Below are positions 1-64,000 of a stretch of DNA of 64,000 nt, piece after piece. Under the pieces are notes generated by a model, which worked only from the letters and a program-made list of their open reading frames with translations, had not been told where the DNA came from and made no database searches. The first letter of the stretch is position 1. Every line of letters starts with the position of its first letter. Origin of the DNA: an uncultured Gemmataceae bacterium (GTDB lineage: Bacteria > Planctomycetota > Planctomycetia > Gemmatales > Gemmataceae); contig CAVVPN010000003.1 in NCBI GenBank assembly GCA_963750165.1, positions 544,001 through 608,000 on the forward strand, in the 5' to 3' direction. The translations under genes were made by a program, and so were the position numbers.

Positions 1-622
1 TTCCAGCTTGCCCTTTGAGTCCACCACCGTCAAGCAGGGCGGGGCGGCGCAGGTCGTGGTCGGCATCAAGCGCGGCAAGAACTTCGACCAGGACGTCACA
101 ATCAAGTTCGACGGCCTGCCCAGCGGAGTGACCCTCGATCCCGCCAGCGCCGACATCAAGCGAGGCGAAACGGAGGCGAAATTCACGCTCAAGGCAACGG
201 ATGTCGCCGCCCTGGGGGACTTCACGGTCAAGGTGACGGGACACCCGGCCAAGGGGGGCGACGCCAAAAACGAATTCAAAGTCACCGTCGAAAAGAAAAG
301 CACGTTCACCCTGAGCGTGCCTTACAGCCTGCCCTTGATGTCAACCAGCGTCAAGCAGGGCAAGACGACGAAGGTCGCGATCGGCATCAACCGTGACAAG
401 CACTTCGACCAGGACGTCACCCTCAAGTTCGCCGGACTGCCCAAGGGAGTGACCCTCGACCCCGCCAGTTCCGTCATCAAACACGGGGACACGGGAACGA
501 ACGTCACGCTGGTGGCCGCGGACAACGCCGTTCTGGGTGACTTCACCCTCAGCGTGACCGGACACCCGACGACGGGGCGCGACGCTACCAGTGACTTCAA
601 AGTCACCGTCACCACACGGTAG
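1..622 (+). CDS. Protein with at least two tandem ~100-aa Ig-like repeats (5' end probably upstream of window)
   Basis: Duplicated unit VKQG..V.IGI.R.K.FDQDVT.KF.GLP.GVTLDPAS..IK.G.T....TL.A...A.LGDFT..VTGHP; stop at 620-622. Confidence 0.75.
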   Translation, partial: SSLPFESTTVKQGGAAQVVVGIKRGKNFDQDVTIKFDGLPSGVTLDPASADIKRGETEAKFTLKATDVAALGDFTVKVTGHPAKGGDAKNEFKVTVEKKSTFTLSVPYSLPLMSTSVKQGKTTKVAIGINRDKHFDQDVTLKFAGLPKGVTLDPASSVIKHGDTGTNVTLVAADNAVLGDFTLSVTGHPTTGRDATSDFKVTVTTR

Positions 623-791
623 CTTGAAGAGGGGAACAGGACCGCGCCGACTTCCCTGAACGGTGGAAGAGCGGTCTTGTTCCCACCTCGGGTACTCGTG
701 TATTTACTGTTTCCAGTGACTTACGGAGCCCTCACCGTCTACCGCCGAGTGGGCGAACGGTTTCTCGCTATTGCGGAATCGGAGCTGCAAC

Positions 792-1385
792 ATGGACACC
801 CTTCAAATCGTCAGAGAAATCGCTCAAATCGTGTACTACGTCGCCCTGAGCATTGCCGGCCCGTTGGCTGTCATTGAGTACCTGAAAGCCAAGAAGACAG
901 ACCGGCTGGCACGGGAGTACAAGACTTACGACGAACTGGACTCGAAGTTCTTTGAATACCAGAAGCTGGCGTTGCAGTATTACGACCTGGACATTCTCGA
1001 CGTTCCCAATAACGATCCCTCGCTGGCGTTCGACAAAAAACGCAAGCAGGAGCAGGTCGCGTTCTCCATCCTCTTTTCATTGTTTGAAAGGGGGTTCCTC
1101 ATGTTCAAATTCCATACGGAAGAATTCAAGACGAAACAGTGGTCCGGGTGGAAGCATTTTCTCGATGATTTTATCCGGCGCGAGAGCATTCGCTCCGCCT
1201 GGCAACTGAGCAGGACACGGTACGATGCCGATTTTCAGGCGTTCATGGATGGAAAAATCGCAGAGGTACTGGCGGCCCGTCCGGTTTCGGGTGCGGATCC
1301 TGGGAAGGCGAACGGCAGGGTGGTTGCCGAGTTCGTTGGGACTGTCGCCGAAACGTCGCCCGGGCATTCGCCCCCCAGCACGTGA
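792..1385 (+). CDS. Hypothetical protein with N-terminal TM helix (DUF4760-like helical family possible)
   Basis: GGAG RBS before ATG 792; hydrophobic IVYYVALSIAGPLAV then a helical domain; visibly more AT-rich than neighbours. Confidence 0.7.
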   Translation: MDTLQIVREIAQIVYYVALSIAGPLAVIEYLKAKKTDRLAREYKTYDELDSKFFEYQKLALQYYDLDILDVPNNDPSLAFDKKRKQEQVAFSILFSLFERGFLMFKFHTEEFKTKQWSGWKHFLDDFIRRESIRSAWQLSRTRYDADFQAFMDGKIAEVLAARPVSGADPGKANGRVVAEFVGTVAETSPGHSPPST

Positions 1386-1488
1386 CGTGAGGCGAGTACC
1401 GTAAACCACGGTGCCGGCGGTCTTGCTCACCCGCCGAAATCGACTGGGGCCGTTGAGCGTGTAACCATTCGGGAGAAGGGAACTGCGC

Positions 1489-1698
1489 ATGCTAAGTAGT
1501 TACTCGGTGCTCTGCCCGCTCGAAGGCTGTGACTGGAGCGGCAGCTTGGTGCCGTCCCACCTCCGGGGCGGGGCCGACGCGGAGATCGTGTCCATGCACC
1601 GGGCCTGGTTTCGCTGCCCGCGCTGCCAGCGCGACTGGGAAGTGCGCATCACCAACGACAAGGTGACGATCCTGCCGGCGGTCGAGCGCGGTGGCTGA
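1489..1698 (+). CDS. Small zinc-ribbon-like protein
   Basis: CPLEGC...CPRC motifs, 69 aa, purine-rich RBS. Confidence 0.65.
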   Translation: MLSSYSVLCPLEGCDWSGSLVPSHLRGGADAEIVSMHRAWFRCPRCQRDWEVRITNDKVTILPAVERGG

Positions 1699-2230
1699 AG
1701 CGCAGCGTCTGCCCGGGGCGAAAGTAGTCTTGGACCGTTCCCTTGTTCAACCGATGGCACTTACGACCATGAAAAAGCTCTCGCTGCTCGAACAACGTCG
1801 GCTCGCGGAATCACCCGAAGTCCCCTGCACGCCTTCCCGGGCATTCGGCATTCTGGTCGTCGATGACGAAATGTGCGTGCGCGACGTGCTGAACGACGGG
1901 ATGCGCGGCTATGGTTTTGCCGTGTGGTTGGCGGCCGATGGGGAGGAGGCCCTCGACGTGTACCGGCGCCACCACGAGACCATCGACGTGGTCCTGATGG
2001 ACGTGTGCATGTCGGGACAGGACGGCCCCCAGGCGCTGGCGGCGCTGCGAGCGTTCAACCCACAGGTTCGCTGCTGTTTCATGACCGGCGATCTCGGCAG
2101 TTACTCCGCGGAGCATCTGCACACCCTGAGCGCCGCCGCCGTCCTCCGGAAGCCGTTTCGCCTCGCCGAAGTCGCCCGGGCGCTTGGCGAACACGCGCGC
2201 CAGGCCCCCCAGTTACCGTCCAGCCCGTAA
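1691..2230 (+). CDS. Single-domain response regulator (CheY-like receiver); start may be 1754 or 1769
   Basis: ILVVDDE, VVLMDVCM (phospho-Asp), MTG, RKPF motifs. Confidence 0.9.
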   Translation: MAEAQRLPGAKVVLDRSLVQPMALTTMKKLSLLEQRRLAESPEVPCTPSRAFGILVVDDEMCVRDVLNDGMRGYGFAVWLAADGEEALDVYRRHHETIDVVLMDVCMSGQDGPQALAALRAFNPQVRCCFMTGDLGSYSAEHLHTLSAAAVLRKPFRLAEVARALGEHARQAPQLPSSP

Positions 2231-2278
2231 GCGTGCATTCGCCAACCAGGAGCAAGGAACCAACTCAGGAGGTGACGC

Positions 2279-3511
2279 GTGGCTGTCGTTCGGCCCCTTT
2301 TCATATCGACCTATCCGCCGGAAGAGTGCGGGCTGGCAACGTTCACCCGGGATTCGGCAGACGCGGTGGACCTGGCGGCGCGGGAGTCGGTGTCCTCGGT
2401 GGTGGCGATCCAGAAGACGCCCGGGCTCCGTCACGAAGACCCGCGCGTGGTTCATGTCATCGATAACCAGCGCCCGGGCGCTTACCACCTGGCCGCGGAG
2501 GTGGCCAACGACGGCCCGTGCGACGTGGTCAGTTTGCAGCATGAATTCGGCCTCTATCCCGGGGACTGGGGTAGTAACGTGCTGGACTTTGTGCGAACCT
2601 GTCGCAAGCCCATCGTCACCACCTTCCATACGCTGATCACGCGGCCGGACCCGCTGCCGCGGCGACTGATCCAGCACCTGGCAGACCACAGCCGGGGCGT
2701 GGTGGTCATGACGAACCTCGCGGCCAGGCTGCTGGCGAACGTCTACGGGGTGTCAGGGCGGCACGTGCGGGTGATCCCCCACGGCGTCCCGGTGGTCCCG
2801 CGGGAACGCGACGACGGGCCTAAAACCCGGCTGGGGCTGCGCGGCCGGCGCGTCCTCTGCACCTTCGGGCTCATCAACCGGGGCAAGGGGCTGGAGTACA
2901 TGATCGAGGCCATGCCCCGCATCGTGGCCGCGTTCCCGGACGCCCTGTACCTGATCGTGGGCGCCACCCACCCCCAGGTCAAGCGCCACGAAGGCGAGGT
3001 TTACCGCGAGAGCCTGGTCGCGAAGGCCGCGGCGCTGGGCGTGGGCGATCACGTGCGGTTCGTGAACCGCTACCTCAGCCTCGCCGAACTCCTGGAACAC
3101 CTGCAGTCCTGCGACGTGTACGTCACGCCGTACCCCGGCAAGGACCAGATCGCCAGCGGCACCCTGGCGTACGCCCTGGCCGCGGGGGGCGCGGTGGTGA
3201 GCACCCCGTACCTGTACGCCGAAGAGGTCCTGGCCGACGGCAGGGGCCAGCTGGTGCCGTTTGCCGACAGCGGGGCCATGGCCGGGGCCACGCTCCGTTA
3301 CCTGAGCGAGCCTGCGTTTCAGGCAGAGACCCGGCGCCGGGCGTACGAATATGCCCGGCCGATGTTCTGGCCGAATGTCGGCCGGCAGTACCTGGAACTC
3401 TTCGACCAGGTCGCGACGGCCAGCCGGAGGCGGGTGGAATCGCTTTGCCGCGCGTCTTTTCCGAGTCCCCGTGGCCAGCGCCACCCAATCGAACCGCTGC
3501 AAGGAGGCTAA
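2279..3511 (+). CDS. Glycosyltransferase family 4
   Basis: [52 protein letters not shown] before GTG. Confidence 0.92.
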
Positions 3512-3513
3512 AA

Positions 3514-4590
3514 ATGCTGTTCGGTGCTGAACTCCCGATGGACCACCTGGACCGCCTGACCGACTCGACCGGGCTGATCCAGCACGCCATTTACACCGTC
3601 CCGCGGCGCGAGAGCGGCTACACGACGGATGACAACGCCCGGGCGCTGCGCCTCTGCACCCGCCTGTGGGGCCGGCGCCCGGACGAGCGCATGCTGGACC
3701 GAGTGACGGGCTACCTGAGCTTCCTGGAATTCGCCCGCTGCCCTGGCGGTGGGTTCCACAACTTCCTGAGCTACCAGCGTGACTGGCTGGATGTGGAAGG
3801 TTGCGGGGACTGCCAGGGGCAGGCGGTGCGTGCCCTGGCCGAGGTCCTGGGCAGCGGCCTGCCCGAAGACTACCGCGCCCTGGCCCGGGACCTGATCGAG
3901 GCCGTCCTGCCGGCGCTCGCCGACCTGCGCAGCATCCGCGCCCAGGCTTACATCATTCTGGCCTGGGGCCATCTGTGGACGGCCGGGGTGTCCGACATGG
4001 ACCCCCTGGAGGCAGTCGCCTGGTCCGCGGCGCGGCGGCTGGTGGAGAGCTACGACCGCGCCCGGCGGCCGGACTGGCCGTGGTTCGAGTCGCGGATGAC
4101 CTACGCGAACGCGGTGCTGCCCCACGCCCTGTTCGTCGCCGCCCGGCGCTGGCCCGGCGAGCCGTTCCGCGCGGCCGCGGAGGAAGCGTTCGCCTTCCTC
4201 GACCGGGAGACCACCGCCGAAAACTTCTTCTGCCCCGTCGGGAACGACGGCTGGTATCCCCACGGGGGAACGAAGGCGGTGTACGACCAGCAGCCGGTGG
4301 AGGCCGACACGATGGGCGAGGCCGCCCTGGCCGCGTTCAGCCTGCTTGGCGAGGCGAAGTACCTGGAGACGTTCCGACGCACGGTCGGCTGGTTCCGCGG
4401 CGAGAACAGCTTGGGGCTGCCCCTCAACGACGCCCGGCGCGGCGCCTGTTACGACGGCCTCCAGCCCACCGGCGTGAACCGGAACCAGGGGGCGGAATCG
4501 ACCCTCGCCTACCTGGCGGCGGCATTGCACGAACTTGAAGTCCGCCAGGCCCTGGCGGACGGTAGCCAGACCGCGGTTGCGAGCGCATGA
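3514..4590 (+). CDS. (alpha/alpha)6 glycoside-hydrolase-like protein associated with GT4
   Basis: DHLDRLTDSTGLIQHA...GYTTDDNARAL...YDQQPVE...NRNQGAESTLAY; AGGAGG RBS before ATG 3514. Confidence 0.85.
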   Translation: MLFGAELPMDHLDRLTDSTGLIQHAIYTVPRRESGYTTDDNARALRLCTRLWGRRPDERMLDRVTGYLSFLEFARCPGGGFHNFLSYQRDWLDVEGCGDCQGQAVRALAEVLGSGLPEDYRALARDLIEAVLPALADLRSIRAQAYIILAWGHLWTAGVSDMDPLEAVAWSAARRLVESYDRARRPDWPWFESRMTYANAVLPHALFVAARRWPGEPFRAAAEEAFAFLDRETTAENFFCPVGNDGWYPHGGTKAVYDQQPVEADTMGEAALAAFSLLGEAKYLETFRRTVGWFRGENSLGLPLNDARRGACYDGLQPTGVNRNQGAESTLAYLAAALHELEVRQALADGSQTAVASA

Positions 4591-4628
4591 CACCTTCCTC
4601 GCTGCGAGGATTACTCAAGGAACTTGTA

Positions 4629-5618
4629 ATGAATCGGGAACCGAAGCCGCCCGGCCTGTATGCCGAACTGTTCCACCGCCACCCCGCCAACCCGATCCTC
4701 ACCGCCCGGGACTGGCCGTACCCGGCCCACACGGTGTTCAACGCCGGCGCGTGCCAGGTGGGTGAGGAAACGGTGCTGCTCGTCCGCGTCGAGGATCGGC
4801 GCGGGCATTCCCACCTGACCGTGGCCCGGAGCAAGGACGGCGTGTCGAACTGGCACATCGACTCCAAACCCAGTTTCGCCCCCGACCCGAACACGTTTTC
4901 GGAGGAAGCCTGGGGCGTGGAAGACCCGCGCCTCACCTGGGTCGAGGAGCGCGAGGCGTGGGTCATCGCCTACACGGCCTTCTCGCCGAGCGGGCCGATG
5001 GTGTCGCTGGCCCAGACGAAAGACTTCCGGACCTTCACCCGGCTCGGCCCGGTCATGCCGCCGGAGGACAAGGACGCGGCCGTCTTCCCCCGCCGCTTCG
5101 GGAACCGCTACGCGATGATCCACCGGCCGGTGTCCGCGGGCAGCTCGGGCGCGCACATCTGGCTGTCCTTCTCGCCGGACCTGACGCACTGGGGCGACCA
5201 CCACATCCTGCTGCACGCCCGACGCGGCGCCTGGTGGGACGCCAACAAGATCGGCCTAAGCCCGCCGCCGCTGGAGACCCCGGAGGGCTGGCTGCTCCTC
5301 TACCACGGCGTCCGCCACACCGCCGGGGGCTGCCTGTACCGCCTGGGGCTCGCGCTGCTCGACCTGGAAGACCCGCGCCGGGTCCTGCGCCGCACCGACG
5401 AGTGGGTGTTCGCGCCGGAGCTGCCCTACGAGCGCCAGGGGGACGTCAACGGCGTGGTGTTCCCCTGCGGCTGGGTGCTCGACAAGGCCAGTGGTTTGAT
5501 CCGCATGTATTACGGCGGCGCGGACAGTTGCGTGGCCCTGGCCACTGCCCAACTTTCCGACCTGCTCGGCCACCTGCGCAAGTGCCCCGCACCCCTGGCG
5601 CGCAGCGCACGGGCATGA
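4629..5618 (+). CDS. GH130-family glycosidase / beta-mannoside phosphorylase
   Basis: NPIL, VFNAGA, GVEDPR, EDKDAAVFP, LLLYHGV, VVFPCG motifs. Confidence 0.9.
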   Translation: MNREPKPPGLYAELFHRHPANPILTARDWPYPAHTVFNAGACQVGEETVLLVRVEDRRGHSHLTVARSKDGVSNWHIDSKPSFAPDPNTFSEEAWGVEDPRLTWVEEREAWVIAYTAFSPSGPMVSLAQTKDFRTFTRLGPVMPPEDKDAAVFPRRFGNRYAMIHRPVSAGSSGAHIWLSFSPDLTHWGDHHILLHARRGAWWDANKIGLSPPPLETPEGWLLLYHGVRHTAGGCLYRLGLALLDLEDPRRVLRRTDEWVFAPELPYERQGDVNGVVFPCGWVLDKASGLIRMYYGGADSCVALATAQLSDLLGHLRKCPAPLARSARA

Positions 5619-5690
5619 CACTGCCCGAGTGAGCAGCAACGCCGGGGTGGGGTCAGGGATGCGTCTCGGGTCTGGTTCCTTTGTGCGGTT

Positions 5691-5897
5691 TTGGGTTTCG
5701 CCGTTGGTCTGGGAGTGGCTTTCCTCGTCGTCGCCCTGATCGCTGCCCTGCTCGGCTTCGGCGGAGTCGCGGGCATGTCGTTCGCTGGGGCGGAGATATT
5801 CTTCGTCATCTTCCTCGTGCTCGTACTGTTGACTTTCGTCGGGGGCTTCGTGATGAGGAGCAGGGCGGGCGATGACGCGGGGTGGCGCCGATGGTAA
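5691..5897 (+). CDS. DUF1328 (UPF0391) small membrane protein
   Basis: FLVVALIAALLGFGGVAG...IFFVIFLVL signature; start uncertain. Confidence 0.75.
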   Translation: MGFAVGLGVAFLVVALIAALLGFGGVAGMSFAGAEIFFVIFLVLVLLTFVGGFVMRSRAGDDAGWRRW

Positions 5898-6111
5898 AGG
5901 AGCTCACCCGGGCAGAGAAGGACATCCGGGCAATAGACGGAAGTGTGCGGGGAACGAACCCACCGCACATTTCACGCGCAGGGGTGTTGAGTCGATCCTG
6001 GCTGCGGGCGCAAACAAGACCCAAAAGCACTGCCGAGGAGAACCAAATCATGACGGAATTACGACAGACTGCAAAGGAGTGACAGGCCAACAAAGGAACG
6101 GAGCCCGCGTG

Positions 6112-6297
6112 ATGAAGGTGCTGAGAACCCTCGCCTGCTGGTGCCTCGGCCACGCCCCGATCACGGAGCGCCGCGGCGACGACAGCGTGCTCGCTTGCGA
6201 GCGGTGCCACCGCCTGTTCGAGGTGTTCGTGCGAAACCTCTATGCGAAAAATCACCCGGCCAGGCCGCCCCTGGCACCGGAGGAGGCTGTACCGTGA
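6112..6297 (+). CDS. Small Cys/His protein (DUF1660-like zinc finger)
   Basis: CWCLGH...CERCH; GGAG RBS. Confidence 0.5.
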   Translation: MKVLRTLACWCLGHAPITERRGDDSVLACERCHRLFEVFVRNLYAKNHPARPPLAPEEAVP

Positions 6298-6396
6298 CGG
6301 AACGGCGAGATGATTGAGACCATCTACGCGCGGTTCACGCACGGATTGCGCACAAGTAACGGCGGGCACGGGCTGACCTCCAGCGGCCTGCGCTGC

Positions 6397-6458
6397 CACA
6401 GCAAGGGGGCCAAGGGGGCCAAGGGGGCCAACTTTTTCACACGTCGAGATTCGGCGCC
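6397..6458. repeat. Dispersed repeat, copy 1 (partner 44867-44928)
   Basis: CACAGCAAGGGGGCCAAGGGGGCCAAGGGGGCCAACTTTTTCACACGTCGAGAT. Confidence 0.85.
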
Positions 6459-6616
6459 TGGCAGCGCCGGCCTGCCGTTCGTGGTCCACACAACTGCGAA
6501 CCGCGCTAGGTGGGGATGTTGACCGAGGAACTGGGTAAGGCCCGTGGGCCGGACGAGACCCCGGCAGTCGCGCCCCCTGCAACAACAGTGAGCCCCAACG
6601 CGAACAGGAGGCAACG

Positions 6617-6937
6617 ATGGAGAAGAGCATTGCGGCGTTGATCACGGCGGGCCTCGTGGCGGTTGCGGCCCTCGCCGCCCTGGCCATTTTGAGGTGGCGG
6701 CAGCGGCAGCGCGTCCGCCAGGTCGGGCTGTGGGTGAAGGACTACCTGGCGCACCGTAACGGCGGGCCGGCGGAGCAACTGGCCATTCACTGCTCCGACG
6801 ACCGCCTGTGGCCGGTGCTGGTGACCTTCCGGGCACCGGCCGACGGGGTCCGACACACCCTGCAGTTTTCTTGCCCCGGGCAGCAGTCCTCTCTGTCACT
6901 CCTCTCGGAGAAGGAGGAATGCGTGCCAGGGGCCTGA
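6617..6937 (+). CDS. Hypothetical membrane-anchored protein
   Basis: AGGAGG RBS; N-terminal TM helix. Confidence 0.75.
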   Translation: MEKSIAALITAGLVAVAALAALAILRWRQRQRVRQVGLWVKDYLAHRNGGPAEQLAIHCSDDRLWPVLVTFRAPADGVRHTLQFSCPGQQSSLSLLSEKEECVPGA

Positions 6938-7254
6938 TGCCCTCGGCGGCCCAGTTCGTTCACCCCGTCCGCTACTCTTGCTGCGCGGAGTGCCGCTTCA
7001 TGGTCGCGATTCCAATCCTCAGGTGCTACTCGGTCCCGAGAGGGTGCGCGATTCAGACGATGGACAGGGCCCCGGAATACGTGGACCATGTCCGCGCGTT
7101 GTGCGACCCGCTCGGCTGGCCTGTCGTCGAGGAGTTCAGAAGAACGGGAGCGGCGCCGAACCCGTTCCTCATCTTCATTAACGGCCCCACTGCCGCAGAA
7201 TTCCTGAGTCGCTTCAGGGACGACTCACAACTTGATTTCTCGCGGTGCCAGTAG
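6937..7254 (+). CDS. Hypothetical protein
   Basis: TGATG translational coupling with upstream ORF. Confidence 0.45.
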   Translation: MPSAAQFVHPVRYSCCAECRFMVAIPILRCYSVPRGCAIQTMDRAPEYVDHVRALCDPLGWPVVEEFRRTGAAPNPFLIFINGPTAAEFLSRFRDDSQLDFSRCQ

Positions 7255-7419
7255 CACTGACCAATCCTTTGGGTTCCCTCCCTGCTTGATTTCTACACCC
7301 CAACCAGATGCCGTATGGAACTGCAATTCTGTGTGCATCGGCGCCATTCTCGACGGGGGCGCGCGGTTCGCGCGGGACCGAAGGGCCGATGGTCCAACCG
7401 CCAACAAGGAGCCCTCTCC

Positions 7420-7830
7420 GTGTCAAGCACCGGCCAAGAAGGAGCGGGACCGCCCCTGCCACCCCCTCCTATCCCACCATCGCCGCCGGGCCTGCTGCTG
7501 ATTGGCTTCTGGATGCTGCTCGGGGCGTCCGGTGGCATCACCGCCGCCCAGAGCGCCTGGCGACTACTCGACATCCCCGTCGGAGTGGTGAGCATCGCCG
7601 TGCCGGTCGGCGGTGCTGCCGGCGCCCTCGTCGGGGCACTGCTGGGCCTGATCCGCGACCCACGCCTGCAGGCGCTGTTGCTGGCGGTGTTCGCCGGCGC
7701 GGCCGCCGGCGGTGTCGCCGGCCGGGTTTCCTGGGGCGAGGTCGGGGAGGTCGGCGGTCAGGTGGCCGGCGGACTATTGGGAGCGGTCGCCTGGGCGTCC
7801 TGGTTGTACTACGGTCGCAAGAGGTCGTAG
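7420..7830 (+). CDS. Gly/Ala-rich multi-TM membrane protein
   Basis: AAGGAG RBS before GTG 7420; about four hydrophobic GxxxG-rich segments. Confidence 0.7.
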   Translation: MSSTGQEGAGPPLPPPPIPPSPPGLLLIGFWMLLGASGGITAAQSAWRLLDIPVGVVSIAVPVGGAAGALVGALLGLIRDPRLQALLLAVFAGAAAGGVAGRVSWGEVGEVGGQVAGGLLGAVAWASWLYYGRKRS

Positions 7831-7997
7831 ACTCCGACGTGAGGTTCTCCGGGGGCGCCGTCCGACTATTCCACGCAATCGTACGGCCCTGCGACGCCAC
7901 CGCCCTGGTACTGGGTATAATGAGTCGGAGGATGTGGGAAAAATACGCTGCAAAAGCAGGCGAAACGAACGATAACAAATCCATCGAAGGGGCACCG

Positions 7998-8201
7998 ATG
8001 CATCAGTTATCAAGCGCCGAGCGGCTCTTCACAACGCGCGAGTTCGACCGCTGGTGGGAGGCCCAGGGCCGAGCCGGCGCACTGCAATACTCGCTCGACC
8101 CCGCTTCGGCCAGGGTTCTGGCCTGGGAAGCGTGGCGGAAGGGACGAGAGCAACTGAGCGAGGCCACGGCCGCGCAGCTGTTGCAACCGGCTCGCAAGTA
8201 G
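7998..8201 (+). CDS. Hypothetical small protein
   Basis: GAAGGGG RBS; FDRWWEAQG...AWEAWRKG. Confidence 0.55.
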   Translation: MHQLSSAERLFTTREFDRWWEAQGRAGALQYSLDPASARVLAWEAWRKGREQLSEATAAQLLQPARK

Positions 8202-8272
8202 GTTCCGCGCGCGGGCGATCCGCGCGCACGGAGTCCAAAATTCTTTCCCGCCCGTACTGAACGGAGACCCGG

Positions 8273-8518
8273 ATGAGGAAGGTTGCGACGGTTGTGTCGT
8301 GGGTCGTCTACCTGATGACCGTTTACAAGAAGGAGGGGAGCATGCGCGCCGTCTGCGAGCAGGGCGAGTGGGACGAGATGGAACTGGCGCGACCCGGCTA
8401 CCACACGCTCGTCCAGTCCGGCATCCCGAACGAGGGCGAGGCGGAGCGGCTGGCGCGGGGCACTTCGGGCGACACGCACAGACAGGGTTATGCGAAAAAG
8501 TCGTCCATCAGGGGATAG
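8273..8518 (+). CDS. Hypothetical small protein
   Basis: GGAG RBS; WVVYLMT...AVCEQGEWDEMELARPGYHTLVQSGIPNEGEAERLARGTSGD. Confidence 0.7.
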   Translation: MRKVATVVSWVVYLMTVYKKEGSMRAVCEQGEWDEMELARPGYHTLVQSGIPNEGEAERLARGTSGDTHRQGYAKKSSIRG

Positions 8519-8789
8519 CGCGCGACAGGAGCCCTGGGTTCCCGGTCTGGGGACGACGACAGCCTGGGAAAACGGTCGAGGGCCAGGCGCAGTGCCGGTG
8601 CTGGCTGAATCCCCGGGTAGGAATCGGGAAGCCGTTTGTGGAGAGTTGGAAGGGGGCCGGTATGGCCACCACCCCTGGGGCATCCTCCGTGAATGGCCCG
8701 TGGGGGTGGCGTAAGCGGTTGGGCAAATCAAGGTGGAAATCGGCCTCTTGGCGGCCCACTCCCTTCCTCACGGCACAGGAGTGGCGGAA

Positions 8790-9083
8790 TCAAGGGGAGG
8801 GCAGCATAGGCCCCTCGCGCACGTACATCTGTCGGCCGCAGAACATCGCCGGTTCGCAGTCCGCATGGTCGGTCAGTTCGTTGTACTCCGCCTGGGTGAA
8901 TACCTCGGGGGGGCCCCGGGTCAGGCAGGTTTTGCGGAGATAGATCTCCTCGCGATCGACCGTGACGTGACGGGGCGCCTCCACCCCCAGGCGCACTTTG
9001 GCACTAACGATCTCGGCCACGACCACGCGAATCTTGCCTGCGATGACGATGGCCTCATGCACTCTGCGGGTCAACACCAACAT
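8790..9083 (-). CDS. csrA: Carbon storage regulator CsrA with C-terminal extension
   Basis: MLVLTRRVHEAIVIAGKIRVVV...VRLGVEAPRHVTVDREEI; AAGGAGG RBS. Confidence 0.9.
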   Translation of the reverse strand: MLVLTRRVHEAIVIAGKIRVVVAEIVSAKVRLGVEAPRHVTVDREEIYLRKTCLTRGPPEVFTQAEYNELTDHADCEPAMFCGRQMYVREGPMLPSP

Positions 9084-9258
9084 GGCATTCCCTCCTTGAC
9101 GTCTCGGCCGCCGACATGACGGCCGACTCGGCGGACCTCCGGGGAGGGGGAAGGGGGGCGCCCGCACTTCCTTGCGCAGCAATGGCCGTCCCAAGGCCCC
9201 GCCGACCCCTTCCCGCCACCCCGGAATTGCTCCGGCCCGCTCGTCCCGTCATCGGCGA

Positions 9259-9370
9259 CAAAAAAAGCCGACGCGGTGGAACGCTCCAAGGCATTCGACC
9301 GCGTCGGCTTACTCTTCAACGGCCCTCCCTGCGTCGGCGGGTTGGCCTTTGATTAGTCATCCGATGACTT
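9259..9370 (-). promoter_or_regulatory. Structured leader/sRNA candidate ending in an intrinsic terminator upstream of csrA
   Basis: Minus strand: palindrome AGTCATC-G-GATGACT, GGCC-closed stem, then AAGCCGACGCGGT...ACCGCGTCGGC followed by T7. Confidence 0.55.
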
Positions 9371-9632
9371 AGAGGTAGAGGGTATGTGCTGACGCTGAGG
9401 AAATCAAGTGCAGTATCGTTCAGCTGAATTGCAGCGGATATCAACGATCTTATCACTGTTGTTTTGAAGCGGCCCACTTCCGCCAGTTCCTTCAGCCACT
9501 CTACAACCAAAGGGAAAAAACCGGAGACGTTGGCACGCGCTGAACTGGCCGGGGCGGGAAGGCTTGTTGCCACTCGATGGAAGTAATATGTTCTTGAACG
9601 GTGGTCCCGGAAAGGCGCGTCTTGTATGAGGC

Positions 9633-10784
9633 ATGACCATGTCGCACCTTTTTGCCGTCTCGGTTCTCTTCATGGCGGGTGCAGCGGTTCAATCACCCGG
9701 CAACCCGGACAAGGAGTTCTCGGCTCTCAAGAAAGAATACGAAGCCGATGACAAGAAACTGAGGGAGTTGATCGAACCGTTGCTCAAGCAACGCGACGCC
9801 ACGAAAGACAAGGAGGAAGAACATCAGCTGAACCTGAAGGCCGAGGCGCTGCTCAGCGAACGAGCGCGGAAATACGCGGCCAGGTTCCTGGCGTTCGCGG
9901 AAGCCCATCCGCAAGCCCCGGCAGCTTTTGAGGCGTTGGTCCTTGCCCTGCGTGCGGGGGGCCAGTACGCGGTTGACTCGGGCGTGCGTTGGAAAGTCAT
10001 CGATCGGTTGACCGATTACGCCGCCAGCCCCAAGATCAAGGAGATTCTGCGCCAGGCCACGGGCATTCCCCATGAATCCGCCGACAGGCTGGCGCGGGAA
10101 GTCATCAAGAAAAACCCGGACCGCACGATCCAGGCGCTGGCCTGCCAGGGCACAGCCGATGGCTTGTGGTTGGTGGCCCGCGCTGCCGAGAAGGCCAGGA
10201 CCGACGCCGGGAGACGAGCGGACCTCGAACGCCGGGTCGGCAAGAAATACGCCGAGCAGGCCCTCGCCGGAGTGGCCAAGGCCCGCAAGGACGCCGCGGC
10301 GTGGGACGCCATCGTCTGGAAGAATTACGCGGACGTTGTTTTTGATTCATCGGTCGGCAAGCCGGCCCCGGAATTGATCGGCAGCGATCTCGCGGGCAAG
10401 GAAGTGCGGCTGAGCACTCTCAAGGGCAAGGTGGTGGTCCTGGAGGTGTGGGCCTCTTCGGAGCGCACCTGTCGGGGCGTGATCCCGCTGCAACGAGAAT
10501 TGGTGGAGCGGCACAAGGGCAGTCCCTTCGTATTCGTCGGGATCAGCGCTGACAAGAAGAAGGAAACCCTCCTGGAATTCCTGGCCCGGGAGCCCCTGCC
10601 CTGGACGCACTGGTGGAACGGCAGCGAGGGCGGCATACTCTCGGCCTGGAAGATCAGCGTCCTGCCGACCGTCATTGTTCTGGATGCGAAAGGGGTCATT
10701 CGTTATCGAGCCGCGGGCAATGAAGGCATTGCCGGTATGCACCGCGCCGTCGATAGGTTGCTCAAGGAACTGAAGGATAGGTAA
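9633..10784 (+). CDS. Secreted TlpA/redoxin-family thioredoxin-fold protein
   Basis: Signal peptide; GKPAPELIGSDLAGKEVRLSTLKGKVVVLEVWA...LPTVIVLDAKGVIRY. Confidence 0.85.
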   Translation: MTMSHLFAVSVLFMAGAAVQSPGNPDKEFSALKKEYEADDKKLRELIEPLLKQRDATKDKEEEHQLNLKAEALLSERARKYAARFLAFAEAHPQAPAAFEALVLALRAGGQYAVDSGVRWKVIDRLTDYAASPKIKEILRQATGIPHESADRLAREVIKKNPDRTIQALACQGTADGLWLVARAAEKARTDAGRRADLERRVGKKYAEQALAGVAKARKDAAAWDAIVWKNYADVVFDSSVGKPAPELIGSDLAGKEVRLSTLKGKVVVLEVWASSERTCRGVIPLQRELVERHKGSPFVFVGISADKKKETLLEFLAREPLPWTHWWNGSEGGILSAWKISVLPTVIVLDAKGVIRYRAAGNEGIAGMHRAVDRLLKELKDR

Positions 10785-10819
10785 GCCCGGGACCGCGATA
10801 GCATAGTGGACCCCGAAAA

Positions 10820-10900
10820 CTGGATCGCCAATGCCGCCTCAAAGGACCCAGGACCGTCAATGAGTTGGCCAGCCAGTACGGGGTCCGCCCGACTCACCCA
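10820..10900 (+). pseudogene. IS3-family transposase OrfA scrap
   Basis: Translates as KGPRTVNELASQYGVRPT, matching the IS3 OrfA HTH consensus KG.RTVNELAS.YGVHPT. Confidence 0.5.
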
Positions 10901-11318
10901 TCAAGACGACGGACACCGACAGTAATGTTGCGGTGGGACTGATCGATGGGCCGAGTGGTGGCGCCAAATCGTCGTTGGTGCAGGCGATACTCAAGGATCC
11001 TTGCCGGTGCTACGGCCGCCACCGCAGTCCTTTCGGTAGCCGGCACTGTCGTAATAACGCCCAAGTTGTCCTCAAGACCAATGAGGCAACCGCGTCCTGT
11101 CGAAGGGGTGTCCCCTCACACCGCCGTGGTAGATCGAGGGAGAACAGCCAATCAAACAGGGCAGTGGCCCTGGAAGGCGGGCCTGCGCGCCGAGGGCAAC
11201 CGGACCGACAGATTACCTCGGTGCGCTGGGCAAACCGGCTGGCGAGAGGTTCCTTGTAACCGAAGGGCGCAAGCCGCCGGCCTCACAGATCGTCCAGCCG
11301 TAAACAGCAGGAAACTCG

Positions 11319-12038
11319 TCAGCCACACACCTCGACGCCGGCCCTCCGTCCTCGTCGCAGGACCCACCAGGCGGCGGGCGACAGAGCCGTGATCGCGAGC
11401 AGCAGTGATGACGGCTCCGGCACCACGGCCGACCCCGAACCGCTCACAGTGATCGTCCCGTCCGGCGCGTTGAAACTGAGGTTGTTGTCCTGGTCGTCCG
11501 AAAGGCTGGTCGTCGGATAGGACAGGAACGAGACAGTGACCGGGCCGTTCGGCGTGCCCGCGGCGACGTTGAACGACACGTGAGCCAGGCCCACCGTTTC
11601 ACCCGACCCCAGTGACGTGCCGCCGACGGCGGCGAAATCGGAGGCCGTCAACGAGAGGCCCGGCGCGGACGGGGCGATGTCCGGCCCGAACAGGGAGTTG
11701 CCCACGGACGTGGTGATGTCCGGCCCGAACAGAGAGTTGCCAGCGAAGACGTACGGTAACGTCGTGTTGATCTGGGCGTCCGTGAACGTGATATTCGACG
11801 ACGAACTCTGGATGCCGAACGAAAAGCCGGCGATCGTCACCGCGCTGGAACCGGAATTGGTCAGCGTGATTTCGAGGTCATTGCTCGTTGAGCCGGCAGT
11901 TGCCGTGGTCGATTGTACGTTCAAGGTCAGTATGAAACCCGCCGAGGCGGGTGCGACGGCGAGTAGCAGCACTGCCACGGCGACGGCCAGGTACCGGAAC
12001 TCCGCGAAGGAGCAAGAACGGTTGGGTGAGTGGTTCAT
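11319..12038 (-). CDS. PEP-CTERM surface protein with a cohesin-like beta-sandwich
   Basis: Signal peptide ending ASA; C-terminal VPEPSSLLLAITALSPAAWWVLRRGRR; body follows cohesin-like strand pattern ending DGTITV. Confidence 0.85.
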   Translation of the reverse strand: MNHSPNRSCSFAEFRYLAVAVAVLLLAVAPASAGFILTLNVQSTTATAGSTSNDLEITLTNSGSSAVTIAGFSFGIQSSSSNITFTDAQINTTLPYVFAGNSLFGPDITTSVGNSLFGPDIAPSAPGLSLTASDFAAVGGTSLGSGETVGLAHVSFNVAAGTPNGPVTVSFLSYPTTSLSDDQDNNLSFNAPDGTITVSGSGSAVVPEPSSLLLAITALSPAAWWVLRRGRRAGVEVCG

Positions 12039-12145
12039 GAAGCATTCCTCAAGTCAGAGTAACGAAGGTCTTTTCCATCCATCCTACCAACGCCGGCGTT
12101 TCGTGTCCCCCGCCGCCGGCCTCCTGGACACAGGGCCGGAGTCGG

Positions 12146-15100
12146 TTACAGGTGGGCTCCGATCCGGCTGCGTGCGAGCCCCATGTCCGTGTTGTCCACC
12201 ACGCCGTCGCCGTTGATGTCCATGAAGATGTCGTAGGGCTGGCCGATGGCGTTCCGGACCGCAACCACGTCGGCAGCGTCCACGGCCCCGTGGCCGAGGG
12301 TGTCGCCGTAGAGGACATTGAAATTCTGCGCGAAACCATCGCCCAGCGTATTCCCGGCCGCGTCCTTGACGGCGTCGGGACCGCTGCCGGCCAGCAAGGT
12401 CGAAAACGCGCCAATGGTCAGGGGGCTGATGGTCCAGGTCAGGCTATCGGTGCCCAGACCGCTGAAGCCGGTGACGCTGAGGCCCGCGAGGCTGTTGGCG
12501 TCGGCGGAGGCGATCGGCTTGCTGAAGACGACTTCGATGCCGGTGATCTGCCAGGGCAGGTCGAAGCGTGCCGAGCCGATCAGGTCGTACTTCTGCGAGC
12601 CGAACAGGACGTAGAAGTGCAGCACCGTCGGGGCGGTCGTGTCGATGACCAGGTTGCTGTTGGCGCTGAGCGACCCTGCGGTTCCGGGCGCGGACAGGGC
12701 GAGCAGTGCAGGGTTGGGGTTGTTGTCGGTGTCGGCGATACTGCCGCCCTCGAGCGCCAGGGCGAAGGACGTGGCGGCGTCGAGGCGAGCGCTGTTCTCG
12801 CCGGCACCGACGACGTAGGTGAAGGAGAGGGTGCTCGTGCCGCTGCCGCTGGTGTACTGGGCCGTGCCGCCGGAATTGAGCGCCAGCTGCGGGGTGCCTG
12901 TCACAACCACCGGCTTGCTGAAGGTGACCTGGACCAGGATGGTGGTCCCAATGCCGTAGGTCCCGTTCGCCGTCGTCGTGGTGACGTTTGTCACCGCCGG
13001 GGCGACGGTGTCGATGACCAGGTTGCTGCTGGCACCGAGCGACCCGGGGCCACCGGCGGACGCCAGCGTCAGCACGACCGCGTTCCCATCGGCGTCGCGG
13101 ATGGCGCCGCCATTGAGGGACAGCGCGTTCGAGTCGGTGTAGTCGAGGTGACTGCTGTTCTGGCCACCGGCCACGACGTAGGTGAACACGAGCGTGCTGG
13201 AGCCACTGCCGCGGGTGTACGAGGCCGTGCCGCCAGAATCGAGCGCCAGCTGCGGCGTGCCGGTGACGTTGACGGTCCCGTTGAAGCTCACGCTCATCAG
13301 GATCGTGGCGCCGACGCCGTAGGTTCCGTTCGCCGTCGTCGTGGTGACACTGATCACCGTCAGGGACGAGTTGACGTCCTGCTCGAGGGCAACGGGCGTG
13401 CTGCTCGGCAGAGAGTCGTCCTGGCCGGTATAGGAGGCGGTAATGAAATGCTGGCCGACGGACAGGGTCGAAACGGGGAGCGTCGCCACCCTCCCGACCA
13501 GATCGCTGGTCCCAAGCACGGCCTGGCCGTCGTAGAAGGTGACGCTGCCCGCCGGGACGACACCGCCGGTCGCGGACTGGACGGTGGCCGAGAAGGTGAC
13601 CGTCTGGCCGTAGACCGACCCCGACGGTGCGTCGGAAGTCAGCGTGGTCGTGGTGGCCGAGGCAACGGCGACATCGGAGATGCTGACGGAGCCGTTGAGC
13701 TGCGACGCGTCCGAACCGCCGATGAAGCGGAAGACGAGCCGTCCCGCAAGGCCTTGCAGAGAGGAGATGTCCAGGGTGACAACCTCGGAGCCGCTTGTCG
13801 CGCTCGCCGTAACGGTGACCCCCGTTGCTGCGACAGGCGTCGAGCCGGGCACCACGTCCTGGGCAAAGAACGAGTCGGTCTGCCCCTCAGCCGAGGGGAC
13901 CAGGGTGGCCTGCGTGGTCGGGTCGAGGAGCGAAACTCCGAATGCGTCCGGTGTGGCGCCGGACGGCACGGATTGATCGTACGTGAAGCCGTTGACGGTG
14001 AACGTGAGGGTCGATGCGCCGGTGGGGATGAGGAAGTCCTGGTACAGATCGACTTCGGCGTTCGTCGCGCTCTCGCTGATGACCGCCTGGTGGTTCGCGT
14101 TCACAATCACGTACTGCGGCTCGGACGTGGACCAGGCGGCCAGGTTGTTGGATCCCTGGTTGAACTGACCGTTGGTGAACGGCCCGACCGGCCCGGACGG
14201 CGGCGAGAGCAACAGCGGCTCCCCGTAGGCCGCGATCGGTGTGATGCTCGACTGGGCCAGCGGTAATGTGAACTGCGTGGCGCCGGAGGGTGTGCCCGAG
14301 GTTGTGCCGGAACTGGTTATCGGGGTCTGTGTCGAGGTCAGGGTCGTGGGCGTGGGTGGCGGAGAAGCGGCGTTCGCGACCGCCGCCACAGTGCCTGGGT
14401 TCGAAATGGCGGCGACCGTCCCGGTGCCGGTGGGTTGAGCGGTCTGGTCGATCGGGTCGAGCGCCAGCAGGTCTGCGAGTTGCGGGATGCGCCGCACCCC
14501 GGGCGTGATGGTGAGGTCCATCAGGTCGTGGGGTTCGGCGGAGTTATCGACGTCGGGCAACCCGAGCACGTGGCCCATTTCGTGTTCGACAACGGTGAGC
14601 AAATCGACCGCGCCGTAGGCCGGGCTGCTGCTGGTGGCGTCGAACTCAGTCGGCACAACGGTCTGGCTGAATACGGAGTTGTCCTCCGGGGTGGGGTCGA
14701 TGAACCATCCCGTGCCGGCTGCATCGGGGCTGATGGTGACGACGTTGACCGTGGTCGAGCCGACCTCATCAGCCGGCAGGGTGCCGATCTGGTAGGTGGC
14801 GGTTTGCAGCGCCTGGATCTGCGCGGCGGACGCGCCGGCCGCGGCCCAGTCGGCGATGGCCTGGGCGACGACGGTGCCGAGGATGTTCGGGGTGACCGTT
14901 TCGGACGCCGGGACCGTGCTCGGCGCCGGGGTGGGATCTTGGAGTAGAGCCTGTTGGGGGAGGGGTTGTGGGCTGGGTGCAGCAATGCGCACGTGGTAGT
15001 GCCCGTTGTGCCCAGAGGACCAACTAACGAACCCGACAAAGCCACTGGCAGGGTCATGCCAGAAGTAAGGGTCGTCGTAGAAAATCTGACCGACCGTGGG

Positions 15101-18100
15101 TGCCGTAGCATTCGCTTGGGCGTTCAATTGCTTAAAGTCGTTGAACTGGTTGATCAACAATGGCCTCACCACGTTCAGGTAGACTGGGTCGTAGGCCAGC
15201 AAACCCAGATCGTACAGCAAGGAGAGTTTGGCCTTGGCATTCGAACCCAGCAACTCGGTGGCGGGAACGGGCAGCCAGCCTTGCCAAACGCCCGTTCCGA
15301 TAAACAGGCTCTGAAGTGTGTCGGCCACAGAGCGGACCGCGAACACGTTCGTTCCTTGCGCATTCGTTCCGTAGTATTCCCACAAGACGCCAACGCCGGG
15401 CACAGTGCCCGAGGGATCTTGTGCCGCCGCGAGGCCGTAGAGCGCGGCGGTCGGTCCAGTCTTTTGATTGAACCACTGGAAGAACAAATGCGCGTTGGGG
15501 GCAATTCCTTCAGCGACATGGATCGGCCCTGTCGGATCAACGTCGAATTCGATACCACCTTGATGATCGTGGTGGGAAGGGTTCTTTTTCCCCGGCGCCC
15601 AGAACGGGCCACCCTGGGACAGACTGATGTCGCCGATCTGGAAATTATAGAAATCGAACGGATTGTAAGTGGCCACCTTTGTGACGGCAGCCAGCACCTG
15701 TCCGATCCATTGCGTTCCCCACGTGACGGAACTGTTGGTGAGGGCTGGGGAGTGGAGATTGTAGAAGCCGGAGTAAGGGCTCGCTTGAGCCAGTTGATTC
15801 CAAACCTGGGCGTTCGCCGCATTGAGGTAGGACAAGGTCTGCAGCGGGTCTTGAGAGGCTGTGACAACGCCCGATTGCGCTGCGACCGTGTAATTACCGT
15901 TTTGTCCGGTCACCAGAGCCGCTTGGAACAGCTTGATTGCATAAATCGTTGCGTCATCCGGTTGACCGTTCACCACAAGTCCCTCTGGCTGCGGTGTGTA
16001 TGGGGCGGGGAACGGGACCATGCTACGTGCGCCGGGAATTGTCGTCATTGTCGTCGGCGCGGCGGTGGTCTCGGGATAACCGAGGTAGCGGAGACGCTGT
16101 TGGACGCGGTAGACGTCGAGGGCATAGTCGAGGACGAAATTGGAGCCAGATTGGGGGGAAACGTCGATGGCGTTATTCGCCGGACCGACCGCTCTCGTGT
16201 CGAGCGAAAACGAAGAGTAATCGGGAGAACCGTTGTTGCCGATGCGGACGTACAGAGTCCCGTATTGACGGCCGTACCCAGGATAGGTAAAGGAAAAGGT
16301 CCCCCACACCCAGGTGGCAGGAGGAATGATGCCGTTCCGCAGTCCCAACACCTCCTGATCCGTGATCTTGGGAGCGAGGTAGAAAATGCCGGTGCTTGCG
16401 AAACTTGAGCTGGCGGTAGGCTGCAGGCCTGGGCTGATGAGGTTCGGCGGCTGAACAATGTCGAATTGGGCCGGCATGGTGTTTGGGGCGGGCGGAGTGT
16501 ACAGCAAGACGTCGGCGCCCGAGGCGTCAAAGGAATTGATGTCGAGAATGAAATCGGACGCGCCGTGAATCAGATCCTTCAAATTCTCTTCGACGATGTC
16601 TCCGTAGCCGTGTGGTCCCGAACCGGTGTCTACCACGATGTTATCGTTGGCAAACTGCTGGGAGCCGGACGTTTGAAGGTACTCGGGGCTGCCGGTGTCG
16701 CTGTCGCCGGAAGTGACGCCGACGAGGTACGACTGCATGGCCAGCCCGTGCGGGAGGCCGCCGATGGCGATGGGCGGCTCATCCCCAGGCGCCGGGTTGA
16801 CGGGCTCGAACGACGGGGCGTACGAATCGATCAGGCTCGGGTTGTACACGACGGACGGCGGCAACTGATAGTTGGCATCGACGTCGATGGCCGGATTGAC
16901 CGCGTCGATGCCCTGGACCGTCAGGATTCCCGGGGCTTCCTGGAGGACTTGCGCGATGTTATCAGGCAGGCCCGTGTTGTTCAGTGTGTCACTGATCTGC
17001 CGGATATCATACACCATCAGCGCCCCGGACCCACCCGTGACCGGGATGCCCGCGAAACTGGCGTACAGGTAGTTGCCGTCAGGCGAGACGGCAAGATCGA
17101 ACGGATACCCGTTGGGGATGGTGCGCGTCGCCGCAACGAGCTTCGGGTCGGTGAATGGGTTGGCGATGATGCCAATGGTGCTGCCGGCGGGGTTGAAGGC
17201 CGGGACGCCCTGGTTGTGGCTCGGGATGTTCGGATCCGGAAGGTTGTAGCCGGCGACGAAGGCGTACTTCCCGTCCGGTGTAATGGCGACGGCGCGCGCG
17301 TTGTTGACTTCGAACTCGTCATTCGCATTTCCCTGGAAACTGAACCCGGTAAAGTTGGCCGTCGTGCCCCCCTTGGTGATCAGCCCGAAGGCCTGGTCGT
17401 TGTGCACATAGTCGGTGAATGTGATGCTGTCGTCAGGCCCGGCGGTGACGCCGAACGGGTCCTGGCCCGCGTCGATCGAGTTCACCAACTGCCAGGATGG
17501 GATTTTGTTAGAACCGAGGGTCAGGTCGATGACGAAAATGTGGCCGTTGGCCGGCACGGGCGGCGTGGGCGGCAGTTCCTCGGTAGGGAGCGTGTTGGGC
17601 ACAGCGACGTAGAGCCGGCTGCCGTCGCTGTTGATCGCCAGGCCGCGTAACCCGTACGGGGCGGGGTTGATCCCCCCGAACTGCTGGACGACGGCGTTGG
17701 TCGGATCATCGAGGTTGATCGTGTATCTCAGGGTGTTGTAATGGGGCGACGCCGGGTCAATGTCGATGACGTAAACGAGTGGGTGTGACTCGTCGGTCAC
17801 GTAGGCGTACTGGTCGGCGGGATCGATCGTGATCTGGTACGGGGCGGCGTAGGGTGGAAGCCCGGTGACAGTGGCGACTTGCCGGAGCGCCATGGCATCG
17901 ACCACCGCGATACCCTGATAACCAAGCTCCGTGACGTACGCCCGGGTGTTGTCATGGGTCACCGCCACGTCTCCGGGGAAACTACCCGAGCCCAGCGAGA
18001 TCTCCGCCACGAGCTGGTTGAAGTTCGGGTTGGCGGTGGTCTGGGTGGGGTCATTTAAGTTCACCAGCACGGGCCGTGCGTCGAGCACCGCGAGCTGACC

Positions 18101-21100
18101 CAGGCTGTTCTGGCCCGAGCTGTATTGGGCCGCAAACAGGTAGCCGCCGGTGGGAGTCAGACTCGGCGCGTTGCTGACCAGTTCCTCGTTGGTGTCCGGG
18201 TCCAGCTTGGTAATGTCCACCGTCAGCGTGCCCACGGCGAGCGTCGGGGGCACCTGGACCTGGACCAGGGTGTCGGTGGGGGAGCCGACGACCTGAGCCG
18301 CCATGGGCGTGCCTTGACCGGGCGGGTTGAACCAAACGTTGGGGGTGGTCCCGCCGGGGCCCAACAGGTTCTGCCCCGAAATGTCCAGCAAGGGAGTCGT
18401 CTGGTTGAAGTCCAACTTCAGTGAGGTAATCTGGGCCACCTGTGGCTCGTAGCTCGGGTCCGGCATGAAGGTCGTCTGGAAGGTGTTGGCGGCGTCGGCG
18501 TTGATGCCGATCTGCTGCACCTGCGCGAGGGGTGGGCCGAGGACAGGGATGGAGACAAACTTGAACGTGTTCGGGCCGACGGGCGCCGTCAGAAGCAGCG
18601 TGGTCAGGGCGGCGGTGGTCGCGGTCAGGGCGTAGACGCCCGCGGTCGTGCCAACCAGGAATGCTCCGGTCGCGGTGAAGCCGGCGCCAAGGGTGATGCT
18701 CGCGGTCAGGAGGGCGGTGTTGACGGCAACCGCCGCCGCGACGTAGATGCCCGGTAGCCAGATGTGAGGGTACTGCGAGGCCGGCCGGGCATACCCGTCG
18801 GTGCCGATCACACCGCTGTCCGTTTGCAGCCAGAGCGACACGGTCCCGCCGCTGCCGTCCGGCATGCTTCCGTATCGGTAGAAGACCACGGTCGTGCCCG
18901 GGGTCACACCAGGCATCGGAATCGCCACTTCGACTGGTTGATTCAAGCTGGCACCACCAAAATCCAGATTAAACGGGCTGGCGGCCGTGACCCAGTTCGG
19001 CAGGGTAAGAGGTAGTGTCCCCTGGTATGGGGTGATGCTCACCTGTGCCGGCTGACTCAGCGCTCCTGGCGGTATCTTCACCAGGGCGCCGTTGGCCGCG
19101 CTCACGACCCCGCCGACCGGCCCAACCGTTGCCGGGCCCACCAGGGGCGGGCTGCCCGTTACCGGAACCACCAATTCCTGGCCGTTCTGGATGACCGTCA
19201 CCTTCGCGCTACCCGGCGCGACCACCGTGACCAGCCCGTCGGCACTTACCTGAGCGACGGCGGTGTTACTCGAAAAGTACAGCGCGCCAGAGGCGGCCTC
19301 GCTGGCGTCCTGGCCGTCCTGGGTAACTTCCAGTTGACGGCTGCTCCCGGGCGCCAGGGCGAGCGCCTGGGGATAGACTGCCAGGCCGGTGTAATCGGGT
19401 GTTGCGTCAAGGTCCGGGTCGTCAACGTTCACCACCGTCGCCGCCTGGATGCCGTGGCTGGAAACGACGAGCGCGGCGCTGCCCGGCGCGACCGCGGTGA
19501 GCTGACCCGTCGCGGCCACCGTCGTCACGGTCGGGTCGGTGGTCTGAAACGTCACGTAACTGGCCGGCAGCGCCACGCCCTGCTGGTCCGCGAAGTCGCC
19601 GGTGATCGTCATCTGCTGGGTGTCGCCCGGGTTGAGTTCCGGTGCGCGATCGGTGATGTCCAGCCCCACGAGTGCGGCGCTGCTCACCGTCACCGACACC
19701 GTGCCCGCGGGCGAGGTGCCGTACCCGTCGTCCGCCTGGAACTGGAAGCTCGCGGGGCCAGTGTACCCCGGCGCGGGTGTGAACGTCACCGTGTGCCCGT
19801 CCGGGTTCAGCACGGCTGTGCCGTCCTGAGCGCTCATCACCCGATAGTAGAGCGGATCGCCCAGCGGGTCGGTCGCGAGCGTCAACAGATCGACCGTCGT
19901 CGGCAAGTCCTGGTGCGTCAGCGCCTGACCGGCCGTGACGGACGGCGGCTGGCTCGACTGGAACCCCAGGTCGGCCGCCAGCAACTGCTCGTCGGCCGCG
20001 CTCACCGTCCCGTCCAGGTTCGCATCCGCCCCGAGCACATACCCCGGCTGACCCACCGACGTACCCAGCGCCGCAGCCAGCAACTGCCCGTCCACCCCGT
20101 TCACCGTGCCGTCGCCGTTCACGTCCCCGGCCACGAACGGCCGCAGCGAGTACCCGCCCGAGGTCCCGTTGGCACTCGGCACATCGAGCAGCTCCAGCCC
20201 CTCGCTCGTGATCGTGAACAGGGCGAACGAACCATTCGGACCGGAACTCGTCATCAGCGGCGTCAGCCCGGCGATCACCGGAATGCCCGGCTGGAGCGAA
20301 CTCCCGGCGGTGGGCGTCACCTGCACTCCAAGGTAGATCTCGCCGCTGTTGGTGGACCCGATCTCCGAAGCGCGGAACGTGAATACGTACCGGTCCGTGC
20401 CGCCCGCGGAGAGCGTGCCGGTCTGCGTACTCGTCAGGAATTGACCCGAAGTGCCCAGGTTTGCCGTCAGCGGCAGCACCAGCGGGGCCGGGGTGTACTG
20501 CACCACGGCGCTGTCACTGGCCACCGGCGAAACGATCAGATCCAGGAGGTGGGTGCCGGCCGAGTACCCGTACCGGCTCGACTGCCCCAGCGCGATGTTC
20601 CGCGCCGACATCAGATTGCCGGCCGAATCGTAGCTGTAAACTACCTGGCTCCCGTCGGACGCAGTGATCGTGGCGATGCGCCCTTGCGCGTCCGTCACAA
20701 ACGTAAGCGTGTCGCCGGTGGAACTGGTGATGCCGCCGTTGGTGAAGTACAGTACCGTCCCACCCGGCGTGGTTTCCTCCACGAGCTTGCCGGTGGCGCT
20801 CAGGTCGTACACGGTGCCGTCCGGACCTGTCAGCGTGTACGCCGCGCCGCTGAATTGTCCGCTGGCCGGGTTGTACGGCACCGCCGTCTTCAGGTCATAG
20901 AACCGATCGCCTGCCTTCACCAGGACACCGCCCGCGGAGGAGAGCATCCAGTTCATGCCCGGATCCGCCTGCCAGGCCGGAGTGTAGTACGTCACACCCG
21001 TTTGCGTGTGCGCCACCGGCTCGAAGGTGAACCCCACACGGCTGCCGTCCGGCAGCGTCAGGTACAACCGGGTTCCGACCCGGAACGGGTTGTACACACC

Positions 21101-22366
21101 CTGATCTTCCGACCCCGATGGCGGGACGTTGGTCTGGACGGCGAAATCGGTGTTGGCCAGCCGCCAGCCGTTGCCGAAGGTGCCGGACTGGTTGGCGGTG
21201 AGCGAATCGTACTGACGGGTCAGGGTCACCGACACACCGCCGAGCTGCACCGTCAGGTCGGACTCAGTGCGCAGGTACTGTGTGGACTTGGCCGCCGTGT
21301 CCACTTCGACCACGGCTTCGGTCTGGCTGGTGCGGCCGCTGATGTTCGTTGCCGTCAGCCGGAGTTCGTAGAATCCGTTCTCCAGGGCGGTCGGGTCGAA
21401 CGACGCCAGGGCGCCTGAGAACACGTTGGCGTTGCCCTGCGCCAGGGTGGTGAAGTCGGTGCTCCCGAGCGGCGCGAAATCCAGCACCCACGAATCCAGG
21501 TTCGTGTCGCTGATCGTGCCGACGACGCTCGTCGGAGCCTTCAGCGGGTCCGCGCTCAGGTGCGGGTCGAGTTCCACGACCGGCACGGCAAGGTCGTTCG
21601 GGTCGCGCACCTTGAGCACGGTGGCGTACTGGCCGACGAGCCCGTCGCCGTCGGTCGCCGATGCGTTGACGGAGTAGCGACCGGGGGTTGGTGGGGTGAA
21701 CGTCCCGCGGCCCTGGCTGTCGAGGGTGAGCACCTGGCCGTTCACCTCGGCGGTGAGCCCGGCGATCGGCGCGACGCTGGCGGCGATGACGTGGATCAGC
21801 ACCGGCGACCCGGGCAGGTCCGGGAAGCTCGGGGTCAGGACGACCTGGACGCTCGGCGCCATCGAGGCGAGCGTGGACCGCAGGAGCACCGTCTGACTGG
21901 TGCTCGTCTGGCTGTCGGCGGCGGAGAACGTCACCGAGTAATCACCCACCTGGGTCGGCCCGGGCGTCCAGGTGAACTGACCCGTTTGCGCGTTCAGAAC
22001 GGCCCCTTCGGGCATTCCGAGGGCCGAGTAACTCAGGGTCAGTCCCTGGTTCAGCTCGGTGCCCACCAGTTGGAAGTTGAGTGCTTGACCGACGACCGCG
22101 GAGTGGCCGATCACACTCAGGGTCGGGGTGCGGTACGTCGGATCGATGTGGACCTGGACGGAGATGGTGTCACTCAGCCCGGTCGCATCGGTGGCACTGA
22201 ACTGGACCGTGTAGTCGCCCGCCTGAACGTAGTTCGGGGTCCACTGGAACTCGCCCGAAGTATTGTTGAACGTCGCGCCGGTCGGGAGCCCGGTGGCGCT
22301 GTAGGCAACCGGGTCGCCGTTCGGGTCGCCGGCGACGACGGCGAACTGGATCGGCGTCCCCTCGCG
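12146..22366 (-). CDS. Giant protein C-terminal segment: He_PIG, YD repeats, dockerin, Ig (Big_2/Big_9), YVTN beta-propeller, PG-binding + murein endopeptidase, HExxH, Big_3, terminal dockerin
   Basis: ORF 12146-22114 extends in frame to ~22366; motifs YSYDSAGNL, GDVNGDGTVNGVD, PYGLRGLAINSDGSRLYV, HEMGHVLGLPD, DINGDGVVD. Confidence 0.85.
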   Translation of the reverse strand, partial: REGTPIQFAVVAGDPNGDPVAYSATGLPTGATFNNTSGEFQWTPNYVQAGDYTVQFSATDATGLSDTISVQVHIDPTYRTPTLSVIGHSAVVGQALNFQLVGTELNQGLTLSYSALGMPEGAVLNAQTGQFTWTPGPTQVGDYSVTFSAADSQTSTSQTVLLRSTLASMAPSVQVVLTPSFPDLPGSPVLIHVIAASVAPIAGLTAEVNGQVLTLDSQGRGTFTPPTPGRYSVNASATDGDGLVGQYATVLKVRDPNDLAVPVVELDPHLSADPLKAPTSVVGTISDTNLDSWVLDFAPLGSTDFTTLAQGNANVFSGALASFDPTALENGFYELRLTATNISGRTSQTEAVVEVDTAAKSTQYLRTESDLTVQLGGVSVTLTRQYDSLTANQSGTFGNGWRLANTDFAVQTNVPPSGSEDQGVYNPFRVGTRLYLTLPDGSRVGFTFEPVAHTQTGVTYYTPAWQADPGMNWMLSSAGGVLVKAGDRFYDLKTAVPYNPASGQFSGAAYTLTGPDGTVYDLSATGKLVEETTPGGTVLYFTNGGITSSTGDTLTFVTDAQGRIATITASDGSQVVYSYDSAGNLMSARNIALGQSSRYGYSAGTHLLDLIVSPVASDSAVVQYTPAPLVLPLTANLGTSGQFLTSTQTGTLSAGGTDRYVFTFRASEIGSTNSGEIYLGVQVTPTAGSSLQPGIPVIAGLTPLMTSSGPNGSFALFTITSEGLELLDVPSANGTSGGYSLRPFVAGDVNGDGTVNGVDGQLLAAALGTSVGQPGYVLGADANLDGTVSAADEQLLAADLGFQSSQPPSVTAGQALTHQDLPTTVDLLTLATDPLGDPLYYRVMSAQDGTAVLNPDGHTVTFTPAPGYTGPASFQFQADDGYGTSPAGTVSVTVSSAALVGLDITDRAPELNPGDTQQMTITGDFADQQGVALPASYVTFQTTDPTVTTVAATGQLTAVAPGSAALVVSSHGIQAATVVNVDDPDLDATPDYTGLAVYPQALALAPGSSRQLEVTQDGQDASEAASGALYFSSNTAVAQVSADGLVTVVAPGSAKVTVIQNGQELVVPVTGSPPLVGPATVGPVGGVVSAANGALVKIPPGALSQPAQVSITPYQGTLPLTLPNWVTAASPFNLDFGGASLNQPVEVAIPMPGVTPGTTVVFYRYGSMPDGSGGTVSLWLQTDSGVIGTDGYARPASQYPHIWLPGIYVAAAVAVNTALLTASITLGAGFTATGAFLVGTTAGVYALTATTAALTTLLLTAPVGPNTFKFVSIPVLGPPLAQVQQIGINADAANTFQTTFMPDPSYEPQVAQITSLKLDFNQTTPLLDISGQNLLGPGGTTPNVWFNPPGQGTPMAAQVVGSPTDTLVQVQVPPTLAVGTLTVDITKLDPDTNEELVSNAPSLTPTGGYLFAAQYSSGQNSLGQLAVLDARPVLVNLNDPTQTTANPNFNQLVAEISLGSGSFPGDVAVTHDNTRAYVTELGYQGIAVVDAMALRQVATVTGLPPYAAPYQITIDPADQYAYVTDESHPLVYVIDIDPASPHYNTLRYTINLDDPTNAVVQQFGGINPAPYGLRGLAINSDGSRLYVAVPNTLPTEELPPTPPVPANGHIFVIDLTLGSNKIPSWQLVNSIDAGQDPFGVTAGPDDSITFTDYVHNDQAFGLITKGGTTANFTGFSFQGNANDEFEVNNARAVAITPDGKYAFVAGYNLPDPNIPSHNQGVPAFNPAGSTIGIIANPFTDPKLVAATRTIPNGYPFDLAVSPDGNYLYASFAGIPVTGGSGALMVYDIRQISDTLNNTGLPDNIAQVLQEAPGILTVQGIDAVNPAIDVDANYQLPPSVVYNPSLIDSYAPSFEPVNPAPGDEPPIAIGGLPHGLAMQSYLVGVTSGDSDTGSPEYLQTSGSQQFANDNIVVDTGSGPHGYGDIVEENLKDLIHGASDFILDINSFDASGADVLLYTPPAPNTMPAQFDIVQPPNLISPGLQPTASSSFASTGIFYLAPKITDQEVLGLRNGIIPPATWVWGTFSFTYPGYGRQYGTLYVRIGNNGSPDYSSFSLDTRAVGPANNAIDVSPQSGSNFVLDYALDVYRVQQRLRYLGYPETTAAPTTMTTIPGARSMVPFPAPYTPQPEGLVVNGQPDDATIYAIKLFQAALVTGQNGNYTVAAQSGVVTASQDPLQTLSYLNAANAQVWNQLAQASPYSGFYNLHSPALTNSSVTWGTQWIGQVLAAVTKVATYNPFDFYNFQIGDISLSQGGPFWAPGKKNPSHHDHQGGIEFDVDPTGPIHVAEGIAPNAHLFFQWFNQKTGPTAALYGLAAAQDPSGTVPGVGVLWEYYGTNAQGTNVFAVRSVADTLQSLFIGTGVWQGWLPVPATELLGSNAKAKLSLLYDLGLLAYDPVYLNVVRPLLINQFNDFKQLNAQANATAPTVGQIFYDDPYFWHDPASGFVGFVSWSSGHNGHYHVRIAAPSPQPLPQQALLQDPTPAPSTVPASETVTPNILGTVVAQAIADWAAAGASAAQIQALQTATYQIGTLPADEVGSTTVNVVTISPDAAGTGWFIDPTPEDNSVFSQTVVPTEFDATSSSPAYGAVDLLTVVEHEMGHVLGLPDVDNSAEPHDLMDLTITPGVRRIPQLADLLALDPIDQTAQPTGTGTVAAISNPGTVAAVANAASPPPTPTTLTSTQTPITSSGTTSGTPSGATQFTLPLAQSSITPIAAYGEPLLLSPPSGPVGPFTNGQFNQGSNNLAAWSTSEPQYVIVNANHQAVISESATNAEVDLYQDFLIPTGASTLTFTVNGFTYDQSVPSGATPDAFGVSLLDPTTQATLVPSAEGQTDSFFAQDVVPGSTPVAATGVTVTASATSGSEVVTLDISSLQGLAGRLVFRFIGGSDASQLNGSVSISDVAVASATTTTLTSDAPSGSVYGQTVTFSATVQSATGGVVPAGSVTFYDGQAVLGTSDLVGRVATLPVSTLSVGQHFITASYTGQDDSLPSSTPVALEQDVNSSLTVISVTTTTANGTYGVGATILMSVSFNGTVNVTGTPQLALDSGGTASYTRGSGSSTLVFTYVVAGGQNSSHLDYTDSNALSLNGGAIRDADGNAVVLTLASAGGPGSLGASSNLVIDTVAPAVTNVTTTTANGTYGIGTTILVQVTFSKPVVVTGTPQLALNSGGTAQYTSGSGTSTLSFTYVVGAGENSARLDAATSFALALEGGSIADTDNNPNPALLALSAPGTAGSLSANSNLVIDTTAPTVLHFYVLFGSQKYDLIGSARFDLPWQITGIEVVFSKPIASADANSLAGLSVTGFSGLGTDSLTWTISPLTIGAFSTLLAGSGPDAVKDAAGNTLGDGFAQNFNVLYGDTLGHGAVDAADVVAVRNAIGQPYDIFMDINGDGVVDNTDMGLARSRIGAHL

Positions 22367-25300
22367 CCGGACTGCGGCACCAGCGGCACCAGGGTCGGGG
22401 CCTGGTTCAGGTGCGCGACCGTGACGCTCACGGTGGTGGACGCGCTCAGGTAGCCGTCGCTGGCGGTGACGCCGATGGTGTAGTTCCCCTCCTCGAAGGT
22501 GTTCGGCGTCCAGGTGATCGTCCCGGTGCGCGGGTCGATGGCCGCGCCGGGCGGCAGGCCGGTGGCCGCGTAGGTGAGCGCGTTGCCGTCCGCGTCCGTG
22601 GCGGCCACGGTCACCGAGAAGGGCTGGCCGGCGACGACCGCCTGGGGGTTGACCGGCGGGAACATCGGCGCATCATCGCTGGCGCGGACGGTGATGTGAA
22701 CCGTCTGCTCGTCACCCAGCACCGGACCGGCGCCATTGTTGCCGTTATCGGCCACCTGGAAGACCACCGTGTCCATCCCGGCGTCGGCGTCGGCGGGCGT
22801 CCAGGCGAACACCGCCTGACCGTACGTGTTCGTCGGAGTCAAGGTCGCGGTGCCCGGCAGGCCCAGCGCGCTGAAGGTGAGCGGATCCTGGTCGCCGTCG
22901 GTGGCCTGGAGGGTGAACTGCAACGGCTGACCGATGACGGCCACCTTGTCGCCGGTGGGGACCAGGTGGGGCGGTTCGTTGGGCACGTTCACCGAAAGCA
23001 CAAATGACTGGCTCGTGGACAGGATCGCATACCGGCCGTTCCCGTCGCCGTTGTCGGTGGCGGTCAGGGTGATCGTGTAGTTGCCGCGGTCGGACAGCCC
23101 CGGCGCGAACTGGAACTGCCCGGTCCCGTCGCCGTTGTCCATGAACGTGGCGAACGTTGGCAGGCCGGTCACGGTCAACTTCAGCGGGTCGCCGTCCGGG
23201 TCGGTGGCCGTCACCGGCAGCGCCAGGGTCGCGCCCCCGTTCACGGTCTGGTTGGCAATGGTCGGAACGACCGGGGCCTGGTTAACGTTCAGCACCGTGA
23301 TCGGCACCGTGACGCTGGTGCTGAGCGGGGTGCCGGTGCCGTCGCCGTCGTTGGTGGCGGTGAACGTGACGTTGTACGTCCCGGCGTCGGTGTAGCCCGT
23401 CCGCCAGTTGAACTCGGCCGTGACCGGGTCGAACGTCGCGTCGGCGGGCAACCCGCTGACGGTATAGGTGATCGTCGGGTTGGTGCCCTCGAGCGGGGTG
23501 AGCGTCCCGTTCGCGGTCCGGTCCTGGGGGATGAACCCTGGGTTATTCGGGTCCGTGGCGAACGCCAGGAACGTGATGTCCTGGCCTTCGGCCACGCGCC
23601 ACCCGCCCAGGTTGTCGAACACCGGGGGTGCGTTCACGTTCAGCACTGTGAACGTGGTCGTCACAGTGGTGGACTGCTGCCCGTTGTTGACGGTGAACGG
23701 GACCTGGTAGACGCCGTGCTGATCGTACCCTGGGGTCCAGTCGAACACACCCGTGTTCGGGTCCAGGTACGCGCCACCTGGCAGGAAGGCGCTCGAGTAC
23801 GTGAGCGCCAGACCGTTCGGGTCGGTCGCCGCGAGCGGGATGTGGATCGACTCGCCCTCGAGCACGGTGCGGTCTGCCGGGCGCTGGATTGCCGGCGGCT
23901 GAACGGTCGGCGCGATGAGCAGCGTTGTAGTTTCGCTCACCGTGCTGATCCCGTCGCTGACGAAGAACGTGACGTTCAGGTACGTGCCCGCCTGCCCGGC
24001 GGCCGGGGTCCAGGTGAGGGTCTGTTGCTGCTCATCGAACACCGCGCCGGGTGGCAGGTTGTCGGCCCAGTAGACGAGCGGGTTGTCGGCGGGGTCGGTG
24101 GCGCTGACGGCGATCTGGAGCTGTTGCCCTTCCTGGCCGTTCTCGATGGCTGGCAGCGAGGTGAACACCGGCGGCGCGTTCACGCCGGAAACGGATACGG
24201 TGAACGTCTGCTGGGCGTGCGAACCGCGGGAGTTGTACACCTCGACGATCACCGAAGCCTGACCCGGGCTGGCTACGGTCGGCGTCCAGGTGATGAGGCC
24301 CGAGCGCGGGTCGATCGTCATCCCGGCCGGACCCTGGTACAGCAGGTAGCTCAGCGCGGCGTCGTTCGGGTCGTGGGCCGCGACCTGATACTGGTATTCC
24401 TGGCCGACGGCCCCCGTCGCGACCGGCTGCGAGTCGATGATCGGCGGCGCGCTCGGGGCCGGCATGGCCAGCGCGCCGGTCTGGAACGACGGGCGCAGCC
24501 CGGATGGGTCCGAGAACGTGATGGTGATCGGCGCGGACGTCTGGCCGGGCGTCAGCCGCCCGCCCGCCACCGCGCTGCTGAGGTCCACCCACCAGGTCCC
24601 AGTGGGCGACTGCTGGCCCGGCAGGTTGAGCACCCGGGCGTCGGTCGGGCCGAGCGAGTCGAAGGTCAGGACGAACGGCGCCAGGATGTCGTAGCCGGTG
24701 ATGTTGGTCAGGGTGATGTCGTACGAGTACGTCTGGGTGACCGCGTCCGCCCGGCCGTTGGCGAAGTGGATGGTCACGAGCGCGGTGGCGTCGGCCACCG
24801 CGCGAAAGTCGGTGGCGTAAGGGGAAACGAGGGTCAGGCCGTTGGCGGCCTCGACGCCGATGCCGACCGTGAGGGTGTAGTGGTCCGGGGCGAGGGAATC
24901 GAACGTCAGGACAGCCGTCCGGGTGGCCGCGGCGTAGGTGACGCCGGAGATGGTGATCGGGCCGGCGTTGTCTCCGACGAGGGTGTAGTTGGCCGGGTTG
25001 GTGACCGAGTTCGGGTCGGTCGGGCTGTCGGCCAGCATGTCCTCGTCGAACGTGACGCTCAGGCTCCCCAGGGGCAGCGCCACGAGCCCCTGCGCCGGCG
25101 GGTTGGTGCTCGACACCAGGGGCGGCTGGATCGGGCTGATTACGTCGATCTGGTTCGTCTGGCTCAGGAACACCCGGCCGTCGGCGCTGGTCTTGAGTTC
25201 GTCGCCGCGGGTGCCGCCGGTCGCCACCGCGACCTGCTGGAGGGTGGCCAGATCGACCATCGAGAGTTCGGTCCCGGACGCGCCCGGGTCCGGCTCATCG

Positions 25301-28300
25301 TGCGACACGAACAGAAGCCCGTCGAGCTTGCTCCCCGAAACGCCGAAGGCGATCGAATCGACCGGCGCGGCGAACTGGAGCATCACCTGCGGTGAAACCG
25401 CCGACTGAGGCTTGGTCAGGTCGAACCGGACCACGTCGTTGGTGCTGTCCGGCCAGGCGGCGGCCCACAGGCTGCCGTCCGGGGCGAACGCCAGGCTGCC
25501 GACCCGGATGTCGCTGTAGTGGCGGAACGTGTGCGCCACCGGGTCGAAGATCTCGATCCCGCTGCCGGACGACACGTAAATGAGGCCGGTGCCGGGCTGG
25601 ATCGCGAGGCTCTGGGTCAGGCTGTCGCCCCACTGGCCAAGCACCGCGACGGTGGTCGGGTTCAGTTCCACCAGGGGGCCGCCGCCGGTGGTGGCCCAGA
25701 CGTTCCCGGCGCTGTCGAGCGCCATGTCGTAGATTGGGAACGGCTCGGTCGCCAGCGGCGTGCCGGCCGTGCCGCCGCCGCTGGGGAACAGGAACAACTG
25801 ATTGCGGGCCGGGCCGCCGCTGGCGAGGACGGTGTGGTCGGGCAGCGGCAGCAGCGCCAGCGGGCCGATGCCGGCCTCGCTCTGGCCGATGCCGGTGGCG
25901 AACGCCTGGGCCGAGAACGGCTGGAGCACGCTCTTGAACTCGGACGGATTGCTCGCCGGGGTCGAGGCCGGGATCCCCTGCTGGGCCTGGGTGAACAGCG
26001 CGTTGGTGGACTGACCGGTGGGCTGGGCGGGAGTACCGAGGCTCGTCTGGGTGGTCGTGACCGTGGGGAGGGTGCCCAGGTTCGCACCCGAGCCGGAATC
26101 CGGAACCAAGAGCGGCGGCGGCGGTGGCTCGACGTTGCCGGCGTTGTCGGTGGCCAGCGCCAGGAACTGGTACATGTGCCCGGCCTGGCCGTTGTAGATG
26201 CCGCTGGTGGCGGTGGTCTGGTCGAGCCAGATCTGGTAGTCGCCGCCGTCCTCGGACACGAACACGGTCACCGATTTGACCCCGGACCCGCCCGGGTCGT
26301 CGGTGGCGGTCCACTGGACGTTGTAATCGGACCCGCCGGGCGTGATGGGGGCGACCGTCAGGGTCGTGGTTGGGGCCGTGCCGTCCACGGTGCTGGTGGC
26401 GGTGTTGGTGGTTTGCGGGGGCGCGTTGTTGAGCTGCACCTGGGCCTGGGCGCTGATGGTCGTGCCGGTGGCCAGCCCGGCCAGCGGCTGGACCGTGTAC
26501 GTGACGAACCCTTCACCGGCCCCGCTGGCGTCATTCGGCGGGAGCAGCCCCCTGGTCGGGTTCTGGATGAGCGTACCGGTGTTCGGGTCGATCGCCTGGA
26601 TGAGCCAGGTGATGGCGTCGCTACTGATGTCGATGCCGGCCGAGACGCGGAGGATGAACCCCTTCGTATCGGTGTAGTCGAAGTCGCCCTGGAACGAGCC
26701 CAGTCCCGCCGGAATGTTGACCGACAGATCCCCGATCTGGAGGCTGCCGAGGCGGAAGCTGCGCGGGTCCAGCTTCGGGTCGAGCTGTTCAATGATCTGG
26801 ATCTGATTGGTTGTGGAGGACGCGCCGGCGGGGTTGGCGAACTGGATCGTGTACGGCAGCGCGTGGCCCACCGGGACAAACTGCTGGACCCCGAACCCGT
26901 ACGGGCCGGTGATCGTGTCCTGGCCCTGGGCAGCCGTCGCGGAGAGGTACTGGGTCAGGTTCGGCGGCGCGACCGTGACAAAGTTCGGGTTCTCGGGGTG
27001 GGTCACGTCGGAACCGGCCGAGTCGTCGTCGCCCGGACCGGCGTCAAAATCGTTGGCGTACGGGACGTACACGTTGAACGCCTCGAAGTGGGTCGGCTGG
27101 GAGGCTTGCAGGTCGTACATGCTGGCCGGCGGGGTGTTGGCCTGGAGGTATGGTCCGCTCCCGTCGTCGTCCGCCGGGTTCAGGTCCTCCCCGGTGCCGA
27201 TGTACGGGGACACCTGCGTCTGGTCGCCCCCGTACCAGGTGCGCACCTGGGCGAAGAACTGGGTCAGGTTCCCGGTGGTAATGATCTGCTGGCCGGCCGG
27301 GCCGGCGAGGATCCCAGCACTCAGGGTGGCGATCAGGCTCGGCACCAGCGGGTTGGCCCGCACCGCGGGTGGCACATCGACCGGCTGGAGGATCCCGGCC
27401 TGGGACAGGGCCGTCAGGTACAGCGCGTCCCAGTTGGTCGCGTCGGCCGCCAGGATCTGGAGGCCCGGCGCGGCCGTCGGGTCCTTGAGGATGGCCTGCC
27501 GGAGCTGCTCGGCGAACGCGGTCTGCTGGGCGACGAACTCGGCGCCCGTCAGCGGCGTGGCCGCGGCCATGATGTGGAACGCGAACGCCGTTTCGGCCGG
27601 CGGGTTCATGCCCGCGCCGGGCGGGAGACCGTTGGGGTAGGTCTGGACGTTGAACGTCAGCCCGATGTTCGAGCGGTCGGCGAAATTGACGGCGTAGCCG
27701 GTGGCCAGGTCCTCGCCCCCGGTGTTGATGACGTTGCCGGCGGTGTCCCAGGCCACGCCGGACACGTTCGGATCACTGTCGGCGCCCAGGTTGGTGGTGA
27801 ACCCCAGGTACGGGACCGGGGGGGATGAGCCGTCGCCGGGGTTCAGCGGCAGGGCCGGGATCCCGTACTGGAACTCGACGTAGGGGATATCGACGTTGGT
27901 GAGGCTCTGGAGAGTGAACCCGTAGAGCCCGGAACTTCCGGCCCAGACGACCCGCGGGCCGCCGAGCCCGACCGTGACGTCCGGGGGTAGCGCCTGCTCG
28001 ACCAGGTATCGGTACGGGGCGAACGCGGTCGAGCCGTCCGGGTTGATCACCTCGATGTCGTACAGCCCGTGCGGGGCGCTCGTGAGGTCGAAGATGGCCA
28101 CGATGGTGGTGCTGTTCACCACCTGGTAACTGGCCGGCTCGTATTCGGCGAACCCGGGACGGACCAGCTTGACGACGGCATCCGGGGAGAACTGCGCGCC
28201 GGTGATGGTGGTGGTGACGTACTTGCTGTCGCCCCCGTTGTCCGGGGTCACGTCGGTGACCTCGAACGGCAGCACCTGCGCCAGGAGGGTGACCGCCGTG

Positions 28301-31300
28301 GGGCCGGACGGTTCCGACTGCCCACGGACCAGGACGTAGTACACCCCAGCCTTCGTGGAAGGGATGACGGCGTACTGGTTCGCCTGGAGCGGGCCCTGGT
28401 AGATGGCGTCGTAGACGGACCCGGTCGGGACCGCGTTGTACCGCAGGTACAGTTCGTTGGACGCCGCCGGATCGGACGAGGTGAGGTCCACGCGCAGGGT
28501 CTGGCCCTGTGCCACGGTCACCTGGTAGAGCTGGGTCTGGCCGGTGGCGAGGGTGGTGCTCAGGGGCACGCCCAGGTGCAACTCGGGCACGGTCACGCTC
28601 ACCACGTCCGCCGAGGCGGTGGTGTTGTTGAGCTTGTTGCTCTCGGGCACCTGGTCGAAGATGTCGGTGCGGACGATCACCCGGTACTGCCCGGCGCGAC
28701 GGCGGGCATGGTGACATCGGTGGCGCCGGTGTACGTCTGGCCCGGCATGAGCGTGCCGCCGGAGTATCTGATCGTGCCCAGGAGCGGATCACTGATGGAC
28801 CAGGTGGCGTCCGGGGACAGGTACAGGGCGTCGCTCCAGGAGCCGTACGCCGCGTACGTGCCGATGTTCTCGACCGTCCACTGAATGTGGGCCGACTGAC
28901 CGGCCATGGCCGACCCCGGCACGGGGACCGTTTCGACCTCAAGGTCGGCCGGCGGCGGCTGGTCGATGATGAGCGGGACGGTGGTGGCGGTGGCGTTGTT
29001 GGTCTCGTTGGACTCGTACACGCTGCCGCGCGGGTCCGCACCGACGAGCGGGTCGGTGATGACGATGACGTACCAGGGGCCGAGCAGACCCGTCGGGGTC
29101 TGGAAGGTGAGCGTGTTGGTGTAGCCGGCCCCGGCGGCCAGCGCGCCGGAGTGCTGGAAGAATCCGAGGTACGTGTCCGCCGGGTCCAGGATCGGGTCGC
29201 GCGACAGGTAGACGGCGTCGGTCCAACTGGTCTGCCGGGCGAGGGTGGCGCCGGCGCCCTCATTGGTGACCGTATACGTGACGGTAAACGACTGGCCGGA
29301 GTAAACGTGGTCGGTCTGCATCGGGTCGGGGCCGGCGGCCGCGGCCGCGGTGACCTGGAGGTCCGGCAACAGGGTCGCCTGGACCGGCAGGAGGCCTGCC
29401 GTAACGTTGTCCCCCTCACCCTGGAACTCCGGGACCATGTTCATGGCCTCGGTGACATACGGAACGTCCAGCGGCGTGGTGCTCGGCTTCACCGAGTCGG
29501 TGTAGACGAGGATGTAGTAGTTCCCCTGGATCCCGTACGGCAGGGTGACGTTGAGCCCGGCGGTGTACGAGCCGCCCATCGGCAGGCCGGACGTGTGAGG
29601 CACGACTCCCAAGGACACGGCGGTGTCGTCCAGCGACGGGGACTGCGACAGGTACACGCTATCGACCCAGTACCCCTCGCGGGTGTCGCGGCTGCCGACG
29701 TTGGTGACGGTCCAGGTGACCGGGATGGTGTCCCCGGCGTGCGGGGCCGTGGTCGGCACGACCAGGTTCGTCACCCGGAGGTCCGGCTCGCGGTAGAGCA
29801 CCGGGATCGACCCGCCGCCGATGTTGTTCGTCGGGTCCTCGTACCCGTTGCTCTCGAAGTAGTCGCGGCTGGCGTCGTTGTCCGTACCTCCCGTGCGCGT
29901 CAGGCCGTAGGGGTCCGTGACGACGTACACGTAGAACGGCGCCGGGGCGTTCCCCATGCCGCCGATGCCGCGCGGGAGCGTGAAGGTGAGCGTGCCGGTG
30001 TAGCTCTGCCCCGTGCCCAGCGGCTGGTCGTTGCTGTGTGGGACGCTCCCGACCAGAAGCGTGTATGCGTCGTCGGGCAGGAACGTCGAGTACGGGGACA
30101 CGTACACCTCGTCGGTCCAGTACCGGGTGCCGGACCAGACCGTGCGCCGAAGTTCTCGACAGTCCACTGAACGGCGGTTTTCTCGCCCGAGTAGTTGGAC
30201 GCGGGGCCGGTCACGGAGGTGACCCGGAGGTCGGCGGTCGGCAGCGGGGTGACCAGGGTCGATGCGGAAGCGGTGTTGTTGTTAGTGTACGGCCCCTCCC
30301 ATGTCGGGAGGGTATTGGGGCCGCCCGTATTGGTGTCCACGATCACGTACGTCCCGGAGATCTCCGGGGACAACTGGAACGTCTGCTGGGCCGTGTAACT
30401 GGCCCCGGCCGCGACGGCCCCGTCGTGCTCGACCACGCCCAGGAGCCACTGCTTGGCGCCAGGTGCGTTGAGGGTCGGCTGGTTCGACAGGTACACGGTG
30501 TCGTACAGGACCGAGTCCTCGGTCGGGCTTGTCCCCTCGTTCTGGACCGTCCAGCTCACCGTGTAGTTGTCCCCGCCCACCGCGGTCGCCTGCGGGTGGA
30601 CGGCGGTCACGACGAGGTCCGGCGGCGGGGTGAGCAGGACGGTGATCGGCCGGGCCTTGTAGTTGTCGTTGTTGAGCTGGTGCGGGTCGTCCGGGTTGAT
30701 GTTGACGTCGAAGGTGCTCTTGATGAGCGTGTCGAACGAGTCGGCCCAGGGTGTGATGTAGTACTGCCCGGAAATGTGCTTGGGCAGGGTGACCGTGGTG
30801 CTGACCGTGTAACTCCCGGGTGGGGACAGGACGCTCGGGTCGTTGCCCAGGACCCCCTGGTGGGTGAGTGTGGTCAGGAGTACGTCACCCTTCGACGGGT
30901 TCGGCCGGGTGGGGTCGTGGGTCAGCCAGATGGTGTCGGCCCAACTCGGCAGATCGGTCGGGCCGGCGCCCTTGTTGGACACAGTGTACTGGACGGTGAT
31001 GGTGGTGCCGTCGTACGTCTGGTCCGGGGCCGCCACCGCGCCGGTGACCAAGTCGGCCGGCGGCAGCGGGCTGATGGTGATCGGCCAAACGAACGTGTTA
31101 TTGTTGCCGTTCGGGCCCTCGTTCACCGCGTCGTCGCTGTTGGTCTGGACGATCAGGTACGCGGGGCCGCTGAACCGCTGGGGGATGACCAGGTCGCCGG
31201 TCTGGGTCTGGTACTCCGCGTTCGGGTCGAGGGCCGACTGGTTGGCGAACCTGCCCAGGAGCGTGGCGCTACCGTCGAGCGTGCCGTGGAGCGACAGGTA

Positions 31301-34300
31301 CACGCTGTCGTGCCAGTTCGGCGCGTTGGTCGGCACGGTCCCCTGGTTGATGATCGTGAAGCTCAGGGACACGGTCCCGCCGGCCTGGCCGGTCGTGGGG
31401 GCCGAAACGGACTGGACCTGGAGGTCCGGTTCGGCCGGCAGCGCCAGGGTGATCGGGGTCGGGTCGGAGAGCGTGGGGTTTGCCGTCGCGCCCCCCTCGT
31501 ACAAGGTTCCGGTGGAGTTGGTCGTCACCGCGAGCTGGAACACGCCCTGGACGTTCTGCGGCAACTGGACCTGTTCGGTGCGGGTGTACGACAGGCCCGA
31601 CTGGAGCGGGTAGGGGTAGACGAAGCTGCCGAGCGAGTACGAGGTGCCAGTGCCGCCCACCTGCTTCAGGGTCAGTTGATCGGCCCAGGAACCAGAGGCG
31701 GCGCCGGGACCGACGTTCTGCACGGTCCAGGTAACGTCGATCTTGTCGCCGGCGTTCGCCTGGGACACCGACGCGCTCAGGGCGGTGGGGGTGAGGGCCG
31801 GCGCGGGGGTCACTGTCACCGCGACCGGTCCGCTGACGGCGGTGTTGTTGTTCGTGTAAACGAACTCGTACGGTCCGCCGGTGTGGACTACCAGGTAGTA
31901 CGTGCCGGCGGCCAGAGTCAAGGGGAGGGTGACGGTGGCCGTTTCGGTGTAGCTCCCGTCCACCGCCAGCGCGCCCGTGTGGCCTAAGGCGCCCAGGTCG
32001 GTGACGATATTTTGCCCGGCGGGGTCACTGGCCAGGCTGACGTCGTCCTCCCACGAGTCGGTGTTGGTGACGCCGATCCCCTGGTTGGTGACCGTGTACG
32101 TGACCGACACCGGCTGGCCCGTGGCGCTGTTGGCCTGAGCGCTGATCGACGACACGACCAGGTCGGCGTAGGGCGTGGGCGAGATGTCGGAAACGTTCAG
32201 CGCTTCGGCGAAATTGTTGGTCGTCGAGCCATTCTCGAACACCGTGCCGGTCGCGTTCGTCTGGACGAAGATGTAGTACTGCCCCTCGAAGTGCGGGGGG
32301 AGTGTGATCGTCTGGGACTGCGGGTACGAGCCGTTCACCGCCAGGAGGCCGGTGTGGGGGAACGTGGCCAGGGTCTGCCCGTCGGCCGGGTTGTTGTCCG
32401 GGGAGGCGATGACCGCATCGACCCAACTGGCGACCGTGCCGGGGCTGGTCCCCTGGTTGGTCACCGTCCAGCCAACTGTGATCTGCGCCGGATCACCCAC
32501 GATCCGCGTCGGCGCGTTCACGTTCGAGGCAGCCAGGTCGGCGTAGGGTGCCAGCGCCGCCGTCACACTCACCGGCGGGGGCGTGTTGTTGCTCGTGGCC
32601 GTGCTGGTGCCGCCCGGTCCGGCGGTGTTGTACTCGAACACCTGGTTGTAATCATTCGTCGTGACCGTCACCTGAATCTGACCGGCCCCGGCCGAACCGA
32701 GCGGCAGGGTGTAGTTGAACGCCCGCGCCACCGAACCGCCGACGGCGATAGGCCCGTTGCCCGCAGCAGTCGGATCATACGGGAGGTCAGCGGTGGCGAG
32801 CGTCAGGCCGGTGGTCAGGTTCTTGACGACGACGTGATCCGTGAAGGCTCCCGTCACCGGTCCGGTGCCGGTGTCGGCGTCGATCCAGGTGACCGCGAGC
32901 GTCCCGCCCGATTGCAAGCCGGTCGTCGGGCCCACGGTCAAGCCGGTCACCTGCAGGTCCGGGTAGGGTGGGAGCGTCGAGGTGACGTCGGTGCTGAGGG
33001 CGTTGTTGCCGTAGGCGGCATTGCCGCTGGCGTCGTACTCCTTCACCGTGTGGTAGGTGTCAGTGGTCACGGTGATGCGAATGTCACCGGCGCCAGCGCT
33101 CCCGGTCGGGAGTGTGAAGGCGTTCATCTGGGCGCTCGTCCCGCCGACCGCGAGGGCCGCGTTCACGGCCACCACATCGGAGAACAGGGGGGTGAGGCTG
33201 TCGTCGGCGTTCACCTTCTGCGCGGTCACGCTGTCGTAGAGGATCCCGCTGGTGGGTGCGTCGCCCACGTTTTCGTCGGTCCAGGCGACGGTGACCCGCC
33301 CGCCCGCCTGCGGAGCGGGCGGGGTCACACTCAGCGACCCGCCCAGGACCGTCAGGTCGGCGTAGTTGGCGAGGGTCGAAGTCAATGATGTCGAGGTGGT
33401 GTTGTCGGTGAGAACGTTCGTGGTCGGGCTGTACTCGCCGAGCGAGTTGGTCGAGTTGACCGTGACGGTAACCTGGAAGGTGCCGGTCCCGGCCGCGCCG
33501 TCCGGCAGGATGAAGGTGGCCGACTTTTGCATTTGCGCCGGGCTGGAGGGTAGCGCCGCCGAACGGTACGGAGACGGTGGCGACCGTGGCGTTCGTGGCG
33601 ATGTTCACGACCGAGAGGGCATCGTACCACGAGCCGCTGGCGGCCAGGGCCCCCGAATTGGTGTCGGTCCAGTTCACAGTGACCTGATTGCCCGACTGCG
33701 CTTGCACGGGGGAAGCGATCGTCAGGTTGCTGACCGCCAGGTCGCGGATGACGTCAAGGGTGACCGAACTGGTGTCGTTCTGAACCGCGCTGGTGTGGCC
33801 GGACGGGTTGTACTCGTAAACGGACTGGTCTGAGTTGGTGGTGACACTCACCTGGTAGCGGCCTGCACCGTTGACCGTGTAACTGCCGGTGGCCGGCAGC
33901 GTGTGGGCGGCGCTGCCACCGACCCCCAGCGGGCCGGAGAAGCTCAGGACCGTATCGACATCCGTGACCCCGGTGGTCAGGTTCTGGATGACCAGGTGCT
34001 CCTTCCAGCCCGAGGGCAGATTACCCGTGCCGTTGTTGACCGTGCTCCAGGAGACGGTGAAGGTGCCGTCCGAGTTTACCCCACTGACCGCGAGGTTCTG
34101 CACCACCAGGTCCACGTACGTGGCCGGGTTGACCGTGAGCGCCACGGTGGCCGGCTGGCTCACCAGGCCGCTGGCGGTATCGGTAACCGTGTACTGGAAC
34201 GAATCGGCGCCGGTGTAGCCGCCGGTTGGGGTGTACGTCAGGTTCGGCCCGTCTCCGCTGAGCTGGCCGCTGGTGGGTGGGCTGGTGACGGTGTACGAGA

Positions 34301-37300
34301 GCGGGTCGCCGTTCGGGGCAGTCCCGGAGAGGGTGAGCGCCTGGGGCGTGTTCTCGTTCACCGACACCGATTGGCCGGCAGCCGTCGGCGGCGGGACGAC
34401 GGTGATCGACACCGTGCCGGTGCCGCTGACGTATCCCGTGTCGGCGTCGGTGACCGTGTACTGGAACAAATCCGGGCCGGTGTACCCGTTCGTTGGGGTG
34501 TACGTCAGGTACGGTGCGGTCCCGGAGAGCTGGCCGTGCGTGGGCTGACCAGTGACGGTGTAGGTCAGCGGGTCGCCGCTCGGATCGGACGCGCTCAGGG
34601 TGATCGTGTGGCTTGCGTTTTCACCGGCCACGGCGGAGAGGTCCGAGGGAACCGGGGGTGCGACAACCATGAACGTTCCCGAACTCAAGCCGCTGGTGGC
34701 ACTGCCGAGGAACTCAGGCCCCGGCGTGTAGGTCGCCACCACTGAGTAGGTGCCGATGGCCGCGCTGCCCGGGAGAGTGAAGGCGGCGCTGGCACTGCCG
34801 GCGGCGACCGTGCCGCTCGTGACCGGCGAACCGACCGGGTCGTTGCCAAGATCGTACACCTGGAACGTGACGGTCCCCTCGTTGACGGGGAACGTGTTGT
34901 CGCGGTTGGTGACGGTGGCGGTGAGGGTGATCGACTGAGCGCTCGCGCCGGTCGTGAGCCGGTTCGGGACGACTGCGGAGACGGTCGCCGCCGTGTCGAG
35001 CGGCGCGATGGCGACCTGGGACGAGGACTTCGTGAGGGTCCCGCTGGTGGCGACGAGTTGGTAGGTGCCGGCCTGCGCGACCGACAGGGTGGTGAACGTG
35101 GTGGTGCCGCCGCTGGCGGTCTGGGTCGTGGTTCCAGTCAACGCGGAGGGGTTGGACGATAGCGCCAGCGTCACTTGCCCTCCGTAGGTGGTCTCCAGGT
35201 TGCCGACGCGGTCCTCGGCGAGCACGGTGACCGTGCCCAGGTTGTCGCCGACATGCGCGCTGGCCGCCGGCTGGGTGAGGAACACGAGCTTGGCCGGCAC
35301 GTCCGGGGTGATGGTGAACAGCGGTGCGGAGGCGACCGCGCCGAGGCTCGGGCTGGACGCCGAGAGCTGATAGCCCGTGGCCGCCGTGTCGATGATCAGG
35401 TTGCTGAACGTGGCGATGCCGCCGGAGACGGTGGCCGACACGGTGCTGGCCGGGTCGAACCCGTTCTGGTTGAGCGTCAGGGTGATGACGTCGGTGTTGT
35501 CGGACGTGATCGGGTTACCGGCCCCGTCGAGCACTTCCACCTGGACGGGGTTCGTTGGGTTCAGTTCCTGGCCGGCCGTGCCGCTGGTCGGTTCGGTGAG
35601 GAACTTGAGCCGGGCCGTGTTGACCACCAGGTTCAGGTTGGTGCTGTTGAACTGCTCCCCGAGCACGTTGCCACCGCCCAGGTAGAACCCCGTCCGGGTG
35701 GCGAAGTCGCCACCCTCGGAGGCATACGTGAGCACCTGGTACTGGTCGCCGGACTGCGGGGTGAACCCGTTCACCTCGGTCACGTTGACCGTCCCGCCGA
35801 GGTCCGCCGCGCCGCCGACCGCGAGCTGGTCGTAGTCCGTGCCCGGCGTGTTGCGGCCGCCGACCTTCACGTTGAAGCTGCCCGCGGCGGTCTGGGTGTA
35901 CGAGCCGTTGATGGTGATCCGGCCGGGGGTAGTGCCTGTGCCGGGGCTGACGACGCCGGCGTTGGAGACGTTGGCGTTGATACTGCCCGAGCCGGTGAGT
36001 GTCCCTCCGAGAATGGCCACCGGGGCGCCGGCCGCGAGGACGCCGCCGCTGAGCGTCGTGCTCCCCGATGTTTGCACGTAGGCGCCGAGCGGCGTCCCCT
36101 GGATTTGAACCGCGTCGATTTCCTCCCAGCCGCTGAGGTTATGGTTGGTGTTCACGTAGATCTTGACGCCGTTGACAGGGTAAGAGGTCGTCGTCCAGGT
36201 GGGTGAGAAGACGACAGGGCTGCCCGGCTGACTGGGGTCGGTTCCTGTCCAGACGGTGTGCAGCCCGCCGTTGAGGTCCTCGACGTCCACTTGCGTGACG
36301 AAGCCGTTGCCGTCGGTTTCCCAGATATTGACGCCGTTGCTGTAAACGGGCGTGTTGAATCCGAGCGTCAGGTACTCCTGGGTACCGTTTTCCGACGAAG
36401 GCGACCACGCCGTGGAGTAATCGCCGTAGGAGGGAGTATTCGGTGCTCCAAGCGCCTGGGCGGCCGACCAGTTTGTGGTGCTGTACTGGGAGCTGAACCC
36501 GAGTACGCTGCTGGCGTAGAGGGTGCCGGCGGGAACCGTCAGAGTGCTTCCCGTATTGACCGTAACCTGCCCCTCGTTGGTGAGCGGGCCGGCCGTGGTC
36601 AGGTTGTATCCATTCCGGATGGTGAAGCTGCCCGTCGTCGTGATCGCGTCAAAGTTCGCCAGCGCGTTGGCGCCGTTCTGATCGACGATGGCCGCGGAAG
36701 AGCCGTCGAGGATGAGGTTCGCCGCATCCGTCTGGATGTTCGCGCTGGTGAACTGGAGCGTGCCCTTGATGAGGTAGGTGCCGCCAGTGAGCGTCGTTCC
36801 GGAGAAGTTGGTAAACGTCCCCGTCAGGTCGAGAGTTCCCGTTTCGACGTCAACCGTGCCGGCGTTGTTAAGGGCGGTGTAAACGGTGGTGGTGTTGGTG
36901 GCGTCGTCCGTGAGGGTGCCCTGGTTGACGAACGTGCTGTTGCCCTGGCTGTCCTGCCAGTACAGTTGGGCGACCCCCTGGGCGTCGAGGGTGGCCCCTT
37001 GCGCGTTGGTGAAGGTGCTGGCGTTCTCCTGGTAGAACTCATTGTAGATGTAGTAGTACGCGGTGCTGCCGGTCCACACCCCGGCTCCGGCGTTGGTGAA
37101 CGACCGCCCGCTCAGGTACTCGTAGTGGTAGTTCCCGTTCGACGCCCCGAGCTGCAGCCCGCCCTGGGCCACCGTCGATCCCGTGCCCGACATCGTGCCC
37201 CCCGTCCACACCGTCTGACCGGTCACCGTCACCGCGTCCGAGCCCGTCAGCGTCCCTCCCGTCATGGTCAGGGCGCCGAGGGTGATCGACGACCCGGTGC

Positions 37301-40300
37301 TGAAGTTGAGCGTGCCGTTGCTGATCGCCACGGCCCCGACGGCCTGGACGGTGACGCCGGCGCCGAAGTCGGCGGCCCCGTTGACGGCGGTGGCGTTGGT
37401 GATGTCGTAGGTCGTCCCGCTGGCGAACGTGGTGGCGCGCCCCGAACTCGGCGGTGCCCGCCCCGGACACCGCGGCCCCGCCGTTGAGCGCGAAGGTCCC
37501 ACCGTCGAAGCCCAGCGTGGCGCCGGCGGCGACGGTGAAGTTCCCGGTGTCGGTGCTGCCGCCCTGCAGGCTCAGGGTGCCGGCGTTCACCTGGACGGCG
37601 CCGGAGCTGTTGAGGGCAGTGTAAACGGTGGTGGTGTTGGTGTTGTCGTCCGTGAGGGTGCCCTGGTTGACGAACGTGCTGTTGCCCTGGCTGTTCTGCC
37701 AGTACAGCTGGGCGATCCCCTGGGCGTCGAGGGTGGCCCCGGGGGCGTTGGTGAAGGTGCTGGCGTTCTCCTGGTAGAACTCATTGTAGATGTAGTAGTA
37801 CGCGGTGCTGCTGGTCCACACCCCGGCCCCGGCGTTGGTGAAGGCGCTGGCTCAGGTACTCGTAGTGGTAGTTCCCGTCCGACGCCCCGAGCTGCAGCCT
37901 GCCCTGGACCACCGTCGAACCCGAGCCACTCATCGTCCCACCTGTCCAGGTGGTCTGGCTGGTGACCGTCACCGCGTCCGAACCCGTCAGCGTCCCCCCC
38001 GTCATGGTCAGGGCGCCGAGGGTGATCGACGACCCGGTGCTGAAGTTGAGGGTGGATCCGTCGAGGAGCGTGGTGCCTCCGAAGTTGTCGGCGGCCCCGG
38101 TGCTGAAGTTGGCGGCGCCGGCCCCGAACTCGGCGGTCCCGGACCCGGTGAACGAGGCCCCGCCGTTGAACGCGAAGGTCCCGCCGTCGAAGCCCAGCGT
38201 GGCGCCGGCGGCGACGGTGAAGCTCCCGGTGTCGGTGCTGCCGCCCTGCAGGCTCAGGGTGCCGGCGTTCACCTGGACCGTGCCGGCGTTGTTCAGTGGG
38301 ATGTCAATGTTGGTGGTGTTGGTGTTGTCGTTCTCAAGGGTGCCCTGGTTGACGAACGTGCTGTTGCCCTGGCTGTTCTGCCAGTACAGCTGGGCGATCC
38401 CCTGGGCGTCGAGGGTGGCCCCGGGGGCGTTGGTGAAGGTGCTGGCGTTCTCCTGGTAGAACTCATTGTAGATGTAGTAGTACGCGGTGCTGCTGGTCCA
38501 CACCCCGGCCCCGGCGTTGGTGAAGGTGCGCTGGCTCAGGTACTCGTAGTGGTAGCTCCCGTCCGACGCCCCGAGCTGCAGCCTGCCCTGGGCCACCGTC
38601 GAACCCGTCCCCGACATCGTCCCGCCCGTCCAGGTCAGTTGCCCGGTCACGGTGAGCGTCCCGGCGCCGGTCAGCGTCCCGCTCATCTGCGTCAGGTTGC
38701 CGAGGGCGACGGCGGCGTTCACGCCGAGGGTGCCGCCGTCGAGGAGCGCGGCGCCCGCGCCGGTCACCGCGGCGCCGACGTTGAGGTTGGTAGTGCCGTT
38801 GTCGAACCCGAGGGTGGCCCCGGCGGCGATGGCGAAACTCCCGGTGGCGGTACCGCCGCTCTGGAGCGAGAGCGTGCCAGCGTTCACCTGGACGGCGCCG
38901 GCATTGTTGAGGGCGGCGTAGAAATAGATGGTGTTGGTGGCGTCATCCTTGAGGGTGCCCTGGTTGGCGAAGGTGCTGTTGTTCTGGTCGTCGTACCAGT
39001 ACAGGGGAGCGACGCCCTGGGCGTCCAGGGTGGCCCCTGGCGCATTGGTGAAGGTGCTCCCGCTCTCCTGGTGGAACTGGTTGTAGATGTAGTTGTACGC
39101 GGTGCTGCTGGTCCACACCCCGGCCCCGGCGTTGGTGAAGGTGCGCTGGCTCAGGTACTCGTAGTGGTAGGTGTTGTCCGCCGCCCCGAGCTGCAGCCCG
39201 CCGTCGGCCACCGTCGCGCCCGTGCCCGACATCGTGCCCCCCGTCCAGATCAGTTGCCCGGTCACGATGAGCGTCCCGGCACCGGCCAGCATCCCGCTCG
39301 TTTGGGTCAGGTTGCCGAGGGCGACGGCAGCGTTCACGTTGAGGATGCCGCCATCGAGGAGGACGGTCCCGGTGAGCGCGGCGCCAGCGTTGAGGTCGGT
39401 GGTGCCGCTGTCGAACCCGAGAGTAGCTCCGGCGGCGATGGCGAAGTTCCCGGTGTCAGTGCCGCCGCCCTGGAGCGACAGGGTGCCGGCGTTCGCCTGG
39501 ACGGCGCCGGCGTTGTCCAGTGGGGTGTAAATGTAGGTGGTGTTGGTGGCGTCGTCCTTGAGCGTGCCCTGGTTGGCGAACGTGCTGTTGCCCTGGCTGT
39601 CCTGCCAGTACAGCGAGGCGAGGCCCTGGGCGTCCAGGGTGGCCCCCGGGGCGTTGGTGAAGGTGCTGGCGTCCTGCTGGTAGAACTCGTTGTAGATGTA
39701 GTTGAAGGCGGTGCTGCCGGTCCACACCCCGGCCCCGGCGTTGGTGAACGCGGCGCTGGCTCAGGTACTCGTAGTGGTAGGTGTTGTCCGCCGCCCCGAG
39801 CTGCAGCCCGCCCTGGGCCACCGTCGAACCCGTCCCCGACATCGTCCCACCCGTCCAGGTGGTATTGCCGGTGACGGTGACCGTTCCCGAACCGGTCAGC
39901 GTCCCGCTTGAAAAAGTCAAACTCCCTGCTGAAACGGCTGCGTCGGCCGTCAGCGTCCCACCGGTGATCGTCAAACTACTCAGGGACGAGTTCGAGGCGA
40001 GTGAGATGGACCCGGCGGAGAGAGACAGGACAGCCTGGCTCGTGATGCTGTGAACCGAGTCCGCGGCCGATGTAGCGTGCGTGACCGTGATACCGGACGT
40101 GTTGATGACGACATCGTCGGGCGCCCCGGGCACATAGTGCTGCCCCTGGGAGTCCTGCCAGTTGCTGGCTGTGTCCCAGTCGCCTCCCTGGGGATTGATC
40201 CAGGTGAGCGTGGCCGGCGCCAGGCGATCCTCCAGCCGCTCCAGGGCCAGCGGTGTCCGCGACCGAATGGACGGCTTTCGAGAGCGGCGACGCCCGGTGA

Positions 40301-40352
40301 GGGCAGTCGAGTTGGAACGCAGCCATTGCTTCCAGGAGAACTTGGACCCCAT
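12146..40352 (-). CDS. Giant (~9,400 aa) multidomain surface/secreted protein, split by 7 frameshifts
   Basis: Eight consecutive overlapping minus-strand ORFs read through as one protein across each junction; N-terminal RRR..LALERLEDRLAPA export motif; GAGG RBS; C-terminal dockerin-like repeat. Confidence 0.85.
22174..28680 (-). CDS. Giant protein segment: PPC, IPT, beta-propeller, Ig and multiple He_PIG repeats
   Basis: Repeated ATDPDGDPL.Y...GLP.GA.FD...G.F.WTP. Confidence 0.8.
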   Translation of the reverse strand: MIVRTDIFDQVPESNKLNNTTASADVVSVTVPELHLGVPLSTTLATGQTQLYQVTVAQGQTLRVDLTSSDPAASNELYLRYNAVPTGSVYDAIYQGPLQANQYAVIPSTKAGVYYVLVRGQSEPSGPTAVTLLAQVLPFEVTDVTPDNGGDSKYVTTTITGAQFSPDAVVKLVRPGFAEYEPASYQVVNSTTIVAIFDLTSAPHGLYDIEVINPDGSTAFAPYRYLVEQALPPDVTVGLGGPRVVWAGSSGLYGFTLQSLTNVDIPYVEFQYGIPALPLNPGDGSSPPVPYLGFTTNLGADSDPNVSGVAWDTAGNVINTGGEDLATGYAVNFADRSNIGLTFNVQTYPNGLPPGAGMNPPAETAFAFHIMAAATPLTGAEFVAQQTAFAEQLRQAILKDPTAAPGLQILAADATNWDALYLTALSQAGILQPVDVPPAVRANPLVPSLIATLSAGILAGPAGQQIITTGNLTQFFAQVRTWYGGDQTQVSPYIGTGEDLNPADDDGSGPYLQANTPPASMYDLQASQPTHFEAFNVYVPYANDFDAGPGDDDSAGSDVTHPENPNFVTVAPPNLTQYLSATAAQGQDTITGPYGFGVQQFVPVGHALPYTIQFANPAGASSTTNQIQIIEQLDPKLDPRSFRLGSLQIGDLSVNIPAGLGSFQGDFDYTDTKGFILRVSAGIDISSDAITWLIQAIDPNTGTLIQNPTRGLLPPNDASGAGEGFVTYTVQPLAGLATGTTISAQAQVQLNNAPPQTTNTATSTVDGTAPTTTLTVAPITPGGSDYNVQWTATDDPGGSGVKSVTVFVSEDGGDYQIWLDQTTATSGIYNGQAGHMYQFLALATDNAGNVEPPPPPLLVPDSGSGANLGTLPTVTTTQTSLGTPAQPTGQSTNALFTQAQQGIPASTPASNPSEFKSVLQPFSAQAFATGIGQSEAGIGPLALLPLPDHTVLASGGPARNQLFLFPSGGGTAGTPLATEPFPIYDMALDSAGNVWATTGGGPLVELNPTTVAVLGQWGDSLTQSLAIQPGTGLIYVSSGSGIEIFDPVAHTFRHYSDIRVGSLAFAPDGSLWAAAWPDSTNDVVRFDLTKPQSAVSPQVMLQFAAPVDSIAFGVSGSKLDGLLFVSHDEPDPGASGTELSMVDLATLQQVAVATGGTRGDELKTSADGRVFLSQTNQIDVISPIQPPLVSSTNPPAQGLVALPLGSLSVTFDEDMLADSPTDPNSVTNPANYTLVGDNAGPITISGVTYAAATRTAVLTFDSLAPDHYTLTVGIGVEAANGLTLVSPYATDFRAVADATALVTIHFANGRADAVTQTYSYDITLTNITGYDILAPFVLTFDSLGPTDARVLNLPGQQSPTGTWWVDLSSAVAGGRLTPGQTSAPITITFSDPSGLRPSFQTGALAMPAPSAPPIIDSQPVATGAVGQEYQYQVAAHDPNDAALSYLLYQGPAGMTIDPRSGLITWTPTVASPGQASVIVEVYNSRGSHAQQTFTVSVSGVNAPPVFTSLPAIENGQEGQQLQIAVSATDPADNPLVYWADNLPPGAVFDEQQQTLTWTPAAGQAGTYLNVTFFVSDGISTVSETTTLLIAPTVQPPAIQRPADRTVLEGESIHIPLAATDPNGLALTYSSAFLPGGAYLDPNTGVFDWTPGYDQHGVYQVPFTVNNGQQSTTVTTTFTVLNVNAPPVFDNLGGWRVAEGQDITFLAFATDPNNPGFIPQDRTANGTLTPLEGTNPTITYTVSGLPADATFDPVTAEFNWRTGYTDAGTYNVTFTATNDGDGTGTPLSTSVTVPITVLNVNQAPVVPTIANQTVNGGATLALPVTATDPDGDPLKLTVTGLPTFATFMDNGDGTGQFQFAPGLSDRGNYTITLTATDNGDGNGRYAILSTSQSFVLSVNVPNEPPHLVPTGDKVAVIGQPLQFTLQATDGDQDPLTFSALGLPGTATLTPTNTYGQAVFAWTPADADAGMDTVVFQVADNGNNGAGPVLGDEQTVHITVRASDDAPMFPPVNPQAVVAGQPFSVTVAATDADGNALTYAATGLPPGAAIDPRTGTITWTPNTFEEGNYTIGVTASDGYLSASTTVSVTVAHLNQAPTLVPLVPQSGARGRRSSSPSSPATRTATRLPTAPPGSRPARRSTILRASSSGPRTTFRRATTRSSSVPPMRPG
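28677..33532 (-). CDS. Giant protein segments with tandem CARDB repeats (ORFs 28677-30167 and 29900-33532)
   Basis: Repeated PDL.V...VTWTV.N.G...W.D.VYLS. Confidence 0.8.
33084..37502 (-). CDS. Giant protein segment: beta-helix end, discoidin-like insert, Ig-like and CARDB domains
   Basis: ORF translation; GVVSPG..PG.ITINGSYTQ beta-helix cap. Confidence 0.8.
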   Translation of the reverse strand: MGPSRSTAGPRCPGRAPPSSGRATTFASGTTYDITNATAVNGAADFGAGVTVQAVGAVAISNGTLNFSTGSSITLGALTMTGGTLTGSDAVTVTGQTVWTGGTMSGTGSTVAQGGLQLGASNGNYHYEYLSGRSFTNAGAGVWTGSTAYYYIYNEFYQENASTFTNAQGATLDAQGVAQLYWQDSQGNSTFVNQGTLTDDATNTTTVYTALNNAGTVDVETGTLDLTGTFTNFSGTTLTGGTYLIKGTLQFTSANIQTDAANLILDGSSAAIVDQNGANALANFDAITTTGSFTIRNGYNLTTAGPLTNEGQVTVNTGSTLTVPAGTLYASSVLGFSSQYSTTNWSAAQALGAPNTPSYGDYSTAWSPSSENGTQEYLTLGFNTPVYSNGVNIWETDGNGFVTQVDVEDLNGGLHTVWTGTDPSQPGSPVVFSPTWTTTSYPVNGVKIYVNTNHNLSGWEEIDAVQIQGTPLGAYVQTSGSTTLSGGVLAAGAPVAILGGTLTGSGSINANVSNAGVVSPGTGTTPGRITINGSYTQTAAGSFNVKVGGRNTPGTDYDQLAVGGAADLGGTVNVTEVNGFTPQSGDQYQVLTYASEGGDFATRTGFYLGGGNVLGEQFNSTNLNLVVNTARLKFLTEPTSGTAGQELNPTNPVQVEVLDGAGNPITSDNTDVITLTLNQNGFDPASTVSATVSGGIATFSNLIIDTAATGYQLSASSPSLGAVASAPLFTITPDVPAKLVFLTQPAASAHVGDNLGTVTVLAEDRVGNLETTYGGQVTLALSSNPSALTGTTTQTASGGTTTFTTLSVAQAGTYQLVATSGTLTKSSSQVAIAPLDTAATVSAVVPNRLTTGASAQSITLTATVTNRDNTFPVNEGTVTFQVYDLGNDPVGSPVTSGTVAAGSASAAFTLPGSAAIGTYSVVATYTPGPEFLGSATSGLSSGTFMVVAPPVPSDLSAVAGENASHTITLSASDPSGDPLTYTVTGQPTHGQLSGTAPYLTYTPTNGYTGPDLFQYTVTDADTGYVSGTGTVSITVVPPPTAAGQSVSVNENTPQALTLSGTAPNGDPLSYTVTSPPTSGQLSGDGPNLTYTPTGGYTGADSFQYTVTDTASGLVSQPATVALTVNPATYVDLVVQNLAVSGVNSDGTFTVSWSTVNNGTGNLPSGWKEHLVIQNLTTGVTDVDTVLSFSGPLGVGGSAAHTLPATGSYTVNGAGRYQVSVTTNSDQSVYEYNPSGHTSAVQNDTSSVTLDVIRDLAVSNLTIASPVQAQSGNQVTVNWTDTNSGALAASGSWYDALSVVNIATNATVATVSVPFGGATLQPGANAKVGHLHPAGRRGRDRHLPGYRHGQLDQLARRVQPDHERSHRQHHLDIIDFDPRQLRRPDGPGRVAECDPARSAGGRAGHRRLDRRKRGRRTHQRDPLRQRDRAEGERRRQPHPPVLRCGGRERGPRGRRDERPDERLHTPDRERWRR
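36840..39860 (-). repeat. Five tandem ~200-245 aa beta-helix repeats in the giant gene
   Basis: WTGGTMSG.G.TV..G.LQLGA....YHYEYLS.R.FTNAGAGVWT.STA..YIYN.F.Q begins at ~39857, 39247, 38632, 37948 and 37208. Confidence 0.9.
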
Positions 40353-40825
40353 GGCGATATTTCCTCGTTTGAGAGATCACGCGGAATCCCGGGTGCGGCC
40401 TGGGGACAGCGAGGTACTCGGGGAGGAGTCACCACGTTCAGGATGTACCACGAGCCCGCAAGGGAGGACAGAGGCACCACGATCACATGCTAATGTTCCT
40501 GCCGTCGGCTCTCCGGTCGTCTCGAAAACCGGCTGTCCGATTCAGGTCAACCCCGTCGCATCAGGAAGTTCCACAAGCTTGAGCGCGAGGCCATCTCCCC
40601 TGCAGGAGGGAGGAGATAGGAATTAAGTTCTCAGCGGAAAAGGAACGAGAGTGTAAGGACTGCAAAGAAGGGAGGGCGAAGAGGCGCTCCGTGAGCGATC
40701 CCAGCGTTCTCCGTTAAACTTTGCTGGTCCGTGGGCCTTGGGTTAGGTTAAGTAAGAAGGAATTTAGAACCTCGCACCAACCGTGTCAAGGATAATCCCT
40801 AACACATTTTGCTTTTTTCTGACGG

Positions 40826-41575
40826 TCATGGCTTGTGGGGCGAGTGATTTTCGCAGCGGTATCCGCCTGGGGAAGCGGACACCAAGAGGTTTTTCGAGCT
40901 AGTCGTCGTGGTAACGATGCTGGTTGATCCGCTCCGCCGAGCTCTGCTAACCCGCGCTGTCGTTGGGTGCCGCGGCCGGAAGTTGTGCGGCAGCGCCCAC
41001 CCCCGGCAGTGCAGCGCGCAGGGCGCGACACTGCCGTGCAGGTGTTGCACGACCTCGAAGTACCGGCTCATGGCCCGCATCAGCTGGCCCAACATGGTGC
41101 CGGTCCGGTGACCGCCCGGGTGCTGATACGCCGCGCCGTACTCCCGCGCCTGGCCGCACAATTGCTCGACCTGCTCCAGCAACCAGGCGGTCAGGGGTCG
41201 GTCTCGCGCCCACTCCTCCGACCGGCGTTGCCGTTGCGCGAAATTCGGGCGATCCGGGGTGCGGAACGCCTCCCAGACCTTTCGGGACAAGTCCGCGAAC
41301 GCTGCGCTGAGTTTGCCGCGGCTCCGGAGGTTGAGCCAGCCGCGCTGGAAGCAGCGCAACAAGACCACCAGCGGGTACAAGGCCCGCCACGCCTGGTGGG
41401 TGGCCGCCCAGCCATCGACGCTCACCGTCCGAAATTGGTAGTCGGGCTGCATGTCCGAGCCACCGCTTGGAAGGCCGCGTAGGCGGTTTGCAGATCCTCG
41501 GCGCCAGCCGTCGGGGCCAGGGCCGCCCCCAGGCAGCAGCCCGCGCCGACCGTGGTGGCGTGGGACGCCATCCTA
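40826..41575 (-). pseudogene. Degenerate, 5'-truncated DDE-type transposase
   Basis: TVSVDGWAATHQAWRALYPLVVLLRCF...HPGGHRT.TML...NFRP...NLLVSAS across frameshifts. Confidence 0.7.
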
Positions 41576-41938
41576 TCAGACAGGCAACAAAGTATGACAA
41601 TTTGAAGGGGTGTTTTTGCTTTGACGTACCGGCCCCCTCTCATGAAACCTGCTCCGGTCCGCCCCACCGATGCGAGTTTGGTCATGAAGCAAACTGCGTC
41701 GGACATATCGCCCGACGCAACGAAGGTGCAACGCAAGTGACTGGCGCCCAGCAGACGCCGTGCCGGAAACCCATGGCGCCCAAATGCGGTCAGAAATGCC
41801 GGGCAGGAAAAAGCAGGAAACTCCGTGGAAACTGTGCGATCGGGACTTGCGCCAGGGCCGAGTTCCTGTATAATATGGAAGTGTGTGATTTGTAAGCCGT
41901 GAAATGGCTTGCTCTTGCGATTTCCAGTCCTGCTACCG

Positions 41939-41985
41939 CTTGAATGGGGTTCAGGAGGTCGGAGGGTCGAATCCTCTCGGCCCGA
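41939..41985 (+). tRNA. 3' fragment of tRNA-Pro(GGG), probable att site
   Basis: Anticodon arm CTTGA-ATGGGGT-TCAGG, T-arm GGAGG-GTCGAAT-CCTCT, acceptor 3' strand CGGCCCG-A; D-arm and 5' acceptor strand absent. Confidence 0.8.
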
Positions 41986-42132
41986 CTTCGGAAGATCTGT
42001 TGTAGCAATAAGTTACGACAGCTCTTTTTACCCCGCCTTGGACAAATGCAAGAAACGCAAAAGGCCCCCACCGGCAGGGGCCAAAGAGCAAGCCTCTCGG
42101 CTTACCCCTGTTCTCAAACGGGAGATTTGCTC

Positions 42133-42334
42133 CTGCGTCCCTACAAACCCTGGTTCCGCGCCGCCTCGCAAGCGCAAGTCTGGTTGGAACGCTTCGCCGG
42201 AAATCACACGGCTGATGGCCGGCAACCCCGCCCATGTCTCCAGTACCGACGGAGTCCTGGTCGCCCAGGTGTGTGACCTGTTCCTCGACTTCTCCCAAAA
42301 GCACCACACCCCCACCCCCCCGGGTGCGAGTTGA
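42133..42334 (+). pseudogene. Tyrosine integrase N-terminal remnant
   Basis: RPYKPWFR then, in another frame, RLMA...LVAQVCDLFLDFSQKHHTP, resembling planctomycete integrase N-termini; next to the tRNA fragment. Confidence 0.6.
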
Positions 42335-42349
42335 GAGGAGAGCCCACGA

Positions 42350-42601
42350 ATGGCGGATGAGGTAACACTCCTCGTCAATGGCCAGCTCGTCACGGTGGCA
42401 GCCGACACCACCGTCGCGGCGGTGCTGCTGACCGCCGGCATCACCACGTTCCGCCGCTCCGTCGCCGGCTCGCCGCGCGGCCCGCTGTGCGGCATGGGCG
42501 TCTGCTTCGAGTGCCGCGTCACCATCGACGGCGTGCCGCACCGCCTCGCCTGCCAGACATCATGCGCCGCCGGTATGGAGGTTCGCACCGATGGGCCGTG
42601 A
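42350..42601 (+). CDS. 2Fe-2S subunit (D-hydroxyproline dehydrogenase / HcnA-like)
   Basis: RGPLCGMGVCFECRVTIDG...LAC. Confidence 0.9.
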   Translation: MADEVTLLVNGQLVTVAADTTVAAVLLTAGITTFRRSVAGSPRGPLCGMGVCFECRVTIDGVPHRLACQTSCAAGMEVRTDGP

Positions 42602-43841
42602 CCGCGCCTGTGACGTGCTCGTGGTCGGCGGCGGGCCGGCCGGGTTGGCCGCCGGCGCCGCTGCGGTTGCCTCGGGCCGGCGCGTCGTCCTGGCCGATGA
42701 CAACCCGACCTGGGGCGGCCAGATCTGGCGCGGCGAAGCGAACAAGCCTTCCGACCGCACGGCGCAGCGCTGGTTCGCGCAGGCCGCGGCCAGCGTCCAC
42801 CTCCTGCCTGGCCTGCGCGTGTTCGCCCAACCCGCACCGCATACCCTCTGGGCCGAGTCCGCCCAGGGCCGCGTCACGCTCACCTACGAGCGCTTGATCC
42901 TGGCCTGCGGCGCCCGCGAGCGCTTCCTGCCGTTCCCGGGCTGGACGCTGCCGGGCGTCTGCGGCGCGGGCGGCTTGCAGGCACTCGTCAAGACGGGCCT
43001 GCCGGTCGCCAGCAAGCGCGTGGTCGTGGCCGGTAGCGGCCCGCTGCTGCTGGCGGTCGCGGCCTACCTGCGGCACCAGGGAGCGCAAATCCCGCTGATC
43101 GCGGAGCAGGCGGCCTGGGGCCGGCTGCTGCGCTTCGGTCTCGGCCTGTCCGCCCACCCCGGCAAACTGGCCCAGGCGCTTGGCCTGCGCTGGCGGCTGC
43201 GCGGCGTGGCGTACCGCACCGGCTGCTGGCCCGTGGCCGCGCACGGTGATGAGCGGCTGGCTTCCGTCACGCTGACCGACGGCCGGAAATCCTGGGACGA
43301 GCCCTGCGATTACCTGGCGTGCGGCTTTGGTCTGGTGCCGAACGTCGAGCTACCGGCGCTGCTCGGTTGCGGCCTCCGCGGCGGCGCCGTGCAGGTCGAT
43401 GACTGGCAACGCACCACCATCCCCGGCGTCTTCTGTGCCGGCGAGGCGGTCGGCATCGGCGGCCTGGACGCGGCGCTGGTCGAGGGCGCCATCGCTGGCC
43501 ACGCCGCCGCCGGCAACCGCGCCGCGGCGCGGCGGCTGTTCGGCCGACGGCGGCGGGCGCGGCGCTTCGCCCGCGCCCTGGACGCCGCCTTCGCGCTGCG
43601 GTCGGAACTGCGGGCGCTGCCGCAGCCGGACACCATCGTTTGCCGCTGCGAGGATGTGGCCTGGGGCCGGCTGGCGCCTTATGACAGCTGGCGGGCGGCC
43701 AAGTTGCAGACACGCTGCGGCATGGGGCCGTGTCAGGGACGGATCTGCGGCCCGGCCCTGGCGTTCCTGCGCGGCGTCGAGCCCGAGTCGCTGCGGCCGC
43801 CGGCCCTGCCCGCGCGCGTGGACAGTCTGTTAATCGAATAA
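42591..43841 (+). CDS. FAD-dependent oxidoreductase with BFD-like C-terminus (D-hydroxyproline dehydrogenase / HcnB-like subunit)
   Basis: VVGGGPAG, GARERFLPFPGWTLPGV, VCRCEDV, RCGMGPCQGRICG. Confidence 0.88.
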   Translation: MGRDRACDVLVVGGGPAGLAAGAAAVASGRRVVLADDNPTWGGQIWRGEANKPSDRTAQRWFAQAAASVHLLPGLRVFAQPAPHTLWAESAQGRVTLTYERLILACGARERFLPFPGWTLPGVCGAGGLQALVKTGLPVASKRVVVAGSGPLLLAVAAYLRHQGAQIPLIAEQAAWGRLLRFGLGLSAHPGKLAQALGLRWRLRGVAYRTGCWPVAAHGDERLASVTLTDGRKSWDEPCDYLACGFGLVPNVELPALLGCGLRGGAVQVDDWQRTTIPGVFCAGEAVGIGGLDAALVEGAIAGHAAAGNRAAARRLFGRRRRARRFARALDAAFALRSELRALPQPDTIVCRCEDVAWGRLAPYDSWRAAKLQTRCGMGPCQGRICGPALAFLRGVEPESLRPPALPARVDSLLIE

Positions 43842-43856
43842 CCGGAGTGCGTAACG

Positions 43857-44753
43857 ATGCAATGGCAAGGGGTGATCCCGGCAATGACGACCGCGTTCCG
43901 TGAGGATCTGTCAGTCGATCACGACTTCGTGGGCAAACACGCGGCGTGGCTGGTCGAGGCGGGCTGCACCGGCGTGGTCGCCCTGGGTTCGCTCGGCGAG
44001 GGGGCGACGCTGACCGAGGCGGAAAAGACGGTGGTGCTGAAGACGTGCGTCCAGGCGCTCGGCGGTCGGGCGCCGGTGGTGGCGGGCGTCTCGGCGCTGA
44101 GCACGGCGGAGGCGGTGCGGCTGTCGAAGACCGCCGCGGACGCGGGTTGCCGGGGCCTCATGGTGCTGCCACCCTACGTCTACTCGACGGACTGGCGCGA
44201 GATGAAGGCCCACGTCGCCGCGGTGCTGCGGGCCACGCCGCTCTCCTGCATGCTCTACAACAACCCCGTCGCCTACAGGACCGACTTCCTGCCACAGCAC
44301 ATCGCCGAACTCGCCGGTGAGCACGCCAACCTCGCGGCGGTGAAGGAGTCCAGCGCCGACGTGCGCCGCGTCACGGCGCTGCGGGCGCTGCTCGGCGAAC
44401 GGCTGCGCCTCCTCGTCGGCGTCGATGACCTGATCGTCGAGGGCGTCGCCGCGGGGGCGGTCGGCTGGATCGCTGGCCTGGTCAACGCCTTCCCGCGCGA
44501 GTCCGTTGCCCTGTTCGAGGGCGCCCGCCGCGGGCCGTCAGAGCAGGTGCGGAAGCTCTACGAGTGGTTCCTGCCGCTGCTGCGCCTGGACACGGTGCCG
44601 AAGTTCGTGCAGATGATCAAGCTGGCGCAGGCGGCGGTCGGCATGGGCAGCGCCCGCGTGCGGCCGCCACGGTTGGAGTTGATCGGCGACGAGCTGCGCG
44701 AGACGCAGGCGGTGATCCAGACGGCGCTGGCCCGGCGCGAGTCGGTGCGCTGA
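43857..44753 (+). CDS. DapA/DHDPS-family protein, likely 1-pyrroline-4-hydroxy-2-carboxylate deaminase
   Basis: LGSLGE, MLYNNPVAY, VKESSADVRR, KFVQMIKL; gene context. Confidence 0.85.
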   Translation: MQWQGVIPAMTTAFREDLSVDHDFVGKHAAWLVEAGCTGVVALGSLGEGATLTEAEKTVVLKTCVQALGGRAPVVAGVSALSTAEAVRLSKTAADAGCRGLMVLPPYVYSTDWREMKAHVAAVLRATPLSCMLYNNPVAYRTDFLPQHIAELAGEHANLAAVKESSADVRRVTALRALLGERLRLLVGVDDLIVEGVAAGAVGWIAGLVNAFPRESVALFEGARRGPSEQVRKLYEWFLPLLRLDTVPKFVQMIKLAQAAVGMGSARVRPPRLELIGDELRETQAVIQTALARRESVR

Positions 44754-44866
44754 GCCGCTGGACGCCGCGCACCCATTTCTTGCAGAAGGCCAGGCGGCCA
44801 GCGGTCGCGGGCGGCGGCGGTATGGCCCGGGATGGGCACGGCGGGACACGTTGTTGCGCCGGCTGT

Positions 44867-44928
44867 CACAGCAAGGGGGCCAAGACTGCCAAGAGTGCCA
44901 ACTTTTTCACACGTCGAGATCTGGCGCC
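44867..44928. repeat. Dispersed repeat, copy 2 (partner 6397-6458)
   Basis: CACAGCAAGGGGGCCAAGACTGCCAAGAGTGCCAACTTTTTCACACGTCGAGAT. Confidence 0.85.
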
Positions 44929-45026
44929 CTGGTCGCTATTTTCTTGCAGAATGATGTGCGTCCGTTGAAAAGACAGAAAAGGTCAGGTTTGCTGTCATAC
45001 GAAAAACGGGCTGCCTGCTACGCGCG

Positions 45027-45126
45027 GTCGAACGAAATAGCTCAGCAGCGGTCTCACGCGGAGCACAGCGTTGAAGCGTTAGAACCGTCTATCGCGTGGG
45101 CCGTCTGCTGCAGCACATGGTTAGCC
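45027..45126 (-). mobile_element. Integron attC-like site
   Basis: Minus strand GGCTAAC...GCTGCAGCAGACGGCCCACGCG...CGCGTGAGACCGCTGCTGAGC...GTTCGAC; ~100 bp imperfect hairpin 12 bp after a stop codon. Confidence 0.7.
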
Positions 45127-45138
45127 GACGAAGCTTCT

Positions 45139-45618
45139 TCAGGACGCCGGCCCCTGTGATTGCCCGGACGGTTCAGGCCACCTGTCGTGGTCCCAGCGGA
45201 ACGACTCATTCGGGTGTTGCTCACGCCTCCATTTTACATAGTGACCATTGCAACAGAAGCATTTCTCTCCGTCGTCCGTCTGAACGGCGATTCCTTTCTC
45301 GGCCAACCGCCCGCAACGACTGCATGTCCCGGCAACGTTCAGAGAAGGCTTGTTGACGCCATGCCAAGGAATTCTAGGGTATAGGTATCCGCTCGGTTCG
45401 TGAAGGCCGACAATGCAAATGGTCCCGTCCGGAGTCGGATTCTTCGATTCGCAATTGACACAATACGTCCAAAGGGCGCTGGGTATTTTCACGCCGCGAA
45501 TTGTGCAATATGCGTTGTCCAGGCGCGCGTCGGACAGGTAGTCCTCCCGACCCCAAACGCCTTCGTTGGCTCGGTTGAAGCCGCACACGCCACAGTTATC
45601 GAGACCACCGTTTGGCAT
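45139..45618 (-). CDS. Cys-rich hypothetical protein, probable gene cassette
   Basis: MPNGGLDNCGVCGFN...YCVNC...CSRCG...FCCNGHY; AAGGA RBS; followed by attC. Confidence 0.75.
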   Translation of the reverse strand: MPNGGLDNCGVCGFNRANEGVWGREDYLSDARLDNAYCTIRGVKIPSALWTYCVNCESKNPTPDGTICIVGLHEPSGYLYPRIPWHGVNKPSLNVAGTCSRCGRLAEKGIAVQTDDGEKCFCCNGHYVKWRREQHPNESFRWDHDRWPEPSGQSQGPAS

Positions 45619-45889
45619 CGGCTTTCCTTATGCGGCGTAGTCCGGGACTGGCGGTCACGGGGAACCGGGAATGGGCCGGACCAGAAACGGGTCGTTCACG
45701 TAGACCCGGGAGTTCGCCTCGTCAATCACGTAGCGAATCTTGCGGACCCCGACGCCCTCGGCGACATGGCGCAAGAGGGCGACCACCTGGGTCCAGGTCA
45801 GCGGAATCCACTCTTCGGTTGTCGGCGTTGGCTGGCTCCGTTGGCTCCCTTGATTGGACAAACCTTGCCGCAGAAGGACAGGCGTTGCC

Positions 45890-46651
45890 ATGCAGCCGCG
45901 CGAAGAATGGCAGATGGTCGGACAGCACATCGGCCGCCGCATCCTGGTGTTCGACGAACTTGACAGCACCAGCAACTTCGCGGCCCAGCGGGCGGGAGCG
46001 CCGGACACCGACGGCCTGGTGATCCTGGCCGACCGTCAGACCGCCGGCCGCGGCCAGTACGGTCGCACCTGGCAGTGTCCGCCGCGGGCCGGCGTGCTGC
46101 TGTCGGTGCTGCTGTACCCGCCGCCGGCGCTGCGGCGGCCGGCCGTGCTGACCGCGTGGGCAGCGGTGTCCGTCGCCGAACTGGTGCTGCAACTGACCGG
46201 GCAGCAGGCGCGCATCAAGTGGCCCAACGACGTGCTGATCCAGGGCAAGAAGGTGTGCGGCATCCTGATCGAGCAGCAGCGCGGCACCATCGTCGGCATC
46301 GGCCTGAACGTGTGGCAGACGCGGGAGGATTTCGCGGCGCTGGGACTGCCGGACGCGACGGCGTTGATGCACTGGTTACCCATCGACATGACTACCTATA
46401 CCGTGGCAACCATGCTCATCACGAAGCTGAATGAGGAATACACACGGCTGCTGCAGGGCGATCTGGCGACGCTGGAAGCGTGCTGGAAGTGGCGTATCGG
46501 GCTGCTGGGCAGGGAGGTGGTGGCCGAGGCGGCGGCCGGGACGGTGCGCGGCCGGCTGCTGGACCTGACGTTCGCGGCGGTCGAGCTGCAGACGGCGGCA
46601 GGCGTGGTGCGGTTGCCACCGGAGAGTGTGCGGCAGCTGGCGGCGGAATGA
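45890..46651 (+). CDS. birA: Biotin-[acetyl-CoA-carboxylase] ligase (no HTH)
   Basis: LDSTS, QTAGRGQYGRTW, KWPNDV, KKVCGILIE, GIGLNV. Confidence 0.92.
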   Translation: MQPREEWQMVGQHIGRRILVFDELDSTSNFAAQRAGAPDTDGLVILADRQTAGRGQYGRTWQCPPRAGVLLSVLLYPPPALRRPAVLTAWAAVSVAELVLQLTGQQARIKWPNDVLIQGKKVCGILIEQQRGTIVGIGLNVWQTREDFAALGLPDATALMHWLPIDMTTYTVATMLITKLNEEYTRLLQGDLATLEACWKWRIGLLGREVVAEAAAGTVRGRLLDLTFAAVELQTAAGVVRLPPESVRQLAAE

Positions 46652-46710
46652 TGAAACAGCCCGGCAGTTGCCCGCCGGGCCGCGCACCCTTTCAACCGCA
46701 GGACTGCGGA

Positions 46711-47088
46711 TTACTGGTCGTTCTTCTTTTTCTTCTTCTTGCCCATCGGCTCAACCTTGATGGCAGTGACGGTTTCCTTGTTGTCCTGCTTGTCGGTGGA
46801 GACGGTCACGGTGGCGTCGAGTTTGAGGCCGCTCAGGCCGCCTTCGATGAGCATCTCGCCGCCCTTCTTCTTGCCCTTGCCCTTGCCCTTGCCCTTGGCC
46901 TTGGCGGCGGTCGTGTAAATCTTGGTGTCGGCGGGCACCGTGAACGTCTTGTCGCCGTCGGTCGTGGTGATGACGAGGCTCTTGGTGTCGGCGTTGACCG
47001 ACTTGACCTTGCCCCTGTATTCGTCCGCCAGGACGACCGTGAAGCACAGGCCCAGCGTAAACAGCGCGCAGACCAAGAAACGCAGCAT
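46711..47088 (-). CDS. Secreted Lys-rich OB-fold-like hypothetical protein
   Basis: Signal peptide; KGKGKGK tract; GGAG RBS. Confidence 0.8.
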   Translation of the reverse strand: MLRFLVCALFTLGLCFTVVLADEYRGKVKSVNADTKSLVITTTDGDKTFTVPADTKIYTTAAKAKGKGKGKGKKKGGEMLIEGGLSGLKLDATVTVSTDKQDNKETVTAIKVEPMGKKKKKKNDQ

Positions 47089-47257
47089 GGCGCGGACTCC
47101 TTTGCAGTCGGCTCGAACTACGAATCCCGGAACGGTTCAGGGATTTCATTGCGATTTGCGATTCGGCTCCAGGTCGTACCATCCGGAAGCCCAGGCGTGG
47201 CGAGCACTAACCTAAACACCGCCGCCGGATCAAGGTTTCGCCATTTTTTCGCGGGAT

Positions 47258-48621
47258 TCAGGGCTGGCTCAGGCCGACGAAGCTGCCGTCGTGCTCGCGG
47301 GCCAGCACCCACAGGAACGCGCCCACGTCCGGGCTGTCGTAGTAGAAGCCGACGGCGTTGATGCGCATGCGCGGCAGTTTGGCGTCGGCGGCGTTCCAGG
47401 TCTTCAGGGCGTCGCGCAGGTATTTGCTGCAACGGGCGGTGCGGTCGCGGTCGCTGAGGCCGTCGGGCTGAGGCGGCAAACCAGCGCCGACGTTCGGCAG
47501 GCCATCGGACAGCAGGTAAATGGTGTCGAGGCCGAGGGGGCGGTAGCGGAACGCCTCGCGGAACGCGGCGGCCATGTTGGTCGCGCCGGCGGGCTTGCTG
47601 CGCTGCAACACCTCCACCGTCAGGCGGTCGCTCACGCCCGCCCGGAAGTCCAGCCATTTGCCGGCGTGGCCCAGCGGATAGCTGGCGTCGTCAGCGAACA
47701 GGATGATCTGGTACTGTTCCAGGTCCGGCAGGCTGGCCATGATCTTGCCCAGCGTGCGACACACCAGCGGCCATTTTTTCGGGTCCGGCGTCTGGAAGTC
47801 GAGCTTGCCCATGCTGCCGGACAGGTCGAGCAGGAACACGACGCGCCGCCCCGTCAGCGCCACGCCGGCGAAGCGCTGATCGGCCGCCGCCTGGAGCTGC
47901 TGCACCCGGGCCGCCAGCAATTTTGTCTGCCCTTGCAGGCCGGTGATGGTGCCCTTTGCCTCGGTCAGTGCGCCGTCGCGCCGGGCCAGCGTCTGCTCCA
48001 GCTGTTGCTTTTCGTTAAGCAGACCCGTCAGTTTTTGCTCCGCGGTCAACAGGGCCTGCTGGCGCTGGGCGGCGTCGCGTTCCAGGGACTGCATTTTGTC
48101 GCGGGCCTGGGCGACCTGTCGCTGCAGCAGCGCAGCCTGGTCCTGCGCCGCCCGCAGCTGGCTGGCCAGGGCCTCGGCCCGTGCGGTCGCCGTGGCGTAC
48201 TGGACCTGCTGCCCCGCCAGCGCCTGGGTCAGCGCCTGCCGCTGCTCCTTCGCCAGCGCCTGCTGGCCGCGCAGCGCCTCCGCCGCGGCGGCGAACTGGC
48301 TGACCTGGCCCAGCGCTTCCTTGAGCGTCTGGCGCAGCGCGTTGGCTTCCTCGCGCCGGCCAACGCTTGCTGCTCCAGGCCGCCCACCTGGAGCCGGCTG
48401 GCCGCCAGGGACTGGCGCACCGCCTGCAACTCCTGCTCGGCGGTATCGAGGGAGCGCTGCTGCTGGCTCAGTCGCTGGCCGGTCTGCTCGGCGGCGCTGG
48501 CCTCCTCGCGGGCAACCCGCTGGTTGAGCAGCCACAGCAGGATGACGCAGCCCAGGGCACAGCAGAGCACGTCCACCATGGACAGGTTGAAGATCGTCGG
48601 CACACGATGACGGATGCGCAT
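47258..48621 (-). CDS. ExbD-like TM + coiled coil + vWA domain protein (frameshift ~48357)
   Basis: FNLSMVDVLCCALG TM; long QxxA coiled coil; VVFLLDLSGSM, ATN, LLSDGLP MIDAS residues. Confidence 0.8.
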
Positions 48622-48645
48622 GGCGGTCTTCCTCATCAAAAAGAG

Positions 48646-48749
48646 AATTCACCACAGAGAACGCGGAGAACGCAGAGAAAAGACAACAGAGTTTGTTGTT
48701 TAATTCCTCTGTCTTTTCTCCGCGCTCTCCGCGTTCTCTGTGGTGAATT
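48646..48749. repeat. Intergenic palindrome with 9-nt internal repeats
   Basis: AATTCACCACAGAGAACGCGGAGAACGCAGAGAAAAGACA...TGTCTTTTCTCCGCGCTCTCCGCGTTCTCTGTGGTGAATT. Confidence 0.85.
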
Positions 48750-48762
48750 ATTTTCCCCAGCG

Positions 48763-49955
48763 TCACGCGCTGTCGGCCACGCCCACCGCGGCGGGCTGGC
48801 CCAGGAAGCGCAGCAGTGGACCGTTCGGCCCCAGGCGGATCCAGTCGCCGGGCGCAGCGGCACGGTCGGCTCGGCGGGCGCCTCGTTGAGCAGGGTGCCG
48901 ACGGCGCTGCGGTCGCACAGCAGGTACGTCGGCGCGTCGTAGATGATCTCGCAGTGCCGCGGCGACACGGTCGGGTAAAACTCAGCGCCAAAGACCAGGT
49001 CACAGTCCGGGTGACGGCCGAGGGTGAAGGTGTATTCGGGCAACGGAAAATCCTGGCCCTGGAAGTGCAACCGCGGACCGCCGGCCTCGACCTCCAGCGG
49101 CGTCGCCGTGGCCTGGTCGGGAGACCAGGCCACAACGGCGGGTGCGGGCTGCCGCGGCGGCACTGTGGCTGGCTCACCGACGCGGTTGACCAGGTGCTCC
49201 AGGCAGTAGCCCTGGCAGTCAATGACCAGCGTCTCCTCGGCACGCTGGACCAGGTGGACCAGCAACATCACGCCGAGACTCAGGGCCAGGGCGATCAGTG
49301 TGCAGTCGAAGGCAACGCCAAGATGCCGGGTGGCCTGGTCGAGAAAGGTCCGCAGTTCCTCGTCGGCGCGGCCGGCCAGGGTGAAACTGCCCGCCAGGCC
49401 GCGGACGGTGCCGAGGAAGCCAAGCGCCGGGATCGCCCAGGCGAGGTAGTGGACCAGGGCCATGCTGCTGACGAGCCGGCCCTGTTCGATTTCCGCCTGT
49501 GCCCGCACGGTTTCGCCCAGCTGCTGGCCGGAGCGGCTGACGGCGAAGCGGGCCAGCGCCAGGCGGATCAGGTTGACGAGGATGAGCGGCCCGCGCTGCA
49601 CCGTGACGGCCTGCAAGTGCCGTTGATAGCGCTCGGCGTCCTCCGGCAGCAGGCGTGTGCGCGGCGGCGCCGGCAGCAGTGGCAGCGTGAAGGCGCGGCG
49701 CTGGCGGCGCACCTCCCAGCCGCGGCTGACGAGGATGAAGCACGCCCAGAGGCAGCAGCAGTAGCAGGCGACCTGTTCGGGGCCGACGAGCAGGCGACAC
49801 CAGCGCTCGGCGGTCCAGGCGGGGCCGAGACTCAGCGCGGCAGCGTCGCCGGTCAGCGTCTGGGCCAGCGGCACGCAGACGAGGCCGACCACGGCGAGCG
49901 TGAGGATGAGCAGCGGCCATTCACGGGTGGGGCGGTGCGACGGCGTCAGTGCCAT
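48763..49955 (-). CDS. MotA/TolQ/ExbB proton-channel protein fused to an FHA domain (frameshift ~48850)
   Basis: AIPALGFLGTVRGL, LGVAFDCTLIAL; TLGRHPDCDLVF..VSPRHCEI..DRSAVGTLLN; corrected frame ends LRPGDWIRLGPNGP. Confidence 0.82.
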
Positions 49956-50157
49956 GAGGGTGCCCAGGTGCGGAGGTCAACCGGGCCGTCACGGGTCCGT
50001 CCAGTGGGGCCGCGGTTCAGGAGAAAAGGTATTGTGGAAAGCCCCCACGGTGGCTGTCAAGGGCAAGTGCGTCGATCTTTTCCTTTGTGCCCTCCGTGCC
50101 TTTGTGGTGAAATACTTCTGACGACCCTACCCGCAACCGACCCGCAAGGTGAAGGCG

Positions 50158-53100
50158 ATGCGACGCTGTTTCCTGGCCGTTTTGCTCTGCCTGGCCCCCG
50201 CCCTGCTCACCCTGACCGCCCAGCAAGCACCCCAGCTGCCGCCCGATCACGCCGCGCATCGCGCGCAGTCGCGAGCTGTTTACCAAACAGGTGCGGCCCA
50301 TCCTGGTGGACAACTGCCTGAAGTGCCACGGCGCCGGCAAAATTCGCGGTGACCTTGACCTGAGTACGCGCGAAACGCTGTTGCAGGCCGGCAACCAGGC
50401 CCCGGTGGTCCCCGGCAAGGCGAAGGCGAGCAAGCTCTATCGCCTCATCACGCACCAGGACAAACCGCACATGCCCGCCCAAGGGCCGAAGCTCAAAGAT
50501 GAGCAGATCGCTCGCATCGCCGAGTGGATCGATCTTGGCGCTGCCTACGACAGGCCGCTCGTCGAGAAGAAGGTTGCGGCCAGCAAGAAGCCGATGACGG
50601 TCACCGACGAGGACCGCAAATTCTGGTCGTTCCAGCCCCTGAAGCTCAGTCCGCCGCCGAACGTGCAGAAGCCGGACTGGTGCCGCACGCCCGTGGACCG
50701 CTTCATCCTGGCGAAGCTCGAAGCAAAGCAGCTGACCCCCAACCCGGAGCTGGACCGGCGCGGGCTGCTGCGGCGGGCGTACTTCGATTTGCTCGGGCTG
50801 CCGCCGACGCCCGCGGAGGTGGAGGCGTTCCTCGCCGACAAATCCGCCGACGCTTACGAAAAGCTGATCGACCGGCTGCTGGCGTCGCCGCACCACGGCG
50901 AGCGCTGGGCGCGGCACTGGCTGGACCTGGCCCGCTTCGCCGAGAGCAGCGGTTACGAGCACGACTACGACCGGCCCTTCGCGTACCACTACCGCGACTT
51001 CGTCATCAAGGCGTTCAACCAGGATTTGCCGTATGACAACTTCGTGAAGTGGCAGATCGCCGGCGACGAGTACGAGCCGGACAACCCGCTGGCCATGATG
51101 GCGACCGGCTTCCTCGCAGCCGGCACGCACAGCACGCAGACCACCATCAGCCTGGTCGAGAAGGAGCGCTACGAGCAACTCGACGACAAGCTGCGGACGC
51201 TGGGTACGGCCTTCCTCGGCCTGACGGTCGGCTGCGCCCGCTGCCACGACCACAAGTACGACCCCATCCCGACGCGCGACTATTACCGCATGCTCGCGAC
51301 GTTCACGACCACGGTGAAGTCCAACATCGACGTGAACCTCGACCCCGTGGGCTACAAGCAAGCCCTGGCGAAACACGAGGCGGCGCGGACGCCGCTGCTG
51401 GCGGAACTGGAGCGGTACGAGCGCGGATCGCTGGCGGCGAAATTCGACCGCTGGCTGCAGGACACCAGGGCCACGCCGACGGCGACCTGGCTGGTGCTGG
51501 AACCGCTCAGCAGCAAGTCGCAGGGCGGCGCCACGTTCACGAAGCAGGACGACGGCTCGTTGCTGGTCGGTGGCGCCAACCCGGATCAGGATACCTACAC
51601 CTTTGTGGTCCGCACGACGCAGCAGAAGATCACTGCCGTGCGGCTGGAGGCGCTGGCGCACGCGGCGCTGGTCAAGGGCGGTCCCGGCCGGGCGGCCAAC
51701 GGCAACTTCGCGCTGACCGACTTCCGCGTGCTGGCAGCGCCGCTGGACCAGGGCGTCAAGCCGCTACCGGTGAAGCTGGTCAAGGCCCGTGCGACGTTCG
51801 AGCAAAAGGGGCTGCCGGTCGCGGCGGCCATCGACGCCGACAAGAAGTCCGGCTGGGCGGTCGATCCGCAGTTCGGCCGCAATCACGCCGCGGTCTTCGA
51901 GGCGGCGGCCCCGTTCGGCTACCCCGGCGGCACCGAATTGACCATCGTGCTGGAGTTCCGGCACGCCAGTAAGAAGCACGCCATCGCCCGCCCGCGGCTG
52001 GCGCTGAGCACGCAGCCGGCGCCAGCCCTCGACGGTGCCGCTCTGCCCGAAAACGTCGCCAGTTCGCTGAAAAAACGTGGCGATGGCCTGGCGCTCAACC
52101 CCACGGAGAAGGCCGCCGTGTTTCGCTGGTGGCGGACGACGGACGCAAGCTGGCGGCAGTTGCAACGGCGTGTGCAGGAGCACGCGCGGCAGGCGCCGCG
52201 GCCGACGGTGACGAAAGTGCTGGTCGCCAGTGAGGGCGTGCCGCCGCTGCGCATGCACAGCCAGGGGGCGGACTTCTTCGACAAGACCTACTTCCTGAAG
52301 CGCGGCGATGTGGACCAGAAGGACGGCGAGGCGGCGCCCGGCTTCCTGCAGGTGCTGACGCGCGCCGCCGACGCCGAGACGCGCTGGAAGCAGACGCCGC
52401 CGCCGGGTTGCCGCACCTCGTATCGGCGGCGGGCGCTGGCGGAATGGATCACCGACACCGAGAAGGGGGCTGGCCATCTGCTGGCGCGCGTCATCGTCAA
52501 CCGGCTGTGGCAGCACCACCTCGGCCGTGGCATCGTCGGCACGCCGAGCGACTTCGGCTTCCAGGGCGAGGCGCCGACGCACCCCGAGTTGCTCGACTAC
52601 CTGGCGCACCAACTCATCAAGAACGGCTGGCGGCTCAAGCCGATTCACAAGCTCATCATGACCAGCGCTGTCTATCGGCAGAGTTCGGCCGTGAACCCGG
52701 CGAATGTCAAGATCGACAGCCAGAATCATTATTTCTGGCACCGGCCGCGGCTGCGGTTGGAGGCCGAAATCCTCCGCGACAGTCTGCTCGCAGTCAGCGG
52801 CCGGCTAGACCCGAAGCTGTACGGTCCCGGCACGCTGGACGTGAGCCATACGCGGCGGTCGATTTACTTCTTCGTCAAGCGCAGCAAGCTGATCCCGTCG
52901 ATGGTGCTGTTCGACGCCCCGGACGCGCTGGGCGGCATGGAGCGACGGCCGCAGACGACCGTGGCGCCACAGGCGCTGTGGCTGCTCAACGATGAACAGG
53001 TGCGCCGTTGTGCCGACGCCCTGGCGCAGCGCGTGCGGCCGAAGGAGGGCGTGCCGGCAGCGGAAGTGGTGCGGACGGCGTATGGACTGTCGCTGGCGCG

Positions 53101-53257
53101 GCCGCCGAGCGCCGAGGAACTGGCGGTTGGGGTGGCGTTTCTGGACGAGCAAACGAAGTCGTATCAGGAGGCGGGACGGGCCAACGCGGCCCAGCTGGCG
53201 ACCGGGGATTTTTGTCAGGCGCTGCTGGGGTTGAACGAGTTCATGTATGTGGATTAG
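50158..53257 (+). CDS. PSD1 / planctomycete cytochrome c protein (PSCyt1, DUF1549, DUF1553); frameshift ~50260
   Basis: Signal peptide, CLKCH, GERWARHWLDLARFAES, CARCHDHKYDP, ARVIVNRLWQHHLGRG. Confidence 0.92.
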
Positions 53258-53500
53258 CCACCGTGCTCCAGCCAGAGACCGTGGTGTTGCCGACGATTTG
53301 CCCCGTGGTCGGATTGAGCGTGGTGAGGTAGGGGGTAAAAGTGCCGTTGTAAATCTGAATGTTGCCGTTGCCATCCACGATGATGCCGCGGGGGTCCGTG
53401 TCGCCGGGAGCCCGGGTGTAGTGCAACGTCTGGACGAGTTGCCCGCTGGTGGTGAACTCTTGAATGCGGCCGGTCGAGGAGTTTATCCCATCGGCCACCA
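53255..53500 (-). pseudogene. Internal fragment of a secreted beta-propeller protein
   Basis: RIQEFTTSGQLVQTL...PRGIIVDGNGNIQIYNGTFTPYL; no own start, runs into PSD1 3' end. Confidence 0.5.
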
Positions 53501-53868
53501 AGCAGCGGCGGCACTGGCGGGGCATGAACGCGAAGGTCCGCTGCACCCGCTCGGGCGGCAGGAGTTGTTTCAACCGTGGCGGGTGGCCGGGCTGTCCGCC
53601 GGGGCGGCGCCGCGACTGCTTCTTGACCACGGGCTTGGGTGCCCCGAGCGGGTTGGCCGAAGGCGGCGTGCCGGAGTTGGTGGCGTTGGTGCCCAGGCGC
53701 GCGCGGAGGTCACGCACGGCCGCCTCCAGTTCGGCGACGCGCCGCGCCAGCGTGGCGATCTGTTCGTCACGCTCCCGACAACCAGGACAAGTCGCCTCCG
53801 TAGCCATGACGACATCATAGGAAATCGGCAAGGGAGTTGGTGCGCCTCATTGTCGGGTGAACGGTTAC
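53500..53868 (-). mobile_element. Truncated IS66-family element (left end + TnpC N-terminus)
   Basis: Terminal GTAACCGTTCACC at 53868; CPGC..RVAELEA..RL..NATNSGTPPS..RRPGGQPGH..CRRC. Confidence 0.8.
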
Positions 53869-54135
53869 GATTGCTTAATGGGATTTCCAGCCGAATCAAG
53901 AACCTGGACCGAACCGGCTGGAAGCGTGAGTTCGCTGGTCGATGCCACGGTCACAGTGCTCGACGGCAGAACATGAAAACCACTCACCTTCCCGCCATCC
54001 ACCTTAATGGTAAGCAAGTGCATCATGTTGATCGGTGGCAGCGCGACGGTTTCCGTTGTGCTGCCAACAGTACGGGTGATGACATCGCCTGTCTTGAATG
54101 CGCTCTGCGCCACACTGCGAATCTCCAATCCTCCG

Positions 54136-54378
54136 TCAAACCGCCGATTCCGGTTCAATCATCCCCACCACCTGCCCCGCCACCAACCCGTCCCCCATCC
54201 GCGCCAGCCGCTCCACCACCCGGCCCGTCGCCGGCGCCGCCACGCCGAACGTCGCCCCTGGCACCTCCACCTCCAGCACCAGGTCGCCCTCGTACACGAA
54301 GTCCCCAACGGTGACGAACCAGGTGCACAGCGTCACCCACGGCACGCCCAGCTCAGGCAACAGGATGGGCGTCGGCAT
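54136..54378 (-). CDS. Stand-alone lipoyl/biotinyl-like domain lacking the acceptor Lys
   Basis: LPELG..WFVTVGDFVYEGDLVLEVEVPGATFGVAAPATGRV. Confidence 0.8.
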   Translation of the reverse strand: MPTPILLPELGVPWVTLCTWFVTVGDFVYEGDLVLEVEVPGATFGVAAPATGRVVERLARMGDGLVAGQVVGMIEPESAV

Positions 54379-55258
54379 GGTAATCCACCAGTTCGTCGGC
54401 GTGGTAACTGGAACGTACGAACGGCCCGGCCGACACTTTCTTGAAGCCCAGCGACCGCGCCAGCGCCGCCAGCCCGTCGAACTCCGCCGGCGGCAGGTAG
54501 CGCACCACCGGCACGTGTTTCAGCGTCGGCGTCAGGTACTGGCCCAGTGTCAGCATGTCGCAGGCCACCGCCCGCAGGTCCGCCAGCACGTCCAGCAATT
54601 CCTCCGTCGTCTCGCCCAGGCCGAGCATCAACCCCGTCTTCGTGAGCAGCCGCGGCTTGCGGCGCTTGACGTGGGCCAGCAAATCCAGACTGCGCTGGTA
54701 GTCCGCCCGGCCGCGCACCTTTTTGTAGAAGCGCGGCACCGTTTCCATGTTGTGATTGTAGACTTCCGGCTCCGCCTGCAGCACACGGTCAATCGCGGCG
54801 GTGTCGCCCAGGAAGTCCGGCGTCAGCACTTCCACCGCAGCCCCGGTGCGCTGCCGCACCGCCACGACGCAGCGGTAAAAATGGTCCGCGCCGCCATCGG
54901 GCAGATCGTCGCGCGTCACGGAGGTGATGACGACGTGCTTCAGCCCCAGCCGGGCGGACGCCTCGGCGACGCGGGCCGGCTCGTCATCCTCGACCGACTC
55001 GGGCACGCCGCGCGGCACCGAGCAGAAGCCGCAGGGCCGCGTGCAGACGTTGCCGAGGATCATGAACGTGGCGGTACGGCGAGCGTAGCACTCCGGCCGG
55101 TTGGGGCAGCGGGCGTTCTCGCACACCGTCTCCAGCCGCAGCTCGCGCAGCAGGTCGTGCGTAAAGAAGTTTTCGTTGCCGGCCGGCAGCGGCCGCTTGA
55201 GCCAGGACGGCAGGCGGCGTGGACTGGGCAGCGCATCAAGGACGGGCAGAGCACGCAT
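54353..55258 (-). CDS. lipA: Lipoyl synthase
   Basis: CENARCPNRPEC, CTRPCGFC, VRSSYHA. Confidence 0.95.
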   Translation of the reverse strand: MRALPVLDALPSPRRLPSWLKRPLPAGNENFFTHDLLRELRLETVCENARCPNRPECYARRTATFMILGNVCTRPCGFCSVPRGVPESVEDDEPARVAEASARLGLKHVVITSVTRDDLPDGGADHFYRCVVAVRQRTGAAVEVLTPDFLGDTAAIDRVLQAEPEVYNHNMETVPRFYKKVRGRADYQRSLDLLAHVKRRKPRLLTKTGLMLGLGETTEELLDVLADLRAVACDMLTLGQYLTPTLKHVPVVRYLPPAEFDGLAALARSLGFKKVSAGPFVRSSYHADELVDYHADAHPVA

Positions 55259-55997
55259 CGGCGGCGGCCTTTCGACGGAGCGACAGGTGGTTGGTAAACA
55301 GGTGCGTCTCGGTAAACCCGAGGCGGGCGCTCACCAACTCGATGATGCGCTGGCGGACCAGCGCCGGCCGCACCGGGCCGCGCCGCTCACGCTCCAGCGA
55401 GGTCATCGGCGGCTCGCCGGCGCCCCCGCAGCGCACCAGGCGGAATGGAGTTAAAGCGGGGTTGATGTTGAGGACGATACCAGAGAAGGTGACCCAGCCG
55501 CGCACCGCCACGCCCACGTCGGCGAGCAGCCGATCCTGCACCCAGACGCCCGGCCGCCCGGGGCGAGTGGCTCCGGTCAGGCCCAGATCGTCCAGCAGCG
55601 CCAGGATCACGTCCTGCAGGCGCTCCAGGTAAGCGGGCAGGGACAGGCCGAGTTGGTCGAGCGCGACCACGGGGTAGACCGCCAACTGGCCGGGCTGGTG
55701 CAGCACACAACCGCCGCCGCGGTTGACCCAGCGCACGCGCCACTGCCGGGCGCGCAGTTCGTCGGGGCCGCACAGGATGTGGGCGTGACTGCCCTGACGA
55801 CCGACAGTAATCAGCGGTGGGTGTTCGCACAGCAGCAGGGCGCCGCGACGGCGGTCGCCGGCCACCTCAAAGGCCAGCCGCCGCTGCAATGCCTGTGCAT
55901 CCTCGAACGGCAATGTGCCGAGCAGATACGCCTGCAGGGTGCGGGTGGCGGCCTGGGTGTCGCTCGTAGCCGGTGGCAGGGGTGAGGGATCAAGCAC
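55236..55997 (-). CDS. lipB: Divergent lipoyl(octanoyl) transferase
   Basis: LLLCEHPPLITVGR, RGGGCVLHQPGQLAVYP, GVWV, RCG. Confidence 0.8.
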   Translation of the reverse strand: MLDPSPLPPATSDTQAATRTLQAYLLGTLPFEDAQALQRRLAFEVAGDRRRGALLLCEHPPLITVGRQGSHAHILCGPDELRARQWRVRWVNRGGGCVLHQPGQLAVYPVVALDQLGLSLPAYLERLQDVILALLDDLGLTGATRPGRPGVWVQDRLLADVGVAVRGWVTFSGIVLNINPALTPFRLVRCGGAGEPPMTSLERERRGPVRPALVRQRIIELVSARLGFTETHLFTNHLSLRRKAAADACSARP

Positions 55998-56352
55998 GTC
56001 CGTTCGGTCCTGATTACAGTTTCCTGGTGCGGGCGGCGCCGGTAGAATGTGGGCAACAGGCGCTGTCCTGAAGTACATTGGTGATTAATGTAGCAACGGG
56101 CGCGGCGGGCGGACAAGCGCAATCCGCAGGGGCCGGCGCCCGGGCAGACTGGGGCGGGTGCGAAAACTCGGGCCGGAGTGCCGGTCACCACAACCGTCGG
56201 GGCGACCCTCGGCGAGCGGCCGGGAAAAAATGGGCGGCGTCGCCAGCCGGGCCGGGCCATAATGAAGTGTGCTTACCCCACGGGCGCCGTCGCCCGAATG
56301 CGCCCGAGCCGAGACCGCTTCCACTTTGCCACGCGCACCGGAGGGTTGGACC

Positions 56353-58113
56353 ATGAACATCCTGAAGCCGTCGCACCGGTTACCCTGGGCCGTAGGAACG
56401 CTGTTGTTGGTGCTGGCGGTCAGCCGCGGCGTTGCTCAGCTGCCGGAAACGACAGGCGATCCCGTGGAGGATTTGCGCCTGGCGCTGGCCGTCTACGTGG
56501 GCGATGACAAGGAAGACGCGCTGAAGGTCCGCAAGGAAAAGTTGCTCAAAAAAGCGGCGGCCCTGAAGACGCTCGGCCAGTTGCGCAAGGCACTGAGTAT
56601 GACTGAGTGGAAAGACACCACCGGCATTTCGATTCCCCTGCAAGAGGTGGACCGCGAGGTGCGCAAGTCCATCGGCGACCGCCTGACGGCGGGCATTGAG
56701 GCGGTGGCTGCCAAAGGCGAGCCGGCTTACAAGGTCGCGGTGGCCACCATGGTCGGCGAGATGGGGGCAACAGTGCGCAGCACCGACCCGAAGGATCTCG
56801 GCGGCTTCGCCCGCAGTCTGGCCCCGACGCTCATCAAGCTGAGCCGGGATCCGGACCCGGCGGTGCGCGTGGCCGCGGTGGCGGCCCTGGGCAAGATCAA
56901 CCCGGCCCCCACGCCAGTGGTGGACGCTCTGAAAGCGCGGCTTAGCAAGGACGACGCGCCGCAGCGGCGCGCCGCGGCCGACGCCCTGCTCAACCTGGTC
57001 CGCACCGTCTACCAGTTGCAAAAGAGCCAGTCGCGCGGCGGCATTGAGGTCGAGCCCGGCGATGTGGTCGCCGCCGCCGCCGCGGTGGTGCCGCTGGCGG
57101 CCCAGGCTCTGAACGACCCGGACGTGTACGTGCGCCGCTTCAGCCAGGATGCCTTGTTGCAGTCCGTCTCCGCGCTGAACGAACTGGTCCCGCAGCCGTT
57201 CAAGGCCGCTGATTTTCCGTCCCGTGACCGGCCCTGGTCGGACGACGAGATCAAGGATTACCTGGACAAGGCCAAGGAGGTTCTGAACCGGGAAGCGACG
57301 CTGCAACCGCTCGTCAATGCGCTGCAGAAGCAGGGGCCGGCGCTGGCGAAATCGCTCGTCGATCCGGACCTGCAGGTGCGCGTGCTGGCGCGGCGGACGC
57401 TGGAGACGACGGCCCTGGGCCGGTTGCGGATGCGGCAACTGGCGGCCAGCATCCCGTCGCGGCCGGACGGGCCGAAGTTCGACGCGCTGGTCAACGATCG
57501 CCTGTTCGCCACAGTGCGGCCGGGCATGGAGGTGATCGCTCACCGGATGAGCGACCCGGACGTGCGTGTGCGGCGGGCATCGATTGATTTTCTGGAGACG
57601 CTGGAAGACGCGGCCGCGCCGGCGGTGCCGCGGCTGGCCCAGGCTTTGGAGGACCGAGACCGCTTCGTGCGCTGGTCGGCGGCGCGGGCACTGGGCCGCG
57701 TCGGCCCGGTGCAGACAGACATAACGGTGCCGCGGCTGGCGCAGCTGGTGGGCGATAGCGATCTGGACGTGAGCCAGGCCGCGTCCTCGACGTTGGAGCG
57801 CTACGGGCTGGCCGCCCGGTCGGCGGTGCCGGCGCTGGTGCGCTACCTCACCGTGCGCCGCGACGCAGATGTGCGCGTCGCCATCATTTACGCGCTGGTG
57901 AGCGCGGGCAGCAAGGACGGCCCATCGGTCGTGCCGGCGCTGGCGGCGGCGCTGACGGACCCGGAAGTGCGGCTGCGGCGAACCGCCGCGGAGGCGCTGG
58001 GGCATTTCGGTACCTCCGCCCTCCCCGCCGAGCCTGCCCTGCGGCGCAGCCTGTATGACGAGGATCCCGACGTGCGCCGCGCGGCCAGCGATGCCCTGCT
58101 GAGCATCAAGTAG
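56353..58113 (+). CDS. Secreted HEAT-repeat protein
   Basis: Signal peptide; repeated L.DPD..VR..AA.ALG. Confidence 0.88.
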   Translation: MNILKPSHRLPWAVGTLLLVLAVSRGVAQLPETTGDPVEDLRLALAVYVGDDKEDALKVRKEKLLKKAAALKTLGQLRKALSMTEWKDTTGISIPLQEVDREVRKSIGDRLTAGIEAVAAKGEPAYKVAVATMVGEMGATVRSTDPKDLGGFARSLAPTLIKLSRDPDPAVRVAAVAALGKINPAPTPVVDALKARLSKDDAPQRRAAADALLNLVRTVYQLQKSQSRGGIEVEPGDVVAAAAAVVPLAAQALNDPDVYVRRFSQDALLQSVSALNELVPQPFKAADFPSRDRPWSDDEIKDYLDKAKEVLNREATLQPLVNALQKQGPALAKSLVDPDLQVRVLARRTLETTALGRLRMRQLAASIPSRPDGPKFDALVNDRLFATVRPGMEVIAHRMSDPDVRVRRASIDFLETLEDAAAPAVPRLAQALEDRDRFVRWSAARALGRVGPVQTDITVPRLAQLVGDSDLDVSQAASSTLERYGLAARSAVPALVRYLTVRRDADVRVAIIYALVSAGSKDGPSVVPALAAALTDPEVRLRRTAAEALGHFGTSALPAEPALRRSLYDEDPDVRRAASDALLSIK

Positions 58114-58135
58114 CCGGCTCCGTTCGAGGTTGGTC

Positions 58136-58190
58136 GGAGCCCGAGCGCCAGCGAGGGGCACATTCGCTACCTCGCTGGCGCTCGGGCTCC
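58136..58190. repeat. REP-like palindrome between convergent genes
   Basis: GGAGCCCGAGCGCCAGCGAGG...CCTCGCTGGCGCTCGGGCTCC, perfect 21-bp arms. Confidence 0.85.
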
Positions 58191-58206
58191 AACCCATACC
58201 CTTCTC

Positions 58207-59220
58207 TCACACCTCCCGTCCCTTGTACAACTGCTTGCCCAGCACCGGGTCGCGCGCCGTGAAGTCGCCCGCCTCCTTATCGCGCGTCAGGCAGCGCACG
58301 TACATCTCCAGCTTGGCGTCGAGGTCGTCGGCGTGGTGGATGATGAGCGCCTCCGGCACCAGTGGCAACCGCGGTGAGCCCCACTCCGGCAGCGTCAGGT
58401 GCGTCACGATGATGTGCTCCAGCAGTTGCAGCAGTTCCGGGTTGAGGTCGGGCACCTCGCGGGCGGCGTCGCGCACCAGGTCGCGCCCCAAAAACAGATG
58501 GCCGAACAGCCGGCCCGGCACCGTCTGCAGCACCGCCACGGGGTCGTCCGTGAACTCCGCGACGCGGCCGAGGTCGTGCAGGATCGCGGCCGCCACCACC
58601 AGATCGCGGTTCAGCGGCGGTTGCAACTCCGTGTAGCGCGCGGCGTACGTCTCGACCAGGTTCAGGCTGATGTGCGTGACCGACAGCAGGTGTTCGAGCA
58701 GGCCGCCGCAGAACGGGTAGAAGTTGCGCTGCGTCGCCGGCAGCCGCTTGAGCGGTTCGGCGTGGCGCTCCAGCAACGTCAGCACCAGCCGGCGCAACGG
58801 TTCGTCGGCGATGTGCTTCTCCGCCAGGTTGCGCACCTCGGTGAGCATCGCGTCGCTGTCGTAGCGCGAACGTTCCACCAGGTCCGCCGGGTCGAAGCCG
58901 TCGGCGCGGTCGGCGTCGGTCACCGGCCGCAGGTTGTGGATGTCGATCTGCGGTCCGTAGCGCTCGTGCTCCGTGAAGGTGCCGCGGACCTTGTAGAAGT
59001 GGCCCTCATGCCAGTCCGTTTCGCACGCCTCGAACCAGGGGCCGTCCGCCCAGACCATGACGGACGCGGTACGGCGGGCGTCGCGAAAGCGGCAGGCGTA
59101 GAAGGGTTTGCCGTCGCGCGTCTGGCCGCGGGTGCGCTCGGCCAGCAGCACGAAGCAGTCGCCAGACTGGCCGGCGGTCATTTCACTCAGGCGGGTCAGG
59201 GGCGGCTTGGCACGGACCAC
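58207..59220 (-). CDS. OB-fold + HD domain 3'-5' exoribonuclease (YhaM family)
   Basis: TRDGKPFY OB fold; GGLLEH, ILHDLGR, IIVTH, HHADDLDAK. Confidence 0.85.
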   Translation of the reverse strand: MVRAKPPLTRLSEMTAGQSGDCFVLLAERTRGQTRDGKPFYACRFRDARRTASVMVWADGPWFEACETDWHEGHFYKVRGTFTEHERYGPQIDIHNLRPVTDADRADGFDPADLVERSRYDSDAMLTEVRNLAEKHIADEPLRRLVLTLLERHAEPLKRLPATQRNFYPFCGGLLEHLLSVTHISLNLVETYAARYTELQPPLNRDLVVAAAILHDLGRVAEFTDDPVAVLQTVPGRLFGHLFLGRDLVRDAAREVPDLNPELLQLLEHIIVTHLTLPEWGSPRLPLVPEALIIHHADDLDAKLEMYVRCLTRDKEAGDFTARDPVLGKQLYKGREV

Positions 59221-59240
59221 GACAGCCTCGCAAAAAAGAG

Positions 59241-59379
59241 AATCACGAAAGCACGAAAGAACGAAAACACGAAAAAGACAAGAAAAAAGAGAGGGGGACA
59301 ACCCTGCTGCCGGCCCCCTCTGATTATTTTATGTCTTTTTCGTGGTTTCGTGGTTTCGTGCTTTCGTGCTTTCGTGATT
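59241..59379. repeat. Intergenic palindrome of (CACGAAA)n / (TTTCGTG)n units
   Basis: AATCACGAAAGCACGAAAGAACGAAAACACGAAA...TTTCGTGGTTTCGTGGTTTCGTGCTTTCGTGCTTTCGTGATT. Confidence 0.85.
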
Positions 59380-59383
59380 TGTC

Positions 59384-60682
59384 TTATGCGCTCTTCTTGT
59401 CGGTGGCGGGTTTGTTCTCGAACAACGGCTGTTCGCCGCGCACCACCGCGTCGGTCACGGTGTACTTGCCTTTGTGCTCCATGTCCGGCAACTCGAACAT
59501 GATGTCCGTCATGATCTCCTCGACGATGCTGCGCAGGCCGCGGGCTCCCGTGTCGCGCTCACGGGCCTTGTGCGCGATCGCCTGCAGCGCCTGCGTCGAA
59601 AACTCCAGCTCCGCCCCCTCCATCTCGAACAGCTTCTGGTACTGCCGCACCAGCGCGTTGCGCGGCTCCGTCAGAATCTTGATGAGGGCGTCCTCGTCCA
59701 GCGGCGCCAGCGGCACCAGCACCGGCAGGCGGCCGATGAACTCCGGAATCATGCCGAACTCCAGCAGATCGTCGCTCGTCACCTGCATGAGCAATTCGCC
59801 CATCTTCTGCTCGTTCGACTGACCGCTGCCGAAGCCGAAACTGCCGCGGCCCACCCGCCGCGAAATGATGTTGTCCAGCCCGACGAAGGTGCCGCCGCAG
59901 ATGAACAGAATGTTCGTTGTATCCACCTGAATGTATTGCTGCTCGGGGTGCTTGCGGCCGCCCTGAGGCGGTACGTTGCTGACGGTGCCTTCGAGCATCT
60001 TCAGCAGCGCCTGTTGCACCCCCTCGCCGGACACGTCGCGCGTGATGCTGACGTTCTGGCTCGTCTTGGCGATCTTGTCCACCTCGTCAATGTAGACGAT
60101 GCCGCGCTGCGCCGACTCAATGTCGAAGTCGGCGGAATGCAGCAGTTTCAGCAGCAGGTTCTCCACGTCCTCGCCGACGTAGCCAGCCTCGGTCAGCGTT
60201 GTGGCGTCGCCGATGGCGAACGGCACGTCAAGGATCTTGGCCAGCGTCCGGGCCAGCAGCGTCTTGCCGCTGCCGGTCGGGCCGATCAACAGGATGTTAC
60301 TTTTGTCCACTTCCACGTCGCGGTGGCCCTCGTCACCCAGGCTGAGCCGCTTGTAGTGGTTGTGGACCGACACCGCCAGCGCCTTCTTGGCGCGGCTCTG
60401 GCCGATGACGTACTGGTCGAGTTTGTCCTTGATGGAGCGCGGCGACGGGATGTTGGTCACCAGGCTTTTGTTGACGCCGCGACGGCGTTTTTCCTGCTCG
60501 ATAATCTGCTGGCACAATTCGATGCACTCGCCGCAGATGTACACGTCGCCGGGGCCCTCCACCAGGGGCCCGACATCGCGATAACTCTTGCGACAGAAGG
60601 AACAGTAGGCATTCCGGTTCCGTCCCGTGCTGCCGGTCGGCCGTCGGCCACTGTTCCCCGCGCCGGAGTCTTTGCTCGCCAT
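59384..60682 (-). CDS. clpX: ATP-dependent Clp protease ATP-binding subunit
   Basis: CSFC zinc finger, [32 protein letters not shown]. Confidence 0.97.
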
Positions 60683-60894
60683 TCCATCTCCTTCGCTCAC
60701 GCAGGCCCGAACTCGCAGGAGGTCGGGGTCAAGGTTTTCGTTGGGCTTGCGGTTGCGGGCCCCGTCTGTCGCCGACCGCAGCGCCCCCCGGGGCGAGGCG
60801 CACTTTTGCCATTCGGCGGATTCCTGTTCCGAATTCTACGACTCCGCAGACAGGCACGCAAGCAAGAAACGCCATTGGGCCTTAAGCGCCGCGC

Positions 60895-61176
60895 TCAGGA
60901 CCGGTCCTGTCCCGCCGGCCGGTCGGCCCGCACGGCGTCCGCCGACCCGGGCGGAGGCTGTTCCCCCGTGCCGAGCGCTGCCCGGATGCGCTCCAGCTCG
61001 GCGGCGCTCAATTCGCCCTGTTCGTATAGCCGCTGGAACTGCTCCAGTTGCTCCGCGGGCGTCGGGCCGGGCGTCACCCGCTGTTTTCGCCAGTCGCGCA
61101 CGGCGCGTACCGTCAACCAGCCCGTCACCAGGGCCCCCAGGAGGATGGTCCAGGTAATCAACAGTTCCGGTGTCAT
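60895..61176 (-). CDS. TM + SHOCT domain protein
   Basis: LEQFQRLYEQGELSAAELERIRA. Confidence 0.75.
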   Translation of the reverse strand: MTPELLITWTILLGALVTGWLTVRAVRDWRKQRVTPGPTPAEQLEQFQRLYEQGELSAAELERIRAALGTGEQPPPGSADAVRADRPAGQDRS

Positions 61177-61474
61177 CGGGACAGGGGTTCAGGGTCGGGC
61201 ACCCGTGGACAGGGGCGGCAAGTAGCGGTCACAGCCGGGGCCGCCGAGGCCGCGTCGGTCGTGCTCTATTATAGCGCCGGCTTTGGCCGTCCGGGGAAAT
61301 TCTCGTGGCCCAGGCCGCCCACGGTTCGGCACCGGCCCCCGCAAAGCGTGCATGATGTGCGCCCTTGCCGCGGCTGGCGCCGTCCGCGCTCCCATCCTTG
61401 GCGACGGCCGGTTGCCGCATAGGTTAGCTGTGGAGCCTTCGATTTCAAGTTCTCGCCGCGCCTCAGGCTGTCTC

Positions 61475-62035
61475 ATGACACGCACCCTCACCACGTTGTC
61501 CGGCATCCTTCTGCTAGCGCTGGCCGTGACCTTTGTGCTCGGCTGGCTGTCGTTCTTCGCCGACCCAACCTCCGTCTGGAAAAAAGACCTGTTTATCGTG
61601 CATTTCACCCTCGGGCTGATGAGCGCGCTCGGGGCGTTGCTGGTGCATTGCCTGATTTTCACCTATTTCCTGGGCACCGGCCGCTGGGTCAAGGAGGTGG
61701 GGATGGCGTACCATCTGGCGGACGAGCGCTGGCCGCGCGAGACGCGCGAACTGAAGCGCACCGTGTTCCCGCCGGCGCTGTACGCCATGCTCATCACCAT
61801 CGCCACCGTCGCGGCCGGCGCCGGCAGCCAGCTGCGGGTCTGGCACTGGGGCATTCACCTGACGCTGGCGACGCTGACGCTGGTCATCAACATCTGGGCG
61901 TTCCGCGTCGAGTTCCGCACCGTGTCGCGCAACGCGGCGCTGATTGGCGAGGTGATGGCGGAGGTGGACCGCATCCGCGCAGCGCACGGCCTGCCCAGCA
62001 ATGCCGAGGCGCTGCAACAGGAGGAAGTATTGTAG
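61475..62035 (+). CDS. Four-TM membrane protein
   Basis: HFTLGL, HCLIFTYFLGTGRWVKE, IHLTL. Confidence 0.75.
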   Translation: MTRTLTTLSGILLLALAVTFVLGWLSFFADPTSVWKKDLFIVHFTLGLMSALGALLVHCLIFTYFLGTGRWVKEVGMAYHLADERWPRETRELKRTVFPPALYAMLITIATVAAGAGSQLRVWHWGIHLTLATLTLVINIWAFRVEFRTVSRNAALIGEVMAEVDRIRAAHGLPSNAEALQQEEVL

Positions 62036-62086
62036 TGCGGGTGGCCCACCTGCGCAACCGCCATGCAGGCGCGACGCCTGCATCAT
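62032..62086. repeat. Degenerate REP-like element between convergent genes
   Basis: ATGCAGGCGCGACGCCTGCAT hairpin preceded by GTAGTGCGGGTGGCCCACCTGC. Confidence 0.5.
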
Positions 62087-62099
62087 GGAAGCAAGCCCC

Positions 62100-63410
62100 T
62101 CAGACGCACGCTGCAATGGAGGGGCGCACCTCCTGGGCCGCTCGCGCCAGTCGCCGTACCGCCTCGCGCAGCTGGGCCGGCGCCGCAACGCCGAAGCTCA
62201 GCCGCGCCTCGTTGGTCGGCATCGCTCCGTCGTCCGCGGCCGGCACATGGCAGAACTGGCCCGGCACGTACAGCACCCCCTCCCGCAGCGCCGCCCGCAT
62301 CAACCGGCTGTCCGGCCCCGTCTCCACCCCCGGTGGGAAGCGCAACCAGACATACAACCCGCCGTCGGGCCGCGTCCACTGCACCTCCGGCCAAGCATCA
62401 ACACCCTCATGGAACTCCGCGGTCAGCGCCGCGCTGATGGCCTTCAACTTATTGCGGTAGACGCCGCACAGGTGGGCGACGTGCTGATCGTATCGGCCGG
62501 TTTCCAGCAGACGGTCGAGCAGGTGCTGCGTCAGGTTGTTGGAGCCGAAATCGTGGTTGCCCTTGAGCCGCAGCACGGGCTCCATCAGGCCCTGCGGCAG
62601 CACGCCGTAACCGGTCTTCAGGCCGGGGGCGCACGGCTTGGAGAACGTCATGCCGAGGATGACGTGGTGGTTGTCGGCGTCGAAGCTCTTGATGCTCGGC
62701 AGATCGGGGCCGTCGTAGCGCAGCTCGCGGTAGGCGGCGTCCTCCAGGATGAGGAGGCGGTACGCGCGGCTGTAGCGCTGGGCCAGTTCCAGCAGGTGCC
62801 GGCGGCGCGGCAGCGACAGCGTCAGGCCGGTCGGGTTCTGAAAGTAATCGCAGACGTAGAGCAGCCGCACACGGTGCAGCTCGCCCGTCCGCTCCAGGCG
62901 CTGCAGCAGGTTCTCCAGGGCGTCGGTGTTCATGCCGTCGGCGTCCATTGGCACGGCCAGGGTACGCACCCCCAGGCTGGTCAGCGTGCCCTGGTAGACG
63001 AAGTAGGACGGCGCCTCGGTGATGACGATGTCGCCGGGGTCGAGCAACGCCTCGCCGACCAGGTACAGCAGCTGCTGCGAGCCGGTGGTGATGACGACAT
63101 CATCCGCAGTCAGCGACAGCTCGGCGGGGGTGAGGTCGTCGAGAGCGGCGGTGCGGGCCAGGAGTCGGTCGCGCAGCGCCGCGTAGCCCTGAGTGGTGCC
63201 GTACTGCAGGGCGGCACGAGCGGTGGTGGGGCGGCCGAGCAGGTCGCCGGCCACGGCGTTGACCTCGGCGGCGGGCAGTGATTCGGCATCGACCAGGCCG
63301 GCGGCCAGGCTAATCAGGTGGGGGTTTTCCACGGCCTGCTTCATGAAGTAGCTGATCGGCTGGTCGGCGGTCTGCCGGGCTCGCACGGACAACGGAAGCG
63401 CTGCGCCCAT
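62100..63410 (-). CDS. PLP-dependent class I/II aminotransferase (2-aminoadipate transaminase-like)
   Basis: LQYGTTQG, FQNPTG, ILEDAAY, TFSKPCAPGLKTG, RLSFG. Confidence 0.9.
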   Translation of the reverse strand: MGAALPLSVRARQTADQPISYFMKQAVENPHLISLAAGLVDAESLPAAEVNAVAGDLLGRPTTARAALQYGTTQGYAALRDRLLARTAALDDLTPAELSLTADDVVITTGSQQLLYLVGEALLDPGDIVITEAPSYFVYQGTLTSLGVRTLAVPMDADGMNTDALENLLQRLERTGELHRVRLLYVCDYFQNPTGLTLSLPRRRHLLELAQRYSRAYRLLILEDAAYRELRYDGPDLPSIKSFDADNHHVILGMTFSKPCAPGLKTGYGVLPQGLMEPVLRLKGNHDFGSNNLTQHLLDRLLETGRYDQHVAHLCGVYRNKLKAISAALTAEFHEGVDAWPEVQWTRPDGGLYVWLRFPPGVETGPDSRLMRAALREGVLYVPGQFCHVPAADDGAMPTNEARLSFGVAAPAQLREAVRRLARAAQEVRPSIAACV

Positions 63411-63631
63411 GAATCGAATCCTCGTACTTCACGAAAAAAGCCCTGGCGGCGCCAGGGCGTCATTGAAGGGTATCACGAAAGCGCAGGGCGGACAAGTTCC
63501 CTCAGCGCGCCGCCACCCTCCTGCCGCGAACCGACCCGTCCGTTTTGTCGCGAACCCGGCGCGGTCGGTCGGGGTTTCATCCCTGAACGCGCCGCGGGTC
63601 CGCGGCCGACACACCATGACCGGAGGACGCC

Positions 63632-64000
63632 ATGCAACCATTAGTCCGCTCCCTCCTCGCGCTGCCGCTGCTCGGCCTGTTGGCGCTGCCGGCCGCCGCC
63701 CAGCCGCCGCCCACCCAGCCACCGGTGGCCGCGACCGTCGAGACGACCTTGAAGACCGCCGGCAAGCAAATCCGCATGTACGCCTTCGACGGCGACCCCA
63801 ACACCTACTTCGCCTCGGCGACCCCGCCCACGGCCGCCGACCACTTCACGCTTGTGTTCGACAAACCCGTCGCCCTGAAGGCGGTCACGGTCCGCACCGG
63901 CAAGCCCGGCGGCGGCGACCAGCTCGACGCCGGCACCCTCGAAATCTCCGCCGACGGCAAAACGTTCGCACCGCTGGCGCAGTTCGCCGGCGGCACCGCC
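63632..64000 (+). CDS. Secreted protein with discoidin/F5-8-like domain (runs off window)
   Basis: GGAGG RBS; signal peptide; AFDGDPNTYF, HFTLVFDKPV, LEISADGKTF. Confidence 0.75.
   Translation, partial: MQPLVRSLLALPLLGLLALPAAAQPPPTQPPVAATVETTLKTAGKQIRMYAFDGDPNTYFASATPPTAADHFTLVFDKPVALKAVTVRTGKPGGGDQLDAGTLEISADGKTFAPLAQFAGGTA

Follow-up and report, generated by a model that had tools for sequence, protein, structure and literature searches.

A predicted cohesin-dockerin gene pair that may hold large exported proteins at the cell envelope in Planctomycetota and Acidobacteriota

Two questions meet at one locus of an uncultured Gemmataceae bacterium: by what means outer-membrane bacteria retain megadalton proteins at the surface, and which role PEP-CTERM proteins play once exosortase has cleaved them. 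Within a stretch of 64,000 nucleotides (hereafter the window), a giant gene is followed by a small PEP-CTERM gene, P0001 (Table 1). An earlier note on this DNA had proposed that the small protein is a cohesin-like dock which holds the giant, dockerin-tailed protein on the cell. We consider it reasonably probable (roughly 0.6) that the two genes represent a portable two-gene cassette, in which the X-dockerin of a cargo protein binds a PEP-CTERM cohesin and the cargo is thereby held at the cell envelope. The cassette offers a small, testable pair of 170 and 165 residues that joins both questions. We found no description of it in the open literature.

Table 1. Positions of the features of the locus within the window.
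Feature	Position	Strand	Basis or remark
P0001, cohesin-fold PEP-CTERM gene, predicted socket	11319..12038	-	239 aa
PEP-CTERM sorting signal of P0001: VPEP, hydrophobic helix, Arg cluster	11343..11423	-	TIGR02595
Cohesin-fold domain of P0001, aa 34-201	11436..11939	-	Foldseek + VIA
In-frame 39-bp tandem duplication in P0001	11664..11741	-	35/39 bases alike
Signal-peptide-like N-terminus of P0001, aa 1-33, ending A-S-A	11940..12038	-	by eye
Spacer from giant stop to P0001	12039..12145	-	107 bp
Giant gene, ~9,400 codons	12146..40352	-	8 frame pieces
C-terminal dockerin of giant, predicted plug	12149..12313	-	Pfam + model
X module, Ig sandwich, conserved ahead of dockerin	12314..12643	-	CopC/SbsC-like
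Unnamed domain	13654..14188	-	blastp E 1.9e-9
Likely peptidoglycan-binding + M74/MepA-like murein endopeptidase module	14915..16147	-	Pfam sub-threshold, Atlas
Internal dockerin, without X module	19973..20131	-	Pfam

The earlier note's description of the small gene was borne out, and its reading of the pair is supported for the most part, each of the three refuting checks that it named having gone its way. It is co-oriented with the giant gene, and the gap estimated at ~110 bp is exactly 107 bp from the giant stop codon (12146-12148). A GAGGA motif (12046-12050) lies 7 bases ahead of the P0001 ATG, and neither promoter-like nor terminator-like sites were called within the spacer; a terminator-like site at 11157-11172 was rejected as being at chance level (2 found vs 1.1 expected). 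The protein combines a signal-like N-terminus, a single domain and a PEP-CTERM tail, as had been claimed. Its model places a helix at residues 12-26 inside the N-terminal segment, and at least 90% of the 120 rows in the family alignment share A33. The tripartite C-terminal signal scores 18.1 bits with TIGR02595 (cut-off 16), which also matches 87 of the 120 family members (E<=0.1); the tail is of the VPEP type, and an LPXTG motif is absent from P0001. The tandem duplication sits in a low-confidence loop of the model and is private to the present copy among the 20 rows shown. The genome contains six exosortase (PF09721) matches over the cut-off, at five places. The signal peptide, Ser/Thr-rich body, PEP-helix-Arg tail and genomic exosortase resemble the PEP-CTERM/exosortase system as set out in the available parts of two accounts (PMC1569441; bioRxiv 2023.06.07.544157). 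Most PEP-CTERM genes are described there as single-gene operons without known partners, whereas in the P0001 family a partner gene comes immediately before the PEP-CTERM gene, and a ligand is predicted.

For the single domain of P0001, structure prediction gives a cohesin beta-sandwich. The strand words quoted in the earlier note as cohesin-like are present in the translation, and the predicted model (pLDDT 87) finds cohesins as its best structural matches, with a VIA Z of 16.0 to 6kgc (rmsd 2.4 A, 142/144 residues) and a Foldseek E of 1.9e-10 to 6kgf. Each of the best 20 VIA rows (Z 16.0-10.9) has a cohesin title or is a related protein-interaction module; a different fold first appears at Z 10.0. 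Profile searches gave a mixed answer to the check that the earlier note had suggested: PF00404 recognizes the tail dockerin of the giant, but the cohesin model PF00963 misses the small protein. NCBIfam likewise yielded no cohesin match for P0001, a PDB profile search gave a best E of 0.54 (4ums), and PF00963 matched 2 of 120 relatives (best E 0.01). P0001 is not among the 38 Pfam cohesin matches in the genome, which lie mostly in very long ORFs. Weak lamin-tail-domain matches (best E 0.006, 11/120 relatives) fall on the domain with the predicted cohesin fold. In the ESM Atlas, one cluster has the same domain order, with Cohesin in 61% and PEP-CTERM in 94% of members and Pseudomonadota as the commonest source; its names are automatic, and no partner, context or function is given.

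The duplicated calcium loop noted at the end of the giant was recovered as the twin loop GDTLGHGAVDAAD...DINGDGVVDNTD. Dockerin_1 scores 24.7 bits on the tail alone (cut-off 22.9) and 20.3 bits when the tail is searched within a 300-aa piece, and the tail model resembles two dockerins, 2ozn_B (55 aligned; Z 6.0, rmsd 2.1) and 2y3n_D (48 aligned; Z 5.5, rmsd 1.4). The duplicated loop-helix arrangement is present. Loop 2 is canonical, and loop 1 is degenerate, with L where 65/69 rows have N or D (position 3) and H where 63/69 have D (position 5), while retaining D1, D9 and D12. The preceding X module has a middling likeness to CopC/SbsC (Z 7.6). Together these modules form a tail of 165 residues with 53-64% identity to its closest relatives, and both the X-dockerin tail and the cohesin are intact in frame. 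A second dockerin, which the earlier note had seen near 19965-20130, lies at aa 662-714 of the last ORF of the giant and, searched by itself, is matched by Pfam with E 5e-10.

A complex model of the cohesin domain with the C-terminal tail module returned a confident interface, as the earlier note would have it, with a score of 0.89 in three runs; at least 95% of contacts agree between runs, partner pLDDT is at least 96, and the best of three control complexes scored 0.49. Among solved pairs 116 of 157 attain the pass mark of this test, against 2 of 215 among mismatched pairs; these counts apply only approximately here, and the pass may reflect likeness because cohesin-dockerin complexes have already been solved, so that it supports binding by the present copy rather than demonstrating it. 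On the cohesin side the predicted interface takes in S178, L179 and D181, each shared by at least 90% of the 120 rows; on the dockerin side it takes in positions 10, 11, 17 and 18, which we take to be the usual recognition sites. We consider it likely that the X-dockerin of the giant binds the predicted P0001 cohesin.

The two modules are also found together in other genomes. Of 91 homologue loci of the same class, 72 have Pfam Dockerin_1 (E<=0.01) in the first co-oriented ORF upstream, 59 of them with a score over the cut-off; the count excludes the present locus, and one locus at a contig end (L061) was dropped. Five of the 19 loci without a Pfam dockerin upstream show a C-terminal dockerin with a custom profile. 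A scan with a narrow 8-row alignment (a single-protein query found none) recovered 43 further loci on genome and metagenome contigs, eight of them too short upstream, and the dockerin was present at 32 of the 35 informative loci, which include four from Bryobacterales/Bryobacteraceae (Acidobacteriota) and one from Humisphaera. In controls, an upstream dockerin was found at 1 of 25 weak-hit PEP-CTERM loci and at none of 22 other TIGR02595 matches in the present genome. Across a sample of 401 genomes, 52 carried both modules, 6 the cohesin only and 13 the X-dockerin only, and in one family (f5) 42 carried both, 4 and 4 a single module and 48 neither; these counts come from kin genomes that are not independent. 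There are exceptions to the pairing: besides the 19 loci above, only 22 of the 33 full X-dockerins in five multi-copy genomes have a cohesin match directly after them. An arrangement of one socket gene for each cargo gene is common.

The cargo ORFs in front of the cohesin gene range from 157 to more than 6,000 aa and are stalked, adhesin-like or hydrolytic, some with M12B or subtilase/P-domain peptidases. In two phyla the pair accompanies large proteins of widely differing kinds, which makes a reusable clip likely. Synteny, which the earlier note had sought with homologues of the giant, holds for the X-dockerin tail and the cohesin gene but not for the giant itself: the cargo varies, and two giant paralogues in the same genome have no X-dockerin tail.

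The earlier description as non-cellulolytic also stands. None of the 25 cargo ORFs scanned (E<=1e-7; from 25 of 40 loci) and none of the eight pieces of the giant (Pfam, E<=0.1) matched a glycoside hydrolase family, and neither the giant nor the 25 cargos gave a Pfam cohesin match, in a search that misses divergent cohesins. Among the cargos scanned the cassette is not a cellulosome, as it has neither dockerin-bearing glycoside hydrolases nor a multi-cohesin partner. By architecture and prediction, the closest parallel is the sortase-anchored scaffoldin ScaE of Ruminococcus flavefaciens, which in the available text binds X-dockerin proteins (PMC12484212): in both, a cohesin carries a C-terminal sorting signal and the partners, some of them peptidases, end in an X-dockerin dyad. 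Unlike the present cassette, ScaE uses LPXTG/sortase and a Gram-positive wall; the cassette has a PEP-CTERM/exosortase tail, occurs in double-membraned bacteria, repeats its socket gene beside many cargos and lacks glycoside hydrolase families in the cargos scanned. Non-SLH anchoring scaffoldins, as far as the consulted part of PMC11557425 describes them, similarly join at least one cohesin to a motif for the cell envelope, for instance a transmembrane helix at the C-terminus, and have a partner with a C-terminal dockerin. In the present cassette the partner is something other than a multi-cohesin primary scaffoldin, the 25 cargos included no dockerin-bearing cellulase, and cleavage is predicted to remove the P0001 helix. 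The hypothetical "planctosome" of Nemodlikiaceae also comprises non-cellulosomal cohesin-dockerin modules in planctomycetes, and some present cargos share its peptidase types; its model, in the sections of PMC6461901 available, has a 2,210-aa lamin-tail-domain anchor with a cohesin-dockerin adaptor and neither a PEP-CTERM socket nor a two-gene cassette, whereas P0001, the predicted anchor of the present cassette, has 239 aa and a single domain.

In the reading that we favour, both proteins would be exported, exosortase would cleave the PEP-CTERM tail, and the socket would be attached anew at the surface. Docking on the conserved sheet of the socket would involve helix 1 of the calcium-loaded dockerin together with helix 3, and a long Ig/CARDB/cadherin stalk would project the rest of the cargo, in the present copy likely including a cell-wall hydrolase module, outward. 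We infer the "membrane-tethered" and "on the cell" placement of socket and giant, because the final location of PEP-CTERM proteins is only proposed in the literature; what becomes of them past the inner membrane is likewise put forward as a proposal in the available text of PMC1569441. The same text predicts that PEP lies on the periplasmic side of that membrane, which would suit an unlikely alternative, a hand-off during export: a socket held at the inner membrane would catch the cargo C-terminus in the periplasm and release it or pass it on at the exosortase cut. Some non-planctomycete cargos start with Sec-like signals (by eye), so that partners could meet in the periplasm, and the one-to-one gene arrangement also fits. 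However, known cohesin-dockerin pairs are high-affinity assembly links in the parts of PMC6461901 and PMC12484212 at hand, and the stalked, adhesin-like or hydrolytic cargos suit display better.

We regard as similarly unlikely, and rank next, the possibility that binding occurs but the socket, once cleaved, is freed into the extracellular matrix, which would keep the cargo within the floc or biofilm rather than on a membrane. The available part of bioRxiv 2023.06.07.544157 ties PEP-CTERM/exosortase to EPS loci and reports that floc formation in Zoogloea requires PEP-CTERM proteins; against this, archaeosortase, a related enzyme, leaves its substrates lipid-attached according to the same text, and a single cohesin domain is without an evident matrix-binding part.

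The giant gene bears on a third, improbable alternative, that the cassette works in relatives while the present copy is decaying, or that the giant is held through its internal dockerin or a shared unnamed domain. The two-gene display system of the earlier note holds as a gene pair with a predicted fold and interface, but the giant is not a single ORF. It is broken near 39750, 37850, 37440, 33540, 30150, 28690 and 22370, and these seven breaks, the degenerate loop 1 and the private socket duplication could all point to decay. The many other giants of the genome that bear cohesins could take the internal dockerin, and the unnamed domain, which has no Pfam match, is the body of a separate PEP-CTERM protein in the same genome (C4:224630-225655); moreover, the paralogues do without the tail. 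On the other side, at 1.64 breaks per 10 kb across the genome, seven or more in this gene are unremarkable (P = 0.19); most of them lie at GCGC, where assembly errors likely produced the eight pieces, and the tail is both similar to its relatives and, like the cohesin, in frame. That the genes are merely co-inherited neighbours whose products do not bind is very improbable: the co-variation is modest, with correlated distances for which linkage is explanation enough, and a cohesin fold does not itself show function, but complementary folds remain adjacent in two phyla while the cargo changes, and conserved residues lie on the predicted interface.

More tentatively, and with some doubt, the cassette could be a general plug-and-socket display in double-membraned soil and freshwater bacteria, by which any large exported protein gains the X-dockerin and an adjacent exosortase-sorted cohesin, with pair-specific codes in multi-copy genomes and, here, a megadalton stalk with a cell-wall hydrolase aimed at neighbouring bacteria. 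If true, this would supply a defined ligand for PEP-CTERM proteins and a direct way to trace exosortase substrates. The cassette itself would carry cohesin-dockerin anchoring beyond the Gram-positive cellulose degraders, into Planctomycetota and Acidobacteriota, and it offers new candidate pairs for protein engineering. The giant begins with an Arg-rich LE-x-LE-x-R motif of planctomycete type, matched by no Pfam or NCBIfam model, which we presume to be an export signal; the stalk, an RHS repeat, a propeller-like region and the tail module follow. It likely also bears the hydrolase module, for which PG_binding_1 (E 0.0035) and Peptidase_M74 (E 3.7e-4) are each below the Pfam cut-off, a PDB sequence search gave no match, and the Atlas value is 0.92.

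The two-gene cassette, in which a cargo gene ending in an X module (an Ig sandwich) and a dockerin adjoins a gene for a predicted PEP-CTERM cohesin, is real and conserved. With its binding predicted from models, it adds to cohesin-dockerin anchoring a form that is linked to sorting by exosortase and occurs in bacteria with two membranes. The window (G000:C3:544001-608000, 66.7% G+C) comes from a genome of 9.6 Mb in 12 contigs. An earlier note had located a small gene, here the socket gene, behind the end of a giant gene; we confirmed both positions, their spacing and the second dockerin-like pair that it had seen in the giant near 19965-20130.

Features of the cassette and its surroundings
Feature	Position	Strand	Description
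CsrA	8790-9194	-	ordinary neighbour
Thioredoxin/AhpC-domain protein	9633-10784	+	ordinary neighbour
Socket gene (P0001)	11319-12038	-	239 aa; separated from the giant's stop by 107 bp
Giant gene	12146-40352	-	ATG at 40352; ~9,400 codons in 8 frame pieces
Unnamed giant domain	13654-14188	-	matches body of PEP-CTERM protein C4:224630-225655 of this genome (E 1.9e-9)
Zinc-protease-like stretch	14395-14917	-	HEMGH; weak Matrixin and reprolysin matches; common to several other large ORFs of this genome
Cell-wall hydrolase-like module	14915-16147	-	weak PG_binding_1 and Peptidase_M74 matches in the last piece
Internal dockerin	19973-20131	-	loops canonical; without X module
ORF fragments upstream of giant	40829-41639	-	resemble a broken transposase by eye; no Pfam match
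FAD oxidoreductase	42591-43841	+	ordinary neighbour

The socket protein matched no Pfam family, and two of its 120 listed and aligned relatives (the best of 161 found) touched Pfam Cohesin (best E 0.01). Its AlphaFold2 model (mean pLDDT 87) retrieved cohesins or cohesin complexes in every listed Foldseek row (best E 1.9e-10). An independent wide structure search gave Z 16.0 (rmsd 2.4 A, 142 residues), with cohesin-titled or related protein-interaction modules in rows 1-20 and the first different fold at Z 10.0. The cohesin layout proposed earlier is supported by both searches, and the small protein is a predicted cohesin; the proposed PEP-CTERM tail was recognized by TIGR02595 (18.1 bits, cut-off 16). 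ESM Atlas neighbours of the protein include clusters annotated Cohesin and PEP-CTERM. This copy carries an in-frame 39-bp duplication inside a loop, and the socket profile has no second match in this genome.

The giant's terminal 165 residues were modelled (pLDDT 97.8) as the X sandwich followed by a two-helix dockerin. X is similar to CopC/SbsC domains at a middling Z of 7.6, and tail residues 108-165 match solved dockerins at Z 5.1-6.0 (rmsd 1.4-2.4 A, ~30% identity). Of this dockerin's two loops, the second is canonical; the first carries L at position 3, where 65 of 69 rows have N/D, and H at position 5, where 63 have D. Modelled together from paired 69-row alignments with two calcium ions, the cohesin and the X-dockerin scored 0.89 in three runs against 0.49 for the best control, in line with the proposed partnership. 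Among solved pairs, 116 of 157 attain the score mark, as do 2 of 215 mismatched ones, counts that apply only roughly here, and the pass may reflect likeness, because cohesin-dockerin complexes have already been solved. At least 95% of contacts agreed between runs, with a partner pLDDT of at least 96. The modelled interface comprises cohesin residues 70-73, 103-104, 131-135 and 174-186, and on the dockerin helix 3 and helix 1 (positions 10, 11, 17 and 18, which we take to be the usual recognition sites). Among the interface residues, S178, L179 and D181 each show conservation of 90% or more across the best 120 of 161 relatives.

Socket homologues occur in 58 of 401 genomes of the class. We fetched 95 of the 116 listed matches (21, mostly weak, were left out) and three loci from a family search. 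A first dockerin profile, built solely from six Pfam matches in this genome, detected a dockerin in the same orientation shortly before the socket gene at most of these loci, and Pfam independently confirmed one at 72 of 91 homologue loci (E<=0.01; 59 over cut-off; L061, at a contig end, dropped). A profile made from these pairs found a C-terminal dockerin in five of the 19 Pfam-negative loci and an internal one in two. The same type of profile detected a dockerin in 32 of the 35 loci with enough upstream DNA among 43 further ones; these include four Bryobacterales/Bryobacteraceae records and one Humisphaera record, and four of these five match Pfam Dockerin_1 (E<=0.001). The gene pairing described in the earlier note is therefore recurrent, with an apparently reversed order in G371. 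Control loci with weak PEP-CTERM hits had a dockerin within ~1.5 kb in 1 of 25 cases, three of the 25 having <300 bp upstream; the exception, L025, may be a divergent member. None of the 22 other TIGR02595 matches in this genome, some of them not real genes, has a dockerin gene ahead.

Across the 401 genomes, both modules were found in 52, the cohesin only in 6 and the X-dockerin only in 13, with 7-9 candidates scored per genome and related genomes not independent. In five multi-copy genomes, a cohesin match directly follows 22 of 33 full X-dockerins (two more lie in tandem ahead of one), so sockets acting in trans may serve some of the tails. Two socket genes lie 2-5 kb apart in L104 (G467:C122) and L062/L113 (G480:C3), and tandem X-dockerin genes precede a single socket at L145, L157 and L158. 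At L033:10529-11341 in G075, which carries four X-dockerin genes elsewhere, a close socket homologue stands alone on the opposite strand amid phage-like terminase, portal and capsid genes (by eye). Pairwise cohesin distances correlate with those of the dockerin (r 0.35) and of the X module (r 0.22), with 0 of 500 permutations doing as well, and best partners agreed in 498 of 993 comparisons (390 expected), using 68 of 77 pairs, nine being dropped. These figures show that the modules are inherited jointly, not that they bind.

X-dockerin-bearing ORFs range from 157 to >6,000 aa, many being broken by frameshifts or contig ends. Pfam scanning of 25 of the 40 long loci (E<=1e-7) identified reprolysin, subtilase with P-domains, RHS, beta-helix, phage collar, FG-GAP and NHL domains and long MBG/Ig/cadherin stalks. 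No glycoside hydrolase family appeared in these 25 cargos at that threshold, and the cassette does not qualify as a cellulosome. An Arg-rich LE-x-R motif starts 15 of the 25; the giant's own Arg-rich LE-x-LE-x-R start, presumably a planctomycete motif and a reason for taking this genome to be planctomycete, matched no Pfam or NCBIfam model. The X-dockerin tail is missing from both of the giant's close paralogues in this genome. From this absence and the cargo variety, the cassette is an add-on module that does not belong to the giant family as such; the suggested synteny with giant homologues thus holds for the gene pair but not for the cargo.

This genome has six exosortase matches at five places, one gene (C4:1281651-1282399) being split into two matches. 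In the mechanism that we consider most likely, both cassette proteins would be exported, an exosortase would process the socket, and the calcium-bound X-dockerin tail would clip onto it, displaying the cargo stalk. Our estimate is about 0.9 for binding within the cassette family and about 0.62 for display of the cargo at the envelope. Location is the weak step, because PEP-CTERM passage to or through the outer membrane is a proposal, not a demonstrated step, in PMC1569441 and bioRxiv 2023.06.07.544157. The same pair could serve a periplasmic hand-off, which we consider unlikely, while retention of cargo in the extracellular matrix via the socket is slightly unlikelier still.

The cassette works like R. 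flavefaciens ScaE (PMC12484212), has the architecture by which non-SLH anchoring scaffoldins are defined (PMC11557425), and differs from the hypothetical planctosome (PMC6461901) and the dockerin-type giants of Omnitrophota (bioRxiv 2023.11.21.568195). The socket does not carry the LPXTG motif. Within the open literature, we found no pairing of PEP-CTERM with cohesin or dockerin; the only work surfacing there for dockerin and exosortase concerns methanotrophic archaea.

Paralogues that form one uninterrupted ORF can be aligned over the giant's breaks at 30143, 28690 and 22360 with nothing missing, and GCGC is present at all six frame-switch points located. Genome-wide, 1,103 frame-switch calls amount to 1.64 in every 10 kb of strongly coding sequence, a rate compatible with the giant's seven breaks in 28 kb (P 0.19). 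GCGC occurs in 63% of switch contexts versus 29% of random coding contexts. This enrichment suggests that reads err where the DNA is methylated, and the giant's breaks probably stem from systematic misreading of a modified motif.

The hydrolase-like module has Atlas neighbours with PG_binding_1 and Peptidase_M74 families at 0.92, and contains H-x-x-H-x6-D and H-x-H motifs, which we assume to be MepA-type zinc ligands. It looks like variable payload, because the C4 paralogue's alignment ends before it. The PEP-CTERM gene C3:1679522-1680400, alike by eye only to C4:224630-225655, lies directly behind a giant paralogue without an X-dockerin tail. The unnamed domain and PEP-CTERM proteins carrying its likeness may constitute a second docking route. 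At 38 further places in this genome Pfam recognizes a cohesin within another ORF, usually a very long one, and degenerate stretches resembling dockerins come after some of these matches; they are possible partners of the internal dockerin. A 2,209-aa ORF (C3:1377831-1384457, minus strand) ends in a different dockerin type without a socket gene behind it, and the gene that follows is dapB-like by eye.

Follow-up and report, generated by a model that had tools for sequence, protein, structure and literature searches.

Why should a planctomycete that appears to have no canonical peptidoglycan synthesis carry a putative wall-cutting enzyme deep inside a giant surface protein? The question is raised by the window examined here (the whole 64,000-nucleotide stretch of DNA that was analyzed, from an uncultured Gemmataceae bacterium), which encodes a 396-amino-acid module with features of a peptidoglycan-binding domain and a MepA-like LAS zinc peptidase. 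An earlier note on this DNA had proposed a cell-wall hydrolase acting on neighboring bacteria, on scavenged peptidoglycan or on the cell's own wall. From sequence comparisons and structural models we consider it reasonably probable that the module is a Zn-dependent endopeptidase for foreign peptidoglycan, borne as a cassette on a tethered giant surface protein.

The module and its homologs

The motifs on which the earlier note relied are real: all of them lie in a single open frame (stop to stop, 22672-12149 on the minus strand, 3508 codons), and six of six motif His/Asp residues are intact (Table 1). Both LAS zinc motifs, H-x(3-6)-D and H-x-H as the superfamily is defined in the available part of PMC3927764, are present. 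In a scan of all six-frame segments of at least 60 amino acids from the 9.6-Mb genome, the MepA-type pattern matched the window module and nothing else, which puts the copy number at one. A homolog search of 1.84 billion representatives returned 14 matches at E<=0.001, of which 13 are the module; the remaining one, P0013, was dropped as a repeat artifact. Motif columns are conserved across these database homologs, and every protein spanning both motifs (14/14) keeps the motif residues. The module also occurs fused to other wall hydrolases, namely to amidase_3 and M15_4 in P0010 and to SleB-type and M15_4 domains in L038, and we count these fusions in favor of a wall hydrolase function.

A 37-row homolog profile, to which 19 short MepA-like domains from other genomes contributed, aligned with MepA over both motifs (E 3.2e-12) and identified it as the closest solved relative. 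As a single sequence the module scores 18.2 bits against Pfam M74 (PF03411; gathering cut-off 25) and 13.7 bits against PG_binding_1 (cut-off 23), and a phmmer search against PDB found nothing. Searches of its own genome gave no M74 match and no PG_binding_1 match above cut-off. The MepA pattern claimed earlier therefore stands as likeness by profile and fold, but we did not assign the module to M74, since its score is under the Pfam cut-off. The module is rare: it was found in 4 of 267 genomes of the order and 6 of 121 of a sister family, and in the family itself in 0/150 by single-protein search and 3/251 by alignment search. Word-indexed searches, nearly blind here, gave 0 matches for the whole ORF and 1 and 3 for alignment A2. 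Pattern scans of genome, metagenome and viral contigs for close relatives found none, which points to divergence and not to absence.

The AlphaFold model of the module has a mean pLDDT of 69, with block means of 85, 77 and 89 over the motifs. In keeping with the earlier note's reading, MepA is the best match to its fold (Z 11.3, rmsd 3.2, 165 aligned residues, 16% identity), and the structural alignment covers both motifs (model 24-395 on chain 29-221); the best Foldseek row is weak (E 1.4e-3, TM 0.27/0.41). The N-terminal part matches the three-helix PGBD fold of the corresponding domains of 4lpq, 4xxt, 6tci, 5nm7, 3bkh and 1lbu (Z 7.0-9.0, rmsd 1.9-2.6, 62-71 residues).

It could be argued that the module is mainly a peptidoglycan-recognizing adhesin, or that it cleaves a peptide other than the wall cross-link. 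The LAS fold also includes Hedgehog, VanX and LdcB, all of them among the fold matches (Z 7.0, 5.6 and 5.5), identity to MepA is low, and the peptidase domain holds a low-confidence insertion of ~90 amino acids. Moreover, among 16 long-type copies taken from other planctomycete genomes, 7 have lost at least one of four core residues, so in these giant proteins the module can persist without catalysis. The window copy and its nearest relative, P0001, nevertheless keep all six residues, as do the both-motif database proteins theirs, and the amidase and M15 fusions likewise argue for catalysis; we judge such a role unlikely, though it fares best among the alternatives.

The giant carrier and its cohesin neighbor

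The module is indeed buried, as described earlier, in a surface protein of ~9,400 amino acids, with ~940 amino acids following it. The first part of the carrier is ordered as export motif, repeat region, Big_9, CARDB repeats, He_PIG repeats, short RHS and dockerin; the second as Big_2, a region that we take to be ZU5-like (no Pfam ZU5 match there), beta-propeller, slot, metzincin-like domain, 'X' domain, Ig and dockerin. The export motif is that described for Tuwongella in the accessible text of PMC8567305. Pfam searches of the N-terminus bearing it and of the 'X' domain gave no match; the latter domain also occurs in stand-alone PEP-CTERM genes.

Table 1. Features of the giant gene, the module and the adjacent gene (window coordinates)
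Feature	Position	Strand	Basis or remark
Giant surface-protein gene, ~9,400 codons	12149..40352	-	8 overlapping frames, 7 frame changes
Frame changes of giant gene	near 39730, 37840, 37500, 33540, 30150, 28690, 22365	-	ORF reading
N-terminus with planctomycete export motif LxLExLExRxxP (LALERLEDRLAP)	40200..40352	-	sequence
Beta-propeller, constant left slot flank	16730..18154	-	lactonase-type propeller E 3.6e-6; homologs; GC3 0.84-0.85
Adaptor-like region, part of cassette, travels with module	16148..16729	-	profile; GC3 0.73
PG-binding and MepA-like LAS zinc peptidase module	16147-14960	-	396 aa
PG_binding_1-like helical domain, with low-confidence insertion	15806..16123	-	fold matches; Pfam below cut-off
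DVYRVQQRLRYLGY	16117-16076	-	module motif
NGQPDD...LFQAA	15970-15917	-	module motif
MepA-like LAS zinc peptidase domain	14984..15720	-	model, fold, profile, motifs; GC3 0.69
IGDISLSQGGPF	15637-15602	-	module motif
HHDHQGGIEFD	15574-15542	-	module motif
H-x6-D of peptidase domain	15565-15542	-	sequence
Further His of peptidase domain	15574 and 15010	-	sequence
Low-confidence insertion in peptidase domain (~90 aa)	15520-15248	-	AlphaFold model
GHNGHYHVRI	15013-14984	-	module motif
HxH of peptidase domain	15001-14993	-	sequence
Metzincin-like domain, constant right slot flank	14435..14917	-	Peptidase_M10 E 7e-4, below cut-off; GC3 0.88
HExxHxxGxxD of metzincin-like domain	14584-14552	-	sequence; motif intact
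Met-turn-like motif of metzincin-like domain	14530-14516	-	sequence
Conserved unnamed 'X' domain	13655..14194	-	homologs in other loci
C-terminal dockerin of giant protein (68 aa)	12149..12352	-	Dockerin_1 23.3 bits, cut-off 22.9
Signal peptide, single cohesin (167 aa), PEP-CTERM-like tail	11319..12038	-	next gene; predicted surface anchor

The product of the next gene was modeled at pLDDT 90, and its top Foldseek matches are cohesins (E 6.6e-10, TM 0.69/0.77); the PEP-CTERM Pfam match of its tail is below cut-off. We modeled the C-terminal dockerin with this cohesin and obtained a complex score of 0.85 against 0.01 for the best control, a score that may reflect likeness to solved complexes; the mark applied is reached by 116 of 157 solved pairs and by 2 of 215 mismatched pairs. 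Contact agreement between runs was at least 86%, with a partner pLDDT of at least 88. In 27 of 30 homologous loci a dockerin-type motif lies 199-766 nucleotides upstream of the cohesin gene. A 24-row profile found one cohesin domain genome-wide and hence no multi-cohesin scaffoldin. The giant protein thus probably docks, as modeled, through its C-terminal dockerin on the PEP-CTERM cohesin of the next gene. This gene had also been considered as an immunity gene and was rejected on account of its cohesin fold.

An exchangeable internal slot

In order to describe the slot we compared 19 homologous scaffolds carrying both flanks. Six cargo classes lie between the same flanks: alpha/beta-hydrolase-like blocks (7 scaffolds), RHS cores with variable tips (5), subtilases (3), pesticin-like muramidases, a wall hydrolase unrelated to ours (2), the present module (1), and an unknown domain (1). 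Loci left out of this count are those that stop short of the right flank (L049, L050, L064, L067, L071, L142), those with the downstream X domain only (L061, L068, L132, L137, L138, L147, L162), those without the propeller (L047, L048, L136, L148-L161, L163-L166), the weak RHS-only matches L072-L131, and the duplicate entries of three loci that two tools both reported. The metzincin-like flank is 69% identical to its counterpart behind the pesticin-like cargo in L133; in L132 the RHS tip is terminal. GC3 is 0.69-0.73 in the cassette of the window versus 0.85 and 0.88 for the segments on either side. An adaptor profile built from 15 other module carriers matches the adaptor region of the window (i-E 1.6e-5) and both pesticin-like cargoes (1.4e-4 and 5.8e-4; E for a 12-sequence set); it matched 0 of 9 other slot sequences and, genome-wide, nothing at E<=1e-3.

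On a flank tree of 29 scaffolds 11 cargo changes are needed (the minimum being 6), and the starred sister pairs L132/L133 and L140/L141 bear unlike cargo. The shuffled mean is 15 changes, and 2 of 200 shuffles were as low as the observed value; cargo classes are clustered beyond shuffled labels, so exchange is not unrestricted. Judged by sequence, the module sits in a slot inside a giant planctomycete surface protein, and the contents of this slot are exchangeable. The slot and the neighboring cohesin partner lie beyond what the earlier note could see.

Such a slot recalls classical polymorphic toxins, in which flanking processing domains would cut the cassette out for delivery into a competitor's periplasm, with no tethered arm. 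The RHS cores with variable tips in 5 of 19 slots fit this explanation, as does the low GC3 of the slots. One RHS tip in this genome is weakly EndoU-like (cluster score 0.89, low recognition), and tips in a related scaffold subfamily gave Tox-REase-9 matches below cut-off. ZU5 and metallopeptidase domains are described as releasing proteases in the accessible part of PMC3482391. Here, however, the cargo is internal, the adjacent gene encodes a cohesin and not an immunity protein, the ORF has no Pfam match to a delivery-system domain, and, as the genome holds the module just once, there are no orphan cassettes. The HFS motif is the signature of ZU5 autocleavage. Autoproteolysis by ZU5 is not supported: the ZU5-like matches contain no HFS motif and Pfam reports no ZU5. 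The metzincin-like motif behind the slot is intact. We give this explanation a slim chance and retain the tethered endopeptidase as the preferred reading.

Integrity of the giant gene

Given its seven frame changes (40352 to 22177), the giant gene might be a pseudogene in decay, in which case the module would not be expressed. There are, though, zero in-frame stops in the 3508 codons holding the module, the motifs are intact, and the pieces upstream have a GC3 of 0.89-0.94. A paralog with a single open frame of 8117 amino acids aligns over the four lower frame breaks, and the essential rpoC is also split by frame changes in this assembly (rpoB is whole). Among sequencing runs, one DNA run (share 0.05) and no RNA run was listed as containing this genome; the DNA run gave contigs without cover over 14001-16668 or usable cover of the frame changes. 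These comparisons suggest that all seven frameshifts, which lie upstream of the module, probably arose in assembly, which leaves decay improbable and the foreign-wall endopeptidase as a candidate for expression.

Peptidoglycan in the host

In the host genome (93% complete) we found neither a MurC-F ligase nor a PBP transpeptidase nor a SEDS protein, with 0 matches for Mur_ligase, Transpeptidase and SEDS. The single Mur_ligase_M match is the only one, and matches to mraY and murA are far below cut-off. Mur_ligase was not found in 99 of 101 family genomes. By gene content the host thus appears to be without canonical peptidoglycan synthesis, in agreement with the available text of PMC8567305; titles in the reference list of PMC12673574 report peptidoglycan chemically in some planctomycetes. 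An AnmK gene lies beside a C26 peptidase gene, and AnmK occurs in 46 of 76 family genomes. The pair hints at peptidoglycan salvage; a MurQ search of the host gave nothing above cut-off, so AnmK stays a hint and not a full route. AnmK-family kinases may also use other sugar substrates.

These results bear on the three targets named earlier, the own wall being the least likely. That the enzyme opens host peptidoglycan, for instance for passage of the giant protein or for budding, we regard as very improbable: MepA works on the cell's own wall according to the accessible part of PMC6403190 and the genome is incomplete, but canonical synthesis genes were not detected in the host, Mur_ligase occurs in just 2 of 101 family genomes, and the module is both rare and missing from other scaffolds of this type, which makes it dispensable for export.

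Proposed function

The motifs, fold, cassette character, missing synthesis genes and cohesin fold shown above are compatible with the following model. A MepA-like LAS endopeptidase with its own wall-binding domain would have been acquired as a cassette into the internal cargo slot. The giant protein may leave the cell via the planctomycete export motif and, according to the modeled complex, be tethered to the surface by its dockerin, while Ig, CARDB and propeller arms could stick to surfaces or cells. The module would then cut stem-peptide cross-links in peptidoglycan not made by the host, in exposed walls of neighboring monoderm bacteria or in wall debris. Foreign peptidoglycan is the likely substrate because canonical synthesis genes were not detected in the host, and a host wall without canonical peptidoglycan would need no immunity protein, which may account for the lack of an immunity gene at the locus. 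Within this reading, feeding on dead or lysing cells stands slightly above even chances and damage to live neighbors slightly below; the two are not mutually exclusive.

A broader possibility, which we put forward tentatively and consider doubtful, is that wall-less planctomycetes, having lost peptidoglycan synthesis, carry cohesin-tethered giants with an exchangeable weapon slot and lyse and eat walled bacteria on contact, with no immunity gene needed. The loads would be MepA-like and pesticin-like wall hydrolases, nucleases, proteases, lipase-like enzymes and RHS toxins. If true, ordinary soil and freshwater planctomycetes would possess a polymorphic, cellulosome-anchored system of predation or competition. 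Giant planctomycete proteins are many and mostly without function; for one family the present data offer a testable logic of constant adhesion scaffold, exchangeable enzyme slot and dedicated cohesin anchor. They also suggest a possible reason for peptidoglycan hydrolases in an organism without detected peptidoglycan genes, and bear on whether common heterotrophic planctomycetes attack or recycle other bacteria. The 396-residue module and the dockerin-cohesin pair (68 and 167 amino acids) are small enough for direct tests.

Relation to known systems

MepA has disulfides, and the window module is without cysteines. It resembles MepA/M74 (PF03411; PDB 1tzp, 1u10) in fold and in the aligned GD.S...GG..H..H..G.D.D and H..H.H patterns, and differs in falling below the Pfam cut-off, in its low identity and insertion, and in its place in a giant, presumably exported protein whose host has no peptidoglycan synthesis that we could detect. 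The available part of PMC6403190 already lists M74 together with a PGB1 binding domain in a table, and in Atlas clusters of 247-297 amino acids PG_binding_1 and M74 occur on 19-46% of members.

With polymorphic toxins as treated in the accessible text of Zhang et al. 2012 (PMC3482391) the family shares a constant carrier, exchangeable enzyme cargo (RHS tips, nucleases, hydrolases and peptidases among others), and a compositional break at the cargo. It differs in that the cargo is internal and has a conserved metzincin-like domain, Ig domains and a dockerin behind it, with neither immunity gene nor orphan cassette at the window locus; the terms CARDB and dockerin have 0 occurrences in that text. 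Omnitrophota giants, implicated in prey wall degradation in the available part of bioRxiv 10.1101/2023.11.21.568195, are likewise adhesive and carry wall-degrading and peptidase domains, some of dockerin type. They belong to another phylum and architecture, and that part names lytic transglycosylase, C39 and S8 rather than an M74-like module or an exchangeable slot. The 'Planctosome' cohesin-dockerin peptidase complex (PMC6461901) and cellulosome anchoring are similar in the (here predicted) display of a hydrolase on the planctomycete surface through cohesin and dockerin. At this locus, by contrast, the client is a giant with a variable slot and a putative peptidoglycan target, and the one cohesin, with its PEP-CTERM-like tail, is encoded directly behind it.

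The module and its fold

We consider the giant surface protein that holds the module (the carrier) to be, probably, an adhesin that would be exported, then tethered through a cohesin, and would present a wall-binding MepA-like endopeptidase able to cut cross-links in the peptidoglycan of other cells. The motifs from which the earlier note read a peptidoglycan-binding and MepA/LAS module are present where it placed them, within a single minus-strand frame open for 3508 codons. The module alone scores below the Pfam cut-offs for Peptidase_M74 (18.2 bits, cut-off 25) and PG_binding_1 (13.7 bits, cut-off 23), and a PDB sequence search with it gave no match. Among 1.84 billion representatives, a search retrieved 14 proteins, of which 13 are true relatives, and a 37-row profile matched MepA with both zinc motifs in register (E 3.2e-12), a stepping-stone link in that 19 of the 37 rows are short MepA-like domains found with an earlier profile. 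The AlphaFold model (mean pLDDT 69; 114 residues below 50, mostly within two insertions) has MepA as its best fold match (Z 11.3, rmsd 3.2, 165 aligned) and over its first 115 residues resembles peptidoglycan-binding domains (Z 7-9); Foldseek, one of the checks proposed in the earlier note, likewise ranks MepA first, weakly (E 1.4e-3). Profile and fold bear the reading out. The module is a LAS superfamily member (zinc motifs as defined in PMC3927764), which would work like MepA; we do not file it as M74. The accessible part of PMC6403190 already describes M74 with a PGB1 domain, and the M74 and PG-binding combination also occurs in Atlas clusters (0.91-0.93).

All six motif His/Asp residues are retained in the window copy, which has no cysteine; among 16 long-type copies taken from genome loci, 9 retain the four core residues and 7 do not. 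A module that only binds, or that acts on another substrate, is an unlikely reading of the window copy.

Coordinates of the features discussed
Feature	Location	Strand	Description
Carrier	window 40352-12149	-	eight overlapping frames, ~9,400 codons in total
Module	window 16147-14960	-	396 aa
Second zinc peptidase motif	window 14917-14435	-	HExxHxxGxxD and Met-turn-like
Next gene after carrier	window 12038-11319	-	signal-peptide protein with PEP-CTERM-like tail
ORF upstream of carrier	window 40826-41452	-	no Pfam match at 1e-4
Gene cluster	window 47261-51661	-	VWA, FHA and MotA/ExbB-type genes
rpoC	host genome, G000:C12:312568-321531		split by frame changes
C26-anmK pair	host genome, G000:C4:222134-224432 (L222)		C26 peptidase gene directly before anmK
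Small PEP-CTERM gene	host genome, G000:C4:224630-225655		near scaffold gene
Small PEP-CTERM gene	host genome, G000:C3:1679522-1680400		near scaffold gene
Small PEP-CTERM gene	L132, 9174-9923 (oriented)		near scaffold gene

The module is sporadic (4/267 order genomes; 6/121 genomes of the sister family). Its nearest relative, database protein P0001 (44%), has the same module-metzincin order; after about residue 650, past the start of a conserved unnamed domain (X domain), it switches abruptly to unrelated content, probably because the gene call is chimeric or frameshifted. Outside the scaffold, the module is found in other giant planctomycete proteins and in small PEP-CTERM/dockerin proteins, with fusions to amidase_3, M15_4, SleB-type, C70 and PLD domains. 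Copies at L035, L058, L183, L185 and L187 (also L032 and L184) lack zinc or catalytic residues and keep the binding domain; such copies in other giant proteins are possibly pseudo-enzyme adhesins.

An exchangeable slot in the scaffold

The host genome encodes three carrier paralogues. Between propeller and metzincin-like domain, one carries a BNR-like domain, a subtilase and PKD repeats and another a full RHS core with a variable tip; in the third this whole block is absent. The flank alignment found matches in 26 of 401 class genomes, with full-length homologues also in records named Proteobacteria, Cyanobacteria and Zixibacteria. Nineteen scaffolds had, after exclusions, both bordering domains in view, with slots of about 0.8 to 10 kb. 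The cargo is an alpha/beta-hydrolase-like block in 7 (our own label, based on a GHSxG-type motif and on the similarity among these blocks, which Pfam did not name there), an RHS core plus tip in 5, a subtilase in 3 (that of L051 assigned from similarity to the paralogue with a subtilase), a pesticin-like muramidase in 2 (L133 and L141; Pfam E 4e-4 and 6e-4, below cut-off), and the present module and a small unknown domain in 1 each. A non-specific endonuclease also lies within one hydrolase-like block (L070), and likewise in L142, outside the 19.

The upstream-flank tree (29 rows, with L051 kept out as too fragmented) implies 11 cargo changes where 6 would be the minimum, and starred sister pairs carry unlike cargo (L132 RHS and L133 pesticin-like; L140 hydrolase and L141 pesticin-like). 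Cargo labels are nevertheless more clustered than shuffled ones (11 vs a mean of 15; 2/200 shuffles as low). The placement of the window's own row is not starred; L133, one of the scaffolds nearest to it (upstream 57%, metzincin-like domain 69%), nevertheless carries a different wall hydrolase. Codon use is a signal of exchange independent of the tree: GC3 is 0.73 in the adaptor preceding the module and 0.69 in the module, compared with 0.85 in the segment that precedes them and 0.88 in the one that follows, with one further dip in the carrier (0.74-0.78, at a region we labelled ZU5-like). Similar drops are seen in the paralogue's RHS tip (0.72 vs 0.94) and in the L141 slot (0.70 vs 0.90), and a weaker one in the subtilase slot (0.78 vs 0.84).

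Polymorphic toxins are known (PMC3482391), as are wall-degrading giant proteins in Omnitrophota (10.1101/2023.11.21.568195), according to the text available of each. A literature search that covered few subscription papers turned up no account of this scaffold having an internal, exchangeable slot; such proteins could appear in supplementary domain tables of giant-protein papers.

All 19 scaffolds have the slot closed off by the second zinc peptidase motif, which is also found behind RHS tips; it may serve in processing, in release or on a substrate of its own. A second scaffold subfamily (L148-L157, L164, L165) has no ZU5-like/propeller block and shows a dockerin followed by an RHS core whose tips vary; two of these tips have Tox-REase-9 matches below cut-off. 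The records L064 and L067, with actinobacterial and alphaproteobacterial genus labels, hold scaffolds that are close relatives (branch lengths of about 0.1), which points to mislabelling, contamination or recent transfer.

The carrier gene and its predicted cohesin anchor

The carrier N-terminus has the LxLExLExRxxP motif, described for surface export in Tuwongella in the part of PMC8567305 available, and its Pfam domains are Big_9, CARDB, He_PIG, RHS, dockerin, Big_2 and Big_3. Together with the names of close scaffold homologues, the motif suggests that the host is a planctomycete, probably of the Gemmataceae. The product of the next gene is modelled as a cohesin (pLDDT 90; Foldseek E 6.6e-10). 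Of 121 sister-family genomes, 51 have homologues of this gene, and a dockerin-type motif lies 199-766 nt upstream in 27 of the 30 cohesin loci returned, a raw count. The modelled complex with the carrier's C-terminal dockerin scores 0.85 against 0.01 for the best control (the mark was attained by 116/157 solved complexes and 2/215 mismatched pairs), with at least 86% of contacts agreeing between runs and partner pLDDT of at least 88; since structures of cohesin-dockerin complexes are already known, resemblance to them may account for this pass. Peptidase display by planctomycete cohesin-dockerin pairs (PMC6461901) and dockerin-rich huge proteins in Planctomycetota (PMC11573180; PMC12673574) are known from the accessible portions of these sources; a PEP-CTERM cohesin anchor was not described in the literature searched, again mostly outside subscription journals. 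At least two of the small PEP-CTERM genes near scaffold genes are built on the X domain.

A cargo repertoire directed at protein, lipid, nucleic acid and wall agrees with feeding, and RHS tips with fast exchange agree with conflict. A released toxin seems rather improbable. Held by a tether, the enzyme would have access to monoderm walls and to debris and would be kept from the periplasm of intact diderms.

It is quite improbable that the carrier is a pseudogene. The module frame is the last of the overlapping frames, and a same-genome paralogue, open for 8117 codons, aligns without interruption over the four lower breaks. Assembly indels are the likelier cause of the frame changes, because the essential rpoC of this assembly is also broken while rpoB is whole. 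The 3' part of rpoC occurs twice, about 4.7 kb apart, which we regard as assembly noise. The ORF upstream of the carrier looks like a transposase remnant, and the VWA, FHA and MotA/ExbB-type cluster is not linked to the module or slot.

Source of the peptidoglycan

Mur_ligase, Transpeptidase and FtsW/RodA had no matches in the 93%-complete host genome, each being matched in 10 of 14 controls. The single Mur_ligase_M match may be FolC-like, mraY and murA matches were far under cut-off, and Mur_ligase was matched in only 2 of 101 family genomes. Most Planctomycetales, Gemmataceae among them, lack these genes, according to the part of PMC8567305 available. Because canonical synthesis genes were not found in the host, nor a Mur ligase in nearly all family genomes, the evidence favours foreign peptidoglycan among the targets named in the earlier note, short of proof that the host is peptidoglycan-free; action on the cell's own wall, also named there, is highly improbable. 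A foreign substrate would explain the missing immunity gene. Predatory planctomycetes are known in other classes, from the accessible text of 10.64898/2026.10.26.761892.

The host retains AnmK, as do 46 of 76 family genomes, and no MurQ match rose above cut-off. Its gene adjoins a C26 peptidase gene, an arrangement kept in 5 of 6 relatives checked, and in a family without Mur ligases the pair is possibly a salvage locus for foreign wall fragments.
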